Assembly: GCA_964396645.1 (NCBI GenBank)
Contig: CAYNFV010000002.1
Location: forward strand, 1-39,689
Source of the DNA: an uncultured Dehalococcoidales bacterium
Lineage (GTDB): Bacteria > Chloroflexota > Dehalococcoidia > Dehalococcoidales > BS750m-G39
Direction of reading: 5' to 3'
Length of the DNA stretch: 39,689 nucleotides
The notes under the pieces are model-generated. The model saw nothing but the letters and a program-made list of their open reading frames with translations, was not told the origin of the DNA and ran no database searches. Both the position numbers and the translations under genes were made by a program. Positions within the stretch are counted from its first letter, which is position 1; each line of letters opens with the position of its first letter. Of the stretch, positions 1 to 39,689 are shown in pieces.

Positions 1-94
1 CCGGTCAGAATAGCCGCCTTGTTTGCTCGGCAACACATTCCATCTTTTCGTTCAATAGAGGCTATGCTACGAACAGATGAATCCGCTAGCCGGT

Positions 95-1111
95 CTATTG
101 TTTATATGGGTAATTGTCTAGCCAGTTCTTAATAGTCCCTTTAGATACCCCCATTAACTTAGCTATTTGCCCTAGTGATAGTCCCTGATGTTTAAGCTCT
201 TTTGCCTTCGAAATCCGCTGGCTCAGGGGTGTCTTTTTAGGCGGTCTGGCTATTATCCCTCCTCCGGTAGCAAAAATGTGACCAAGTTTCTCACTCCAGA
301 ATGATGGTAGGGAATTTTCTACTAGCCCCACAAAGTCACTATCTGGAGCATAAACATAAGCCCACCCTCTCTTATCACCGTTTACGGTAGTAAATGCTTG
401 CTTTGCCTGTGTCGCAATGTCATTAAGTTCTCGTCGGTCAAACTTCAGTTGCAGTAAGCCTAAATCCTTGAAAATTATCACGTTGGCTGAACTGGCGATA
501 TTCCTGTCTATCTGCCTGCTTTCCTGGGAGACGAAAATCAAGGTTTGTTCCCGCTGCCGGGACAGGTTTATTAGTTGGGACATTGCCTTAGCCTCAGCCG
601 CCATGCTAGAGCGGGCATGGAAGGGCATGTACGCTTCATCCACTAGAACAATAGCTTTTGGTGGCACATCTTCCAAGCTAGCACTCATACCTACCCAATC
701 GGGTAGTAGCTTCCTGGCATTTTCCGGTAAACCGACAACATAGGGACTGGCTATCCACCGTAAATGCTCCAACAGCCGATAGCCAAGAGCACTCTTACCC
801 TTCCCTCTCCCACCCAAAATCACAGTAACCGAGGGGTGGCGAATGAGCTTTAGCCAATTTCCCGCCTCAACTGTCTGAGAATCTGGAGCCAGCTTTAATG
901 GCTGTGGTTGAGGCTCTGGTAGGGTAGGTTTTCCAAAGGTCTCATTGAAGGCTTTCTCAAGAATGCCTTTTATGTCTGGATTAGCGAGGATATTGCGAGG
1001 GCTGGGTTTTAAGTTACTACTGGGGGCTTGGCTAGTATAGTCTATCTCCTGCAATATCTTATAAGCAATCCAAAGACCAAGCCCCCACTTAAGAATCTCT
1101 GTTCCTTTCAT
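95..1111 (-). CDS. P-loop NTPase (Zot/AAA-like) with an N-terminal TM helix and a C-terminal helix-turn-helix; mobile-element protein of unknown role
   Basis: 338-aa ORF. Walker A is GGRGKGKS and Walker B is IVLVDEA. The N-terminus is hydrophobic (ILKWGLGLWIAYKIL). The C-terminal HTH is LSLGQIAKLMGVSKGTIKNWL. GAGGTGA lies 8 nt upstream of the ATG at 1111. Confidence 0.6.
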   Translation of the reverse strand: MKGTEILKWGLGLWIAYKILQEIDYTSQAPSSNLKPSPRNILANPDIKGILEKAFNETFGKPTLPEPQPQPLKLAPDSQTVEAGNWLKLIRHPSVTVILGGRGKGKSALGYRLLEHLRWIASPYVVGLPENARKLLPDWVGMSASLEDVPPKAIVLVDEAYMPFHARSSMAAEAKAMSQLINLSRQREQTLIFVSQESRQIDRNIASSANVIIFKDLGLLQLKFDRRELNDIATQAKQAFTTVNGDKRGWAYVYAPDSDFVGLVENSLPSFWSEKLGHIFATGGGIIARPPKKTPLSQRISKAKELKHQGLSLGQIAKLMGVSKGTIKNWLDNYPYKQ

Positions 1112-1133
1112 GATATATTCACCTCACTTCTCG

Positions 1134-1226
1134 GGTGTTCAATACCGTTCAACTAGATATGAAAGTTGAACACCTGGCCGTTCAACTCCGTTCAATTGAA
1201 CAGGCGGCTTGAACACCTTGTTGAAT
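1134..1226. promoter_or_regulatory. Iteron/operator array: seven exact GTTCAA/TTGAAC cores plus one TTGAAT variant in 93 bp
   Basis: GGTGTTCAA 1134-1142, CCGTTCAAC 1145-1153, TTGAACACC 1166-1174, CCGTTCAAC 1178-1186 and CCGTTCAAT 1188-1196. The palindrome GTTCAATTGAAC is at 1190-1201, TTGAACACC at 1209-1217 and TTGAAT at 1221-1226. The array lies between the ATPase start (1111) and the integrase stop (1323). Confidence 0.5.
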
Positions 1227-1322
1227 CCCCACTTTTACCTCACCATTGATCTGCCCATATATATAAGAATTAATCCTTCACCTATCCCCATTGAATTGTA
1301 ATAAAGCCCCTATATTCGCACC

Positions 1323-2333
1323 TCACGACAAGGGGGCCTTGTAGAACCTCAGGCTGTCGCTGAAGGTCACCGACCGCGTGTACCGCTGCACCATCTCCAG
1401 GCTTTCCCACCGGCCTAGGTCTTTGATGGTCATCACGTCGAGCCCGGCCTTCCTGAGCAGGCAGGCAAAGGTGCGGCGGAAGGTGTGGGGGTTACAGGGC
1501 AGGCCGGTGGATAATCTCAGCCGCCTGAGCATGGAGACGACACCCCACCTCTCAAGACCCCAGATGTTGCCGCCGTTCGGCTGAAATTCATTGAGCCAGC
1601 GCCTAATGTATTTTCGCGTGGTTTTGCCCAGCGGGGCCAGCGCCTCTTTTCGACCCTTCCCCATCACCCTCACCGTGCCCGTCTCCCAGTCTAAATCCTG
1701 GGGCCTGACGTTGACCAGCTCGGTAAGGCGAAGCCCGCTCTCGGTGAACATGGCGATGACGGCCCGGTCCCGGTCGCTATCCACTTGGTCGATAAGGCAG
1801 GCTACCTGCTCCCGCGTCAGGCTAGGCAGTATCAGCTTGTCTAACCGCGGTGCCTTCAGGTGTTTAATAGGGTTGGGCAGCTCGAAGCTCTCCTCCCGCC
1901 AGTTGTAGAAGGTCTTAATTGCCCGGTAGTAGGCATGGCGGTTGCCGAGGTTCTCAAACTTGAGCAGGAACGTCTCAATATCCTGCCTCTGGGCCTTGTC
2001 GGCGTTCACCTCGGATAAGAACCGGCCCAGCTTCGACTGGTAAAACTTCAGGGTGGCCAGCGTTACCGCCATCGCCTGCCGCGAGCGGAGAAAGAGAGAA
2101 AGGTAATCGCGCTCGGTCTTGGTGCCCTGACCAGCCAGGGCTTCGAGGAGCCTTTTCGAGGGAGGGCGGTTACCGTGTTTTACCTGGGAAACATAGGACT
2201 TGCTTAAATTACTTAACTCGGCAATTTCGGTCACGCCTAAGTCGTTAAGCAATCGTAGCTGGTAGACAGTCTCATAAGCCTTTGGTCGTGGGTTCAAATC
2301 CCTCCGCTGCCAGGAAAAGTGAGGCAAACCCAT
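1323..2333 (-). CDS. Tyrosine recombinase / phage-type integrase (XerC/D-like); start codon uncertain
   Basis: Catalytic residues are present: Arg in ESGLRLTEL, H-x-x-R in HTFRRTF and the Tyr nucleophile in MVQRYTR. An upstream core-binding domain and an N-terminal HTH-like segment (LGVTEIAELSNLSKSYVSQV) are present. The ATG at 2333 sits in the loop of hairpin 2322-2345. Codons 8-21 (WQRRDLNPRPKAYE) are the antisense of the tRNA fragment. TTG 2252 or GTG 2234 are alternative starts. Confidence 0.85.
   Translation of the reverse strand: MGLPHFSWQRRDLNPRPKAYETVYQLRLLNDLGVTEIAELSNLSKSYVSQVKHGNRPPSKRLLEALAGQGTKTERDYLSLFLRSRQAMAVTLATLKFYQSKLGRFLSEVNADKAQRQDIETFLLKFENLGNRHAYYRAIKTFYNWREESFELPNPIKHLKAPRLDKLILPSLTREQVACLIDQVDSDRDRAVIAMFTESGLRLTELVNVRPQDLDWETGTVRVMGKGRKEALAPLGKTTRKYIRRWLNEFQPNGGNIWGLERWGVVSMLRRLRLSTGLPCNPHTFRRTFACLLRKAGLDVMTIKDLGRWESLEMVQRYTRSVTFSDSLRFYKAPLS
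2271..2312 (+). repeat. tRNA-Met(CAU)-like 3'-half, copy A (anticodon loop to discriminator); att-site remnant, not a functional tRNA
   Basis: CTCATAA (loop, anticodon CAT) + GCCTT + TGGTC (variable) + GTGGG/TTCAAAT/CCCTC (T arm, one U-U mismatch) + CGCTGCC + A = 42 nt. No complementary 5' half lies upstream. Confidence 0.75.
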
Positions 2334-2353
2334 CAGGGTTTGCCTTTAGTTTT
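2322..2353 (+). terminator. Rho-independent terminator-like hairpin directly after tRNA-half copy A
   Basis: Perfect 10-bp stem (AGGCAAACCC 2322-2331 / GGGTTTGCCT 2336-2345), loop ATCA, then TTAGTTTT. Confidence 0.55.
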
Positions 2354-2396
2354 GCCTACCGCATCCATAATGTGCTATAAATACTGGAATGCATCC

Positions 2397-2425
2397 TTGA
2401 CAGATATTTCTGCTTTTTTTAAGTT
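2397..2425 (+). promoter_or_regulatory. Possible sigma70-type promoter of the first AOR gene
   Basis: TTGACA at 2397-2402, a 17-nt spacer, then TAAGTT at 2420-2425. The -10 element is weak. Confidence 0.3.
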
Positions 2426-2458
2426 CCTTGGCTAATCAAATAGAAGAGTGGAGTGTGC

Positions 2459-4630
2459 ATGGAAATACTACGCCAAATCAAATATAAGCGCGCCAGGGTG
2501 GCGGGGGGCTATACCGACCGAATACTCAGGGTGAATCTGAGCTCAATGGAAATTACCATCCAGAAACTGCCCCCCGATTTCAAGAGCAAGTACATCGGCG
2601 GCCGAGGATACGCCCTTAAGCTTATCTGGGACGGCACAACTCAGGAAACCCATTACGACAGTCCCGATAATATTCTGGTAATGGCCAGCGGGCCGCTCGG
2701 CAATGAGCCCGCCTTTCCCGGAACGGGTAAGTTCATCGTCGGCACTATTTCACCTCTGACCGATACCTTTATCGATTCCAACGTCGGCGGTCATTTCGGG
2801 CCGCTCCTGAAACTGGCCGGTTTTGATGCCTTGGCTGTTTCCGGGATATCCAGAGAAGAGGTGGTCATTGTGGTTGACGGCGACGATCAAACCATCACTA
2901 TCGCCGCGGCGCCCGCCTATCCGATGGAAATCGATAAGGGCGCGCTTTCCTTTGGCCAGAGACTGCTCAAAGACATCAATGGTGGCGACTATAGCGACTG
3001 CCTGGCGGCCGTAACGGCGGGGGGAGGCGCCTGCCACGCCCGTTTCGGGGTGACTCACAGCTTATTCTTTGACCGAAGGAGAGGCAGAATTCGCTCCAAA
3101 CAGGCGGGAAGGGGCGGTACGGGAACCATCATGCGGGCCAAGGGGCTTCGAAGCATTGTGGTACGCTCCAGCCTGCCCAAAGTAAACGGTAATAATGCCA
3201 TAGATAGGAAGGGAGTGCGGGAGGCAGGGCGCCAGCTAAAGAAGGTTATCTCTATAGCCGACCCTAAACAGCTCCATTTATCGGCATGGGGAACCACCAT
3301 TCTGTCCGAGTATATGGATAAATTCCACGTCTTTCCCATAAACAACTACCAGTACGGGCATAGTCCCCAGTCGGCAGAACTCTTTGGCCACGTCTTCCGT
3401 GACCGCTACTTTACCAAAAAGATACCCGATGGTTGCTATTATGGATGTAACCTGGCCTGCGCCAAGGGTGCCGAAAATGTAGAGCTGACACGTGGCCCCA
3501 AGGCAGGGCAGAGGGTCAGTGTTGACGGGCCCGAATATGAAACCGTGGGTGCCGTCAGCTGCATGGGCATCTTTGACACCCATTTCGCCATGGAATACAA
3601 CTGGTACTGCGATGAATACGGCCTAGATACCATTTCTACGGCGGTGACCACCGGCTTTTTTATGGAGTGCTTCCAGCGGGGATACCTAACTGTTGATGAC
3701 ACTGGTTATGAGCTGAGCTTTGGTAACATAGATGCGGTGAACAGGTTGCTGCAAGAAACCACCAGCGGTAAGGGTTTCGGCAAGGTTGTCGGCCAGGGTG
3801 TGGCGAGAGGTAAGGAATGGGTCGCCGAGAAATATGCCGCCCGAAATAATACTCCCAAAGATGCGGTAATGGCGGAGCTGAATAAATTCGGCATGGAGGT
3901 TAAGGGGCTTGAGTTCTCCATGTACATCAGTAAGGAGTCGCTGGCCCAGCAGGGTGGCTATGGCCTCGCTCTCAAAGGACCGCAGCATGACGAGGCATGG
4001 CTGATTTTCATCGACCAGGTTTACCAGGAACTGCCAACCTTAGAGGACAAAGCGGCAGCGCTTAAATGGTTCCCCTTGATTCGCACCTGGTTTAATGCTA
4101 CCGGACTCTGCAAGCTCCACTGGATTGATGTGCGAAATCCGGAGGCAGCAAATACCGAGGAACCAGCCAAGAACCTGCCCACACTGGCCCACTACACTCG
4201 CTACCTTAACGCGACCACGGGGAGCAAAAAGACTCTTCAGGATATTATTGATGACTCAGAAAGGCTATACATACTGCAGAAGCTAATAAATTTGCGCCAT
4301 GGTAAAGGGAGGCGAGCTAATGACCAGCTCCCCTTAAGGGCAATGGGCCCCGCCTTCTTTAACGAATACCAGTCACGGGCTGAATACTATGACGAATGGT
4401 TGCGCAAAAATCTCGGGGATGGCAAGCTGCCAGCTAGCCCAGAGCAGCGGCATAAACTCCTCATCGAGAAGAGGAGCCAAGCCTATCAACAGCTCTGCGA
4501 CGCCGCCTACGAAAAGAAGGGCTTTACTAAAGAAGGGATACCCAGGCGTGAAACCGTGGAAAAGTTCGCTCTCATGGACGAACAGGCAAGGAAGCTATTT
4601 GACGAACTGGGCATGAGAGGCTGGACATAA
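2459..4630 (+). CDS. Aldehyde:ferredoxin oxidoreductase (AOR) family tungsto/molybdopterin enzyme, long form (about 720 aa), no adjacent partner subunit
   Basis: AOR N-terminal domain (GGYTDRILRVNLS...YIGGRGYALKLIW). Other AOR motifs are GRGGTGTIMRAKGLRSIVV, the FeS motif CYYGCNLAC, GPEYETVGA and DEYGLDTIS. GGAG at 2450-2453 favours the ATG at 2459 over the GTG at 2453. Confidence 0.9.
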   Translation: MEILRQIKYKRARVAGGYTDRILRVNLSSMEITIQKLPPDFKSKYIGGRGYALKLIWDGTTQETHYDSPDNILVMASGPLGNEPAFPGTGKFIVGTISPLTDTFIDSNVGGHFGPLLKLAGFDALAVSGISREEVVIVVDGDDQTITIAAAPAYPMEIDKGALSFGQRLLKDINGGDYSDCLAAVTAGGGACHARFGVTHSLFFDRRRGRIRSKQAGRGGTGTIMRAKGLRSIVVRSSLPKVNGNNAIDRKGVREAGRQLKKVISIADPKQLHLSAWGTTILSEYMDKFHVFPINNYQYGHSPQSAELFGHVFRDRYFTKKIPDGCYYGCNLACAKGAENVELTRGPKAGQRVSVDGPEYETVGAVSCMGIFDTHFAMEYNWYCDEYGLDTISTAVTTGFFMECFQRGYLTVDDTGYELSFGNIDAVNRLLQETTSGKGFGKVVGQGVARGKEWVAEKYAARNNTPKDAVMAELNKFGMEVKGLEFSMYISKESLAQQGGYGLALKGPQHDEAWLIFIDQVYQELPTLEDKAAALKWFPLIRTWFNATGLCKLHWIDVRNPEAANTEEPAKNLPTLAHYTRYLNATTGSKKTLQDIIDDSERLYILQKLINLRHGKGRRANDQLPLRAMGPAFFNEYQSRAEYYDEWLRKNLGDGKLPASPEQRHKLLIEKRSQAYQQLCDAAYEKKGFTKEGIPRRETVEKFALMDEQARKLFDELGMRGWT

Positions 4631-4658
4631 CCAGATTTGCTGGTTTTCGCCACTTTAG

Positions 4659-4700
4659 CTCATAAGCCTTGGGTCGTGGGTTCAAATCCCCCCGCTACCA
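4659..4700 (+). repeat. tRNA-Met(CAU)-like 3'-half, copy B; att-site remnant
   Basis: CTCATAAGCCTTGGGTCGTGGGTTCAAATCCCCCCGCTACCA. It has 3 mismatches to copy A, a U-C mismatch in the T stem and no 5' half upstream. Confidence 0.75.
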
Positions 4701-4735
4701 TTTCTTTGTGCCTGATTTTCCCCCACCCCCAACAC

Positions 4736-6205
4736 CTAACCAGGGACTTCCACAATCAGGGTCGTGCCCTGTCCTAGTGTTGACTCCACTTCGAGCGTGC
4801 CGCCTAATAGCTTGGCTCTCTCCTGCATCCCCACCAGCCCCAGCTTGCCGCTGCGGGGCAGGTCGTCCACCCTCCCCACCAGCTTGAAGCCCCGCCCGTT
4901 GTCGCTGATGGTCACCCTCACCTTGTCACTGGTAAAGTCGATGACCACGTTGGCCTCAGAAGCCTGGGCGTGGCGCCGGATATTGTTCAGCGCCTCCTGA
5001 ATGATGCGGAAGAGCGAAGACTCGAACTCAGGGGCAAAGCGCTTCTCTTCGCCGACTACCTCCAGATTGCTGCCGATGCCGTCGTACTCCTGCATGTCTT
5101 TCATTAATGAGCGTAGGGCGGGGATTAAACCCAAATCGTCGAGCAGCGAGGGCCTCAAATCCTGCACGAAACGGTGCACCCCCTGTACCCCCCGGTTGAG
5201 CTGCGCCTGCAGGTCTTTAAGGAACAGGACCTCGTTGGGGGCCAGCCCCGACTTCTTACGCACGAAGTTGTCCAGCTGCCGCGACAGGGAGCCGAGAAGT
5301 TGGGCGGTATCATCGTGCAGCTCGCGGGCGATGCGCTTGCGCTCCTCCTCCTGCGCTCTTGTAATCTCCTGAAGGTAGTAGCGCAGGTTCTCCTGCATCC
5401 GCTTCTCCTGGGTAACATTGCGGGCGATATTGTGGAAGCCGATGGGCTCGCCGTCGCTGCTAATCAGGTTGGTCGAGACCATGCATATCGCCTCCGAGCC
5501 GTCCTTTTTAATCAGCCTCAGCTCGTAGGGCAGCTCCACGTAAAGGTGCTGCTCCAGCCGCCGCCCCACCTCCCGCGCCAGCTTAAGGCTCTCCTCACCC
5601 AGAAAGGACTTTACGTTCATCCTCAGCAGTTCCTCCACCGGATAGCCGCTTAAGGTCGCGGCGGCTTTGTTGGCCGTCTGGATGTTGCCCTCCAGGTCGT
5701 GCGACCAGATAGCGTCGTAGGCCCCCTCGAACAAAGCGCGGAAGCTCTTCTCCGATTCGTGCAGTGCCTCCTCGGCCTTCTTGCGCTCGGTGATGTCCTC
5801 CAGCGTCTCGATGGCGCCGATGATTTCGCCGTCGTTATTGCGAATGGGGCTGGCGGTGAAGTGGAGCCACTTCCCCCCCTCCCCTATTTCGGGGAAAAAG
5901 TCCTCGGCTTCATAGGCGCCCTCGATGAGGGGTGACTGGCCGTGTTGTCCCGTGTAGTAGGCGGCAATCTCGCTCAGAAGGGCGCCGTCGACGATAAAAT
6001 CGGCCATGGAAGGCCGCTTCTCGGAATAGAAGGGCCGCCACTGCTGGTCGGTGCCGATAACCCTATCCCGCTTGATGCCCGAAAGCGCCTCCAGAGCGGT
6101 GTTCCAGTAAATGACGCGGTGCTGCTTATTGATGACGAAAGAGGGTATGGAAGAGCCGTCGATAATCTTGGCCAGCATCTCCGAACCCGGTAAACTCTGC
6201 GGCAT
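4736..6205 (-). CDS. Cytoplasmic multi-PAS sensor histidine kinase (HisKA_3/NarX-DegS type)
   Basis: There is no TM segment. PAS-like repeats are joined by ITERKKAEEAL-type linkers. The H-box is RELHDDTAQLL, the N-box is NNIRRHAQA, G1 is DNGRGF and G2 is GLVGMQERAKLLGG. Confidence 0.9.
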   Translation of the reverse strand: MPQSLPGSEMLAKIIDGSSIPSFVINKQHRVIYWNTALEALSGIKRDRVIGTDQQWRPFYSEKRPSMADFIVDGALLSEIAAYYTGQHGQSPLIEGAYEAEDFFPEIGEGGKWLHFTASPIRNNDGEIIGAIETLEDITERKKAEEALHESEKSFRALFEGAYDAIWSHDLEGNIQTANKAAATLSGYPVEELLRMNVKSFLGEESLKLAREVGRRLEQHLYVELPYELRLIKKDGSEAICMVSTNLISSDGEPIGFHNIARNVTQEKRMQENLRYYLQEITRAQEEERKRIARELHDDTAQLLGSLSRQLDNFVRKKSGLAPNEVLFLKDLQAQLNRGVQGVHRFVQDLRPSLLDDLGLIPALRSLMKDMQEYDGIGSNLEVVGEEKRFAPEFESSLFRIIQEALNNIRRHAQASEANVVIDFTSDKVRVTISDNGRGFKLVGRVDDLPRSGKLGLVGMQERAKLLGGTLEVESTLGQGTTLIVEVPG

Positions 6206-6214
6206 AAGATACCC

Positions 6215-6880
6215 CTAAGGCAGCTCTTCTAAGGTGAGCCAGCCCTTTCTCAGCCCGTAGAGCACGGCCTCGGTGCGGGAGCCGACCCCCAGCTTATTGA
6301 AGATAGTCCTCAGGTGCCCCTCGACGGTGCGGTTGCTTAAGTGCAGCTTATCGGCGATGTCCTTGTTGGTCATCCCCTGGGCTGCCAGCTTGATGATATC
6401 CGTCTCCCGCTCGCTCAGGTGCTCGGAGGGCCTTTCCAGACCCTTCGCCTTGCCCGGCAACCGGAAATAGTTGACCACCTTGCGCGCCACCACCGGGTCG
6501 AGCACCGGCTCGCCCTTATAGACCGCCTGGATGGCGCGGGTCAGCTCGTCGCCGCTGACGCTCTTCAAGAGGTAGCCGGCCGCCCCGGCTTTAAGCAGGG
6601 CGAAGACGTACTCGTCGTCGTCATAGGCGCTTAAGATAAGCACGGCGACGCGGGGGTTGTTCAGCTTTATCTGTCGCGTGGCTTCGATGCCGTTCAGCCT
6701 GGGCATGGCGACATCCATAATAACCACATCGGGTTTGAGCTCGCCGGCCTTCTGCACCGCCTCCTCCCCATCGCCCGCCTCCCCCACCACCGTCAGCCCC
6801 TTCTCCGCTTCCAAAAGCCGGCGGATACCCTCCCTAGTTATGACATGGTCCTCGGCGAGAAGAACGCTAATCGTACCCAT
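6215..6880 (-). CDS. NarL/FixJ-family response regulator (REC + LuxR-type HTH)
   Basis: VLLAEDH, phospho-acceptor context DVVIMDVAMPRLNG, and HTH LSERETDIIKLAAQGMTNKDIADKLHLSNRTVEGHLRTIFNKLGV. Its stop is 9 nt upstream of the kinase gene start. Confidence 0.9.
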   Translation of the reverse strand: MGTISVLLAEDHVITREGIRRLLEAEKGLTVVGEAGDGEEAVQKAGELKPDVVIMDVAMPRLNGIEATRQIKLNNPRVAVLILSAYDDDEYVFALLKAGAAGYLLKSVSGDELTRAIQAVYKGEPVLDPVVARKVVNYFRLPGKAKGLERPSEHLSERETDIIKLAAQGMTNKDIADKLHLSNRTVEGHLRTIFNKLGVGSRTEAVLYGLRKGWLTLEELP

Positions 6881-7139
6881 AAGGAAAATACCTCCAATTA
6901 ATCATAGCAGAGCCAGACGTCCCCGTTCAAGCGTTAAATCAACCCCCAAATCCAGGGTGGATGGGTATTATCACCTGCGTATTTCTACCTAATACAGAAT
7001 GCGTAGTCGGTGGAAACACTGCTGGAAAACACCCGCCTTAATAGGGCAAATACTGATGGAAAAAACGGGCGTGATAACGGATGGAAAGGGCCCGCGAGGA
7101 GAGTAGCATAAGGGTAGAGTTTATAAGGAGGTCGGCTTC

Positions 7140-7637
7140 ATGGAGGTTAGCCTCGATTTCAGCAAGGTCAAGGAAATCGTCGAAGACTACACGGAAAAGG
7201 TCGATTCCCTTATCGACAGCTACGCCGACAAGAAGGAGCAGATAATATCGCTGCTCCAGGATATCCAGGCCGAGTTCAACTATTTGCCCCAGGACGTCCT
7301 GGTCAAAATCAGCCAGAAGCTGGATATCCCCCTAAGCCAGGTCTTCAGCGTGGCTACATTTTTCCGCGCCTTCAGCCTCAAGCCCAGGGGCCGCCACTTG
7401 GTGACCGTCTGCCTGGGCACCGCCTGCCACGTCAAGGGCGGCCAGAGGCTGGTGGACAAGGTGGAGAGGGACTACAAAATCAAGCCCGGCGAGACCACCG
7501 AGGACATGCGCTTCACGCTGGAGGCAGTCAACTGCCTGGGCTGCTGCGCCCTGGGCCCCGTGGTCGTCGTCGACGGCAAGTACGAGAGCAAGGTAACCCC
7601 GGATAAGCTCGACCGCGTCCTGAAGAAATACCGATAA
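7140..7637 (+). CDS. NuoE/HydC-like thioredoxin-fold [2Fe-2S] subunit
   Basis: Cys motifs CLGTACHVKG and NCLGCCALGPVVVVDG. A TAAGGAGG RBS precedes the ATG. Confidence 0.9.
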   Translation: MEVSLDFSKVKEIVEDYTEKVDSLIDSYADKKEQIISLLQDIQAEFNYLPQDVLVKISQKLDIPLSQVFSVATFFRAFSLKPRGRHLVTVCLGTACHVKGGQRLVDKVERDYKIKPGETTEDMRFTLEAVNCLGCCALGPVVVVDGKYESKVTPDKLDRVLKKYR

Positions 7638-7651
7638 AGGCGAGGGAAGAA

Positions 7652-9532
7652 ATGGTAGAGCCGGTGAGAAAACTACTGGAAAAGAAAGTGGAAAGCCCCG
7701 AGGAGCTGGAAAACCTGCGCCAGTCCATTCTGGCTAAAAGAGACCCCAAGCGCACCTGCATAACCGTCTGCGGCGGCACCGCCTGCCGCGCCTCCGGCGC
7801 TGAAGCGGTGGTCGAGGCCTTTGTTGATGAAATCGAAAGGCGCGAGCTTCAGGTCCAGGTCTCGCTCAAAGAGACCGGCTGCCACGGCTTCTGCGAAAGA
7901 GGCCCCCTGGTCGTCATCGAACCCAAGAAGCTCTTCTACCAGCGGGTCACCCCCGACGATGTCGAGGAGATTATCGACGAAACCATCTTGGCCGGCAGGG
8001 TCGTCGAGCGCCTTTTGTACACCGACCCGACGACCAAAGAGACCGTAACCTATGAGGCTGACGTCCCCTTCTATAAGAAGCAGACCCGGAACGTCTTCGG
8101 CACCAACGGCACCATCGACCCGACCAATATTGAGGATTATATCGCCATCGGCGGCTACGCCGCCCTGAGCAAGGCACTATTCCAGATGACCCCGGAAAAT
8201 ATTGTCGATGAGGTCCAGAAGTCGGGACTGAGGGGACGGGGCGGCGGCGGCTTCCCCACGGGCCGAAAGTGGCAGTCCTGCCACGAGGCTAAGAGCAAGG
8301 TAAAGTACGTTATCTGCAATGCCGACGAGGGCGACCCCGGCGCCTACCAGGACAGAAGCCTGCTCGAAGGCAACCCCCACAGCATTTTAGAAGGCATGAT
8401 AATCGGTGCCCGGGCCATCGGTTCCCACCAGGGCTATATCTATGTGCGCAACGAATACCCCTTAGCCGTCAGGCACGCCCGCATCGCCATTGAGCAGGCC
8501 ATGGACTACGGGCTGCTGGGCCGGAACATCTTAGGCTCCGGATTTGATTTCAACATAACCATAAACAAGGGCGGCGGCGCCTTCGTCTGCGGCGAGTCCA
8601 GTGCCCTCATGGCCTCGCTGGAAGGCAAGGTGGGCGAGCCCAAGGCGAAATACGTCCACATGGCCGAAAAAGGCCTCTGGGAGCGCCCCAGCCTGCTTAA
8701 CAACGTCAAGACCTGGGCTAACGTCCCATTGATAATAAACAAGGGCGCCGACTGGTACGCCCAGCTCGGCACTCAGGGCAGCAAGGGCACCATGATATTC
8801 TCGCTGGTGGGCAATATCGTCAACACCGGCCTGGTCGAGGTGCCCATGGGCATCACCCTCCGCGACATGATTTTTGATATTGGCGGCGGCATTCCTGAGG
8901 GTAAGAAGTTCAAGGCGGTGCAAACGGGCGGGCCATCGGGCGGTTGTATTCCCGAGCAATTTTTGGATACACCTGTTGACTTCGACGAGCTGACCAAGCT
9001 CGGCTCCATGATGGGCTCGGGCGGCATGATTGTCATGGACGAAGACACCTGCATGGTCGATGTCGCCCGCTACTTCATTGAGTTTCTAAAGGGCGAGTCC
9101 TGCGGCAAGTGCACCCCCTGCCGCGAGGGCATCAACCGCATGAGCCAAATCTTAAGCAACATTACCCAAGGCAAGGGTAAGCCCGAAGACCTGGATACTC
9201 TGCAAGACCTGGCTGAGGTCTTGAGCGCCGGCGCCCTCTGCGCGCTGGGCCAGACGGCGGCCAACCCGGTATTGAGCACCATCCGCTACTTTAAGGACGA
9301 ATACCTGACCCATATAAATAATAAAAAATGCCCCGCGGGCGTCTGCCGGGAGCTGGTGCGCTTCTCCATCGACCCCGAAAAGTGCGAAGGCTGCCTCAGG
9401 TGCATCAGGGAATGCCCCACCGGGGCTGTCACCGGCGAGAAAAAACAGCCCCACACCATAAACCAGGATATGTGTATCCGCTGCGGCGCCTGCTACGACG
9501 TCTGCAAGTTCAACGCCGTAATAAAGCGGTAA
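7652..9532 (+). CDS. NuoF/HydB-like FMN- and NAD(H)-binding FeS subunit with an N-terminal [2Fe-2S] domain and C-terminal 2x[4Fe-4S]
   Basis: FMN site GLRGRGGGGFPTGRKW, N3-type cluster motif ESCGKCTPCREG, and C-terminal CEGCLRCIRECP plus CIRCGACYDVC. Confidence 0.9.
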   Translation: MVEPVRKLLEKKVESPEELENLRQSILAKRDPKRTCITVCGGTACRASGAEAVVEAFVDEIERRELQVQVSLKETGCHGFCERGPLVVIEPKKLFYQRVTPDDVEEIIDETILAGRVVERLLYTDPTTKETVTYEADVPFYKKQTRNVFGTNGTIDPTNIEDYIAIGGYAALSKALFQMTPENIVDEVQKSGLRGRGGGGFPTGRKWQSCHEAKSKVKYVICNADEGDPGAYQDRSLLEGNPHSILEGMIIGARAIGSHQGYIYVRNEYPLAVRHARIAIEQAMDYGLLGRNILGSGFDFNITINKGGGAFVCGESSALMASLEGKVGEPKAKYVHMAEKGLWERPSLLNNVKTWANVPLIINKGADWYAQLGTQGSKGTMIFSLVGNIVNTGLVEVPMGITLRDMIFDIGGGIPEGKKFKAVQTGGPSGGCIPEQFLDTPVDFDELTKLGSMMGSGGMIVMDEDTCMVDVARYFIEFLKGESCGKCTPCREGINRMSQILSNITQGKGKPEDLDTLQDLAEVLSAGALCALGQTAANPVLSTIRYFKDEYLTHINNKKCPAGVCRELVRFSIDPEKCEGCLRCIRECPTGAVTGEKKQPHTINQDMCIRCGACYDVCKFNAVIKR

Positions 9533-9544
9533 AAGGAGGTAGTT

Positions 9545-10261
9545 ATGGCTAAGGTATGGATTGACGGTGAAACTTCGATAGAGGTGGAACACGCCGAAGG
9601 CGTCGACATTGTCCACCTCACCGTAGACGATAAAGAGATCGCCGTATCGGCGGGAAAAACAATTCTAGAGGCGGTGGAGCGCATGCACGGCATCGGTAAT
9701 ATACCCGCCCTCTGCCACCACCCCGCCGTTAAGCCCTACGGTGCCTGCCGCATCTGCACCGTCGAGGTCAGCGAGGACGGCGGCAACAGGTTCAAGTTCG
9801 TCGCCGCCTGCCTCTACCCGGTCAAAGAGGGCTTGATAGTCAAGACCCAGACCGAAAAGATAAAGAAGCTGCGCAAGGGCATAATCGAGCTTTTACTAGC
9901 CCGCTGTCCTAACGTCAAGAGGATACAGGAGCTGGCCGAGGAATACGGCGTGGAAAAACCCAGATTTGTCTTAGGCGACCAGGACTGCATCCTCTGCGGC
10001 TTGTGCGTCCGGGCCTGCCAGGAGATAATCGGCAAGTCGGCGATAAGCCTGGTCAACCGCGGCATCTATAAAGAGGTGGCGGCGCCCTTCTACGCTTACG
10101 AGCTTAGCGGCGACTGCATCGGCTGCGGCGACTGCGCCTTCGTCTGCCCCACCGGCGCTATTGAGATGGGCGACGACGGCCGACCCAACCTGCCCAAGGT
10201 CAAGATACCCTACGCCGAAATCGAGGCTATGACGAAGAAGGAATCTATAGCTACCTCCTAG
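9545..10261 (+). CDS. NuoG/HndD N-terminal-like [2Fe-2S] + 2x[4Fe-4S] protein lacking any catalytic (H-cluster or MopB) domain
   Basis: CHHPAVKPYGACRICTVEV, CILCGLCVRACQE and CIGCGDCAFVCPTGAI. The protein is only 238 aa. An AGGAGG RBS is present. Confidence 0.85.
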   Translation: MAKVWIDGETSIEVEHAEGVDIVHLTVDDKEIAVSAGKTILEAVERMHGIGNIPALCHHPAVKPYGACRICTVEVSEDGGNRFKFVAACLYPVKEGLIVKTQTEKIKKLRKGIIELLLARCPNVKRIQELAEEYGVEKPRFVLGDQDCILCGLCVRACQEIIGKSAISLVNRGIYKEVAAPFYAYELSGDCIGCGDCAFVCPTGAIEMGDDGRPNLPKVKIPYAEIEAMTKKESIATS

Positions 10262-10297
10262 AGCCGGAAGCGGCACAGCCCTGCCAGGTTTTTGCCT

Positions 10298-10349
10298 ACA
10301 TCCCTCAAAGACCAAAGCCTCCCTAGTTAGGGAGGCTTCTTGTTTTCAC
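10298..10349 (+). repeat. 52-bp perfect direct repeat, copy 1 (contains a terminator hairpin)
   Basis: ACATCCCTCAAAGACCAAAGCCTCCCTAGTTAGGGAGGCTTCTTGTTTTCAC is identical to 11054-11105. About 17 nt upstream of both copies are also similar (11/17). Confidence 0.95.
10315..10347 (+). terminator. Rho-independent terminator after the NuoG-like gene
   Basis: Perfect 10-bp stem (AAGCCTCCCT / AGGGAGGCTT), 4-nt loop AGTT, then CTTGTTTTC. Confidence 0.7.
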
Positions 10350-10394
10350 TGATGATGTATTTCCCATTCACCAGCCAGAGCTACGAGATGGGGA

Positions 10395-10423
10395 TTGACA
10401 GCCAAGTGCCATAGATATATTAT
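10395..10423 (+). promoter_or_regulatory. Near-consensus sigma70-type promoter of the TerB-like gene
   Basis: TTGACA at 10395-10400, an exact 17-nt spacer, then TATTAT at 10418-10423. GGAAAGGAG RBS and the ATG at 10491 lie downstream. Confidence 0.5.
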
Positions 10424-10490
10424 CAGCAATAGCAGTGAGTGCCAAGATATCTTTAGACTTGCGAATTCAATTCTTGGAAAGGAGTACCCG

Positions 10491-10961
10491 ATGAAAGAAA
10501 AATTTACTCAAGAGGAGTGGGGACTTCTAAAACTTCTACCCTTTCAGGTCTTTATAATGGTGGCTGGTGCCGATGGCCGGATTGACAAGGAGGAGGTTGG
10601 CCAACTACAGAAAGATCTCCGCGACGCTCCGTTTTACAAAGATGCGTTGCACAAGGAACTCTTCATGGACATCTTGTCTTCGGATATCAATGCTCTCATT
10701 CAGGAAGCAGGCAATGCTACTAAGTTACCGGAGCGATTAAGCCAGATGAAGATAATCCTCAAGCAAAAGCTGGCACCTGAGGAATATCAAAGATTTCTGG
10801 GTAGCATGTTTATGAATGGCGTCAAGGTGGCGCGTGCTTCCGGGGGAGGGGTTCTAGGACTAGGAGAGAAGGTCAGCGCTGAAGAAAAGCGCGCCTTGGC
10901 TGTCTTTGCCGCCAACTTTGAGCTTGATTTAGCAAATCTATCCAAGCTCTTCGAGCAGTAG
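10491..10961 (+). CDS. Small soluble protein, TerB/DjlA-N-domain-like (function unknown)
   Basis: 156 aa from the ATG at 10491. The motif VAGADGRIDKEEVGQL resembles the TerB DGxIDxxE signature. The track's TTG start at 10395 coincides with the -35 box. Confidence 0.55.
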   Translation: MKEKFTQEEWGLLKLLPFQVFIMVAGADGRIDKEEVGQLQKDLRDAPFYKDALHKELFMDILSSDINALIQEAGNATKLPERLSQMKIILKQKLAPEEYQRFLGSMFMNGVKVARASGGGVLGLGEKVSAEEKRALAVFAANFELDLANLSKLFEQ

Positions 10962-11000
10962 TAATTTGGATGACCGGTCAATAGAAGCTCGAGGCCGACC

Positions 11001-11042
11001 CTCATAAGCCTTTGGTCGGTGGTTCGAACCCACCCGTTGCCC
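11001..11042 (+). repeat. tRNA-Met(CAU)-like 3'-half, copy C (best preserved; T arm perfectly paired)
   Basis: CTCATAA + GCCTT + TGGTC + GGTGG/TTCGAAC/CCACC + CGTTGCC + C. It has 8/42 mismatches to copy A, including a compensatory pair in the T stem. No 5' half lies upstream. Confidence 0.75.
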
Positions 11043-11053
11043 GTTCTTTGACC

Positions 11054-11105
11054 ACATCCCTCAAAGACCAAAGCCTCCCTAGTTAGGGAGGCTTCTTGTT
11101 TTCAC
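11054..11105 (+). repeat. 52-bp perfect direct repeat, copy 2 (terminator hairpin at 11071-11103)
   Basis: Identical to 10298-10349. It follows tRNA-half copy C after 11 nt. Confidence 0.95.
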
Positions 11106-11124
11106 ATTGACGGTTTGGTGAAGC

Positions 11125-11598
11125 TCACTCTTCATCGTGCCCGGATGCCCGGGTGTACAAAGCTCCGTTGCCGCCGGTAAAAAAGAAAATGGGGCTATCA
11201 ATTCTGTGGATCAGAAGGGGAAGGTGTTTCATACCCCGGGGAACGAAGATAAGGCTGCTTTCCGTGATGATATATTTTTCATCCTCAAGCCAGAACTCGA
11301 TTTCGGCGTTCAAATCGCGCGGGTTTTCCCTGCGGCTGCCCACGAAACCCAGAATTTCATCGAAGTCATGGGTATGGGCTATCTCCATCTGTATGGCTTC
11401 AGAGCCGTGCTTCTCCCAGAGCCAGACACAATCAAAGTAAAAGGAGCCCTTGAGCATACTCTCGTCCAGCGATAGCATGCGGGTGGAATCCACATAATTA
11501 CCGGCCCGCCCCTGCTCCTCCAACCTTCTGAGCACTCCCGCCGGAAGTGTAGAAAAACATTCGGTTATGATGTATTTGGCATACTTCTTTTGGGCCAT
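11125..11598 (-). CDS. Cupin-fold protein of unknown function
   Basis: 157-aa ORF. HTHDFDEI and FVPRGMKH resemble the two cupin metal motifs. A GGAGGAAATG-type RBS is present. Confidence 0.6.
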   Translation of the reverse strand: MAQKKYAKYIITECFSTLPAGVLRRLEEQGRAGNYVDSTRMLSLDESMLKGSFYFDCVWLWEKHGSEAIQMEIAHTHDFDEILGFVGSRRENPRDLNAEIEFWLEDEKYIITESSLIFVPRGMKHLPLLIHRIDSPIFFFTGGNGALYTRASGHDEE

Positions 11599-11738
11599 TT
11601 TTCATTTCCTCCTTCTCACTCTATCGTTTCAGAAAAGCTGGATAATTTCAAGGGCTTTTCACCAGTTTTTAGGCTAATTTAGCCAGAAGACCTCAAGCAA
11701 AATCTGCCGAAGCCAGTTTTTGTGCCTCCCCGCAAAGT

Positions 11739-11767
11739 TTGACAAGGCCAAAAGTTTGATATATCTT
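11739..11767 (+). promoter_or_regulatory. Possible promoter of the GAF kinase operon
   Basis: TTGACA at 11739-11744, a 17-nt spacer, then TATCTT at 11762-11767. Confidence 0.3.
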
Positions 11768-11803
11768 AAGTTACTCTTTGTCCGATTCTGGGAAGGCTTG
11801 GAG

Positions 11804-13054
11804 ATGGAACCTGTAGAAACCGGCAGCTTAGAGAGACAGGATTTGCCCGACGAAGGAGAACGGTACCAGGAACTCCTCGCTTTAAGCCGGGTCTCAGCCG
11901 CCATCAGCGGTCTCTGGGACCTAGACGCTGTCCTCAAGGTAGCCCTGGATAACGTCCTCAAGATCATGAAGGGGACCATCGGCGGCATCCTGCTTCTGGA
12001 CGAGCAAACCCAAACCCTGTCCTACCATATCCATCAGGGCCTGAGCGATGATTACGTCGCCAATATGCGCCTCGCCCCCGGTGAAGGCATCGCCGGCAGA
12101 GTAGCTCAAAGCGGCAAAGCCATCCTGCTGGAGGATATCTCCACCGACTCTCGTGTAGCCCACCCCGAGCTGGTGCGCGCTGAGGGTCTAAAGGCCTTCA
12201 TCTGTGTCCCCATCAGGGCCAAGGATGACGTCCTGGGCGTAATTAACGTGGCCAGCCGCCGGGCACACCGCTTTACCACCAAGGATTTGCATTTGCTCTA
12301 TTCTATCGGCGACCAGCTTGGCGTCGCCATTCAGCAGGCCAAGCTCTACGAACGGCTACGAAAGGCAAGAGAAAGGTACCGCAAGCTCACCCGGCAGCTT
12401 CTGGTCGCCCAGGAAGACGAGCGGAAGAGACTGGCCCGCGAGCTGCACGACGAAACCAGCCAGACGCTTTCCGGGCTCACCCTGCAGCTACAGGCGCTGA
12501 CGGATATGGCCGAGAAGTCCAGCGGTGACACCGAGCTGGTAACCAGACTCAAGAAGGTGCAATCCCTGGCCGTCCATGTACACACCGAGATAAGAAGGTT
12601 AATGACCGACCTGCGCCCCTCGCTATTAGATACCTTAGGGCTGGTCCCCGCCATCCGTCAGCTGGCTGATACCAGGCTCCGCCCCTTAAACATCAACGTA
12701 TCGGTGAAAACTATCGGTAAGGAAAGACGTTTGGATTCGGAGGTCGAAACCGGTCTCTTCCGCGTTGCCCAGGGCTCCATAGGCAACATTATTGAGCATT
12801 CCCAGGCCAAGAACGCCACTATCTCCGTGGACTATCGTGATAACGAACTGGTGCTGCGCATCACTGATGATGGCCAGGGGTTCGATGTTTCCGATATCAC
12901 CGATGTTGAGGAGAGCGGGCGCGGGCGGGGTTTGTTCAGTATGAGAGAGAGAATCATGCTCCTGGGCGGTACCGCCTCTGTTGAATCAAAGATTGGCCAG
13001 GGAACCACGGTCTGGGCCAGCGTGCCAATAGACCACGGTGAGGAACATGGGTAA
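11804..13054 (+). CDS. Cytoplasmic GAF-domain sensor histidine kinase (HisKA_3 type)
   Basis: The GAF region runs from ALSRVSAAISGLWDLDAVL to VINVASRR. The H-box is RELHDETSQTL. DDGQGF and GLFSMRERIMLLGG are present. I prefer the ATG at 11804 because it lies downstream of the putative promoter. Confidence 0.88.
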   Translation: MEPVETGSLERQDLPDEGERYQELLALSRVSAAISGLWDLDAVLKVALDNVLKIMKGTIGGILLLDEQTQTLSYHIHQGLSDDYVANMRLAPGEGIAGRVAQSGKAILLEDISTDSRVAHPELVRAEGLKAFICVPIRAKDDVLGVINVASRRAHRFTTKDLHLLYSIGDQLGVAIQQAKLYERLRKARERYRKLTRQLLVAQEDERKRLARELHDETSQTLSGLTLQLQALTDMAEKSSGDTELVTRLKKVQSLAVHVHTEIRRLMTDLRPSLLDTLGLVPAIRQLADTRLRPLNINVSVKTIGKERRLDSEVETGLFRVAQGSIGNIIEHSQAKNATISVDYRDNELVLRITDDGQGFDVSDITDVEESGRGRGLFSMRERIMLLGGTASVESKIGQGTTVWASVPIDHGEEHG

Positions 13055-13700
13055 GATAAAGGTACTCGTCGTGGACGACCACCCTATCGTGAGGGATGGG
13101 ATTTGTGCTCTACTGGCCGTCGTCGGAGATATGGCAGTAGTCGCCGAGGCGGCTAATGGCAGCGAAGCAATAGATACGGTCAGAGAGCTGCAACCGGATG
13201 TCGTGCTTATGGATATTGCCATGCCCATCATGGGAGGACTGGAAGCCACCCGCCGCATATGCCGCGAATTTCCCAAGATAAAAGTGCTCGTCCTGACCCA
13301 GTATGACGATAAGGAATACGTACTACCCGTTATCGAAGCCGGTGCCGCCGGCTTTATCAGTAAGGCCGCCGCCTCCTCAGAGCTTATTTCTGGCATCCGC
13401 TCTGTTTACCGCGGCGATTCCTATCTTTCTCCACCGGTGGCCAAGCTACTCGTCGAAGGCTACCGCTACAAGGCCGGCAGCAAGGTTGGCCAGGACCCCT
13501 ATGAGCAACTGACCGACCGGGAGCGGGATGTATTAAAACTGATGGCCGAGGGCCACACCAATAAGGAAATAGCCGATATTCTGGTTATCAGCCGCAAGAC
13601 CGTTGAGGGCCATAAGACAAACCTTATGGCCAAGCTCGATATCCACAACCGTACCGAACTGGTCAAATATGCCCTGCGCAAGGGTATCATAACTGTCTGA
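13047..13700 (+). CDS. NarL/FixJ-family response regulator
   Basis: KVLVVDDHPIV, DVVLMDIAMPIMGG and the LuxR HTH LTDRERDVLKLMAEGHTNKEIADILVISRKTVEGHKTNLMAKL. The ATG overlaps the kinase stop (ATGGGTAA). Confidence 0.9.
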   Translation: MGKIKVLVVDDHPIVRDGICALLAVVGDMAVVAEAANGSEAIDTVRELQPDVVLMDIAMPIMGGLEATRRICREFPKIKVLVLTQYDDKEYVLPVIEAGAAGFISKAAASSELISGIRSVYRGDSYLSPPVAKLLVEGYRYKAGSKVGQDPYEQLTDRERDVLKLMAEGHTNKEIADILVISRKTVEGHKTNLMAKLDIHNRTELVKYALRKGIITV

Positions 13701-13902
13701 CAGCATTTTCCCAGCCGCACCCCACCCATCCCCACCCCTTGGGACTGGATAAACAGGGGCAAATTCCGCAAAATTCAGGGGTTTTCATGCTGACCATCAG
13801 GAAAAAGCCCTCTTCCCTTTCCGCAGCCTCTCGTTTATTGTTTAGCCTACCAACCCCTGACCGTGAAATTTGATTTACAGACGGGTGGTGAAGGAGGCTA
13901 AC

Positions 13903-14688
13903 ATGGAACAGAGTCGTAGAATCCTGATTGTGGATGATGACCCCGATTTTACCCAGCCTTTAAAGAAAGCCCTGGAGGATAAATCATACTCGGTAGCTAC
14001 CGCCTCTGAGCGGCGCCAGGCTGAAGATATGGTTCGCTCCCACGAGCCCGAGTTGATTGTACTGGGCGCCATTATGCCCCGCGGCGACGCCTTCCTCTTT
14101 CATCAGTGGCTGAAACAGTCGCTTGGATTCAGCAACCTGCCCATCATAATAGTCAATTCTCCGCCAGAAAAAGACCACATCAAGGGGTGGCGGCGAGAGG
14201 AAGGCATGCAGTGTGATGCCGAGGACTTCCTCTCCCGACCTATTGAGCTGAAGATGCTGGTGCCTCGAATCGAGAAGCTGCTAGACAGGGTAACCAAAAA
14301 GATTAGGGTCTTGGTGGTGGATGACCATGCCGTGGTCAGAGATGGCATTCGGGCGGTACTGGCCCTGCAGCGTGATATGCAGGTGGTGGGCGAAGCCATA
14401 GACGGCAAGGATGCGGTTGAGAAGACGGGCAAGCTGCTACCCGATGTGGTGCTCATGGACATAGTCATGCCCGGGATGAACGGTCTGGAGGCGACCAAGG
14501 AGATATGCAGCCAGTTCCACCAGGCCAAGGTCCTGATGTTGACGCAGTATGATGACGAGGAAAATGTTCTGGCCAGCCAGCAGATAGGCGCCTTCGGCTT
14601 TATTCCCAAAACGGTGGTCAGCTCTCAGCTACTGAACGGAATACGCTCGGTGTATGAAGGCAAGAAATTCATCTGCACCGTTAATTAG
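13903..14688 (+). CDS. Tandem receiver (REC-REC) protein without an output domain; the first REC is degenerate
   Basis: In REC1 the phospho-acceptor position is Gly (LIVLGAIMP; GGC 14065-14067) and the conserved Lys is Arg (FLSRPI). REC2 is canonical NarL-type (DVVLMDIVMPGMNG, IPKT), but the protein ends before any HTH. A GAAGGAGG RBS precedes the ATG at 13903. Confidence 0.8.
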   Translation: MEQSRRILIVDDDPDFTQPLKKALEDKSYSVATASERRQAEDMVRSHEPELIVLGAIMPRGDAFLFHQWLKQSLGFSNLPIIIVNSPPEKDHIKGWRREEGMQCDAEDFLSRPIELKMLVPRIEKLLDRVTKKIRVLVVDDHAVVRDGIRAVLALQRDMQVVGEAIDGKDAVEKTGKLLPDVVLMDIVMPGMNGLEATKEICSQFHQAKVLMLTQYDDEENVLASQQIGAFGFIPKTVVSSQLLNGIRSVYEGKKFICTVN

Positions 14689-14715
14689 ATATAGCGCCAC
14701 TCTAAAAGGAGCCAT

Positions 14716-17400
14716 TTGGAAACAATTACAATCACACTTGATGGTGTGGAGGTAAGCGGCTCTGCCGGGATGAGCATCCTAGAGCTCGCCCGGGAATCAG
14801 GAGTGGATATTCCCACTCTTTGTCATGACCGTTATCTTATCCCCACCGGTGCCTGCCGGCTCTGTATTGTCGAAGACGAGAGTTCCGGAGCCCTGCTTGC
14901 CTCCTGCGTCTCGCCAATAAGGGCCGGGATGGTGATAAACACCCGCTCGCCACGGGTAATGGAGCGTCGGAAAACACTCATCCAGCTCATGCTCGCCAGC
15001 CACCCCGACTCTTGCTTGGTGTGTGATAAAGGCAACCAGTGCCAGCTGAGGAAGCTGGGCGCCGAGATGGGCATCGGGCTGGTGGAACTACAAAGAATCC
15101 CGCAACTGGCGGCCATTCAAGAGGTGAACCCCTTCATTGAAAGAGACCTGTCCAAGTGCATCCTATGCGGCAAGTGTATCCGGGCCGACCAGGAGCTCGT
15201 TGTCGAAGGCGCCATTGATTACATCGGCCGCGGCTTTGCCGCCAGACCGGCCACACTAAATGATATGCCGCTGGAAAGCTCTGAGTGCACCTTCTGCGGG
15301 ACCTGCGTCGCCCACTGTCCCACCGGTGCCCTCATGGAAAAAGAGAGGGCATACCGCGGCACGACCACGACCACCGTTGATACCGTCTGTCCCTTCTGTG
15401 GCTGCGGCTGTATCCTCCACCTGGAGGTAAAGGATAATCAGATAGTAAGGGTTAAGCCGGGGGAAAGCCCGGTCAATCACGGTACGCTCTGCGCCCGGGG
15501 GAGCTACGGCTACGATTTCATAGAGAGCCCGGAAAGGCTGACCAGTCCCCTAATCAAGGTGGACGGCGATTTTCAAAAAGCATCCTGGGAAGAGGCCATA
15601 GAGCGGGTAGCTGCTGAGTTCAAAAGGATAAAAGAGGCCTATGGCGCCGACAGTCTGGCCGTGCTTGGTTCCTCCAAGTGTACCAACGAAGAGAACTACC
15701 TGCTACAGAGGCTGGCCCGGGTAACATTAGGCACCAACAACATTGATAACGGCAGCCGTCTCTATGGCTCGGCCAGCCGGGTTGGTCTGGGGCGCTCTAT
15801 CGGTTTTCCGGGGACAACGAATTCATTGGAAGAACTGGAGAAATCAGAGCTAATAATGGTTATCGGGGCTAACCCCGTTGTCTCGGCGCCGGCGGTGGGC
15901 TATGCCATAAAACGCGCCGTTAAATATAACGGCGCCAGGCTGCTATTGGTCGACGTGCGCCCCACCAAGCTCAACCATTTCGCTCATATCTGGCTGAAAC
16001 CTAGGATGGGCACTGATGTAGCCCTGCTCAACGGCCTGGCCCGGGTGATCATTGAGGAAAGACTGTTCGACGAGGAATTCGTCGCCCGCAAAACGGACAA
16101 CTTCGACGAGCTTTCCCAGAGCCTGAAGCCCTATAGCCTGGAAAGGGTGGAAAAGCTAACCGGTATCCCCAAACAGGATGTTCAGCGGGCAGCCCGTAGT
16201 CTGGCTGAGGCAGAGTGGGCTTCTATTGTTTACGGAAACGGGATTACCCAGCACGTCAACGGCGTTGACGGCGTAATGGCCCTGGCTAACCTGGCCATGC
16301 TGACGGGGAACATCGAGCGTCGGGGCGGAGGCATCTTTGCCCTGCAACGGGAAAACAACGCCCAGGGTGCCTGTGATATGGGCAGCCTGCCCGATTTCCT
16401 GCCCGGCTATAAGAGCCTGGACGACGAGCCGGCTAAGAGTGACTTTGAAAAGCGGTGGGGGAGCCGTCTGCCCCAAAATAGCGGGCTATCGGCGCTGGAG
16501 ATGATGGAACAGGCTCAAGCCGGAAAGCTCAAAGGGATGCTGGTTGTCGGCGAAAACCCCGCCACCAGCTTCCCCCGCCCCTCTCTGGTTAAAAAGGCCC
16601 TGGATTCTCTGGAGTTTCTGGTGGTGGCCGACATCTTCCTTAACGAGACGGCTAAGCTGGCCGACGTAGTCCTGCCCTCAGCCAGCTTCGCCGAAAAGGA
16701 GGGCAGCTTCACCAACTTTGAAGGCAGGACCCAGCCGGCCAGAAAGGCCATCGAACCAATTGGCGAATGCCAGCCCGATTGGAAGATAATTCTCCAGCTG
16801 TCCGATAAAATGGGGCAGCCGATGCCCTATTCCTCTCCCCAGGAGGTCAGGAGCGAGATCGAAGAGCTGGTCCCCTTTTATCAGCCCCCCGCCTCGGCCG
16901 ACCTGGAGAAGGAGGACGTGGACTGGGCTGAGCTGGAGAGTGATAGCGTACGCACCAGGCGCCTCTACAAAGGCCCCTTCCCCAGCGGCTTCGGGCGCCT
17001 TTCCCCAATTGAGTTTAGCCCGCCCACCGATGTATCCGCTAACGGCTACCCGCTGACCCTGCTGTCGGGCTCTATACTGCACCACTTCGGCAGCGGCACC
17101 AGGAGCTCTAGGGCCTCGCGGCTCAAGGAATTTTTGCCACACTCCTGGCTGGAAGTCAGCCCGGGCGATGCCAGGAAACTCGGCATTGGCGACGGGGACC
17201 CGGTCAGGGTAGTCTCACCACTAGGCGAACTGACGACCAAGGTAAAGCTAAGCGACTCGTTACCCCCGGGGCTGCTCTTCATGCCCATCTCTTTCCCGGA
17301 GAGCCCGATAAACGAGCTCTTCGATAGCAAACTAGACCCCCGCTCCAAGGCTCCTTTTCTCAAAAGCTGCGCGGTGAGGCTGGAAAGGACTAAGTCGTAA
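14716..17400 (+). CDS. FdhA/NuoG-like molybdopterin-oxidoreductase-family subunit with N-terminal [2Fe-2S]/[4Fe-4S] domains; lacks the Sec/Cys-His catalytic dyad of formate dehydrogenases
   Basis: The N-terminus carries CHDRYLIPTGACRLC, HPDSCLVCDKGNQC, CILCGKCIRA and CTFCGTCVAHCP. The MopB cluster motif is CPFCGCGC...C. The active-site segment reads TNNIDNGSRLYGSAS, with TAT (Tyr350) at 15763-15765. The start is TTG with an AAAGGAG RBS. Confidence 0.85.
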   Translation: METITITLDGVEVSGSAGMSILELARESGVDIPTLCHDRYLIPTGACRLCIVEDESSGALLASCVSPIRAGMVINTRSPRVMERRKTLIQLMLASHPDSCLVCDKGNQCQLRKLGAEMGIGLVELQRIPQLAAIQEVNPFIERDLSKCILCGKCIRADQELVVEGAIDYIGRGFAARPATLNDMPLESSECTFCGTCVAHCPTGALMEKERAYRGTTTTTVDTVCPFCGCGCILHLEVKDNQIVRVKPGESPVNHGTLCARGSYGYDFIESPERLTSPLIKVDGDFQKASWEEAIERVAAEFKRIKEAYGADSLAVLGSSKCTNEENYLLQRLARVTLGTNNIDNGSRLYGSASRVGLGRSIGFPGTTNSLEELEKSELIMVIGANPVVSAPAVGYAIKRAVKYNGARLLLVDVRPTKLNHFAHIWLKPRMGTDVALLNGLARVIIEERLFDEEFVARKTDNFDELSQSLKPYSLERVEKLTGIPKQDVQRAARSLAEAEWASIVYGNGITQHVNGVDGVMALANLAMLTGNIERRGGGIFALQRENNAQGACDMGSLPDFLPGYKSLDDEPAKSDFEKRWGSRLPQNSGLSALEMMEQAQAGKLKGMLVVGENPATSFPRPSLVKKALDSLEFLVVADIFLNETAKLADVVLPSASFAEKEGSFTNFEGRTQPARKAIEPIGECQPDWKIILQLSDKMGQPMPYSSPQEVRSEIEELVPFYQPPASADLEKEDVDWAELESDSVRTRRLYKGPFPSGFGRLSPIEFSPPTDVSANGYPLTLLSGSILHHFGSGTRSSRASRLKEFLPHSWLEVSPGDARKLGIGDGDPVRVVSPLGELTTKVKLSDSLPPGLLFMPISFPESPINELFDSKLDPRSKAPFLKSCAVRLERTKS

Positions 17401-17885
17401 TGGCCAGAGCCAAGAAGGTTAGCCAGGCCGACCTGAAGAAGATTGACACTATTATCGCCAACTATCAGGAGCAGAGATGGGGGCTTATCCCTCTGCTGCA
17501 TGATGTCCAGCAGGCGGTGGGCTATATCCCCCCGGAGGCAATACCGCGCATCGCCAGCGCCCTGGGCCTCTTTCCCAGCCAGGTACAGGGGGTGATTACC
17601 TTTTATGCCCAGTTTTATACCGAGCCGCGGGGCAGGAATATCGTCAGGGTATGCCGGGGCACGGCCTGTCATGTGCGGGGCGGCAAAACGATACTGAAGC
17701 TGGTAAAGCAAGAGCTGGGCTTAGAAGAAGGCGAGACCAGCCCCGACCTGGAATACACCCTGGAGACCGTGGCCTGCATTGGTGTCTGCGCCCTGGCGCC
17801 CAACATCGTCATCAACCAGGAAACCCACGGCAATCTGAACCCGAAGAAAGTAGCCCGATTGTTCGAGAGTAGGCGTAAGAAATGA
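17400..17885 (+). CDS. NuoE/HydC-like [2Fe-2S] subunit
   Basis: VCRGTACHVRGG and ACIGVCALAPNIVIN. The ATG overlaps the upstream stop (TAATG). Confidence 0.9.
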   Translation: MARAKKVSQADLKKIDTIIANYQEQRWGLIPLLHDVQQAVGYIPPEAIPRIASALGLFPSQVQGVITFYAQFYTEPRGRNIVRVCRGTACHVRGGKTILKLVKQELGLEEGETSPDLEYTLETVACIGVCALAPNIVINQETHGNLNPKKVARLFESRRKK

Positions 17886-20800
17886 AGGGAAACGGACATA
17901 AAAAGCGCACTGTTCTTGTCTGCCGGGGCACGGGGTGTGTCTCGGGCGGGGGCGACGCTGTCCTCAAGGCGCTGAAAAGCGAGCTGGCCAGGCAGGGTGT
18001 CAAGGGCGCCGAGATTGATTTCACCGGCTGTCACGGCTTCTGCCAGCAGGGCCCCAATGTTGTCGTCGAGCCGGACGGCATCTTCTATACCCACGTCGAG
18101 CCCGAGGATGCGGCTGAGATTGTAAGCTCGCACCTGCGCGACGGCAAGCCAGTGGAGCGCCTCTTCTACCGCGACCCCGTCAGCGGCCAGGCGATACCAC
18201 GATACGCCGATATTAAATTCTATAAAGAGCAGAGGCGGGTCGTCCTGCGCAACTGTGGGCATATCAATCCGGAGAGGATTGATGACTACCTTGACCGCGG
18301 CGGCTACCAGTCCCTGCGCAAGGTGCTCTTCCAGATGAAGCCAGAAGAGGTCATCGACGAGGTAAAGAGGTCGGGATTGCGCGGGCGCGGTGGGGCCGGT
18401 TTCCCCACCGGACTCAAGTGGGAATTCTGCCACAATGCCTCCGGCTCACCCAAATATGTTATCTGCAACGCTGATGAAGGCGACCCCGGTGCCTTTATGG
18501 ACCGCTCTATCCTGGAGGCAGACCCCCATTCCGTCATCGAAGGGTTGGCCATCTGCGCTTACGCCATCGGTTCTAATGAAGGTTATATCTATGTTCGCGC
18601 CGAATACCCACTGGCGGTAAGCCGGCTCCGGATAGCTCTTGACCAGGCCAGAGAGAGGGGGTTCCTGGGTAATGATATACAGGGCTCCGGTTTCAATTTC
18701 AATGTGCAAATTAAGGAAGGGGCCGGTGCCTTTGTCTGTGGTGAGGAGACCGCCCTTATCGCCTCTATCGAGAGCCGGCGGGGCATGCCCCGCCCCCGCC
18801 CGCCTTTCCCGGCCCAGTCGGGGCTGGACGGTAAGCCCTCCAACATTAACAATGTGAAAACACTGGCCTCAATACCGGTCATTATGGAGAGGGGCGCCGA
18901 CTGGTTTGCCAGTATCGGCACCGAGAAGAGCAAGGGCACCGCCGTTTTTGCCCTCACCGGTAAAATCGCCAACAGCGGACTGGTGGAGGTGCCCATGGGT
19001 ACCCCGTTATCCAAAATTATCTACGAGATTGGCGGCGGCATCCCCAGAAATAAACGGCTTAAAGCGGTGCAGACCGGCGGCCCCTCCGGCGGCTGTATAC
19101 CGGCCCGTTTCATTGACCTGCCGGTGGACTACGAGTCACTGGCCAAGATGGGCTCGATAATGGGCTCCGGCGGCATGGTGGTCATGGACGAGACGACCTG
19201 TATGGTGGATGTTGCCCGCTACTTTCTCAGCTTCACCCAGGCCGAGTCCTGCGGAAAGTGCACCCCCTGCCGCCTGGGGACGAGACAGATGCTGGAAATA
19301 CTGACCCGAATCACGGAAGGCAAAGGCAGCGAGACTGACATAGACACCCTGCTGGCTATAGCCGTAACCGTCAAGGAGTGCTCACTGTGCGGCCTCGGCC
19401 AGACCTCGCCCAACCCGGTGCTCTCCACCATTGAATACTTTCGGGAGGAGTATGATGCCCACATAAAGGAGAAGAAGTGTCCGGCGGCGGTCTGCGACGC
19501 CCTGATGATATCGCCCTGTCAGCACACCTGCCCGGTAGGCATCAACATCCCCAAATATGTGGCCCATATCGCCGCCGGTGAATATAGAGAGGCTGTGGAG
19601 ACTATCTGGGAGCGCAACCCCTTCCCGGCTATCTGCGGCCGCATCTGCAGTCACCCCTGTGAGTTCAGGTGCCGCCGCGGGGAACTGGACGACCCCGTGG
19701 CTATCCGAGCCCTGAAACGCTTCGCCTCTGACTGGTATTTCGAAAACGTCACCGAAGACCCCGAGCCCTTTCCCCAAACCCAGAGCCAGCGAGTGGCTGT
19801 GGTCGGGGCGGGGGCCACGGGACTTTCTTGCGCCTACTTCCTGGCCAAGATGGGCTACCCGACAACCGTCTTCGAGGCGCTCCCCGTGGGCGGCGGTATG
19901 CTCTCGGTGGCCATACCCGAGTTCCGGTTACCTCGAGCGATTATCGAAAAGGAGATTGACTATATCGCCAAACGGGGGGTGGATATACGCTACAACACCC
20001 CGATTAACGTTAACTTCACCGTGGAGGACCTGAGGAAGGACGGCTACTCCGCCGTCTTTATCGCCGCCGGCGCTCAGAGAAGCCAGCGCATCGGCGTGCC
20101 CGGCGAACTGGAGGACGTCGAAGGCTTCTATTACGGACTGAGGTTCCTAAGAGACGTAAAGCTGGGCCGAGCGGTTAAGGTCGGCCGCCGCACCGCCGTC
20201 ATCGGCGGTGGCAACGTGGCCCTGGATGCGGCCCGCACTGCCCTACGCTCCGGTGCCGAGGAGGTAAAGATATACTACCGCCGCTCCCGGGAGGAGATGC
20301 CGGTTACCGAGGTAGAATACGACCAGGCTATTGACGAGGGCATTGAGGTCGGCTTTTTGATTAGCCCCACCCGCATCGTCGTCGATAACTGGCGGCTAAC
20401 CGGTCTGCAGTGCATCAAGATGAAGCTCGGCGAGCCCGACCAGAGCGGCCGCCGGCGGCCCGTCCCCATCACCGGCTCGGAGACCTTTATTGAGGCTGAT
20501 ACTGTTATCGCCGCCGTGGGCCAGGCGCCAGACCTCTCCTTCCTGCCCCTTGACAGCGTTCTGGAGCGCACCCGCTGGGAGACCCTGGTCGTTGACAGCA
20601 ACACCCTGGCGACCAACATCAGCGGCATCTTTGCCGGTGGTGACTTTGTTACCGGGCCGGGTATGGTGATAGACGCCATCGCCGCCGGCAGGAGGGCAGC
20701 CATCTCTATAGACAAATACCTGAGGGCCGATACCTCCAGGGTTGAGATGTACGACCTTAAAGCCAGAGTCGTCGGCGAGGAGCCGGCGCCAGAGGTGGAG

Positions 20801-20950
20801 GAAGCCTGGGAAGCACAGCCCAGAGTGGCCGTGCCGACACTCCCAGTCAAAGAAAGGAAAACGAGCTTTGCCGAGATAGAGCTTTGCTTCTCTGAAGAGA
20901 AGGCCCAGCAGGAAGCCAGGCGGTGTCTCAGGTGTGACCTAGAGACCTAG
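17882..20950 (+). CDS. Fusion protein: NuoF/HydB-like FMN/NADH FeS module (residues 1 to about 530) + GltD/NfnB-like FAD/NAD(P)H module (about 531-1022)
   Basis: NuoF part: VCRGTGCVSGG...CHGFCQQGP, GLRGRGGAGFPTGLKW and ESCGKCTPCRLG. GltD part: CQHTCPVGINIPKYV, CGRICSHPCEFRCRRG, the dinucleotide folds VAVVGAGATGLSCAYFL and TAVIGGGNVALDAA, and GIFAGGD. The ATG overlaps the nuoE-like stop (ATGA). Confidence 0.9.
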   Translation: MKGNGHKKRTVLVCRGTGCVSGGGDAVLKALKSELARQGVKGAEIDFTGCHGFCQQGPNVVVEPDGIFYTHVEPEDAAEIVSSHLRDGKPVERLFYRDPVSGQAIPRYADIKFYKEQRRVVLRNCGHINPERIDDYLDRGGYQSLRKVLFQMKPEEVIDEVKRSGLRGRGGAGFPTGLKWEFCHNASGSPKYVICNADEGDPGAFMDRSILEADPHSVIEGLAICAYAIGSNEGYIYVRAEYPLAVSRLRIALDQARERGFLGNDIQGSGFNFNVQIKEGAGAFVCGEETALIASIESRRGMPRPRPPFPAQSGLDGKPSNINNVKTLASIPVIMERGADWFASIGTEKSKGTAVFALTGKIANSGLVEVPMGTPLSKIIYEIGGGIPRNKRLKAVQTGGPSGGCIPARFIDLPVDYESLAKMGSIMGSGGMVVMDETTCMVDVARYFLSFTQAESCGKCTPCRLGTRQMLEILTRITEGKGSETDIDTLLAIAVTVKECSLCGLGQTSPNPVLSTIEYFREEYDAHIKEKKCPAAVCDALMISPCQHTCPVGINIPKYVAHIAAGEYREAVETIWERNPFPAICGRICSHPCEFRCRRGELDDPVAIRALKRFASDWYFENVTEDPEPFPQTQSQRVAVVGAGATGLSCAYFLAKMGYPTTVFEALPVGGGMLSVAIPEFRLPRAIIEKEIDYIAKRGVDIRYNTPINVNFTVEDLRKDGYSAVFIAAGAQRSQRIGVPGELEDVEGFYYGLRFLRDVKLGRAVKVGRRTAVIGGGNVALDAARTALRSGAEEVKIYYRRSREEMPVTEVEYDQAIDEGIEVGFLISPTRIVVDNWRLTGLQCIKMKLGEPDQSGRRRPVPITGSETFIEADTVIAAVGQAPDLSFLPLDSVLERTRWETLVVDSNTLATNISGIFAGGDFVTGPGMVIDAIAAGRRAAISIDKYLRADTSRVEMYDLKARVVGEEPAPEVEEAWEAQPRVAVPTLPVKERKTSFAEIELCFSEEKAQQEARRCLRCDLET

Positions 20951-20968
20951 CTAGGCAGGAGGTTTGCC

Positions 20969-21613
20969 ATGAAATCAATAACCAGACAGAAGCCCTTCGA
21001 AGAAATAAAGCAGCAGCTAGACAGCTTTAACCGGGTGTTTATCATCGGCTGCGGTACCTGTGCCACCATGACCAAGACCGGTGGCATTGAGCAGGTGCTG
21101 GAGATGAAGAGCCAGCTTCAGAAGATAGACAAGCTGGTCAGTGGCTGGACAGTTATCCCTATCGCCTGCGACGAAATGAGTGAAGTAGCCATGAAGGAAA
21201 ATGACCGGGCTATTCAGAATTCGAACTGTGTCCTAGTAATGAGTTGCGCACTGGGTGTACACAAGATAAGTACTTACATTGACCACCCGGTCATTCCGGC
21301 GCTGGATACCCTGTTCATCGGTATGGAGGATACCCCGGGCTATTTTCGCGAGGTCTGTGCCCAGTGCGGGCAATGTATCATTGGTGAAACCGCCGGCATA
21401 TGCCCCATCACCGCCTGCCACAAAGGTCTGGTTAACGGCCCCTGCGGCGGCACCAATAACGGCAAGTGTGAGGTGGACAAAGAGAAGGACTGTGCCTGGA
21501 CGCTTATCTACGAGCGACTCAAGGCCCAGAACCGCCTTGATTTAATGCGAAAGTATCAGCCTCCCCACAACTTCCAGGCATCGCCCCGGCCGAGGACAGC
21601 CAGAATCTCATAG
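20969..21613 (+). CDS. metV: MetV, the zinc-ribbon/FeS small subunit of anaerobe-type methylenetetrahydrofolate reductase
   Basis: FIIGCGTCATMTKTGG and CPITACHKGLVNGPCGG motifs. It sits immediately upstream of metF. AGGAGG lies 6 nt before the ATG. Confidence 0.85.
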   Translation: MKSITRQKPFEEIKQQLDSFNRVFIIGCGTCATMTKTGGIEQVLEMKSQLQKIDKLVSGWTVIPIACDEMSEVAMKENDRAIQNSNCVLVMSCALGVHKISTYIDHPVIPALDTLFIGMEDTPGYFREVCAQCGQCIIGETAGICPITACHKGLVNGPCGGTNNGKCEVDKEKDCAWTLIYERLKAQNRLDLMRKYQPPHNFQASPRPRTARIS

Positions 21614-21628
21614 AAGGAGGTCAGCAAA

Positions 21629-22513
21629 ATGGTGTCAAGCTTTAAAGAAAAGCTCAACTCGGGCAAGTTTGTCATTACCAGCGAGGTGGCACCTCCCAAG
21701 GGGACCAACCTGGAAAAAACACTGCACCATATTGACCTTCTCAAAGATAAGGTGGATGCGATTAACGTTACCGACCATCAGAGCTCGGTAATGCGCTTCC
21801 CCTCCATCGGCGGCTGCCTGGCGATTAAGGAAAGGGGTGGCGAGCCTATCCTGCAGATGACCTGCCGCGACCGCAACCGCCTGGCCCTCCAGGCCGAGCT
21901 CTTGTTTGCCTATTCCCGGGGTATAAACAACGTTCTCTGCCTCACCGGCGACGCTGTTCCCGTCGGCGACCACAAAGAGGCTAAGGGAGTCTTCGACCTC
22001 GATTCCCTGCAGCTGCTGAAGACGATTCGGATAATGGAATCGGGGCAGGATTTGGGGGGCAATAACCTCGATGGGGCGGTGGAGTTCTGCGCCGGCGCCA
22101 CCGTCACCCCGGAGGCTAATCCAATTGAGCCCCAGCTCATCAAATTCGAGAAGAAGGTGGAGGCGGGCGCCGAATTCTTCCAGACCCAGGGAATCTACGA
22201 CCTGGATAACTTTGCCAAATTCATGAAGCACGCCCGTCAGTTTCCGGTTAAGATACTGGCCGGTATAATCCTGCTCTCTTCAGCCAGAATGGCCAAGTTT
22301 ATGACGGAAAATGTCCCGGGTATATTTGTCCCCCAAGAAATGATTGGCGAACTGGCGGCAGTACCCAAAGAGGAGATGCTGAGCAAGGGTATTGAAATCG
22401 CCGGGCGCATGATTAAAGCCTTGAAAAAGGACTCCGTTTGCGATGGCGTGCACATTATGGCCATTGGCAAAGAGGAGGTCGTCCCCGATATCCTGGCCGC
22501 CGCCGGCCTGTAG
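21629..22513 (+). CDS. metF: Methylenetetrahydrofolate reductase, MetF (acetogen/anaerobe type)
   Basis: 294 aa. KFVITSEVAPPKG, DAINVTDHQSS, MTCRDRN and FFQTQGIYD are typical of the MTHFR TIM barrel. A GAAGGAGG RBS is present. Confidence 0.9.
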   Translation: MVSSFKEKLNSGKFVITSEVAPPKGTNLEKTLHHIDLLKDKVDAINVTDHQSSVMRFPSIGGCLAIKERGGEPILQMTCRDRNRLALQAELLFAYSRGINNVLCLTGDAVPVGDHKEAKGVFDLDSLQLLKTIRIMESGQDLGGNNLDGAVEFCAGATVTPEANPIEPQLIKFEKKVEAGAEFFQTQGIYDLDNFAKFMKHARQFPVKILAGIILLSSARMAKFMTENVPGIFVPQEMIGELAAVPKEEMLSKGIEIAGRMIKALKKDSVCDGVHIMAIGKEEVVPDILAAAGL

Positions 22514-22517
22514 GGCG

Positions 22518-23222
22518 TTAAACTACTCTCTGGGGATTGGTGTAGATCTTCATTCCCCTATCCCTGACAAAGCCGATAATGGTCAGCCCGCACTCCTGTC
22601 CAATCTCGATTCCCAGCCTGGTTACCGCCGTCTTGGTGGCCACAACGGGAATCCTGGCCCGGCAGACCTTGGAAACCATGTCGGAGACCATCCTGCCGGT
22701 TGAGGTGGCGAAGGTATGGCTGAGGTCAAACTTATTAATCAGGGCGTAGCCAATCACCTTGTCCAGTGCGCTGTGCCGTCCGATGTCTTCGGTTATGCAG
22801 ACTGGTTCCGCCCCCCGTTTAAACAGCCCGGCTGAGTGTATGCCTCCGGTCTCGGCGTATATTTTAGATTTCAGGATGGCGTTGACCCCCTTGAATATAT
22901 CTTCTCGGCTGACGCTGAAATCAGAGCCTATCTCCGCAGGCCCTTTTGCCTTACCCTTTTTCTTGAGCAGGCTCACCTCAGCGGTATCCCCTCTCAGTGT
23001 TATCGATTCTATGTCGGCAGCGCTTTCGATAACTCCCCACCCGAACAGGTGCCCGACTACAAACTCCTTCTCCATCATGGGCGTTATCATGGCGGTGGTA
23101 AAATGCTTTCCGTTTACAATAATTGATAAACCCAGCTCGGTGACTACCCTTTCCCTAGCCTTGCTGACTTCGGCATCCAACCTGGTGTATTCAACCCACT
23201 CCAGGCTTCTATCTTTGGACAT
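22518..23222 (-). CDS. fdhD: FdhD-family protein (formate dehydrogenase accessory/sulfur-carrier family), short form lacking the CxxC loop
   Basis: The family signature ITEDIGRHSALDKVIGYAL and ETGGIHSAGLF are present. The protein is 234 aa with only three isolated Cys and no CxxC. Its stop is 4 nt from the metF stop (convergent). Confidence 0.75.
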   Translation of the reverse strand: MSKDRSLEWVEYTRLDAEVSKARERVVTELGLSIIVNGKHFTTAMITPMMEKEFVVGHLFGWGVIESAADIESITLRGDTAEVSLLKKKGKAKGPAEIGSDFSVSREDIFKGVNAILKSKIYAETGGIHSAGLFKRGAEPVCITEDIGRHSALDKVIGYALINKFDLSHTFATSTGRMVSDMVSKVCRARIPVVATKTAVTRLGIEIGQECGLTIIGFVRDRGMKIYTNPQRVV

Positions 23223-23305
23223 TTTTATGTGCCTCCGGCTCTCTCTAAGTATAACGGCTTTAAGGCTGGTTGGCTAGCTTCGGGGATTTGACTGGGCAGC
23301 GGGTA

Positions 23306-23342
23306 TTGACTAGACAATATCAAAATGAGATAATATTGATAT
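23306..23342 (+). promoter_or_regulatory. Putative promoter of the PaaX-like gene, overlapped by an inverted repeat (candidate operator)
   Basis: TTGACT at 23306-23311, a 17-nt spacer, then GATAAT at 23329-23334. The inverted repeat ATATCAA (23317-23323) / TTGATAT (23336-23342) straddles the -10 box. Confidence 0.4.
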
Positions 23343-23368
23343 AGCGTGAAAATAACGCTATAAAGAAA

Positions 23369-24256
23369 ATGAGACATACTAAAGTTAGTCCTAGAGCCGC
23401 CATGCTCACCCTCTATGGGGACTATGTGCTCCACAGGGGGGGTGAGATTGGAATTGGTAGTCTGGTCAGGCTGCTGAGCAATTTTGGCCTGTCGGAACAG
23501 GCTATCAGGTCAGCCGTTTCCCGGATGTGCCGTTCCGGTCTGCTCAAGGCAAAGCGGGCCAACCGCAAAAGCTTCTACTCCCTGACCAGCGAGGGGCATA
23601 GCCTGCTCACCGAGGGGGCGCTGCGCATCTTCCAGCGCAAGCAGTCCCACTGGGAAGGCAACTGGAACATTGTCACCTACTCCATACCGGAACCACTGCG
23701 CCAGGCCAGGGACAGATTGCGCCTTGAGCTGGGCTGGCTGGGCTACGGGCCGCTGGGCGAGGCCACCTGGATTTCACCCCACGACCTGACTCAAGAGGTG
23801 AAGAAGCTGTTGCGGAAACTCGATATTGAGCAATATGTTAACGTCTTCCGCGCCCAGCACCAGGGCAACACTGAACCAAAGAAGATTGTCTCCCGCTGCT
23901 GGGACCTGGGCAAGATACACCAGGAGTACGCCGATTTCCTGACTGCCTATCGCCCCAAGCTGGAAGGGCACCGGAAACGGTTAGAGGCCGGGGAAACCAT
24001 TGAACCCAGCGAGTGTTTTGTCGCCCGTTTCAACCTTATCCATGAATACCGCAAGCTGCCCTTCTTTGACCCCGACCTGCCGCTGGAGCTCCTCCCCGAG
24101 AACTGGTTACGGCCCCAGGCGGCGGCTCTATTTAATGAATATCACGGCTTACTCACCGAGAAAGCCAATGAATACTTCGACTCGGTTTCCGAGAACTACC
24201 GAAGCGCCAGGAGGCTTAAAGAGAAGGGCGCCAAGGCGCTGACGAAAGTAAACTAG
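23369..24256 (+). CDS. paaX: PaaX-family transcriptional regulator (aryl-CoA-responsive repressor family)
   Basis: The N-terminal winged helix LYGDYVLHRGGEIGIGSLVRLLSNFGLSEQAIRSAVSRMCRSGLL...RKSFYSLTSEG is collinear with E. coli PaaX. The C-terminal PaaX_C-like segment is LIHEYRKLPFFDPDLPLELLPENW. Confidence 0.85.
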   Translation: MRHTKVSPRAAMLTLYGDYVLHRGGEIGIGSLVRLLSNFGLSEQAIRSAVSRMCRSGLLKAKRANRKSFYSLTSEGHSLLTEGALRIFQRKQSHWEGNWNIVTYSIPEPLRQARDRLRLELGWLGYGPLGEATWISPHDLTQEVKKLLRKLDIEQYVNVFRAQHQGNTEPKKIVSRCWDLGKIHQEYADFLTAYRPKLEGHRKRLEAGETIEPSECFVARFNLIHEYRKLPFFDPDLPLELLPENWLRPQAAALFNEYHGLLTEKANEYFDSVSENYRSARRLKEKGAKALTKVN

Positions 24257-24314
24257 AGTTCACTATTGTTATGGGAAGCGTTATTTAAAGGCTAACTAAG
24301 CTGGGGGAGTAAAA

Positions 24315-26393
24315 ATGAGGTATGCAGAAACAGGGGTTAATCTAGAAATTGACCTGTCCCGGGGAAGCATTGAGAAGGAAGGAACCGACTCAAGATTAAC
24401 CGAGCTTCACCTGGGTGGGCTGGGGACTAACGCCAGGATACTATGGGATAGGGTCCCCCCTGAGGTTGACCCCTTTTCCCCGGATAATCTGTTAATATTC
24501 AGCGCCGGTCTTCTAGCCGGCACACCGGCTCCTGGCGCCAACCGCACCATTGTTTCCACCTTTTCCCCACAGACGCTGTTAATGGCCTATTCCATAATGG
24601 GCGGCTTTTGGGCACCGGAGCTGAAATTTGCCGGTTATGACAAAGTAATCGTTCGCGGCAAGTCCCCCAATCTGGTCTACCTGTGGATAAACAATGACAA
24701 AGTGGAAATACGCGATGCCTCTCACCTGCAGGGTAAGGGCTGCCTGGAAACCGAAGAGCTTATTAAACAGGAGTTGAATGAGCCCAAAGCCCAGGTGGCA
24801 ACGATTGGCCTGGCTGGTGAAAACAGGGTCTTTTATGCCTCCATCGAGCAGGGGCGGTCCAGCGCCAGCCGGGGCGGCATCGGCGCCGTCATGGGCGACA
24901 AAGGGCTAAAGGCGATAGCCGTCCGCGGGAAAAAGGACGTTATCGTGGCCAAACCGGCTGAATTTTTCGAGCTCTGCAGCGAGGTGCTGAAATACATACA
25001 GTACCGAGCCGATAATCCAATCAAGGGGGTACCGCCCATCTTAGCCGGGCTCGGCTCACCCCAGGAGATGTCACTACATGATGAGCAGTGGCACACGGCC
25101 AGTTTCGCCTGGGGCCATGCCCGCCAAAGGCGAAAGGATTTCTGGAACGAGGAAATCGAAAAGGAATGGAAAGGGGTTCAGGACAAAGCGGTGGAACGGC
25201 TCATAAGCTGTTATAACTGTCCCATGAAGTGCGGGGGCATAATTCACCACCCCAAACTGGAAAGATACATGATGAAGTGCTACTCGAAGCTTACCTATAC
25301 CATGGCGGCTATGTCAGACCTGGATTTCGGCTTTAAAATCGCCGGTCTGGCTCAGGAGTACGGAGTGGACGGCTACACCACGCCGCAGGTTATGGCCTTC
25401 GCCGTCGAGCTTTACGAAGCCGGCATCCTGACCGATAAGGACCTGCCCGGATTTCCCGCCGATAACGAGGAGAGGTTCTTCTACTTACTAGAAAAGCTTG
25501 TGCGGCGGGAAGGTATCGGCGACGTTCTGGCCGAGGGTGTTTACTGGGCGGCCCGAAAGATTGGCAAGGGGGCCGAGGAATACGACCATAATACCATCAA
25601 GAAACACGAGCAGATACCCATCAAGCTGGGGACGATGAACCCTATTTACTATCTCATGTGGTCCACCGGCGAGAAAATCAATATTACCCAGATTGAGGGG
25701 CAGATACCCCAGGCGCCTTTCCCCACTAAAGAGGAGAGGGAGGAATTCGTCAAGGACTGGATTCAGATTCCCAAGGAAGAGTTTAAGGACTTTGTCCTGA
25801 ACTGGGGAGAACCAGGCACCTCATTTCCCAATTACCCGACGGCTGAAGCCGCCTGTGAGCTGGTTGAGTGGCAGGAGACGATGCACTACATTGACGACGC
25901 CACCGGGATATGCGCCGGCCTGTCATCATTTCCCATCAAGCCTCCCTACCACATACATAATTTACCGAGGGTAATCTCAGCCGCCACCGGGCTGGATATC
26001 GATGAAGCTAAACTATGGCAGATAGCCAGGAGGAACCGGACTTTAATCAGAGCCATTAATATCAGAAGGGGCATGAGGCGAAAGGACGAGCGTCCTCCCG
26101 AGGACCATTGGAAGAGGAGATTCCCTGACATTGAAGCTAAACTGCTTGACGAGTACTACAAATACAGGGGATGGAATAATAACGGCATTCCTACCAAAGA
26201 GACTTTAGATGAACTCGGCCTGGATTACGTCAGCCAGGACTTTGAGCAGAGAGGGGTTTATAAGGAAAAGGTCAAGCTAGCGGCTAGCGCCGCCCCGAAA
26301 GAGGCGAGTCAGCCGAAAGCCAAAGCCAAGAGCGCTGCCAAAAAGGCAAAAACCCAGCCAAAACCCAGAGCTAAGAAGGGTTCTAAAAAATGA
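24315..26393 (+). CDS. AOR-family W/Mo-pterin subunit, BamB-like (candidate active-site subunit of a class II benzoyl-CoA-reductase-like complex), with a Lys/Ala/Pro-rich C-terminal tail
   Basis: AOR N-terminal domain (LHLGGLGTNARILWD), SRGGIGAVMGDKGLKAIAVRG, the FeS motif CYNCPMKCGG and QEYGVDGYT. The gene order with the next four genes matches bamBCDEF. The last 43 aa are KEKVKLAASAAPKEASQPKAKAKSAAKKAKTQPKPRAKKGSKK. Confidence 0.8.
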   Translation: MRYAETGVNLEIDLSRGSIEKEGTDSRLTELHLGGLGTNARILWDRVPPEVDPFSPDNLLIFSAGLLAGTPAPGANRTIVSTFSPQTLLMAYSIMGGFWAPELKFAGYDKVIVRGKSPNLVYLWINNDKVEIRDASHLQGKGCLETEELIKQELNEPKAQVATIGLAGENRVFYASIEQGRSSASRGGIGAVMGDKGLKAIAVRGKKDVIVAKPAEFFELCSEVLKYIQYRADNPIKGVPPILAGLGSPQEMSLHDEQWHTASFAWGHARQRRKDFWNEEIEKEWKGVQDKAVERLISCYNCPMKCGGIIHHPKLERYMMKCYSKLTYTMAAMSDLDFGFKIAGLAQEYGVDGYTTPQVMAFAVELYEAGILTDKDLPGFPADNEERFFYLLEKLVRREGIGDVLAEGVYWAARKIGKGAEEYDHNTIKKHEQIPIKLGTMNPIYYLMWSTGEKINITQIEGQIPQAPFPTKEEREEFVKDWIQIPKEEFKDFVLNWGEPGTSFPNYPTAEAACELVEWQETMHYIDDATGICAGLSSFPIKPPYHIHNLPRVISAATGLDIDEAKLWQIARRNRTLIRAINIRRGMRRKDERPPEDHWKRRFPDIEAKLLDEYYKYRGWNNNGIPTKETLDELGLDYVSQDFEQRGVYKEKVKLAASAAPKEASQPKAKAKSAAKKAKTQPKPRAKKGSKK

Positions 26394-26914
26394 AAAAAGT
26401 CAAGCTAATCAAGATAGACGTCGATAAGTGCAACGGCTGCCGGGCCTGCGAGGCAATCTGCTCCGCCTTTCACGCCGAGCCCAAGTACAGCAGCACTAAT
26501 CCGGAGAGGTCACGGATTCGGGTGCTTTGGGACCCACGGAGAGATATCTATATTCCGGTACTGGCTGGTGAGTATACTGAAGCCGAATGTAACGGCCGGG
26601 ACCTGTATACTATTGACGGAAAACAGTACGACGAGTGTGCCTTCTGCCGGGCTTCCTGTCCTTCCCGAGACCTTTTCAAAGACCCCGATTCCGACCTCCC
26701 GCTAAAGTGCGATATGTGCGAAGAAGAACCGCCGCTGGAGGAGCCGCTGTGTGTCCAGTGGTGCCTATCTGACGCCCTGACCTACGAGGAACGGGAGGAG
26801 GAAGGGGAAGAAGAGGAGAGGCCGGATGAGATGGAGATAGGCCTGGAATCGTTAATCAAAAAACACGGCGCCAAGGCGGTAATGGATACCGTTAACCGAT
26901 TAACCAAGGAATAA
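26390..26914 (+). CDS. Poly-[4Fe-4S] ferredoxin subunit, BamC-like
   Basis: CNGCRACEAIC, CAFCRASCP and CDMCEEEPPLEEPLCVQWC. The ATG overlaps the upstream stop (ATGA). An acidic run, YEEREEEGEEEERPDEM, is present. Confidence 0.8.
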   Translation: MKKVKLIKIDVDKCNGCRACEAICSAFHAEPKYSSTNPERSRIRVLWDPRRDIYIPVLAGEYTEAECNGRDLYTIDGKQYDECAFCRASCPSRDLFKDPDSDLPLKCDMCEEEPPLEEPLCVQWCLSDALTYEEREEEGEEEERPDEMEIGLESLIKKHGAKAVMDTVNRLTKE

Positions 26915-26933
26915 AAGAAAGGGATAAAAGATA

Positions 26934-28109
26934 GTGGAGACCGTAGCACCCTTCAAAGAGGCCATAGATGCCATAAAAGAGGCCGGCGGCGAAGCCTTCA
27001 AGCTTTGCTACCAGTGCGGGCTGTGTGATACCGTCTGCCCCTGGAACCGGGTTAGAGACTTCAGTATGCGCCACATTGTCCGACAGGCTGCCTTCGGTCT
27101 GCCCGAGATAGAGGGCGAGGATATCTGGCGCTGCACTACCTGCGGGGCCTGCCCCCAAGCCTGCCCCCGGGGAGTGGGCACGATAGACGTCAGCGTTTCC
27201 TTTCGCCGCATTGCCTCGGAGGCCGGGATTTCCCCACCCCCCATCCACACCACCAGTGTCAATCTTGGCGCCGAGGGCAACCCTCTGGGCGAACCACGCG
27301 ACCAGAGAGGGGACTGGGCCAAAGAGCTCTCGGTAAAACCCTTCACCGAGGGGATGGAAATCCTGTATTTCCCCGGCTGCTACCCCAGCTATGACTCAAG
27401 ACTAAAAAAGGTGGCTGCGGCCACGGCCAATATCCTTAACCAGGCGGGGGTGGATTTCGGCATACTGGGTGCCAAGGAGAATTGCTGCGGAGAAAGCATC
27501 CGCAAGGCGGGCGATGAGGAGCTATTCAAACGATTAGCCAAGGAAAACATCAAAGCCTTTATTGATAATGGCGTCAAGAAAATCCTGGTCTCTTCGCCTC
27601 ACTGCTACCACACCTTCAGCAACGAGTATACCGAATTTAGGGCCAACTTTGAGGTGGTCCATATCTCCCAGTTTCTATTAGAGCTTATCAATGAGGGCAG
27701 ACTAAAGCTCAGCAAGGAGTATAAGAAGAAAATAACCTACCATGACCCCTGTTACCTGGGCCGGCATAACGGCATCTATGACGAACCCCGAGAGGTCCTA
27801 AAGAAGGTGCCCGGCCTAGAGCTGGTTGAGATGCCCGATTCGCGGGAAAACAGTCTCTGTTGCGGAGGGGGTGGGGGCCGAATCTGGATGGAAACCCCCA
27901 AGGGGGAAAGGTTCGCCGACCTCAGATTAGAACAGGCCACCGGGGTCAGGGCTGAGGTGCTGGTCACCTCCTGCCCCTATTGCATCATCAATTTTGAGGA
28001 CAGCCGCCTAGCCCTAGAGGACAGCGAGGTCATCGAGGTTAAAGATATCACTGAAATTATCCAGGAGGCGATTGGGGAACCCAAGAAGGCTGATAAGGAC
28101 GGAGAATAG
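26934..28109 (+). CDS. HdrD/GlpC-like FeS protein with two CCG domains, BamD-like
   Basis: 2x[4Fe-4S] motifs CYQCGLCDTVCP and CTTCGACPQACP. CCG-domain motifs PGCYPSYD...ENCCGES and DPCYLGRH...SLCCGGGGG. GTG start directly after an in-frame TAG. Confidence 0.8.
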   Translation: METVAPFKEAIDAIKEAGGEAFKLCYQCGLCDTVCPWNRVRDFSMRHIVRQAAFGLPEIEGEDIWRCTTCGACPQACPRGVGTIDVSVSFRRIASEAGISPPPIHTTSVNLGAEGNPLGEPRDQRGDWAKELSVKPFTEGMEILYFPGCYPSYDSRLKKVAAATANILNQAGVDFGILGAKENCCGESIRKAGDEELFKRLAKENIKAFIDNGVKKILVSSPHCYHTFSNEYTEFRANFEVVHISQFLLELINEGRLKLSKEYKKKITYHDPCYLGRHNGIYDEPREVLKKVPGLELVEMPDSRENSLCCGGGGGRIWMETPKGERFADLRLEQATGVRAEVLVTSCPYCIINFEDSRLALEDSEVIEVKDITEIIQEAIGEPKKADKDGE

Positions 28110-31100
28110 TGGCTAAAGAACCAGTTGAAGGACAGCTTAATAACCCCGAAGAAAATATCGGCGATGTTATGGTCGTCGGTGGCGGTATCAGCGGCATTCA
28201 AGCCTCACTCGACCTGGCCGAGATGGGCTTTAAGGTCTACCTGGTCGATAGCTCGCCGGCTATCGGCGGCAAGATGGCCCAGCTCGATAAGACCTTCCCC
28301 ACCAATGACTGCTCCCTGTGCATTGAATCCCCCAAGTTTATTGAATGTGACCGGCATCCCAATATAGAGATCCTGACCTATACCGATGTTGACAAGGTGG
28401 AAGGGGAAGCCGGAGACTTCAGGGTAACCCTGACCCGGAAGCCCCGATACATCATTGAAGACGAATGCCGGGGTTGCACCACCTGCACCGAGTACTGCCC
28501 GGTCAAGGTCCCCGATAAATATAATCAAAACCTGTCTCTTACCAAGTGCAGCCATATATACTTCTCTCAATCGGTGCCGCTGGTCACCTATATTGACCCC
28601 GAAAGCTGCCTTTTCCTTAAGGACGAGAAGTGCAACATCTGCGTCGGAGTCTGTAAGAATGACGCCATAGACCTTCATCAAAAGCCCGAGAAGCTGGAAA
28701 TAGAGGTCGGGGCCATAATTATGGCTCCGGGCTATGAGGCGTTTGACGCCAGGCTGAGGAACGACTACGGCTACGGCAAGATGCCCAATGTGGTCAGCGG
28801 CCTCGACTTCGAACGGATACTATGCTCCACCGGCCCCTACGAAGGCGAGATAAGGCGCCCCTCTGACGGCAAGCACCCCAAGAAGATAGCCTGGATTCAG
28901 TGCGTCGGCTCGCGGCAGGTTATCCCCGGCGGCAACAGCTATTGCTCGGCCGTATGCTGCACCTATACCCAGAAGCAGGTGATTCTAACCAAAGACCATG
29001 ACACCGAGGCAGAATGTACCATATTCCATAACGACATTCGCTCGTTCGGCAAGGACTTCGAGCGATTCTATCAGAGGACGGAGAAGCTTCCCGGCATTCG
29101 CTTTATCAGAAGCTACGTATCAATAGGCAAAGAGCTGCCCAACAAGAACGTAACCATAAAATACTCCACCACCGATGACGGGGTAAAAGAAGAGGAATTC
29201 GACATGGTGGTGTTATCCGTGGGCTTGAACCCCCCTCATGATGTTGAGAAATTGGCGGAAAAGTTCGGCATCGAGCTTAATGAACACCTATTCTGTAAGG
29301 TCAATCCGAATAACCCTATCGAGACCACACGCCAGGGAATCTTTGTCAGCGGCGCCTTCCGCGGGCCTATAGATATCCCCGAGTCGGTTATGACCGCCAG
29401 CGGGGCGGACGCCCTCTGCAGTCAACTGCTAGCCTACCGGCGGGGGAAGCTGGCCAAAGAGAGGGAATACCCGCCGGAAAGGGACGTCTCGGCTGAGGAG
29501 CCTAGGGTGGGGGTCTTTGTCTGCCACTGCGGAGCCAACATCGGCCGGGTGGTGGACGTTCCTTCAGTGGTTGAGTATGCTTTGACCCTACCTAATGTCG
29601 TCCACGCTCAGGAAGACCTCTTTACCTGTTCTACCGATGCCGCCGAGAAGATAACCGAGGCCATCAAAGAAAAGGGGCTCAATCGCGTCGTTGTCGCCGC
29701 CTGTACCCCCCGGACGCACGAGCCATTATTCCGGGATACGCTGCGCGAGGGAGGCATCAACCCCTACTACTTTGAGTTCGCCAACATCAGGGAGCACTGC
29801 TCCTGGGTCCATTCCCGGGAAAAGGAAGCCGCCACCAGAAAGGCCAAGGATATCGTCCGCATGTCGGTGGCCCGAGCTCTCCTGCTGCAGCCTTTAAAGG
29901 AATTCGAGCTGCCCGTGGACAAGAGGGGGCTGATAGTGGGGGGTGGTATAGCCGGCATGATCAGCTCCCTGAGCCTGGCTGAGCAGGGCTTTGAGGTCTA
30001 CCTGGTGGAAAAGGATAAAGAATTGGGGGGCATTGCCCGTAGAATCCATTACACCCTGGAAGGGATGGATGTTCAGGCCTATCTGAGTGACATTATAGGC
30101 AAGGTCTACCGGCATCCCCTAGTTCATGTAATGACCGACGCCACCATTACCGAGGCCAGCGGTTATGTGGGCAACTTCGTCACCAAGGTGAAGTCGGGAG
30201 AAAGGGTCAGGGAGATAAAACACGGCATAACCATCATTGCCACCGGTGCCGAAGAGTATAAGCCCACCGAATACCTTTACGGCCAAGATGAGCGGGTATT
30301 TACCCTGCTCGATCTGGAGGAGAAAATCGCCAAAGGCGAAGCCAGCGTGACCGACGCCCAGAGCCTGGTGATGATTCAGTGCGTCGGCTGCCGAAATGAA
30401 GACCGAAACTACTGCAGCCGGGTGTGCTGCAACAACGCCATAACCTGTGCCCTGAAATTGAAAGAGAAAAAGCCCGATATGGATATCTACATTCTCTATC
30501 GGGACATCAGGAGCTACGGCTTTGCCGAGGACTACTACCGGGAGGCGGCAAACAAAGAGGTGAAGTTCATCCGCTACGAGCCGGAGGATAAGCCCCAGGT
30601 GGAAGCCGTCGAAGAGGGCGGCAAGAGTATACTGAGGGTCACCGTGACCGACCCCATTCTGGGCAAGAAGATAGCCCTAGACGCCGACGCCCTGGCTCTG
30701 GCCGCCGCCGTTATTCCCCCGGAGACCAATAATGAAATAGCCAAGCAGTTCAAGGTGTCTTTGAGCCCGGACGGTTTCTTCCAGGAAGCCCACGTCAAAC
30801 TGCGGCCGGTTGACTTTGCCGCCGACGGCGTTTTTCTCTGCGGCATAGCTCACTATCCCAAGCATATAACGGAATCGATTGCCCAGGCCTACGGAGCCGC
30901 TGGCCGAGCAGCCACCGTTCTCTCCAAGGATTCGGTAACCGCCTCCGGGGCTATCTGCGAGGTGAATGAGAGCCAGTGCGTCGGCTGCGGTCAGTGTCAG
31001 GCAGCTTGCAAATACGGTGCTATCGAGATGAACGATACCCCAGAGGGCAAAAAGGCTAAGGTTATCCCCGTCCTCTGTAAAGGTTGCGGCCTCTGTGCTA

Positions 31101-31201
31101 CCAAGTGTCCCACCGAGGCTATTTCGTCGAAACACTTTACCGACGAGCAGATCCTTACCGAGGTCGATGCCGCCTTTCCCGCCCTTGTCGAGGTGCACTG
31201 A
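28109..31201 (+). CDS. Double HdrA-like FAD/FeS protein (1030 aa), BamE-like
   Basis: Two HdrA-type FAD folds are present: VVGGGISGIQASLDLAEMGFKVYLVD...TNDCSLC and IVGGGIAGMISSLSLAEQGFEVYLVE. HdrA Cys clusters are YCSAVCC and YCSRVCC. Ferredoxin motifs are CRGCTTCTEYCP, CVGCGQCQAACKYGA and CKGCGLCATKCP. The GTG start shares one nt with the upstream TAG. Confidence 0.85.
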   Translation: MAKEPVEGQLNNPEENIGDVMVVGGGISGIQASLDLAEMGFKVYLVDSSPAIGGKMAQLDKTFPTNDCSLCIESPKFIECDRHPNIEILTYTDVDKVEGEAGDFRVTLTRKPRYIIEDECRGCTTCTEYCPVKVPDKYNQNLSLTKCSHIYFSQSVPLVTYIDPESCLFLKDEKCNICVGVCKNDAIDLHQKPEKLEIEVGAIIMAPGYEAFDARLRNDYGYGKMPNVVSGLDFERILCSTGPYEGEIRRPSDGKHPKKIAWIQCVGSRQVIPGGNSYCSAVCCTYTQKQVILTKDHDTEAECTIFHNDIRSFGKDFERFYQRTEKLPGIRFIRSYVSIGKELPNKNVTIKYSTTDDGVKEEEFDMVVLSVGLNPPHDVEKLAEKFGIELNEHLFCKVNPNNPIETTRQGIFVSGAFRGPIDIPESVMTASGADALCSQLLAYRRGKLAKEREYPPERDVSAEEPRVGVFVCHCGANIGRVVDVPSVVEYALTLPNVVHAQEDLFTCSTDAAEKITEAIKEKGLNRVVVAACTPRTHEPLFRDTLREGGINPYYFEFANIREHCSWVHSREKEAATRKAKDIVRMSVARALLLQPLKEFELPVDKRGLIVGGGIAGMISSLSLAEQGFEVYLVEKDKELGGIARRIHYTLEGMDVQAYLSDIIGKVYRHPLVHVMTDATITEASGYVGNFVTKVKSGERVREIKHGITIIATGAEEYKPTEYLYGQDERVFTLLDLEEKIAKGEASVTDAQSLVMIQCVGCRNEDRNYCSRVCCNNAITCALKLKEKKPDMDIYILYRDIRSYGFAEDYYREAANKEVKFIRYEPEDKPQVEAVEEGGKSILRVTVTDPILGKKIALDADALALAAAVIPPETNNEIAKQFKVSLSPDGFFQEAHVKLRPVDFAADGVFLCGIAHYPKHITESIAQAYGAAGRAATVLSKDSVTASGAICEVNESQCVGCGQCQAACKYGAIEMNDTPEGKKAKVIPVLCKGCGLCATKCPTEAISSKHFTDEQILTEVDAAFPALVEVH

Positions 31202-31233
31202 AGAAGGCGACTCTTTAGGAGCGAGCTTTAAAA

Positions 31234-31971
31234 ATGGCTTCAAACTACGATTTCGAACCGAAGATTCTAGGCTTCCTGTGTAACTGGTGTTGCTACGCCG
31301 GGGCGGACTTGGCTGGTGTTTCCCGGTATCAATACCCCCCTAACATGAGGGTAATAAGGATGATGTGCTCCGGCAGAATCGACCCGAAATTCATTTTCCG
31401 CGCCTTCGCCAACGGAATTGACGGGGTCTTTATCGGCGGTTGCTGGCTGGGTGAATGCCATTACGCCTCGGAAGGTAATTACGACGCCCTGGAGATAACC
31501 AAGCGGAGTAAAAAGGTATTGGAGCAGATGGGCTTGAGCCCGGACAGGTTGCGCATTGAATGGGTTTCGGCTTCGGAGGGAATCCGTTTCGCCGAACTGG
31601 TTACCGAATTCACCAAGAAACTAAAGGAGCTGGGACCTCTGGGGGTAGGTGAAGGTAAAGACCCGGAGGAGTTAAAAAAAGACCTCGAAGCCGCCGAAAA
31701 ATACGCCCTTAAGAAGCTGGTCTCATACTATATTGACCCGGAGAAGTGTCAGGGCTGTATGATTTGCCTACGGAAGTGCCCGGAAGAAGCGATAACCGGC
31801 GGCAAGAATCAGATACATGTTATCGACCAGGAGAAGTGCATAGCCTGTGGCCTCTGCTTTCAGAGTTGCCCCCCTCGCTTCGGCGCGGTACAAAAGCTTA
31901 TAGCCGAGCCAGTGCCCCCTCCCATCCCCGAGGAGGCCAGAACCATAGCCAGAAAGGGTGAAAAAGAATAA
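31234..31971 (+). CDS. MvhD-like domain + 2x[4Fe-4S] ferredoxin, BamF-like
   Basis: MvhD/FlpD signature FLCNWCCYAGADLAG...MCSGRIDP...GGCWLGECHY. The C-terminus carries CQGCMICLRKCP and CIACGLCFQSCPP. Confidence 0.85.
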   Translation: MASNYDFEPKILGFLCNWCCYAGADLAGVSRYQYPPNMRVIRMMCSGRIDPKFIFRAFANGIDGVFIGGCWLGECHYASEGNYDALEITKRSKKVLEQMGLSPDRLRIEWVSASEGIRFAELVTEFTKKLKELGPLGVGEGKDPEELKKDLEAAEKYALKKLVSYYIDPEKCQGCMICLRKCPEEAITGGKNQIHVIDQEKCIACGLCFQSCPPRFGAVQKLIAEPVPPPIPEEARTIARKGEKE

Positions 31972-31994
31972 AGGAAAGATTGAATCTATTCGGG

Positions 31995-32034
31995 GCCCCC
32001 AGAGGTCTTACGGCTTTTGGGGGCTTATTATTTT
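31995..32034 (+). terminator. Rho-independent terminator closing the Bam-like operon (between convergent genes)
   Basis: GCCCCCA (31995-32001) pairs with TGGGGGC (32018-32024). The stem extends further through A-T, G-C and G-U pairs. TTATTATTTT follows. Confidence 0.7.
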
Positions 32035-32035
32035 G

Positions 32036-32641
32036 TCAGCTGAGCAGGCCAAAGAAGTAGAAGCTCACCGTACTGACAATCAGCGCCAGCCCGAAGCCGA
32101 TGGCCAGTTGAGCCGGGCTGTGCCGCCGCAGCCAGTATAAAGCCCAGCCGACAAGGAGAATGGCCGCCATTACCGGCAAAAAGGCCCACCCCCAGATAAG
32201 CACGGCCGCCATGGTAAGGATGGTAACCGCCGCCAGGTGATAGCTGGCCCTATGGAACATGTTCACCAGAGCCAGCGCCAGACTGGTGGCTAAGAGAGCA
32301 ACCAAGGTAGCCACCAGAGGCGACGGGGCATCAAGAAATGCCAGCAGCAGGATGCAGGGCAAGGCACAAAAAATACCTAAAAAGCAAATCGCCCCCGGGT
32401 GCTCTCTGAAGAAGACCACGGGGTTCTGCAGCCGTTTGACGCCGGAGGCTCTGGGGCTCTTAAGGTAAACATAGGCGAGCGGCAGGGCAACGAGGAAGAA
32501 AAGGATGATTAGCGCCCGGCCCCAAAACGCCCGCAGTCCGCTTGACTCGGTATAAGCTATCAATAACAGCACCACCACCGGTAGTACCAAGGGATGCATT
32601 ACGGTAGATATCAGCCTGGCTATGGTGGCAGAGCGGGCCAC
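32036..32641 (-). CDS. Polytopic membrane protein, weakly PAP2-like (possible polyprenyl-diphosphate phosphatase)
   Basis: 201 aa with about 6 hydrophobic helices. RRHSPAQLAIG resembles the PAP2 C3 motif H-x-P-x-D-V-x-x-G but carries Gln at the Asp position. The functional call is weak. Confidence 0.5.
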   Translation of the reverse strand: MARSATIARLISTVMHPLVLPVVVLLLIAYTESSGLRAFWGRALIILFFLVALPLAYVYLKSPRASGVKRLQNPVVFFREHPGAICFLGIFCALPCILLLAFLDAPSPLVATLVALLATSLALALVNMFHRASYHLAAVTILTMAAVLIWGWAFLPVMAAILLVGWALYWLRRHSPAQLAIGFGLALIVSTVSFYFFGLLS

Positions 32642-32666
32642 TTAACCTCCTATGTTTTTTGCTTCC

Positions 32667-33860
32667 TCAACGAAGACCCAAGCCCCACGCCGGCTCTAGA
32701 GCCTTAGGAAAGGGGAGCAGCTGCCGTGCCATCTGAAACAGGAGCCGGCTGTGCCAGTCGAAGGCGAGAGTCTGGGTCGTGGCCACAAGCTCCGCTATTC
32801 CCCTCTTATCAGCAATGCGGAACAGCCAGTCTATATGGCGGTCGCTTAAGCTAGCAAACAAGCTCCGTGCCCAATAGCCAACCTTCAGCTCTCGGTTCAA
32901 GCTGGCCCGCCATCGCTTTTGATAGGCGGCAAGGGCAGCGGCCGAGAAATCACCCGCCCCAAACGCCTGATGCAGCACCTCACTGGCGATGTCAGCACAG
33001 AGCAGCCCGTAATAGATACCGCCGCCGCTGGTGGGCTTCACCTGGCCAGCCGCCTCACCGACTACCAGAACCCGGTTGGTGCAGGTTTTAGTCAACGGCT
33101 TCAAGGGGATAAGCCCGTAGCTAAGCGGGGCCCGGCGGGAAGCTATTTTGCCCTGACGAGACAGGCTATAGAGTAAATCTTTAAGACGAAAACCAGCCTG
33201 ATGCCGGGTGAGCAAACCGGCCAGACCCTTGCCGTCTTTAGTCGGCACCAGCCAAGCGAAAGCGCCCGGGGCCAGCTTATGGTCAAGATAAATCTCCACC
33301 TCATCAACCCCGTTTATAGCCACCTCCGCCTGAGCACCAAGGGTGAATTGCCTTATCTCGCCCAGGCCCAGACTTGCCGGCAACCTTGAACCAAAGCCCG
33401 TGGCGATAATGGCGGCTTCGGCTTTAAGGACTCTTCCCTGACGCTGACCATTCACTCTCACCTCAACGGCATCAGAGTTGGGCATGATGTCGGTGGCCAT
33501 AGCCCCGAAAAGATAGTGGGCGCCGGCTGCCTCGGCCTGTTGGGCCAGGCTCATATTAAGGCGGGGACGGTCGATAACAGCCGCCACGGGGGCTTCCCGA
33601 TATAGCCTCAGGCATCTCCCTGAAGATGAGCGAAAGCTAGCCGAGCTGACCTGTCGCAGGACGAGGCTCTCATCAAGGTCAAAGTCGCTCAGGCATTCCT
33701 GACTGACGATGCCGGTACAGCAGACATTATCATCGGGCCGAACATTCTTCTCCACAACCACGACGCTATGGCCAAGGCGGCTTAAACTCCGGGCGATATA
33801 GCTCCCGCAGGGTCCGGCGCCGATAACTACAACGTCGTACAAAACTCCCCTTCCCGGCAT
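32667..33860 (-). CDS. Geranylgeranyl-reductase-family FAD-dependent oxidoreductase
   Basis: YDVVVIGAGPCGSYIARSL (GxGxxG), CCTGIV, and GEAAGQVKPTSGGGIYYGL, which is typical of the GGR/ChlP/MenJ family. Confidence 0.8.
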   Translation of the reverse strand: MPGRGVLYDVVVIGAGPCGSYIARSLSRLGHSVVVVEKNVRPDDNVCCTGIVSQECLSDFDLDESLVLRQVSSASFRSSSGRCLRLYREAPVAAVIDRPRLNMSLAQQAEAAGAHYLFGAMATDIMPNSDAVEVRVNGQRQGRVLKAEAAIIATGFGSRLPASLGLGEIRQFTLGAQAEVAINGVDEVEIYLDHKLAPGAFAWLVPTKDGKGLAGLLTRHQAGFRLKDLLYSLSRQGKIASRRAPLSYGLIPLKPLTKTCTNRVLVVGEAAGQVKPTSGGGIYYGLLCADIASEVLHQAFGAGDFSAAALAAYQKRWRASLNRELKVGYWARSLFASLSDRHIDWLFRIADKRGIAELVATTQTLAFDWHSRLLFQMARQLLPFPKALEPAWGLGLR

Positions 33861-33903
33861 ACCGTGTTAGTTCTCTTTTCCCAAGATGAATTCCAATCTG
33901 TCA

Positions 33904-34257
33904 TTAGCCTATGCCTATAAGGGTAACCCCGGCCAGGATGAGGACAGCGCCGATAGCCATTTTAAGTGTAAACTGCTCTCCCAGAACGAAATAGGCCAGA
34001 ATGTAAACGGCAATCAAGGACGTCTGCAGGTAGTAGGAGGACTGGGCCAGTCCCTGAAATTTCAAAATTGCGTAGCGCAAAAATATCGAGCTGAAGCCGA
34101 GCACCAGGGCTATTAGGAACCATTTATTGGTCACCAGCGACCAGATGTAGGACAGCGACAGCTCCATAGCCCCCCGCTCTCTAAAAGCCAGCCCCAGGCT
34201 GACTGTTCCCACCGCCGCCAGCACGGCAAACGAGGCGTTAATCACAACCTCAAACAT
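33904..34257 (-). CDS. Small DMT/EamA-like (ArnE/F-like) 4-TM membrane protein, possible lipid-linked sugar flippase subunit
   Basis: 117 aa with four hydrophobic helices. The C-terminus LILAGVTLIGIG is typical of EamA-type domains. A GGGGAG RBS is present. Confidence 0.6.
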   Translation of the reverse strand: MFEVVINASFAVLAAVGTVSLGLAFRERGAMELSLSYIWSLVTNKWFLIALVLGFSSIFLRYAILKFQGLAQSSYYLQTSLIAVYILAYFVLGEQFTLKMAIGAVLILAGVTLIGIG

Positions 34258-34284
34258 TTCGTCTCCCCAATAAAACCTTCCTAT

Positions 34285-34440
34285 CAGCGCCGGAAAAAGT
34301 CGGCGATCCTGTAACGGTTGAGGTAAATCAGGTAACCTATGACGCAGATAGCCGCGGTACCCAGGGCAATAAAGCCTATAGTCTTCGCCGTCCAGAAAGG
34401 TGGGAGTATCTCGTAATATGGCTGCATCTGTGGTAACATG
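34285..34440 (-). CDS. Unannotated 51-aa single-TM peptide (below the ORF-track cutoff)
   Basis: My translation is MLPQMQPYYEILPPFWTAKTIGFIALGTAAICVIGYLIYLNRYRIADFFRR. The hydrophobic core is IGFIALGTAAICVIGYLIYL. GAGGAGGTGA precedes the ATG by 1 nt. It sits 17 nt downstream of the GT-C gene stop. Confidence 0.4.
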
Positions 34441-34457
34441 TCACCTCCTCGCTACCC

Positions 34458-36437
34458 TCATCTGGCATTGTAGATGGTAATCGACGAGTTTGTATATACT
34501 ATAGTATACCCATTATTCTCCAAAAACCAAGTCTGCCTTTCCACCCCGTTGAGCACGGCGAAATAAGCGACGCCGTATTCCTCAATCAACCCCTCCGCCT
34601 CGAAAATCTGGGGCGCCCCCTCGGCATGATAGCGGTAGGGGATGAAGAACTCGGCTACTATGTAGTTATTTTGGGGCTCAAATGTGGCCTTGAAGCCGGC
34701 TTGCCCGTAGAGCGGGTCGGCCAGGTAATAGTCCAGCTGGGCATAATTCCGGGGAATGATTCGGGCATTGACGTCATCGTCAACCAGGATAAGCTCGGAT
34801 TCACTGAAGACGATTTCCCTAAGGTTATTATTATGCTCGGGACGCCAGCCGTATATCGTCATACTAACCAGAGTTACATCCTGCTCCCGCGGCTGGGCAG
34901 AGAAGATGATACGAACGCCCCCTTCCTCGATTTCGACAGTCCGGCTGACTATTACGTTTTGAGTGAGATAGTCAACCGACAGGGGCGATTTGCATTCTGA
35001 CAGCTCAGGGCGGGCTGACTCCAGGTAGAACCGGCCACCCTTTATTGATCTTACCTGGAGGAACTCGTCCGAGAAGTAGATTATATCATGGTAATAACCG
35101 CGCTCCCAGAGTCCGATAATCGGGTTATGGTTCTGTAACGGGTACTGGTCCCTGATTCTAAAGGAGGGGTGGTTAATCTCATAGTTAGCGTTGAGCAGGC
35201 TGTCGGCAGCTATGGAGCGCTCGATTTCGCCCTCCATGAACAGGTAGGCGGGGTGAAAGGATTCGAGGGCGCGCCGTTCCCCCAGCCCGATAATAGGCTT
35301 GGATAGATAGTGCTCGGCGACAAAGACATCATCTTCATCGGTATTAGCCTCGACCCAATCTATCATTTCACAGATGTCACGGTCACACTCTACCGTGCTA
35401 ATCTCCGCACCTGAGCAGCGGGTTAAGCGGTTCATCTCCCAGCTGGTCCTAACCCCGATATAGCCGCTGACGCTTAAGAGCGCCACCACCACGATAATGA
35501 TAGCCAGCGATTTGAGTCGGGCCGAGGGCTTAATCTCATGAACCAGGTAAGCCACCCCGATAATGAAGGCGGGCAGGCTAAAGATTAAGAACCTCGCCTG
35601 GTCAAGTACTATCCTGATTAAGGGCAAACCATAGGTGAGGACAGCGGAGGATACGATTAGCGAAACGAGCATAAACGAGTAAGTGGGATTTTTTTTGTAG
35701 ATTCGGTAACAAGCATAAGCGGCACAGAGACTGAGGGCGATGGCAATCGATATGTCTTTAAAAACCCAGAGAAACCTGTCGTAGTCCATAGCCAGCACAA
35801 AAAGCGCGCTGGGGTTAAATACGACGAATTGCGGAGAGACGATGGTCCGGTACAAACCAAAGGTTACCAAAGCGGCTAAACTGACCAACGCCAGCTCCTT
35901 AGCGCGCTGCTTCGTGGCCAGGCAAAGCACCGTCCATAAGAGCATGGTAGCCAGAAAAATTATGCTGGTCAGGTGATGCGAAAACATGAGGACGATGCTC
36001 ATCGAAATAGCGATAATGCCCCACTTTCGGTTTCTCAACTCCATAAACTTGATAACGGTAAAGAGGGTAAGGAATAGAATGGAGAACCCAAAAAGATTGG
36101 GGTACATACCGTACCCCCACATCTCGTAGAATATAGGGGTGAGGGCCATAAATGCCGCCGCCACCAGGCCTACGGAAGTGCCGAACATCTTTCTCACCAG
36201 GACAAATAAAGAGGCGGGCAGGATAGCCAGTACCAGCGCGCCGAATAGTTTTAGCCCGAGCAGGTCGCCGAATAGCTTGGCGAACAGCCCCAGGGACACC
36301 AGCGACAGCGGTGGGTATTGCCATAACCCCTCATCCCACATCGGGTAGCCCACGCCAGAAACCAGGGCTTTGGCATGCATCAACCAGTGAAAGGGGTCAG
36401 AGCCGGGCGGCAGGCAATAGAGGCTGTTTAGGCGCAT
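34458..36437 (-). CDS. GT-C-fold-like polytopic membrane glycosyltransferase (ArnT/PMT/AglB-like; family unresolved) with a C-terminal soluble domain
   Basis: 659 aa. About 12 hydrophobic helices occupy the first roughly 330 aa, followed by a soluble domain of about 320 aa. No WWDYG-type OST motif was seen. The GC content is lower (25/60 at 35641-35700). Confidence 0.6.
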   Translation of the reverse strand: MRLNSLYCLPPGSDPFHWLMHAKALVSGVGYPMWDEGLWQYPPLSLVSLGLFAKLFGDLLGLKLFGALVLAILPASLFVLVRKMFGTSVGLVAAAFMALTPIFYEMWGYGMYPNLFGFSILFLTLFTVIKFMELRNRKWGIIAISMSIVLMFSHHLTSIIFLATMLLWTVLCLATKQRAKELALVSLAALVTFGLYRTIVSPQFVVFNPSALFVLAMDYDRFLWVFKDISIAIALSLCAAYACYRIYKKNPTYSFMLVSLIVSSAVLTYGLPLIRIVLDQARFLIFSLPAFIIGVAYLVHEIKPSARLKSLAIIIVVVALLSVSGYIGVRTSWEMNRLTRCSGAEISTVECDRDICEMIDWVEANTDEDDVFVAEHYLSKPIIGLGERRALESFHPAYLFMEGEIERSIAADSLLNANYEINHPSFRIRDQYPLQNHNPIIGLWERGYYHDIIYFSDEFLQVRSIKGGRFYLESARPELSECKSPLSVDYLTQNVIVSRTVEIEEGGVRIIFSAQPREQDVTLVSMTIYGWRPEHNNNLREIVFSESELILVDDDVNARIIPRNYAQLDYYLADPLYGQAGFKATFEPQNNYIVAEFFIPYRYHAEGAPQIFEAEGLIEEYGVAYFAVLNGVERQTWFLENNGYTIVYTNSSITIYNAR

Positions 36438-36477
36438 TATCCAGAGGAAGTTGGCCAGGCAGATGGCAGCCAGAATG

Positions 36478-37647
36478 CTATAGACGAGTGGCTTTTTCAG
36501 TGAGCATGCTCCTGTAGAGATTCTCGTGCTGCAGGGCGATATTGTCCCAATCCAGGGGTTCGACGAACTTCAGTCCCTCTCGCTGAACCCTTGCGTAAAG
36601 CTCAGGGGAGTGATTGTATCTCAGAATAGCCTCGGCCAGCTGTCCCGCCTCCGGCCTTACCAGCAGCCCGTTCTTGGCGTCCTCGATAACGCTGATGACA
36701 CCCGAGCCATCGACAAACGAAGCCACGGTAGGCGTCTGGCTGGCCATCGCCTCAAGCAGGGTTATGCCCTGCCCTTCGCGGATGCTCGGCAGCACATAAA
36801 GCCAGGCAGAGCTGAGAATCCTCGCCTTCTCTTCTTCCGATACCGTCCCGCAAAAAGTGATACCCGGGACACCCCGGCTTAATTTTTCCAGCCTGGACCT
36901 CTGGGGCCCCTCCCCGGCGATTTGCAGCGTCGCCTCGGGAATAGATTGCTTTACCTTCTTGAAGGCATCGATAAGAAGATTGACCTTCTTATGCTCGTTC
37001 AACCTGCCCAGATAGACAATCTTATAAGGGATTTTAGGGCGAGATGCCCTTCTATAGAGGCCGAGCTCAACACCATTACTGATGACGCTGATTTTTTCGG
37101 GGCGAACGTGGTAGCAGTCTATGAGCCGCTGCTTGGTGGTCTCGCTCACGGCGATAATGTGATTGCCCACCCTGGTGGTCAATCGCTCCAGAAAGATACC
37201 GGCACGACAGGTGAGCTTACTCTTAACATAGTCAAACCAGAGCTCCTTCCAGACCTCGTGGAAGGTGATGGAAACCGGCACTCGTTTAATCTTGGAGAGC
37301 AATTGGGCGGCAAAGGCGGGGAAAAGGGGGGAATGGTTCACCTCGTAGATATCGTAGCGCCCGTTCCTGGCTATTTTCAGAGAGGAACCGATGGTTAACC
37401 TCAAAGTATCGGAAACTACCCGGAATTCTCCCCCGTCCTTCAATAACCCCTTGGGCGTGGCGATTCGATAGACATGCAGGCCGTCTATCTCCTCTTCGCT
37501 CTTGAAAGTCGGGGAGAGCCGGGCGGTATAGACATCAATTTCATGACCCGCCTTAGCCAGCCGCTTAAATACCTGGTGATACCGGTAGGAACTGCCACCG
37601 ATAAAGGGCAGGTAGGTCTCTTGTAAAATCCCGATTCTCAATTTCAC
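36478..37647 (-). CDS. GT4-family (GT-B fold) glycosyltransferase
   Basis: E-x7-E motif EGQGITLLEAMASQTPTVAS, and an N-terminal IGILQETYLPFIGGS typical of GT4. Confidence 0.85.
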   Translation of the reverse strand: MKLRIGILQETYLPFIGGSSYRYHQVFKRLAKAGHEIDVYTARLSPTFKSEEEIDGLHVYRIATPKGLLKDGGEFRVVSDTLRLTIGSSLKIARNGRYDIYEVNHSPLFPAFAAQLLSKIKRVPVSITFHEVWKELWFDYVKSKLTCRAGIFLERLTTRVGNHIIAVSETTKQRLIDCYHVRPEKISVISNGVELGLYRRASRPKIPYKIVYLGRLNEHKKVNLLIDAFKKVKQSIPEATLQIAGEGPQRSRLEKLSRGVPGITFCGTVSEEEKARILSSAWLYVLPSIREGQGITLLEAMASQTPTVASFVDGSGVISVIEDAKNGLLVRPEAGQLAEAILRYNHSPELYARVQREGLKFVEPLDWDNIALQHENLYRSMLTEKATRL

Positions 37648-37674
37648 GCTACCGAATTAAGCTAGCCTATTCCC

Positions 37675-39687
37675 TTAACTTACTATGGTTTGCCCATTGT
37701 TGTAATCTCCGGTAACATTTGTCGTTTCCCCGGCGGTAATGGTGACCACGGTTGGAGGCGGTGTCAGGTATCCATCCATATCCTCGAAGGATACGGTGTA
37801 CTCCCCCTCCTCCAGGTCCACCCAGAACCCCCAATCGTTCATCGGCTCGCCATTGACGAATATTGTCGCCTGAAGATTTGGGGACGTTTCTACCTTCAGG
37901 TTCCCCAGCAGTATGAAGTGGATTACCACCGCGGTAGTGCCTCCGGGCTCGACCGTTATCGGGTCGGTTATGGCTTGAATAACCGGGTCCTCCCCGGGAT
38001 AGGTTACCTCAACCTCTATCGGCGTCTTATAGCCGACGGCATCACTGATGGAGAGGCTATAGTCCCCGGGGAGCAAATCCACCCAGAACCCCCAGTTGTT
38101 GGAGGGTGGAGCACCGTCCAGCGAGATAATAGTGGATACCATCGGGTCAGTCATGACCCACAAATTGCCTAGCTGGACAAAGTGTACTATGACCTCGGTA
38201 GTGGTATCAGGGAGGATCTCTATTGGCTCACTCAATGGCTGAATTGTAGGGCCACCACCTGGGTAATAGGTTACCTCGATTTCCTCCGGGACAAGATAGC
38301 CGGGGGTATCGGTGAAGGAGAGAAAGTACTCTCCCGGAAGCATTTTTACCCAATCAAGCCCCCAGGTATTTCGGGGTACGCCGTTAGCCGATATTGTGGC
38401 CGGCACGGCCGGTGATGTCTCCACTCTGAGCAGCCCCCGCGGAAAGATGCCGGTGGTGAACTGCTGCTCACCACAGTAGTCGCCCTCGGCATTATAGTTA
38501 TCCCAGGTCTTCACCTTCCAGTAATATGTCTGGCTCTCGCTAAGGTCAGCGCCGTCGTAGGAGACCTCGCTGTCGCTGCCGCTCACCTTGCCGCTGTCCC
38601 ACATATCCCCGTTGTCGGCGGTCAGGTTCTCCGAGCTGGAAGCCACCAGAATCTGGTAGGCTCCCTGCGTGTCGCTGCCGTCGGGGTCGGAGAAAGTCCA
38701 GCTAAACTCAGGGGTGAGGTCGGTGACATCGCTGGGATTGGTCTCCCCCTCACATAATGGTGAATCGGGGGCGTTGGGCGGATTGTTATCTGATGCCCCA
38801 TGCTCATCAACACCCATATCCACCACCTCCACCAGGTCGCCGTCGCCATCCAGAACGCGCGGGTCGCCCTCGAAGTCAGTGCTGGGTATGGACGGCGCTT
38901 CATTATTGCCGGCGTCAATGCAGGGGGAGCCTGTTTGCAGGTGGAAGTCGCCACCACCGACAAACAGCGGGTCAGCGTCAATATTGCCCGTTCCCGTATA
39001 TCCAAACTGGACATCGCAGTAGGTGACCGTCGGCGTTGAAGTGCCCTCATCATACATCTCCTGGGGGTTGTCGCCCCAGAGTATGCAGTTGGTCAACGTC
39101 GGCGAGGAGTTGTAGTTGTACATCCCACCGCTGCTTCCCGCGGCCATGTTATCGTAGAAGGTGCAGTTGGTCAACGTCGGCGAAGATTCATAGTTGAACA
39201 TCCCCCCGCCTTCAACACCCGTGTTATCAAAGAAGACGCAGTTGGTCACCACGGGCGAGGAGCTCTCGTTGTACATCCCACCGCCGCTGTCAGCCGAGTT
39301 GCAAGTGAAGATGCAGTTGGTAACCGTCGGCGAGGAGTCATAGTTGTACATACCCCCACCCCAGGTTGTGTGACCATTGGTGATGGTAAAGCCACTAAGC
39401 ACGGTCGCTGGACCTACATCATCAGCAGTTACCACCGCGCCACTGCCGTCGCCATCAATGGTGGTAACATCAGCCCCCTCCCCCAGCACCTCCACCCCGT
39501 CAATTAAGACGATATTCTCGGTGTAATATCCCGCCGCCACGTGCACCGTGCTGCCGGAGACGGCGTCAATGCCGTCCTGGATGCTGGCGAAGTGGTCGTA
39601 GCCCCAGCCGGGCGTGGACTCGTTAAACTCATCGTCCACCCAGACCTCGGTGGGTGGTGGGGGCTCATCCAGCCGAATGACGCTCAC
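37675..39687 (-). CDS. Cell-surface protein, N-terminally truncated by the window edge: right-handed beta-helix (PbH1) repeats + FN3-like module + three PEGA-like C-terminal repeats
   Basis: The ORF is open to the window end and no signal peptide is seen. Repeats of the SSPT(V/L)TNC..F..N....GGGMYN type are present. The FN3-like segment is PEFSWTFSDPDGSDTQGAYQILV...YYWKVKTWD. Three units of about 85 aa follow (VETSP...ATI..NG......WG.WV.L..GEY..SF....GY). Confidence 0.8.
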   Translation of the reverse strand: MSVIRLDEPPPPTEVWVDDEFNESTPGWGYDHFASIQDGIDAVSGSTVHVAAGYYTENIVLIDGVEVLGEGADVTTIDGDGSGAVVTADDVGPATVLSGFTITNGHTTWGGGMYNYDSSPTVTNCIFTCNSADSGGGMYNESSSPVVTNCVFFDNTGVEGGGMFNYESSPTLTNCTFYDNMAAGSSGGMYNYNSSPTLTNCILWGDNPQEMYDEGTSTPTVTYCDVQFGYTGTGNIDADPLFVGGGDFHLQTGSPCIDAGNNEAPSIPSTDFEGDPRVLDGDGDLVEVVDMGVDEHGASDNNPPNAPDSPLCEGETNPSDVTDLTPEFSWTFSDPDGSDTQGAYQILVASSSENLTADNGDMWDSGKVSGSDSEVSYDGADLSESQTYYWKVKTWDNYNAEGDYCGEQQFTTGIFPRGLLRVETSPAVPATISANGVPRNTWGLDWVKMLPGEYFLSFTDTPGYLVPEEIEVTYYPGGGPTIQPLSEPIEILPDTTTEVIVHFVQLGNLWVMTDPMVSTIISLDGAPPSNNWGFWVDLLPGDYSLSISDAVGYKTPIEVEVTYPGEDPVIQAITDPITVEPGGTTAVVIHFILLGNLKVETSPNLQATIFVNGEPMNDWGFWVDLEEGEYTVSFEDMDGYLTPPPTVVTITAGETTNVTGDYNNGQTIVS
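37678..38440 (-). repeat. Three tandem PEGA-like domain repeats (coding)
   Basis: The units LLRVETSPAVPATISANG..., NLWVMTDPMVSTIISLDG... and NLKVETSPNLQATIFVNG... each carry WG(L/F)(D/W)WV and G(E/D)Y..S(F/I). Confidence 0.7.
39085..39388 (-). repeat. Four tandem 75-78-nt coding repeats (beta-helix rungs)
   Basis: GCAGTTGGT(C/A)A(C/A)C(G/A)(T/C)(C/G)GGCGA(G/A)GA recurs with GCAGTT at 39085, 39163, 39238 and 39313. Confidence 0.8.
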
Positions 39688-39689
39688 CG

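Follow-up and report, generated by a model that had tools for sequence, protein, structure and literature searches.

An eroded array of displaced tRNA(CAU) 3' halves in an uncultured Dehalococcoidales bacterium points to repeated integration into one tRNA gene

The window analysed here is the whole of contig CAYNFV010000002.1 (positions 1-39,689, plus strand) from assembly GCA_964396645.1, a MAG of 126 contigs and 70% completeness representing an uncultured Dehalococcoidales bacterium (BS750m-G39). It carries three 42-nt blocks on the plus strand, half A (2271-2312), half B (4659-4700) and half C (11001-11042), each of which starts at CTCATAA, and the positions, orientation and start given for them in an earlier note on this DNA are upheld. 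Recomputed mismatch counts are those of the note for A against B (3) and A against C (8), and B and C differ at 9 positions; shuffles of the window gave 0.00-0.02 chance matches. ARAGORN found no tRNA in the window and an Rfam scan of 1-12500 returned nothing above noise, so none of the halves has a matching 5' half, as had been stated. The tRNA is Met by the ARAGORN call, and tRNA-Ile2 may be an alternative.

As read from the sequence, the T stem of half C is perfect (GGTGG/CCACC), whereas those of A (GTGGG/CCCTC) and B (GTGGG/CCCCC) each contain one mismatch, T50.T64 and T50.C64, respectively. At pair 51-63, A and B have G-C where C has T-A, a compensated change, and the stem pattern proposed in the note was thus confirmed. 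Half A, an attR-type displaced 3' half, matches the intact genes of seven related genomes (G003, G004, G005, G008, G017, G024 and G025) at 42/42 positions of their 3' half, and B is the same allele with 3 changes. Half C represents the allele native to the genus, matching the uninterrupted genes of the same-genus genomes G006 and G007 at 40/42 positions. Like the displaced fragments of a tDNA island, A, B and C are co-oriented 3' pieces of the same tRNA gene.

Abutting half A, as had been noticed, is a tyrosine integrase gene with an N-terminal HTH_3 (1323-2333, minus strand; PF00589 at 84 bits, cut-off 27.1). Its longest open reading frame crosses half A antisense; most homologues align only from residue 23-28, and translation probably starts within the frame, near 2252 or 2234. 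The product contains the motifs ESGLR (from residue 198), HTFRR (283), GRWES (307) and VQRYT (315), and hence the Arg in ESGLR, the HTFRR box and the Tyr in VQRYT that mark a tyrosine recombinase, and its scores against the Xer equivalog models fall below their cut-offs. The back-to-back geometry of integrase and half recurs in 11 related loci. As in a tDNA island, an integrase thus lies inside the interval, in the leftmost unit only; between half A and the distal junction we found neither an integrase nor a remnant of one. No full-length counterpart of the integrase element was present among the genus loci examined. Its neighbor P0002 (95-1111, minus strand) is a P-loop ATPase with a C-terminal HTH, for which Pfam gives only weak HTH matches and PHROGs weak Zot-like and terminase-like matches. 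P0002 occurs alone at 89% nucleotide identity (window 34/80-1240) in G006:C20, where it sits among ABC-transporter genes, and in G010:C37, and neither contig holds an integrase or tRNA halves. Since it is found alone elsewhere and is not linked to an integrase, its assignment to the integrase element was rejected as unproven.

Immediately after half A follows a terminator-like hairpin (2321-2346, plus strand), and with this hairpin the homology to the AOR locus of G007 and G018, a non-tRNA locus, begins. The aldehyde:ferredoxin oxidoreductase gene AOR1 (2453-4630, plus strand; AFOR_N and AFOR_C domains) has orthologues in 18/201 genomes of the order and 3/13 genomes of the genus. Homology to the orthologous loci is confined to 2314-4618, and the downstream gene common to the AOR loci of G005, G007 and G018 is missing beside it; AOR1 is a single patchy gene trimmed on both sides. 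No tRNA gene was found near the eight best AOR orthologues. The idea that AOR forms a mobile cassette between halves elsewhere was rejected, because the orthologue in G005, G007 and G018 occupies a non-tRNA locus with that shared downstream gene.

Half B lies between two conserved flanks. Eleven nucleotides upstream of it is the motif TTTGCTGGTTTT (4636-4647, plus strand), a conserved island right-end (arm) sequence that also precedes halves 2 and 3 of G005, and directly after it comes an island left-end flank starting with TTTCTTTGTGCCTGATTTTCCCCCACCCCC (4701-4735, plus strand), which is common to the sequence after the intact tRNA of G005 and after halves 2 and 3 of that genome. Beyond this flank, Pfam identifies on the minus strand a PAS histidine kinase (HK, 4736-6205) and a LuxR-type regulator (RR, 6215-6880), and on the plus strand a NuoE-like (7140-7637), a NuoF-like (7652-9532) and a 2Fe-2S/4Fe-4S NuoG-N-like protein (9545-10261). 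This HK/RR/NuoEFG operon (4736-10261) is 88% identical at the nucleotide level to what lies between halves 2 and 3 in G005:C4. It is full-length in most members of the family at 74-90% identity, falling with taxonomic distance, and looks vertically inherited; in 8 genomes there are no tRNA scars near it. Because the operon is family-wide, follows taxonomy in its identity and usually has scar-free surroundings, the segment is not a classical foreign island, and recent foreign cargo was rejected as an explanation. Within the genus the operon nevertheless changes location. G002, G009, G006 and G012 hold it at the trpA/MATE locus, where two relatives carry a tRNA-half scar, whereas the trpA/MATE locus of the window genome is without it, and the order from operon to ORF157 in the window is a circular permutation of the order ORF157-scar-operon in G009 and G002. 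The earlier suggestion that the redox genes are accessory cargo is upheld in part at most: AOR is indeed patchy, but its orthologues have a non-tRNA context, and HK/RR/NuoEFG is no foreign accessory cargo. Two further genes lack a family match. ORF188 (10395-10961, plus strand), located between a truncated scar and half C, has a homologue (77% amino acid identity) that adjoins the ORF157 homologue in G007:C8, and ORF157 (11125-11598, minus strand) is conserved in the genus (81-86% amino acid identity) with varying neighbors. The sporadic presence typical of tDNA islands is thus seen in the integrase element, in the patchiness of AOR and in the position changes of the operon.

Two additional scars came to light. 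The first (10276-10349, plus strand) keeps the last 7-8 nt of the tRNA (...CTGCCAG), followed by a flank with a terminator hairpin, and is positionally equivalent to half 3 of G005. Within it begins a 68-nt direct repeat (10282-10349 against 11038-11105, 93% identity) whose first 6 nt are the end of the tRNA, the second copy (11038-11105, plus strand) again comprising tRNA end, flank and terminator hairpin. The second scar, the outermost one and likewise decayed (about 11708-11743, plus strand), reads AAGCC/AG and continues into a flank like that downstream of the native tRNA; it carries an internal deletion, and its alignment to the tRNA end and flank of G014 scores 26, compared with a maximum of 24 in 2000 shuffles. 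At the homologous point G009:C1 and G002:C25 retain a 26-30-nt tRNA fragment. This scar is likely the original chromosomal junction. Half C had been put forward for that role, but it is neither the outermost nor the original half, since the array runs past it to the more decayed remnant at about 11717 that adjoins the G014-like native flank. The array, with at least five scars of which two are truncated, is longer, older and more scrambled than first proposed.

Comparison with relatives identifies the source of the halves. The half motif was present in 29 of 41 related genomes, with 0 matches for a reversed control, and most of the matches are intact tRNA genes whose 3' half is exactly of the A type or the C type. 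Intact genes from several genera, and from a second family, share the A-type half down to its T.T mismatch, while the T arms of other intact tRNA genes differ by lineage; the A-type half therefore fits a half supplied by an element. Around the tRNA gene of G005, G007 and G008 the upstream flanks are colinear and the downstream flanks unrelated. Arrays that start with an intact tRNA occur as well, complete ones in two other Dehalococcoidia genomes, G221 and G220. In G005:C4 the intact tRNA is followed by an integrase remnant and then by the two halves that bracket the HK/RR/NuoEFG operon; in G221:C1 halves lie 32, 39 and 47 kb downstream of the intact tRNA, with this type of integrase directly before the first; and in G220:C8 a half with the integrase beside it lies 14.4 kb from the intact tRNA. 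On another CAU tRNA, L081 holds a 3.9-kb element bounded by a 47-nt repeat, and Dehalogenimonas sp. TCA1 contains tandem units that each have their own integrase. Together with the intact genes and their flanks, the G220, G221 and L081 analogues support the view that the blocks are displaced 3' halves of a tRNA gene that acts as an integration hot spot. The synteny comparison asked for in the note gave the same answer, with a variable downstream flank, variable segment positions and a colinear upstream side. Among the papers searched, we found no described tRNA-Met hot spot in Dehalococcoidia.

An intact tRNA(CAU) of this type, or its 5' half, is absent from the whole 70%-complete MAG, a search of which returned only the initiator tRNA and an unrelated near-match. 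However, another contig of the MAG, C20, aligns colinearly with the stretch upstream of the tRNA in relatives; it stops at GTGGAATTGACA, which is the -35 region of the tRNA promoter in those genomes. The window contig itself starts with a 55-nt prefix shared with another contig, that is, at an assembly-graph fork. A contig from JGI metagenome 3300031554, 99.0% identical to the window over 9842 nt, extends the locus leftward by 2.1 kb, in which we found a DegV paralogue and no tRNA; the GC content there is 44.7%, compared with 56.4% for the genome, which we counted in favor of tandem integration. Counted against it was the composition of the segments within the window, which deviates no more than mildly (4th-10th GC percentile) and in segment 3 is typical. 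Contigs of JGI metagenomes 3300031554 and 3300031650 agree with the window in their order from A through B and C to the distal junction, and the arrangement is consequently no one-off product of assembly.

We consider it probable that repeated integrations into one tRNA(CAU) gene, followed by erosion, left this array. The blocks would be att scars consisting of the part of the gene from anticodon loop to discriminator, each element with a tyrosine integrase having recombined its own tRNA-like attP with the gene and thereby displaced the prior 3' half. The intact gene would lie just beyond the left end of the contig, and the window would begin within the newest element, whose HTH-integrase occupies the distal end in a back-to-back arrangement with attR (half A). 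Rightward of A, integrase-less remnants of earlier events would follow, namely AOR alone, the HK/RR/NuoEFG operon, ORF188 and ORF157, divided by B, the truncated scar, C and, at about 11717, a final decayed scar that would border the old chromosomal flank. What can be observed directly are the repeats and their orientation, the alleles, the integrase geometry, the complete analogues elsewhere and the variable positions of the segments. From these we infer an order of integration events, a loss of the other integrases through deletion-driven erosion, partly at microhomologies, and an entry of the conserved operon into the array, and exit from it, by recombination between att copies. With an integrase in the leftmost unit only, these units are what erosion has left of islands, not three intact ones. 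The earlier division into successive acquisitions (1-2312, 2313-4700 and 4701-11042) agrees with tandem integration as such, but its third segment is composite and only one integrase is left.

Repeated insertion into tRNA genes is well known, and the array is a case of the known tandem tDNA islands and of the ssrA arrays of Dehalococcoides. In the islands catalogued by Islander, a tyrosine integrase recombines within the block from anticodon loop to 3' end, the incoming island makes the gene whole again, and the displaced 3' fragment is left in the same orientation at the distal boundary. Reuse of the site gives arrays, and Islander lists 125 tandems with at least 2 members and 4 with at least 3 (PMC4383910). 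The window array resembles these in its block, its co-oriented displaced fragments and its probable origin from repeated use of a site. It departs from the strict tandem, in which every member has its own integrase and fragment, by having one integrase for at least five scars, two of them truncated, and by enclosing an operon that is a conserved gene set of the family and not foreign cargo. In Dehalococcoides mccartyi, the 3' end of ssrA recurs downstream of the gene as numerous direct repeats, 11 of them in strain VS, with respiratory or redox genes between the repeats and traces of similarity around each (PMC2764846). The two kinds of array share a bacterial class, streamlined genomes, a small-RNA gene as target and redox genes between repeats. 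They differ in target and repeat (tRNA(CAU) and 42 nt, compared with about 20 bp for ssrA), in cargo (AOR and a NuoEFG-type module, compared with rdhA) and perhaps in the integrase, which in the window is of a type with an N-terminal HTH and two geometries; the tmRNA gene of the window genome is on another contig, C34.

The window segments can also be compared with other systems of gene capture. CIMEs, known from accretion at ICESt1 of Streptococcus thermophilus, are att-flanked segments without recombination genes that stand in tandem with an integrase-bearing element. The integrase-less segments of the window are placed in the same way. AOR between A and B, and the operon between B and the truncated scar (in G005, between full halves), have att on both sides and no recombinase inside. 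In contrast to CIMEs, no transfer or mobilisation genes were identified in the window array, where mobilisation is only putative, and several att copies are too decayed to be substrates. As in integrons, the integrase reads away from the first recombination site, after which come short gene segments separated by repeats of about 40-60 nt that contain a hairpin. Unlike those of integrons, the repeats are tRNA halves and the segments are multi-gene and bidirectional with their own regulators and terminators; for these reasons, and with integron-integrase models scoring far too low, at 53.6 against a cut-off of 265 (TIGR02249) and 29.9 against 435 (NF011946), an integron was rejected.

The alternative that fares best, although we think it unlikely, is that the array is still an active platform on which the single HTH-integrase recombines any pair of tRNA-half att copies. 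The integrase-less AOR and HK/RR/NuoEFG segments would then be cis-mobilizable cassettes that leave as circles and re-insert into another att copy or a secondary site, for example trpA/MATE. The integrase is intact, the G005 operon is bounded on either side by a full att-like junction, in which TTTTGCTGGTTTT is followed after about 12 nt by the half and this by GTTTTTTATGCCTGATTTT, and the circular permutation relative to G009 and G002, as well as the differing occupancy of trpA/MATE, is what such traffic would produce. The same pattern is, however, expected from homologous recombination between repeats. Moreover, the window scars are damaged, that at 10276 by truncation and that at 11708 by internal deletion, the junctions in G009 and G002 resemble microhomology deletions and not clean att crossovers, and three independent assemblies of the population show one arrangement only. 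If true, an active platform would let the streamlined Dehalococcoidales reshuffle even conserved redox operons.

We give still less credence to a single ancient integration, with the extra halves arising afterward, when the att region underwent segmental duplication and homologous recombination. The 68-nt repeat does include flank beyond the tRNA end, as a duplication would, and only one integrase is present. Yet the compensated stem pair sets A/B apart from C as a distinct tRNA allele, an identical A-type half is shared between genera, which is what a copy carried by an element should show, the arm motifs at the flanks differ between copies, and relatives have arrays with several integrases. 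Finally, a metagenomic misassembly joined at short repeats, for which the fragmentation of the MAG and the 55-nt prefix at the contig start might speak, is hardly credible, as the mutually different 42-nt halves cannot bridge 55-mers, the identical order occurs in contigs of two other metagenomes (one a distinct 99.0% variant), and G005 has the junction of half B with the operon as well.

Repeated integration followed by erosion, the explanation we favor, makes the tRNA(CAU) gene a plasticity hot spot in uncultured, small-genome Dehalococcoidales, a parallel to ssrA in Dehalococcoides, the hot spot through which dehalogenase genes spread there, and identifies a class-wide integrase family with two geometries as serving it. 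The locus likewise accounts for the breaks that MAG assemblies of this group show at this tRNA gene. With regard to gene content, AOR and the NuoEFG-type module should not automatically be annotated as foreign cargo on account of the tRNA scars beside them, the NuoEFG operon being a conserved family trait that merely relocates.

Three 42-nt blocks beginning with CTCATAA, each the 3' half of a tRNA(CAU) gene, lie on the forward strand at 2271-2312 (half A), 4659-4700 (half B) and 11001-11042 (half C). The earlier note had placed them there and counted 3 mismatches between A and B and 8 between A and C, and both readings hold; B and C differ at 9 positions. Chance matches to the halves were essentially nil in shuffled window sequence. 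ARAGORN detected no tRNA anywhere in the window, and Rfam matches in 1-12500 did not rise above noise; thus A, B and C each lack a 5' half, as had been claimed. The description of the T stems was also borne out: C is perfectly paired (GGTGG/CCACC), A and B have one mismatch at the same position (T50.T64 and T50.C64, respectively), and pair 51-63 is T-A in C vs G-C in A and B. The same applies to the genes reported in the window, an aldehyde:ferredoxin oxidoreductase (AOR, 2453-4630, +) and an operon for a PAS kinase, a LuxR regulator and NuoE-, NuoF- and NuoG-N-like proteins (4736-10261). In our judgment the locus probably arose as elements integrated repeatedly and site-specifically into a single tRNA gene, with later erosion and recombination between att copies.

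A 31-nt pattern derived from the half was present in 29 of 41 related genomes (0 for the reversed control), and most matches were intact tRNA(CAU) genes. ARAGORN calls the intact gene Met from its anticodon, and both elongator Met and Ile2 are possible. An A31.G39 mismatch in the anticodon stem is conserved across the order (e.g. locus L035, 1545-1616). The A-type half, T.T mismatch included, recurs unchanged in the intact genes of relatives from several genera and a second family (G003, G004, G005, G008, G017, G024 and G025). The T arms of the other intact genes vary by lineage; the C-type arm occurs in G006 and G007, both of the same genus as the window, and C matches their allele at 40 of 42 positions. 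As judged from these sequences, the pattern is what would be expected if the A-type half were element-borne and C were the genus's own. Upstream of the intact gene, 6 kb of sequence that takes in the adjoining ABC transporter operon is colinear in G005, G007 and G008, and partly in G006; downstream, the first three have no common sequence. In G007 a NuoE/F/G-like paralogue set (contig C2, about 69970-72960; L032 2971-5957; 40-58% amino acid identity) starts about 2 kb downstream of an uninterrupted C-type tRNA gene, and is a second association of the tRNA locus with NuoEFG-type modules.

An assembly chimera is ruled out, since contigs from two JGI metagenomes carry the genes in the same order through A, B and C and over the distal junction; one of them is a distinct variant (99.0% identity over 9842 nt). 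The MAG (1.15 Mb, 126 contigs, 70% complete, with the window as entire contig C2) carries the initiator tRNA-Met on contig C42, and no gene with an A-, B- or C-type 3' half was found in this 70%-complete assembly. Contig C20 is likely the left anchor of the window locus, because it aligns colinearly with the DNA that precedes the intact tRNA in G005, G007 and G008 and ends in GTGGAATTGACA, a match to the -35 region of the tRNA promoter in these genomes; repetition of the tRNA sequence probably caused the assembly to break there. DNA left of window position 1 is represented by a JGI contig (L179 1-2118; JGI 3300031554, Ga0315544_1002821) that carries a DegV paralogue followed by a partial membrane-anchored ORF, and no tRNA was found in these 2.1 kb. 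Its GC content is 44.7% vs 56.4% for the genome, which fits a foreign element with the integrase at its right end. The DegV paralogue shows 66% nucleotide identity to the DegV gene that the MAG itself carries on C25; its best match (76%) is in another genus. Window positions 1-55 match exactly the reverse complement of the last 55 nt of contig C106, which carries a CoA-transferase gene, whereas the JGI contig runs into the DegV gene. This shared prefix marks an assembly-graph fork; strain heterogeneity or a repeat bordering the ATPase module described below may account for it.

The earlier note suggested that C might be the original chromosomal 3' half. This does not stand: a last remnant at about 11708-11743 (AAGCC followed by AGTTTTTGTGCCTCCCC...) lies beyond C, and the array therefore ends near 11717. 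Aligned to the tRNA end and native flank of G014, the remnant scores 26 (maximum of 24 in 2000 shuffles), and a tRNA fragment of 26-30 nt persists at the homologous point in G009 and G002. ORF188 (10395-10961, +) and ORF157 (11125-11598, -) are both within the array. A 68-nt direct repeat (10282-10349 and 11038-11105, 93%) includes the flank with the terminator hairpin after the tRNA end; because it begins with the tRNA's last 6 nt, its first copy is a truncated scar, at the place where G005 has its third half.

The AOR gene was trimmed on both sides within the array, because homology to the orthologous loci spans only 2314 (1-2 nt past A) to 4618 (four codons before the window stop). A conserved island-end motif, TTTGCTGGTTTT, is joined to its right side and supplies the last codons. 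At 4619-4630 the protein ends ...GMRGWT*, vs ...GM* in the G005 and G007 orthologues and GL* in that of G018. Of 201 genomes of the order, 18 have an orthologue, and in the genus 3 of 13 do; those in G005, G007 and G018 occupy a non-tRNA locus with a common downstream gene, and a search of the regions flanking the eight best orthologues revealed no tRNA gene.

The kinase/regulator/NuoEFG operon looks vertically inherited. It is full-length across the family (84-90% identity within the genus, 74-81% in other genera), and in 8 genomes no tRNA fragment lies within about 1 kb of it. It is also 88% identical in nucleotides to the segment between the second and third halves of G005, and its position differs among members of the genus. 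Between trpA and a MATE gene, G002 and G009 have ORF157, a tRNA-half scar and then the operon; G006 has the operon there but neither ORF157 nor the scar. In G012 the operon is next to trpA where a contig ends, and the MATE gene is on a separate contig. The site is empty, trpA adjoining the MATE gene, in this MAG (C8, about 1535-1760), G004 and G008; the distance is 1.35 kb in G007, and in G005 no trpA was detected up to 2.5 kb from the MATE gene. The trpA-MATE locus is itself variable in the genus. In G014 the operon lies, inverted, 85 nt past the intact tRNA.

According to the explanation we favor, repeated integration into one tRNA gene would have been followed by the loss of all integrases but one, and recombination between att copies would have reordered the enclosed segments. 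Several junctions resemble deletions that used short homologies: in G009, CCCACCC in the T arm against CCCCCACCCC in the island end; at the last scar, GCC...GCC; and between A and AOR, TGCCAG/GAAAA. The three assemblies display a single arrangement only. The integrase-less att-flanked segments resemble CIMEs (cis-mobilizable elements); the locus does not qualify as an integron. The P-loop ATPase/HTH gene (95-1111, -) adjoins the integrase; it is found alone elsewhere and may not belong to the integrase element. Together with an upstream GTTCAA/TTGAAC repeat block (1134-1226) it forms a 1.2-kb unit (34-1240) shared at 89% nucleotide identity with G006 (C20:5339-6498, among ABC-transporter genes) and G010 (C37:10262-11428); both contigs lack integrases and tRNA halves, and the unit may be a small independent module, mobile or orphan.

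That islands insert in tRNA genes, and in tandem, is already established. Islander lists 125 tandems of two or more islands and 4 of three or more (PMC4383910), and the ssrA arrays of Dehalococcoides, of the same class as the window genome, reach 11 repeats in strain VS (PMC2764846). Our literature search found no description of this tRNA(CAU) gene as a hot spot in Dehalococcoidia.

The remaining integrase, encoded by ORF 1323-2333 (-), is of the tyrosine type (PF00589, 84 bits); it has the active-site motifs and, at its N terminus, an HTH_3 domain, and its family is widespread in Dehalococcoidia. Family members occur in two geometries. In 11 loci they lie back-to-back with a half, as in the window; in G005 and Dehalogenimonas sp. 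TCA1 a tRNA or half is followed by a same-strand integrase, and in the latter each tandem unit retains one. Three loci have the back-to-back arrangement complete. In G221 (C1) halves lie 32, 39 and 47 kb downstream of the intact gene, with an integrase directly before the first, and in G220 (C8) a half with adjoining integrase lies 14.4 kb past it. At locus L081 (5900-9960) a 47-nt repeat of another CAU tRNA, of the CTCATAACCGATTGGTC type, brackets a 3.9-kb element that carries its integrase at the far end. By analogy, the window appears to represent the distal portion of a locus of this kind. The L081 integrase is related to that of the window (52% amino acid identity) and flanks an element in a different CAU tRNA; the family has thus switched between CAU tRNA targets. 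The longest integrase ORF crosses half A antisense (residues 8-21). Translation probably starts at TTG 2252 or GTG 2234, because alignments of homologues mostly begin at residue 23-28; if so, the integrase promoter would lie in or beyond attR.

Follow-up and report, generated by a model that had tools for sequence, protein, structure and literature searches.

A formate dehydrogenase-like subunit with tyrosine at the metal-ligand position is probably an iron–sulfur scaffold encoded with MetV and MetF in Dehalococcoidales

Introduction

In NfnA of Caldicellulosiruptor saccharolyticus (Csac), the pterin site of the ‘Fdh/NuoG-like’ domain is incomplete, and pterin density is absent (PMC11829005). 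StnC of Sporomusa ovata is annotated as a formate dehydrogenase (FDH), but formate:MV activity is absent; in the genome, metVF is immediately followed by stnABC (PMC7483475). FDH activity is likewise absent in organisms that carry the FDH-like CISM subunit of Dehalococcoides (as summarised in PMC5736913). Yi et al. 2021 assigned a NuoEFG–metFV arrangement in Desulfobacterales and Chloroflexi to an unstudied ‘X type’ methylene-THF reductase (MTHFR; PMC8515935). Their description is a one-paragraph genomic note, in which the dead FDH site of the ‘NuoG homologue’, the GltD fusion and the relation to Nfn–Bfu do not appear.

Here, we describe FdhA(Y), an FdhA-like protein encoded in a window of 39,689 nucleotides from an uncultured Dehalococcoidales bacterium. 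Source databases label it as formate dehydrogenase alpha.

Results

The gene of FdhA(Y) opens a run of five in the order G–E–F–V–F (14716–22513). The genes of the region are:

11720–13054, forward strand: GAF histidine kinase (translation; Pfam labels of homologues)
13038–13700, forward strand: LuxR-type response regulator (translation; Pfam labels of homologues)
13870–14688, forward strand: double-receiver protein, ending 27 bp before FdhA(Y) (translation; Pfam labels of homologues)
14716–17400, forward strand: FdhA(Y), FdhA-like/NuoG-like subunit, 894 aa, TTG start
17400–17885, forward strand: NuoE/BfuC-like thioredoxin-type [2Fe-2S] subunit, 161 aa (Pfam, NCBIfam; syntenic in all related loci)
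17882–20950, forward strand: NuoF+GltD-like fusion flavoprotein, 1022 aa (Pfam, PDB search, junction, motifs)
20969–21613, forward strand: MetV, small subunit of methylene-THF reductase, 214 aa (PF12225; syntenic)
21629–22513, forward strand: MetF, catalytic subunit of methylene-THF reductase, 294 aa (PF02219; syntenic)

The start codon of the NuoE/BfuC-like gene overlaps the stop codon of FdhA(Y). The three regulator genes (11720–14688) are syntenic in Dehalococcoidia and at the loci L017 (Actinomycetota), L021 (Bacillota) and L025 (Dethiobacteria). In the window, an FdhD homologue that lacks the Cys loop lies 4 bp past metF; FdhD adjoins the operon at no other non-canonical (MetVF-type) locus.

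The fusion flavoprotein has two distinct halves. Residues 10–542 are homologous to Bfu-type NuoF/HydB, with an N-terminal [2Fe-2S] domain, an N3-type cluster, KKCPAAVC and the FMN/NADH motifs GAGFPTG and ADEGDPG. The best PDB matches of this half were 7t2r_B (5e-241), 7q4v_B, 9bov_B and 8oh5_B, with E values from 1e-241 to 1e-201, as compared with ~1e-123 for NuoF/FdsB. Residues 544–1019 form a GltD/NfnL-like FAD domain with 2x[4Fe-4S] (Fer4_20) and GGGNVA (GxGxxA, NADP-type), and match the NfnL-like domain of NfnA/StnC (9bov_A residues 102–567, 1e-126). The C-terminal 2x[4Fe-4S] ferredoxin domain of BfuB (B3/B4) is absent from the fusion, the NfnL-like domain starting after KKCPAAVC. The protein is a bifurcating-type BfuB joined to the NADPH domain of NfnA.

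This gene arrangement recurs across genomes. Taking as informative those non-canonical loci for which 6.5 kb or more of downstream sequence is available, we found NuoE, NuoF(+GltD), MetV and MetF downstream of the FdhA-like gene in 16/16 loci, as compared with 0/16 for canonical FdhA, which has NuoE–NuoF upstream and often FdhD downstream. The MetVF-type order is constant in at least six phyla, with junctions that are very short or overlapping. One locus (L020) lacks the GltD-like domain, yet retains MetVF. The nearest relatives of FdhA(Y) are encoded in Dehalococcoidales MAGs, and the arrangement was also found at five deltaproteobacterial loci (L045, L050, L055, L062 and L075), two of which (L055 and L062) carry the same five genes as the X-type arrangement. 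Judged from gene order, the FdhA(Y), NuoE and NuoF genes are predicted to be co-transcribed with metV–metF in every informative genome, and the module matches the ‘X-type’ NuoEFG–MetFV reductase of Yi et al. 2021. It is this operon context (NuoE, NuoF+GltD, MetV, MetF), unseen in the initial annotation of the subunit, that identifies FdhA(Y).

Pfam assigned [2Fe-2S], His-ligated [4Fe-4S], 2x[4Fe-4S], MopB [4Fe-4S], Molybdopterin and Molydop_binding domains to FdhA(Y), with PF04879, PF00384 and PF01568 defining the MopB fold; the full FdhA/NuoG architecture is present. Its Fe–S motifs, with conservation among 116 clade members, are:

14821–14907, forward strand: [2Fe-2S] ligands C36, C47, C50 and C64 (Fer2_4), invariant (n = 116)
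15001–15042, forward strand: His-ligated [4Fe-4S] motif HPDSCLVCDKGNQC (H96, C100, C103, C109; NADH-G_4Fe-4S_3), clade-invariant
15157–15318, forward strand: ferredoxin-like 2x[4Fe-4S] domain, first motif CxxCxxCxxxD
15388–15492, forward strand: MopB-type [4Fe-4S] motif C225-x2-C228-x3-C232...C259, Cys invariant in the clade

The fourth Cys of the first 2x[4Fe-4S] motif is replaced by Asp158 (GAC, 15187–15189), which pairs with the Cys of FdsA ‘CVRACEE’ in the HMMER alignment. This position is Asp in 110/116 clade members and in 21 of the 103 non-canonical representatives, and Cys in all 39 canonical FDH representatives covering the site. Arg261, which follows the fourth cluster Cys of the MopB-type motif, is conserved as R in 104/116 clade members and is K in canonical FDHs. 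FdhA(Y) keeps the five Fe–S sites, one with a predicted Asp ligand.

Catalysis by E. coli FdhH depends on His141, adjacent to the ligand Sec140, and on Arg333. The regions of FdhA(Y) that depart from the FDH motifs are:

15733–15777, forward strand: former active-site loop TNNIDNGSRLYGSAS, residues 340–354 (ungapped HMMER alignment, conservation, codon usage)
15871–15891, forward strand: NPVVSAP, residues 386–392 (N(T/P)xxxHP in FDHs), His to Ala391
16339–16368, forward strand: ALQRENNAQG (PLRGQNNVQG in FDHs), catalytic Arg to Gln544, Gly to Arg545, Gln to Glu546
16720–16728, forward strand: EGR (ERR in FDHs), Arg to Gly670
17065–17100, forward strand: SGSILHHFGSGT (TGRxLYHFHTGT in FDHs), Arg to Ser786, second His to Gly792

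The loop aligned without gaps with TNNTDTCARVCHSPT of FdsA (9wxb_B) and TNNVDNCSRYCQSPA of B. subtilis ForC/YjgC (8rqz_C) in HMMER. Therefore, Tyr350 (TAT, 15763–15765) occupies the Cys/Sec ligand position, Gly351 that of the His, and Gly346 that of the Cys of CAR. All three assignments had been made in the initial annotation, which centred on 15745–15780 (D344–R355). It had also placed Tyr350 91 residues past the fourth cluster Cys (350 − 259 = 91) and read NPVVSAP in place of the usual His-containing motif, and both readings hold. The loss of the catalytic Arg had been missed there; Q544 is invariant in the clade (n = 116). The ORF contains no in-frame stop, in agreement with the earlier statement that no TGA/Sec is hidden. 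A Cys within reach of the metal had been named as the finding that would speak against a lost ligand. No alternative ligand Cys is apparent in the MopB domain, because the only Cys residues conserved there (C322, C553 and C885) are shared with canonical FDHs.

Tyr350 is present in 115/116 full-length clade members (identity down to 63%), the remaining one having Phe, and is encoded by TAT in 16 and TAC in 10 of the 26 independent genome loci. Tyr350 is therefore a genuine residue that selection maintains. A single transition separates TAT from TGT (Cys), which could point to an error of sequencing or to pseudogene decay. The conservation of Tyr with both codons refutes these explanations, whose probability we consider negligible, and the intact 894-codon ORF and the invariant Fe–S ligands also stand against them. 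In the clade, G346, Y350, Q544, A391, G670 and S786 are all nearly invariant, which could signal a new ligand and not simple packing.

Next to the clade, we compared 28 MetVF-linked sequences with 37 canonical FdhA sequences, counting as lost a residue that was gone in at least 80% of members. The MetVF-linked family had lost 40 of the 202 canonical-invariant MopB columns, among them seven Arg (544, 670, 729, 757, 786, 835 and 836) and six His (345, 351, 391, 751, 792 and 859). The His of N(T/P)xxxHP is A, V or L in 27/28 of the MetVF-type sequences, position 670 is G in 26/28, R786 is S or T in 25/28, and H792 is G in all 28. The lost Arg and His residues, and the Lys after the fourth cluster Cys that is likewise lost across the family, may correspond to bis-MGD contacts of the FdhH structure. 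The loss of ~13 conserved MopB Arg/His across the lineage argues against binding of this anionic molybdopterin cofactor. The ligand position itself is Tyr in Chloroflexota and Bacillota and Ser in Desulfobacterota and Nitrospirota, with Glu, His and Cys-Gly at further loci (L021, L068 and L017, respectively). Tyr350 is thus not a family-wide catalytic residue.

In spite of these losses, the similarity to FDHs remains high. FdhA(Y) keeps 55 of the 75 columns invariant in diverse canonical FDHs, among them the Gly/Asp positions of the two Rossmann-like nucleotide-binding motifs, and scores 241 and 85 bits on two Pfam MopB domains. Its PDB sequence matches include YjgC (E = 7e-182), FdsA 9wxb_B (E = 3e-175) and NfnA 9bov_A (E = 1e-87). 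Against TIGR01591 (NCBIfam), FdhA(Y) reaches 708.6 bits, above the equivalog cut-off of 666.25, which means that the model does not separate dead members; against TIGR01973, it reaches 344 bits, under the cut-off of 470. The AF2 model of FdhA(Y) has a pLDDT of 63.7, too low to read the pocket. The catalytic triad is absent in 103 of the 151 aligned FdhA-like sequences, comprising the query and its 150 nearest 50%-identity cluster representatives. Catalytically degenerate FdhA-like proteins are therefore common. Because FdhA(Y) passes the NCBI FDH-alpha cut-off, it is systematically mis-named as FDH.

Discussion

With a probability of roughly 0.7, we consider FdhA(Y) to be a dead descendant of a cytoplasmic NAD-type FDH alpha subunit, now acting as the NuoG/BfuA-type Fe–S subunit of an NAD(P)H-oxidising flavoprotein module. 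On sequence grounds, its most likely role is that of a cofactor-less, FDH-derived electron-transfer scaffold, i.e., an iron–sulfur “wire”. The initial annotation had left three readings side by side. The NuoG-like scaffold is favored, because the triad is gone, ~13 Arg/His are replaced, the ligand position varies, and StnC and NfnA provide analogues. A Mo/W enzyme with a new ligand is disfavored, and a different substrate finds no positive support. In the scaffold reading, the MopB domain would bind no Mo/W-bis-MGD and oxidise no formate, and Tyr350 would be a lineage-specific filler at the ligand place of the vacated metal site, and no metal ligand. Electrons would enter from NADH at the FMN site and/or from NADPH at the FAD site. 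The Fe–S chain of FdhA(Y) would then carry them to MetV/MetF, where methylene-THF is reduced. With ferredoxin as a possible third partner, the result would be the ‘X-type’ MTHFR. From the synteny, we infer that FdhA(Y) and MetVF may form a physical complex.

The last point is where a competing explanation applies. FdhA(Y) could still be a scaffold, while the module is a free-standing, domain-permuted Stn/NfnABC-type transhydrogenase (NADH + reduced ferredoxin <-> NADPH), only co-transcribed with a separate two-subunit MetVF; the two readings differ over the complex and agree on what FdhA(Y) is. In favor of this rival, the module has the same domains as NfnABC/StnABC, S. ovata Stn purifies as an active heterotrimer without MetVF despite the adjacency of the genes (PMC7483475), and MetVF is active by itself in C. 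ljungdahlii (PMC8515935). The strict co-occurrence, constant order and short or overlapping junctions in at least six phyla speak for a closer link, as does L020, which keeps MetVF while its GltD-like domain is gone. Moreover, the MetF of the NuoEFG–MetFV arrangement forms its own phylogenetic group III (PMC8515935), and the C-terminal 2x[4Fe-4S] domain of BfuB, reported to be essential for HydABC bifurcation (PMC11829005), is replaced here. On balance, we regard the free-standing enzyme as possible, though clearly the less probable arrangement.

The other alternatives concern the MopB domain itself. It might retain a pyranopterin/guanine-dinucleotide cofactor and use it for new chemistry or as a relay from the proximal [4Fe-4S] to MetV. 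The high leftover FDH similarity, the preserved nucleotide-binding Gly/Asp motifs and the strong purifying selection on the remodelled pocket residues would fit this idea, and both Tyr and Ser supply hydroxyl ligands. In DMSO reductases, Mo is ligated by Ser. Mo/W could accordingly sit on Tyr-O (Ser-O in Desulfobacterota); ligand-free binding, as in arsenite oxidase, and a metal-free cofactor are further variants, all of them disfavored. Against retention, the seven Arg and six His conserved in FDHs are gone across the family, and other members have Glu, His or Cys-Gly where the ligand would be. An FdhD-like gene does adjoin the operon in the window, but this adjacency is unique among the MetVF-type loci, and the window copy has no sulfur-transfer Cys loop. 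Given also that NfnA shows no pterin density and StnC no FDH activity, a retained cofactor seems improbable. A working FDH with another residue as metal ligand is more improbable by far: the TIGR01591 score and the database names suggest one, whereas no alternative conserved Cys is seen, the catalytic His and Arg are missing as well, the gene context is unlike that of canonical FdhA, and StnC again lacks the activity.

There is also a bolder reading, which we consider a long shot. The dead-FDH subunit would belong to an unrecognised domain-permuted Bfu/Nfn member hard-wired to MetVF, and its pocket (Tyr350, Gln544, Arg545 and Glu546) would not be inert. If true, the complex would be an electron-bifurcating methylene-THF reductase, in which NAD(P)H reduces methylene-THF and ferredoxin. 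The remodelled, strongly conserved former Mo pocket would then either harbour a pterin, metal-free or O-ligated, or provide a Tyr-based relay from the proximal [4Fe-4S] to MetV.

Comparison with known systems places FdhA(Y) between several families. The NAD-dependent Mo/W FDH alpha subunits FdsA (R. capsulatus, 6tg9), FDH1 (M. extorquens, 7vw6) and ForC/YjgC (B. subtilis, 8rqz) are its collinear full-length homologues, sharing the five Fe–S sites, the MopB fold and NuoE/NuoF-type diaphorase partners. FdhA(Y) differs from them in the absence of the Cys/Sec ligand, of the catalytic His and Arg, of the Lys and of roughly twelve more conserved Arg/His, in the reversed gene order (FdhA first) and in the exchange of one Fe–S Cys for Asp. 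With NuoG/Nqo3 of respiratory complex I, it shares an FDH-derived C-terminal domain that is probably cofactor-free here too, an N7-type [4Fe-4S] cluster and a predicted role as Fe–S wire beside NuoE/NuoF; its sequence, however, is nearer to FDH, membrane-arm genes are absent, and the context is MetVF. OmeA, the CISM subunit of Dehalococcoides, comes from the same bacterial class and is also annotated as FDH and devoid of the Cys/Sec ligand (Ser there). Unlike FdhA(Y), it is a periplasmic, membrane-associated FdnG-type subunit of the organohalide respiration complex, with no NuoG-type N-terminus, NuoEF or MetVF.

The closest characterised parallels are NfnA (NfnABC, 9bov) and StnC (8oh5). Like FdhA(Y), they combine NuoG-type clusters with a MopB-derived domain annotated as FDH/molybdopterin oxidoreductase, and their partners are also NuoE-like, Bfu-type NuoF-like and a GltD/NfnL-like NADPH domain. 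The FdhA(Y) MopB domain is much nearer to real FDHs than to NfnA (3e-175 vs 1e-87). In NfnABC/StnABC, the NuoG-like subunit carries the NfnL-like domain at its N-terminus, whereas here the domain is found on the C-terminus of the NuoF-like subunit, in the place of the BfuB C-terminal 2x[4Fe-4S] domain. Since the domain set is equal but fused differently, the module is best described as a domain-permuted NfnABC/Stn relative. The stn genes adjoin metVF, while in modules of the FdhA(Y) kind MetV–MetF always belong to the same operon. This arrangement is shared with the X-type MTHFR of Dethiosulfatarculus sandiegensis, and the host groups, Chloroflexi and Desulfobacterales, fit as well (PMC8515935).

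Former active site of FdhA(Y)

FdhA(Y), the FdhA-like protein with Tyr at the Sec/Cys ligand position of formate dehydrogenases (FDHs), is encoded by the first of five clustered genes:

14716-17400, + strand: FdhA(Y), 894 aa, TTG start, intact (translation)
17400-17885: NuoE-like [2Fe-2S] protein, directly 3' of FdhA(Y) (Pfam)
17882-20950: NuoF-like protein fused to a GltD-like domain, 1022 aa (Pfam)
20969-21613: MetV (Pfam)
21629-22513: MetF (Pfam)

All junctions are overlapping or very short. Pfam assigned the complete cytoplasmic FdhA/NuoG architecture to FdhA(Y). The cluster-bearing part contains Fer2_4 ([2Fe-2S]), NADH-G_4Fe-4S_3 (His-ligated cluster) and a two-cluster ferredoxin domain, and the MopB part contains Molybdop_Fe4S4, Molybdopterin (241 bits) and Molydop_binding (85 bits). 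HMMER aligned the active-site region with solved FDHs without a gap (query TNNIDNGSRLYGSAS; FdsA TNNTDTCARVCHSPT; B. subtilis ForC/YjgC TNNVDNCSRYCQSPA). Tyr350 (TAT, 15763-15765) is therefore at the Sec/Cys ligand position, Gly351 at that of His, and Gly346 at that of the Cys of 'CAR'. The alignment bore out these three substitutions, which the initial annotation had read by eye, and added the loss of the catalytic Arg: FdhA(Y) has 'ALQRENNAQG' (Gln544, Arg545, Glu546), as compared with 'PLRGQNNVQG' in FDHs. A Cys brought to the metal site by an unseen indel had been considered; the alignment is ungapped, and no clade-specific Cys was found when a substitute ligand was sought in the MopB domain.

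The motif NGSRLY[S/G/N] was kept nearly without exception in the 120 nearest proteins in the database (at least 69% identity). Tyr350 was present in 115 of the 116 full-length members of this clade of close relatives, with Phe in the remaining one. Gly346 and Gln544 were invariant in the same set, and Ala391, Gly670, and Ser786 nearly so, though the MopB domain evolves faster than the rest of the protein. The Fe-S ligands were all invariant, apart from the Asp158 variant described below, and the genome loci encoded Tyr by both TAT (16) and TAC (10). A sequencing error or a pseudogene can thus be ruled out.

In the first ferredoxin motif, CILCGKCIRAD, Asp158 (15187-15189) stands in place of the fourth Cys. 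It was found in 110 of the 116 clade members and in deltaproteobacterial MetVF-type proteins (FdhA-like, lacking the catalytic triad, encoded upstream of MetV-MetF); members from Bacillota and Dethiobacteria still have Cys. All 39 canonical FDH representatives covering this position have Cys, and Asp never occurs there. The replacement implies a putative Asp-ligated [4Fe-4S] or a [3Fe-4S] cluster within the electron path.

Loss of charged residues in the MetVF-linked family

The ligand position varies across the MetVF-linked family. It is Tyr in Chloroflexota, most Bacillota, and Dethiobacteria, and Ser in Deltaproteobacteria and Nitrospirota, the deltaproteobacterial proteins having a Tyr two residues before it ('NGGYxSG'). 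Single loci gave Glu-His (L021), His (L068), and Cys-Gly (L017). Judged from these sequences, Tyr350 is lineage-specific, and the feature common to the whole family is that conserved charged residues have been lost. We compared 37 canonical sequences (C/U-H ligand pair plus catalytic Arg) with 28 of the MetVF type. Of 202 MopB columns invariant in the canonical set, 40 were gone in at least 80% of the MetVF type, including seven Arg (544, 670, 729, 757, 786, 835, 836) and six His (345, 351, 391, 751, 792, 859). The Lys after the fourth cluster Cys was mostly Arg.

With four phosphates on bis-MGD and a negative charge on formate, systematic loss of cationic residues fits an abandoned cofactor site, which we infer for the MetVF-type proteins. 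On the basis of the FdhH and Nap structures, the lost Arg and His residues are presumably cofactor contacts; a literature search did not return a published list of FdhH MGD-contact residues. Two observations run contrary to abandonment. Both Rossmann-like nucleotide-binding motifs keep their Gly/Asp signatures (GANP...DVR, with DPR in most clade members, and GENP...ADIF), and the residues newly introduced into the pocket are highly conserved in their own right. Among the three readings offered initially, the cofactor-less, NuoG-like scaffold is nevertheless supported by the sequence comparisons, and a Mo/W centre ligated by Tyr is improbable.

An AlphaFold2 model of FdhA(Y) (58-sequence alignment of close homologues only, at least 69% identity) reached a mean pLDDT of 63.7 and a pTM of 0.56. 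Confidence was low precisely in the Fe-S sites and in the loops that would hold the cofactor, making the model too poor to judge the pocket. Foldseek against the PDB matched it to NAD-type FDHs only (TM ~0.6), which confirmed the FDH fold and gave nothing beyond the sequence search.

A dead ligand position is not very unusual among FdhA-like proteins. We searched 1.84 billion cluster representatives exhaustively with HMMER and aligned the nearest 150 clusters (50% identity) with the query. The canonical triad (C/U-H plus Arg) was present in 48 of the 151 sequences; the other 103, query included, had almost any residue at the ligand position. FdhA(Y) retained 55 of the 75 MopB columns (73%) that are at least 90% conserved in canonical representatives, as compared with at least 91% for canonical members.

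Operon conservation

One genome per species was scanned, and the resulting 80 loci were surveyed by tblastn with the window's proteins. Genes for NuoE, NuoF(+GltD), MetV, and MetF followed the non-canonical FdhA-like gene at all 16 loci with at least 6.5 kb downstream and a canonical fdhA at none of 16 (Fisher p = 3e-9, the loci being phylogenetically non-independent). The pattern was found in Dehalococcoidia, Chloroflexia, Actinomycetota, Bacillota, Dethiobacteria, Nitrospirota, and Deltaproteobacteria. Canonical FdhA has NuoE-NuoF(-GltD) upstream and often FdhD downstream.

Three regulator genes adjoin the operon across phyla:

11720-14688, + strand: GAF histidine kinase, LuxR-type response regulator, and double-receiver protein

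The trio accompanies the operon in Dehalococcoidia and at the loci L017 (Actinomycetota), L021 (Bacillota), and L025 (Dethiobacteria). The same five genes stand behind the same three regulators on two long contigs, with homologues 70% and 86% identical. This synteny across phyla suggests an eight-gene cassette that may move horizontally. At L020 (Bacillota MAG002, 10001-16700), the FdhA(Y)-NuoE-NuoF-MetV-MetF order is retained; tblastn found no GltD/NfnL-like domain in its NuoF-like gene, so the NADPH module seems to be dispensable in some lineages.

One further gene is convergent with metF, its stop lying 4 bp from the metF stop:

22518-23222, - strand: FdhD/NarQ-family protein, above the TIGR00129 cut-off

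FdhD commonly adjoins canonical FdhA. We rejected this adjacency as a sign of cofactor insertion because it occurs at none of the other MetVF-type loci and the window copy, with a short, Cys-free inter-domain linker, lacks the sulfur-transfer loop (C121/C124 in E. coli). A MopB gene 3' of metF in a complete Dehalococcoidales genome (L001, 18146-19254) was considered as a Sec-containing FDH partner and dismissed; it encodes a different MopB protein and is interrupted by a masked N-run.

Flavoprotein partner

In a PDB search, residues 10-542 of the 1022-aa protein matched bifurcating BfuB subunits (NiFe-Bfu 7t2r_B at 5e-241, HydB 7q4v_B, NfnB 9bov_B, StnB 8oh5_B); the matches to non-bifurcating NuoF/FdsB were much weaker (~1e-123). 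Residues 544-1019 matched the NfnL-like NADPH/FAD domain (NfnA 9bov_A, residues 102-567, at 1e-126; Tsib NfnA; StnC). The fusion junction lies immediately C-terminal to the Bfu motif KKCPAAVC, and the NfnL-like domain, with its own two clusters, stands where BfuB has its C-terminal 2x[4Fe-4S] domain. The protein carries GAGFPTG and ADEGDPG (FMN/NADH) and GGGNVA, a GxGxxA motif of the NADP type. The Fdh/NuoG-like part of NfnA and StnC matched FdhA(Y) itself. The three proteins thus hold the domain set of NfnABC/StnABC, with one fusion shifted from the A to the B subunit.

Other loci in the window

Further genes and clusters were seen around the operon:

1323-2333, - strand: phage-integrase-family gene with an N-terminal HTH domain, near the left end
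2453-4630, + strand: second, divergent AOR-family tungstoenzyme gene (best PDB match 1aor, 1e-43)
7140-10261, + strand: classical BfuCBA/BamGHI-like trio
24315-31971, + strand, with 23369-24256: class II benzoyl-CoA reductase-like cluster, preceded by a PaaX-type regulator

The integrase gene may mark a mobile region. The trio, near the AOR-family gene, encodes a NuoE-like protein, a 626-aa BfuB with C-terminal 2x[4Fe-4S], and a short 238-aa BfuA (Fe-S clusters only), so that together with the FdhA(Y) module the window holds two different Bfu-type modules. The benzoyl-CoA reductase-like cluster includes an orthologue of BamB (E = 0 and 1087 bits against G. metallireducens 4z3w_A) and, in a BamC-like position, a 174-aa ORF without a Pfam match. 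It also encodes three proteins resembling BamD (an HdrD-like CCG protein), BamE (HdrA-like, 1030 aa), and BamF (MvhD+Fer4).

Origin of the MetVF-type proteins

At L024 (Dehalococcoidia bacterium CG2_30_46_9, 9998-14268), a fully canonical fdhA (Cys-His, Arg) has a stop overlapping the start of metV-metF. A RACo gene lies close by, and the 15.6 kb examined contained no NuoE/NuoF genes; the locus L026 is similar. L024 may encode a formate-linked methylene-THF reductase or preserve the state from which the dead-FDH arrangement arose. In a midpoint-rooted neighbour-joining tree without support values, 27 of the 28 non-canonical sequences formed one clade, and L024 and the degenerate L027 were placed at the base of the canonical side. 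This placement and the L024 arrangement fit descent of the MetVF type from an active FdhA already coupled to MetVF, and are suggestive only. Three stages are visible: active FdhA with MetVF (L024), a degenerate protein (L027), and the wholly remodelled Tyr and Ser clades. Such stages would provide a graded case of the conversion of a molybdoenzyme into an Fe-S scaffold, as postulated for NuoG.

Proposed function

At the sequence level, one operon combines MetV/MetF with five Fe-S sites, a defunct FDH active site, and sites for FMN/NADH and FAD/NADP(H). Our leading, tentative reading (probability roughly 0.45) is a true five-subunit methylene-THF reductase (MTHFR). FdhA(Y) would act as Fe-S wire and scaffold. 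The fusion flavoprotein would oxidise NADH and/or NADPH, and FdhA(Y) would relay the electrons to MetV and to the flavin of MetF for the reduction of methylene-THF; ferredoxin is a possible third partner. For the complex, the main rival is a permuted Stn/Nfn transhydrogenase that stands alone and only shares a transcript with MetVF. The S. ovata stn genes, directly 3' of metVF (PMC7483475), offer a precedent for it, and we consider it the less probable of the two; the five genes keep together across the phyla surveyed. Under either the five-subunit MTHFR or the transhydrogenase, FdhA(Y) is predicted not to be a formate dehydrogenase. The comparisons support an FDH-derived, cofactor-less Fe-S subunit, located inside a previously noted, uncharacterised enzyme arrangement.

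Annotation does not reflect this. FdhA(Y) scored 708.6 bits against the NCBIfam equivalog TIGR01591 (cut-off 666.25) despite the missing catalytic triad. JGI and NCBI names for clade members are 'formate dehydrogenase (subunit) alpha' or 'Formate dehydrogenase H'. A dead protein passing this cut-off flags systematic mis-annotation; such genes could be screened simply for C/U-H at the ligand position and for the LRGQNN Arg.

Comparison with known systems

The coupling of methylene-THF reduction to energy conservation is an old open question in acetogen and Wood-Ljungdahl research. Yi et al. (2021) named a NuoEFG homologue with MetFV 'X type', widespread in Desulfobacterales and Chloroflexi, unstudied, and with MetF in a separate phylogenetic group (PMC8515935). 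When we searched the literature for MetVF occurring together with an FdhA-like protein and NuoEF-GltD, or for a Bfu-tetrahydrofolate link, only one paragraph of that paper was returned, and we found no study analysing the NuoG homologue of the 'X type' or tying the arrangement to the Bfu/Nfn family. The arrangement has been mentioned only in passing, and the relation of its NuoEFG part to NfnABC/Stn comes from the present analysis.

The pterin site is incomplete in the Fdh/NuoG-like domain of NfnABC from C. saccharolyticus, and pterin density is absent (PMC11829005). S. ovata StnC is annotated as an FDH; formate:methyl viologen activity was assayed and none was detected (PMC7483475). The 'X-type' NuoEFG part is a permuted NfnABC/Stn module with NADH-type and NADPH-type sites, which yields concrete, testable hypotheses on a well-conserved five-gene cassette and a sharper picture of the 'X-type' MTHFR. 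The NfnL-like fusion is on the A subunit in NfnABC and StnABC, whereas in the window's module it is on the B subunit.

Follow-up and report, generated by a model that had tools for sequence, protein, structure and literature searches.

Does the paaX-bamBCDEF locus of an uncultured Dehalococcoidales bacterium encode a known enzyme that lacks a part, or a distinct version of that enzyme? We analysed it within a 39.7-kb stretch of DNA (the whole of this stretch is called the window). The initial annotation had seen in it a PaaX-family regulator gene followed by a BamBCDEF-type operon for a class II reductase (tungsten, ATP-independent), and the scores, cofactor cysteines and invariant columns of BamB given below bear this out. 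With a probability of roughly 75%, we read the operon as a type-2 class II benzoyl-CoA reductase whose redox partner is not NAD(H) and which is under PaaX-type control.

Operon structure

The genes paaX and bamBCDEF form one tightly packed six-gene operon that begins at a promoter and ends at a strong terminator (Table 1). All six ORFs listed in the initial annotation are present at their assigned positions, and every one of its domain assignments is backed by Pfam. The packing is also as it had been described: bamB and bamC overlap by an ATGA (26390-26393), the TAG stop of bamD and the GTG start of bamE have the G at 28109 in common, and 58 nt separate paaX from bamB. The bamD/bamE overlap recurs in the relatives L001 and L002. 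The terminator, previously drawn at 31995-32034, sits between convergent genes, and its stem and T-run occupy 31993-32026. The promoter is the top match in the region, agreeing at 10/12 positions and having an extended -10, and both its -35 and -10 elements are kept across an alignment of 10 Dehalococcoidia loci.

The divergent fdhD-like gene scores 157 bits against NCBIfam TIGR00129 (cutoff 140.9), and its product probably helps to mature a W/Mo-pterin enzyme. This gene travels with the bam cluster: 20 of the 80 loci compared have FdhD-like genes within or adjoining their bam clusters, and the fdhD(-)/paaX(+) layout is found in L001-L004 and L046. Other neighbouring genes in the window are of the Wood-Ljungdahl type (Fdh, MetVF).

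Table 1. Positions of the operon, its control elements and its upstream neighbours in the window.
Feature	Position	Strand	Description
metV-metF	20969-22513		~0.9 kb upstream of paaX
fdhD-like sulfurtransferase gene	22518-23222	-	Pfam FdhD-NarQ; divergent from paaX
Sigma-70-type promoter of operon	23306-23334	+	TTGACT, 17 nt, TG-GATAAT
Candidate operator O1	23340-23362	.	Perfect inverted repeat TATAGCGT-N7-ACGCTATA
Operon genes overall	paaX 23369-24256, bamBCDEF 24315-31971	+	ORFs
paaX-like repressor gene	23369-24256	+	295 aa, first operon gene; all three PaaX Pfam domains
Candidate second operator O2	24276-24294	.	paaX-bamB spacer, reverse orientation to O1
bamB	24315-26393	+	Tungsten-bis-pterin and [4Fe-4S] catalytic subunit, 692 aa; AFOR_N + AFOR_C (Pfam)
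BamB basic C-terminal tail	26262-26390	+	Residues 650-692, Lys/Ala/Pro-rich; none in Geobacter BamB
bamC	26390-26914	+	3x[4Fe-4S] electron-transfer subunit, 174 aa; poly-[4Fe-4S] protein (Pfam)
bamD	26934-28109	+	HdrD-like, 2x[4Fe-4S] and two CCG domains, 391 aa (Pfam)
bamE	28109-31201	+	Double HdrA-like flavoprotein, 1030 aa, GTG start; two HdrA-like FAD modules, C-terminal 2x[4Fe-4S] (Pfam)
bamF (type 2)	31234-31971	+	MvhD/FlpD-like domain (aa 11-134) fused to 2x[4Fe-4S] domain (Pfam)
BamF 2x[4Fe-4S] domain	~31711-31968 (aa ~160-245)	+	Homologous to BamH C-terminal domain
Intrinsic terminator closing operon	31993-32036	+	15-pair stem, 8 G-C pairs, then T-rich tail

The regulator and its candidate operators

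The PaaX-like protein is homologous over its full length, with the same three domains, to PaaX of E. coli, the phenylacetyl-CoA-responsive repressor of the paa operon (PDB 8A39; 122 bits). Unlike E. coli PaaX, it is linked to bam rather than paa genes, is encoded by the first gene of the operon that it presumably controls, and reaches 246 bits against the NCBIfam PaaX equivalog, just below the cutoff of 264.55. In 10 Dehalococcoidia loci bamB is preceded by a paaX gene, which overlaps it in L012, and gene neighbourhoods mark this arrangement as specific to the Dehalococcoidia. Geobacter uses regulators other than the PaaX type for bam.

The regulator site proposed earlier, 23300-23345, proved to be mostly promoter, and the conserved palindrome (O1) is shifted slightly downstream of it. 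O1 lies directly 3′ of the -10 box and over the predicted transcription start, the position expected of a repressor site. The repeat is unique in the window, with a chance expectation of 0.11 matches; it is kept upstream of paaX in L001-L004, L007 and L046, and variants occur in L008, L012 and L035. The candidate O2 agrees with the reverse complement of the O1 19-mer at 15/19 positions, the top non-self match in the window (the next has 13/19), and is partially conserved in relatives. The O1 repeat is presumably unlike the E. coli PaaX box. In the proposed scheme, the PaaX-like protein would repress transcription from the operon promoter by binding O1, and probably also O2 before bamB, and an aryl-CoA, most likely benzoyl-CoA, would lift the repression.

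BamB and BamC match those of a class II benzoyl-CoA reductase

A close known relative of the operon is the Geobacter metallireducens complex Bam[(BC)2DEFGHI]2 (BamBC PDB 4Z3W-4Z40), which has the same bamB-C-D-E-F gene order. BamB scores 1087 bits against Geobacter BamB (4Z3W_A) with 70.0% identity, keeps the tungsten ligand Cys322 and the [4Fe-4S] ligands Cys299/302/306/533 in the alignment of the two, and agrees with 171/171 columns that show no variation among 78 BamB orthologues. A clear paralogue at 61% identity (L030) already loses 15 of these columns, and the other AOR of the window (2453-4630), a genuine non-Bam protein, matches 64/171. Both the placement and the residue check suggested in the initial annotation favour BamB, which nests inside the BamB clade with L001-L004, and we assign the predicted subunit as a true BamB. 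BamC likewise retains 12/12 cluster cysteines and is 70.7% identical to 4Z3W_E (257 bits).

We also considered an aldehyde-oxidising AOR. Pyrococcus AOR (1AOR), FOR, WOR5 and Aromatoleum AorABC (8C0Z) share with BamB the AFOR_N + AFOR_C superfamily fold and the tungsten-pterin and [4Fe-4S] cofactor set, but reach only 128-237 bits, the highest being 1AOR. Together with the BamB columns, this rules the assignment out decisively.

Unlike Geobacter BamB, the protein ends in a basic tail of 43 residues. The tblastn matches of L001 and L003 reach query residues 684 and 692, and these close relatives appear to carry the tail as well.

BamD, BamE and BamF

The remaining subunits have the same domain sets as those of Geobacter. 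Across other bam clusters, gene order is identical and identity ranges from 57-86% for BamD and 59-86% for BamE to 42-79% for BamF. BamE matches NCBIfam HdrA2 with 966 bits in three stretches. The module resembles HdrABC-MvhAGD of methanogens, which carries out flavin-based electron bifurcation: BamE has HdrA-like modules, BamF has an MvhD domain, BamD corresponds to a fusion of HdrC and HdrB (CCG), and the HdrA motif FPTNDC..C/U is present. Unlike that system, the window operon comes with no hydrogenase and no heterodisulfide-reductase context, its low-potential output would be wired to a tungsten AOR-type subunit, and all its scores fall below the Hdr equivalog cutoffs.

Two selenocysteine positions are replaced by cysteine. 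BamE Cys71 is encoded by TGC (28319-28321) and BamF Cys19 by TGT (31288-31290), and most relatives have TGA at both. Unlike the Geobacter system, the complex is predicted to be selenium-free.

Two architectures of the bam cluster

A further difference from Geobacter is that the operon has no bamGHI; for the operon itself, the initial annotation was right that these genes are not adjacent. Comparing 80 related loci, we found two architectures. BamF ends in 2x[4Fe-4S] (two CxxCxxCxxxC motifs) in 22 loci, all 22 without bamGHI alongside; BamF has a tail without iron-sulfur motifs in 20 loci, and all 20 have bamGHI alongside. The one tail of the second kind that was scanned, in L005, is an ArsR-type HTH (winged helix). 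Within ±10 kb of the 22 type-2 loci, GHI-like genes occur only at L025, a locus that has a separate type-1 cluster as well.

The ferredoxin tail of the window BamF has a median identity of 67% to the C-terminal domains of BamH, against 54% for the C-termini of other NuoF-like proteins and 52% for NuoF1 of the window. The tail and the BamH domains both carry the signature RFGAVxK..EPVPPPI and fall together in the tree, identifying the fused domain as specifically the C-terminal ferredoxin domain of BamH. Because bamGHI is always missing where BamF bears this BamH-derived domain, we interpret the absence as an architecture, type 2, and not as a gap.

An NAD(H) module supplied in trans is unlikely

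Two NuoE/NuoF-type sets (7140-10261 and 17400-20950) lie elsewhere in the window; the initial annotation did not mention them. The enzyme could be of the canonical Geobacter type if an NAD+-reducing BamGHI were encoded elsewhere, with the trio at 7140-10261 joining in trans. This trio stands alone 14 kb upstream and has the BamG/H/I domain layout: a NuoE-like protein, a NuoF-like protein with N-terminal 2Fe-2S and C-terminal 2x[4Fe-4S], and a short NuoG-like protein without the catalytic domain. Its identities to cluster-linked BamG, BamH and BamI are 44-54%, 54-65% and 39-49%, compared with 36-43%, 48-60% and 32-37% for the second set. However, cluster-linked BamG, BamH and BamI have median identities of 73%, 76% and 73% among themselves, placing the trio outside the BamGHI clade. 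Its close orthologues (78-96%; L083, L084, L086 and L153) are likewise free-standing, and no bam genes are visible around them, although two of these loci, L083 and L086, are contigs of <4 kb. Trios at about 60-65% identity occur in varied contexts (after bamF, beside FdhA, or with other HdrA-like genes). NuoF1 of the trio retains its own ferredoxin domain and is therefore no complement to a BamF that already bears a BamH-type one, and no PaaX operator was found upstream of the trio. Along with the strict pairing of bamGHI loss and the BamH-derived domain, this leaves the in-trans module proposed earlier without support. A BamGHI from another locus is probably not the redox partner, and we regard the canonical enzyme as an unlikely reading.

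Substrate and direction

The initial annotation had left the true substrate open, which now seems too cautious. Type-2 clusters such as L047 and L056 adjoin a Zn-ADH (Had-like), a 395-aa crotonase (Oah-like) and an AMP-forming CoA ligase, and since the window BamB nests among these orthologues, the substrate is likely to be benzoyl-CoA or a very close analogue. Neither the window nor the ±10 kb around the most closely related Dehalococcoidales loci contains lower-pathway genes (dienoyl-CoA hydratase, Had, Oah) or an aryl-CoA ligase, so it is orthology that carries the assignment.

The same absence would suit a BamB-family reductase that acts on another aryl-, alicyclic- or enoyl-CoA, such as a benzoyl-CoA with substituents or a compound derived from phenylacetyl-CoA. 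It would also suit an enzyme that works mainly in the aromatising direction and serves a fermentative or acetogenic Dehalococcoidales bacterium as an electron sink. Characterised members of the PaaX family sense phenylacetyl-CoA, assays of BamBC are routinely run in reverse, and the Wood-Ljungdahl-type neighbours would fit such a metabolism. The complete set of invariant columns at 70% identity to the characterised enzyme, when L030 has lost 15, and the nesting among Had/Oah/ligase-linked orthologues both speak against these options, and even jointly we consider them improbable.

It is scarcely credible that bamDEF instead work with the neighbouring methylene-THF reductase MetV-MetF, in the manner of the Moorella-type complex MetFV-HdrABC-MvhD, with the AOR an unrelated passenger: metVF lies close by and MetFV associates with HdrA/MvhD-like proteins in acetogens, but bamD, bamE and bamF are translationally coupled to bamB/bamC within a single operon that has a promoter and terminator of its own, BamDEF are 57-86% identical to those of bam clusters without metFV nearby, paaX and the opposite-strand fdhD stand between the two units, and the genes upstream of fdhD vary in relatives (acyl-CoA dehydrogenase in L004, glycolytic genes in L002).

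A proposed reductase without NAD-binding subunits

For the type-2 benzoyl-CoA reductase, we propose that the tungsten-pterin site of BamB would dearomatise benzoyl-CoA or a very similar aryl-CoA by reducing its ring, with BamC wiring electrons to it. BamD, BamE and BamF would form an Hdr/MvhD-like flavin and iron-sulfur module that makes very low-potential electrons by flavin-based bifurcation, by analogy to the Geobacter enzyme. The grafted ferredoxin domain of BamF may be the port through which electrons are exchanged with a redox partner distinct from NAD(H). This partner could be soluble ferredoxin or, in some relatives, a system of EtfAB and a membrane CCG protein. The Etf/CCG system is associated with 6/22 type-2 loci (p = 0.02, uncorrected and from phylogenetically non-independent loci) and is absent from the window. 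The enzyme class is a known one, of which the operon encodes a distinct variant, and, to our knowledge, this version of benzoyl-CoA reductase without NAD-binding subunits is widespread but has been little noticed.

A compact bam operon led by a PaaX-type regulator gene

We identified six co-directional ORFs, paaX followed by bamBCDEF, where the initial annotation had placed them, and Pfam agrees with all of its domain calls (see the table). The gene junctions it described are also present: paaX and bamB are separated by a 58-nt spacer, bamB and bamC overlap by ATGA, and bamD and bamE share the single base at 28109, where a TAG stop meets a GTG start. The operon-closing terminator is found after bamF, and no BamGHI genes adjoin the operon, the terminator being followed by convergent genes.

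Features of the bam operon and of its surroundings in the 39.7-kb window
Feature	Position	Strand	Basis or remark
HTH protein gene	95-1111	-	left window edge
Tyrosine recombinase/integrase gene	1323-2333	-	left window edge
Second AOR-family gene, 725 aa	2453-4630		non-Bam
Second AOR, two-component and trio region	2453-10261
NuoE/NuoF/short-NuoG trio	7140-10261		stand-alone
Wood-Ljungdahl-type block	14716-22513
fdhD-like sulfurtransferase gene	22518-23222	-	divergent from paaX
Sigma-70-type promoter, TTGACT / 17 nt / TG-GATAAT	23306-23334	+	best match in region, just 5′ of paaX
O1, perfect inverted repeat TATAGCGT-N7-ACGCTATA, candidate operator	23340-23362		directly 3′ of -10 box
paaX	23369-24256	+	ORF and Pfam
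O2, candidate operator in paaX-bamB spacer	24276-24294		reverse orientation, 15/19 to O1
bamB, AOR family, 692 aa	24315-26393	+	ORF and Pfam
BamB C-terminal tail, residues 650-692	26262-26390
bamC, FeS protein, 174 aa	26390-26914	+	ORF and Pfam
bamD, CCG protein, 391 aa	26934-28109	+	ORF and Pfam
bamE, double HdrA, 1030 aa, GTG start	28109-31201	+	ORF and Pfam
bamF, MvhD + ferredoxin, 245 aa	31234-31971	+	ORF and Pfam
Terminator, 15-pair G+C-rich hairpin and T-run	31993-32026	+	after bamF, between convergent genes

Orthology to class II benzoyl-CoA reductase

The operon is that of a class II benzoyl-CoA reductase, with tungsten content and activity predicted from orthology. In a search of all PDB sequences, BamB scored 1087 bits against Geobacter metallireducens BamB (4Z3W chain A). 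The two are 70.0% identical in a global alignment, and the alignment shows that the tungsten-ligating Cys322 and the [4Fe-4S] ligands Cys299, Cys302, Cys306 and Cys533 are kept. BamC gave 257 bits and 70.7% identity to the Geobacter BamC of the same structure (chain E) and keeps 12 of 12 cysteines of its three [4Fe-4S] clusters. Scanning one genome per GTDB species, we found relatives at no fewer than 594 loci, the closest of them in Dehalococcoidales MAGs at 86-89% BamB identity, which makes an origin of the window in this order almost certain. We then considered 78 orthologues that are ≥65% identical to the Geobacter enzyme, among which 171 alignment columns are invariant. Window BamB matches all 171; the figure is 156 for a 61%-identical paralogue and 64 for the second AOR of the window. 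The phylogenetic placement suggested in the initial annotation puts window BamB inside the BamB clade, where it groups with the related loci L001-L004 in a neighbour-joining tree, and away from the aldehyde-oxidising AORs. We therefore rejected an aldehyde-oxidising AOR, the best of which (1AOR) scored 237 bits in the same PDB search, on score, position in the clade and invariant columns.

The remaining subunits follow the same pattern. Across 80 bam loci, BamD is 57-86%, BamE 59-86% and BamF 42-79% identical to its counterparts, and the gene order B-C-D-E-F is constant in the loci compared. By Pfam and NCBIfam the Hdr/MvhD-like module is complete and in order, with an HdrD-like BamD, a double HdrA-like BamE and an MvhD-like BamF; NCBIfam has no Bam-specific models and so gave no curated family for BamB to BamF, and an Rfam scan of the window returned zero matches. 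The orthology of BamB and BamC, the cofactor cysteines and the BamDEF order together bear out the earlier call of a Bam-type reductase of the tungsten, ATP-independent class. Compared with the Geobacter prototype, the window has BamB, BamC and BamDEF in the same order, but it differs in a fusion of BamF to a BamH domain, the lack of BamGHI, Cys in place of Sec, a PaaX-type regulator within the operon, a basic K/A/P-rich BamB tail and a divergent fdhD-like gene. The tail comprises 43 Lys/Ala/Pro-rich residues, strongly basic and of low complexity (KEKVKLAASAAPKEASQPKAKAKSAAKKAKTQPKPRAKKGSKK). Geobacter BamB has none, and the tblastn matches of L001 and L003 run through it.

Selenocysteine is common in this family. 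In most relatives, bamE (FPTNDCSM-U-IL) and bamF (CHW-U-AY) each contain an in-frame TGA. The window genes encode cysteine there, with TGC for Cys71 of BamE (FPTNDCSLCIE) and TGT for Cys19 of BamF (CNWCCY), and the Cys type is also seen in L001-L005 and in a minority of loci within each of the two architectures described below. Judged by its codons, the window complex is a selenium-free variant.

In this lineage the fdhD-like gene is divergent from paaX although the genes beyond fdhD vary. FdhD-like genes were observed in or beside bam clusters at 20 of the 80 loci (including L012, L021, L024, L025, L033, L034, L040, L043-L045 and L050), placed for instance between bamD and bamE or 3′ of bamC or bamI. 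This suggests that FdhD takes part in maturing the tungsten cofactor of BamB, the sixth ligand of which is reported to have been left unidentified in the crystal structure. Further upstream lies a Wood-Ljungdahl-type block encoding an FdhA-like molybdopterin formate dehydrogenase with a NuoG-type N-terminus, NuoE, a 1022-aa NuoF fused to a GltD/NfnB-like NAD(P)H-FAD module, MetV and MetF. As an electron-input module for methylene-THF reductase, the NuoF-GltD fusion beside MetVF is unusual. We rejected BamDEF as a partner of this neighbouring MetVF because of the structure of the operon and because BamDEF have orthologues in bam clusters without metFV.

Two BamF architectures

We classified BamF in each locus with enough downstream sequence, 45 loci in total. 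When BamF ends in two CxxCxxCxxxC motifs (type 2), NuoE/F/G-like genes follow in 0 of 22 loci; when it ends in a non-FeS tail of ~100 residues (type 1), bamGHI lie directly 3′ in 20 of 20. The three remaining loci, L012, L042 and L070, have neither class of BamF. The window BamF is ferredoxin-tailed and belongs to type 2. Its tail is 69-73% identical over 82-86 residues, in the top matches, to the 2x[4Fe-4S] domain at the extreme C-terminus of BamH. Median identity is 67% to 43 BamH domains and 54% to 54 NuoF-like domains from contigs with no visible bam gene, and identity to NuoF1, the NuoF of a NuoE/NuoF/short-NuoG trio elsewhere in the window, is 52%. The type-2 tails group as a clade adjoining the BamH domains when joined in a neighbour-joining tree, and an RFGAVxK..EPVPPPI ending is common to both and absent from NuoF1.

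On this evidence from alignments and trees, type-2 clusters have no BamG, BamI or NADH/FMN core of BamH, and the BamH ferredoxin domain is found within BamF. The missing bamGHI are a second architecture and not a gap. Since they are absent from 22 of 45 bam clusters, BamGHI define the Geobacter subtype rather than the class. We read type 2 as the product of losing the NAD module while retaining the BamH ferredoxin domain, a direction of change that is our own reading. The two types are intermingled in the BamB tree, at least one MAG contig (L025) has type 1 and type 2 together, and the window cluster is one ordinary member of the widespread type-2 architecture.

Several variants were observed among the related loci. 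Type-1 BamF proteins (L005, L009, L024, L026 and others) end in the non-FeS tail, and the one tail scanned, from L005, matched an ArsR-type winged helix (HTH_5, 37 bits), which is odd for a redox subunit; the tail may be a protein-docking element for BamGHI. The Dehalococcoidia MAG locus L012 (17554-18744) has paaX-bamBCD-fdhD-bamE followed by a short BamF of 187 aa with the MvhD domain only, then a separate BamI-like [2Fe-2S] + 2x[4Fe-4S] protein, with BamG and BamH absent, and is a possible intermediate architecture. Three Chloroflexota/Dehalococcoidia MAG loci (L017, L018 and L031) encode a BamB of 76-77% identity with a molybdopterin-oxidoreductase-like gene 5′ and a flavodoxin-like gene 3′, and no bamC-F within the available downstream sequence. 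A gene for a ~150-aa GNAT acetyltransferase lies immediately 5′ of bamB (~0.2-1 kb) in 24 of the 80 loci, for example L013-L020, in both architectures; it is absent in the window, where paaX occupies that position.

Redox partner and electron path

Class II benzoyl-CoA reductase, which works without ATP, carries out one of the lowest-potential reductions in biology by a mechanism that has been inferred rather than demonstrated. In the proposed scheme a ferredoxin is the donor, NAD+ is the high-potential acceptor through BamGHI, and flavin-based bifurcation takes place in BamE. The type-2 architecture bears on this electron path.

The initial annotation had proposed that an NAD(H)-linked module is supplied to BamBCDEF in trans, and the window does contain a stand-alone trio with the BamG/H/I domain layout, adjoining the second AOR and a two-component system. 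By identity, however, the trio falls outside the BamGHI clade: against 22 cluster-linked sets its proteins are 44-54%, 54-65% and 39-49% identical to BamG, BamH and BamI, which have medians of 73%, 76% and 73% among themselves. Among 80 metagenomic loci recovered with NuoF1, the close orthologues (78-96%) are stand-alone as far as their contigs show, bam genes being absent from the visible parts, and at ~60-65% identity the context is mixed, with trios that follow bamF, adjoin FdhA or accompany other HdrA-like genes. NuoF1 keeps a ferredoxin domain of its own and is therefore not the complementary remainder of BamH, and no site resembling O1, the candidate PaaX operator, was found 5′ of the trio. 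Orthology of the trio to BamGHI is thus not supported, and the supply of an NAD(H) module in trans is improbable and was probably the wrong reading.

Against 1AOR the second AOR scored 153 bits, and against BamB only 93. After it come minus-strand genes for a PAS histidine kinase and a LuxR response regulator, and next the trio, an arrangement also present on two JGI metagenome contigs (L081 and L082). The second AOR and the trio may form an NAD-linked aldehyde-oxidising system. The integrase and HTH genes close to it, at the left window edge, may delimit a mobile element.

Type-2 loci offer a different candidate for the redox partner. In the closest relatives, L001 and L002, and in a few other type-2 loci, an EtfB-EtfA pair, a 675-aa membrane-anchored CCG protein (with 2x[4Fe-4S] and two CCG domains), or both, lie 3′ of bamF. 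Of the type-2 loci, 6 of 22 have such genes after bamF, compared with 0 of 21 for type 1 (p = 0.02, uncorrected); the window itself lacks the system. We retain this weak enrichment as a lead, with an Etf/CCG partner for type 2 as our hypothesis.

BamGHI are missing from about half of the sampled clusters, the window cluster included, and the BamH ferredoxin domain is the one piece of them that these clusters have. It follows that the core chemistry can do without the NAD module, and the fusion of this domain to BamF points to the site where the NAD module plugs in. We tentatively propose, with a probability of about 0.4, that type-2 enzymes are NAD-independent and couple ring reduction through the grafted domain to a soluble ferredoxin or to EtfAB and a membrane CCG-protein/quinone system, and that the fusion shows where the NAD module physically docks in the Geobacter megacomplex. 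If true, the window enzyme would provide a smaller, selenium-free five-subunit model for reaching about -620 mV without ATP.

Proposed regulation by a lineage-specific PaaX-type protein

The upstream gene had been assigned to the PaaX family, and this assignment stands: all three PaaX domains (N-terminal wHTH, central and C-terminal; PF07848, PF20803 and PF08223) are above their Pfam cutoffs, and the protein matches E. coli PaaX (PDB 8A39) at full length with 122 bits over residues 6-254. It differs from the E. coli protein in falling just under the NCBIfam equivalog cutoff for TIGR02277 (246 vs 264.55 bits) and in having no linkage to paa genes. We observed paaX before bamB in 10 Dehalococcoidia loci (L001-L004, L007, L008, L012, L035, L046 and L058) and in none other of the 80, and the paaX homologues of these 10 loci are tied to bamB and not to paa genes. 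In L012 the paaX stop codon even overlaps the bamB start. As paaX precedes bamB only in Dehalococcoidia, the linkage is both conserved and lineage-specific.

Two candidate operators were found at the operon. O1 occurs once in the window, where chance would give 0.11 matches, and is kept in the aligned upstream regions. Apart from O1 itself, O2 is the site in the window that best matches O1, the next best reaching 13/19, and it is only partly conserved in relatives. A wider PaaX regulon within the window was rejected, as only these two sites were found, both at the bam operon. Under the scheme we propose, paaX-bamBCDEF would be autoregulated, with the PaaX-like protein repressing at O1 and perhaps at O2, and the inducer would be an aryl-CoA, probably benzoyl-CoA.

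Pathway context and substrate

Genes for dienoyl-CoA hydratase, Had, Oah and an aryl-CoA ligase were found neither in the 39.7-kb window nor in the ±10-kb flanks of the closest Dehalococcoidales loci, which hold glycolytic, transporter, CoA-transferase and acyl-CoA-synthetase-like genes (mostly judged by eye). Extending the contig to the left of the window yielded only DegV and unknown genes. In other lineages, the neighbours of bamB include a Zn-dependent alcohol dehydrogenase (Had-like), a 395-aa crotonase (Oah-like), acyl-CoA dehydrogenases, thiolases, an AMP-forming CoA ligase or an XDH-family molybdenum subunit, and lower-pathway or ligase genes lie beside orthologous bam clusters such as L047, L056 and L066. 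The gene setting of the orthologous clusters in these lineages is the benzoyl-CoA pathway. Because all invariant positions of BamB are kept and the orthologous clusters have this setting, the substrate is most likely benzoyl-CoA or a very close analogue. The initial annotation, right on the enzyme class and the regulator family, was too cautious in leaving the substrate open, given the orthology and the full match at the invariant columns.

The class II enzyme class is well known, and the value of this operon lies in its variant architecture and its regulation. It extends a complete selenium-free class II enzyme, together with a lineage-specific PaaX-type regulator, to uncultured Dehalococcoidales, which is relevant to how aromatic compounds are turned over in anoxic sediments.
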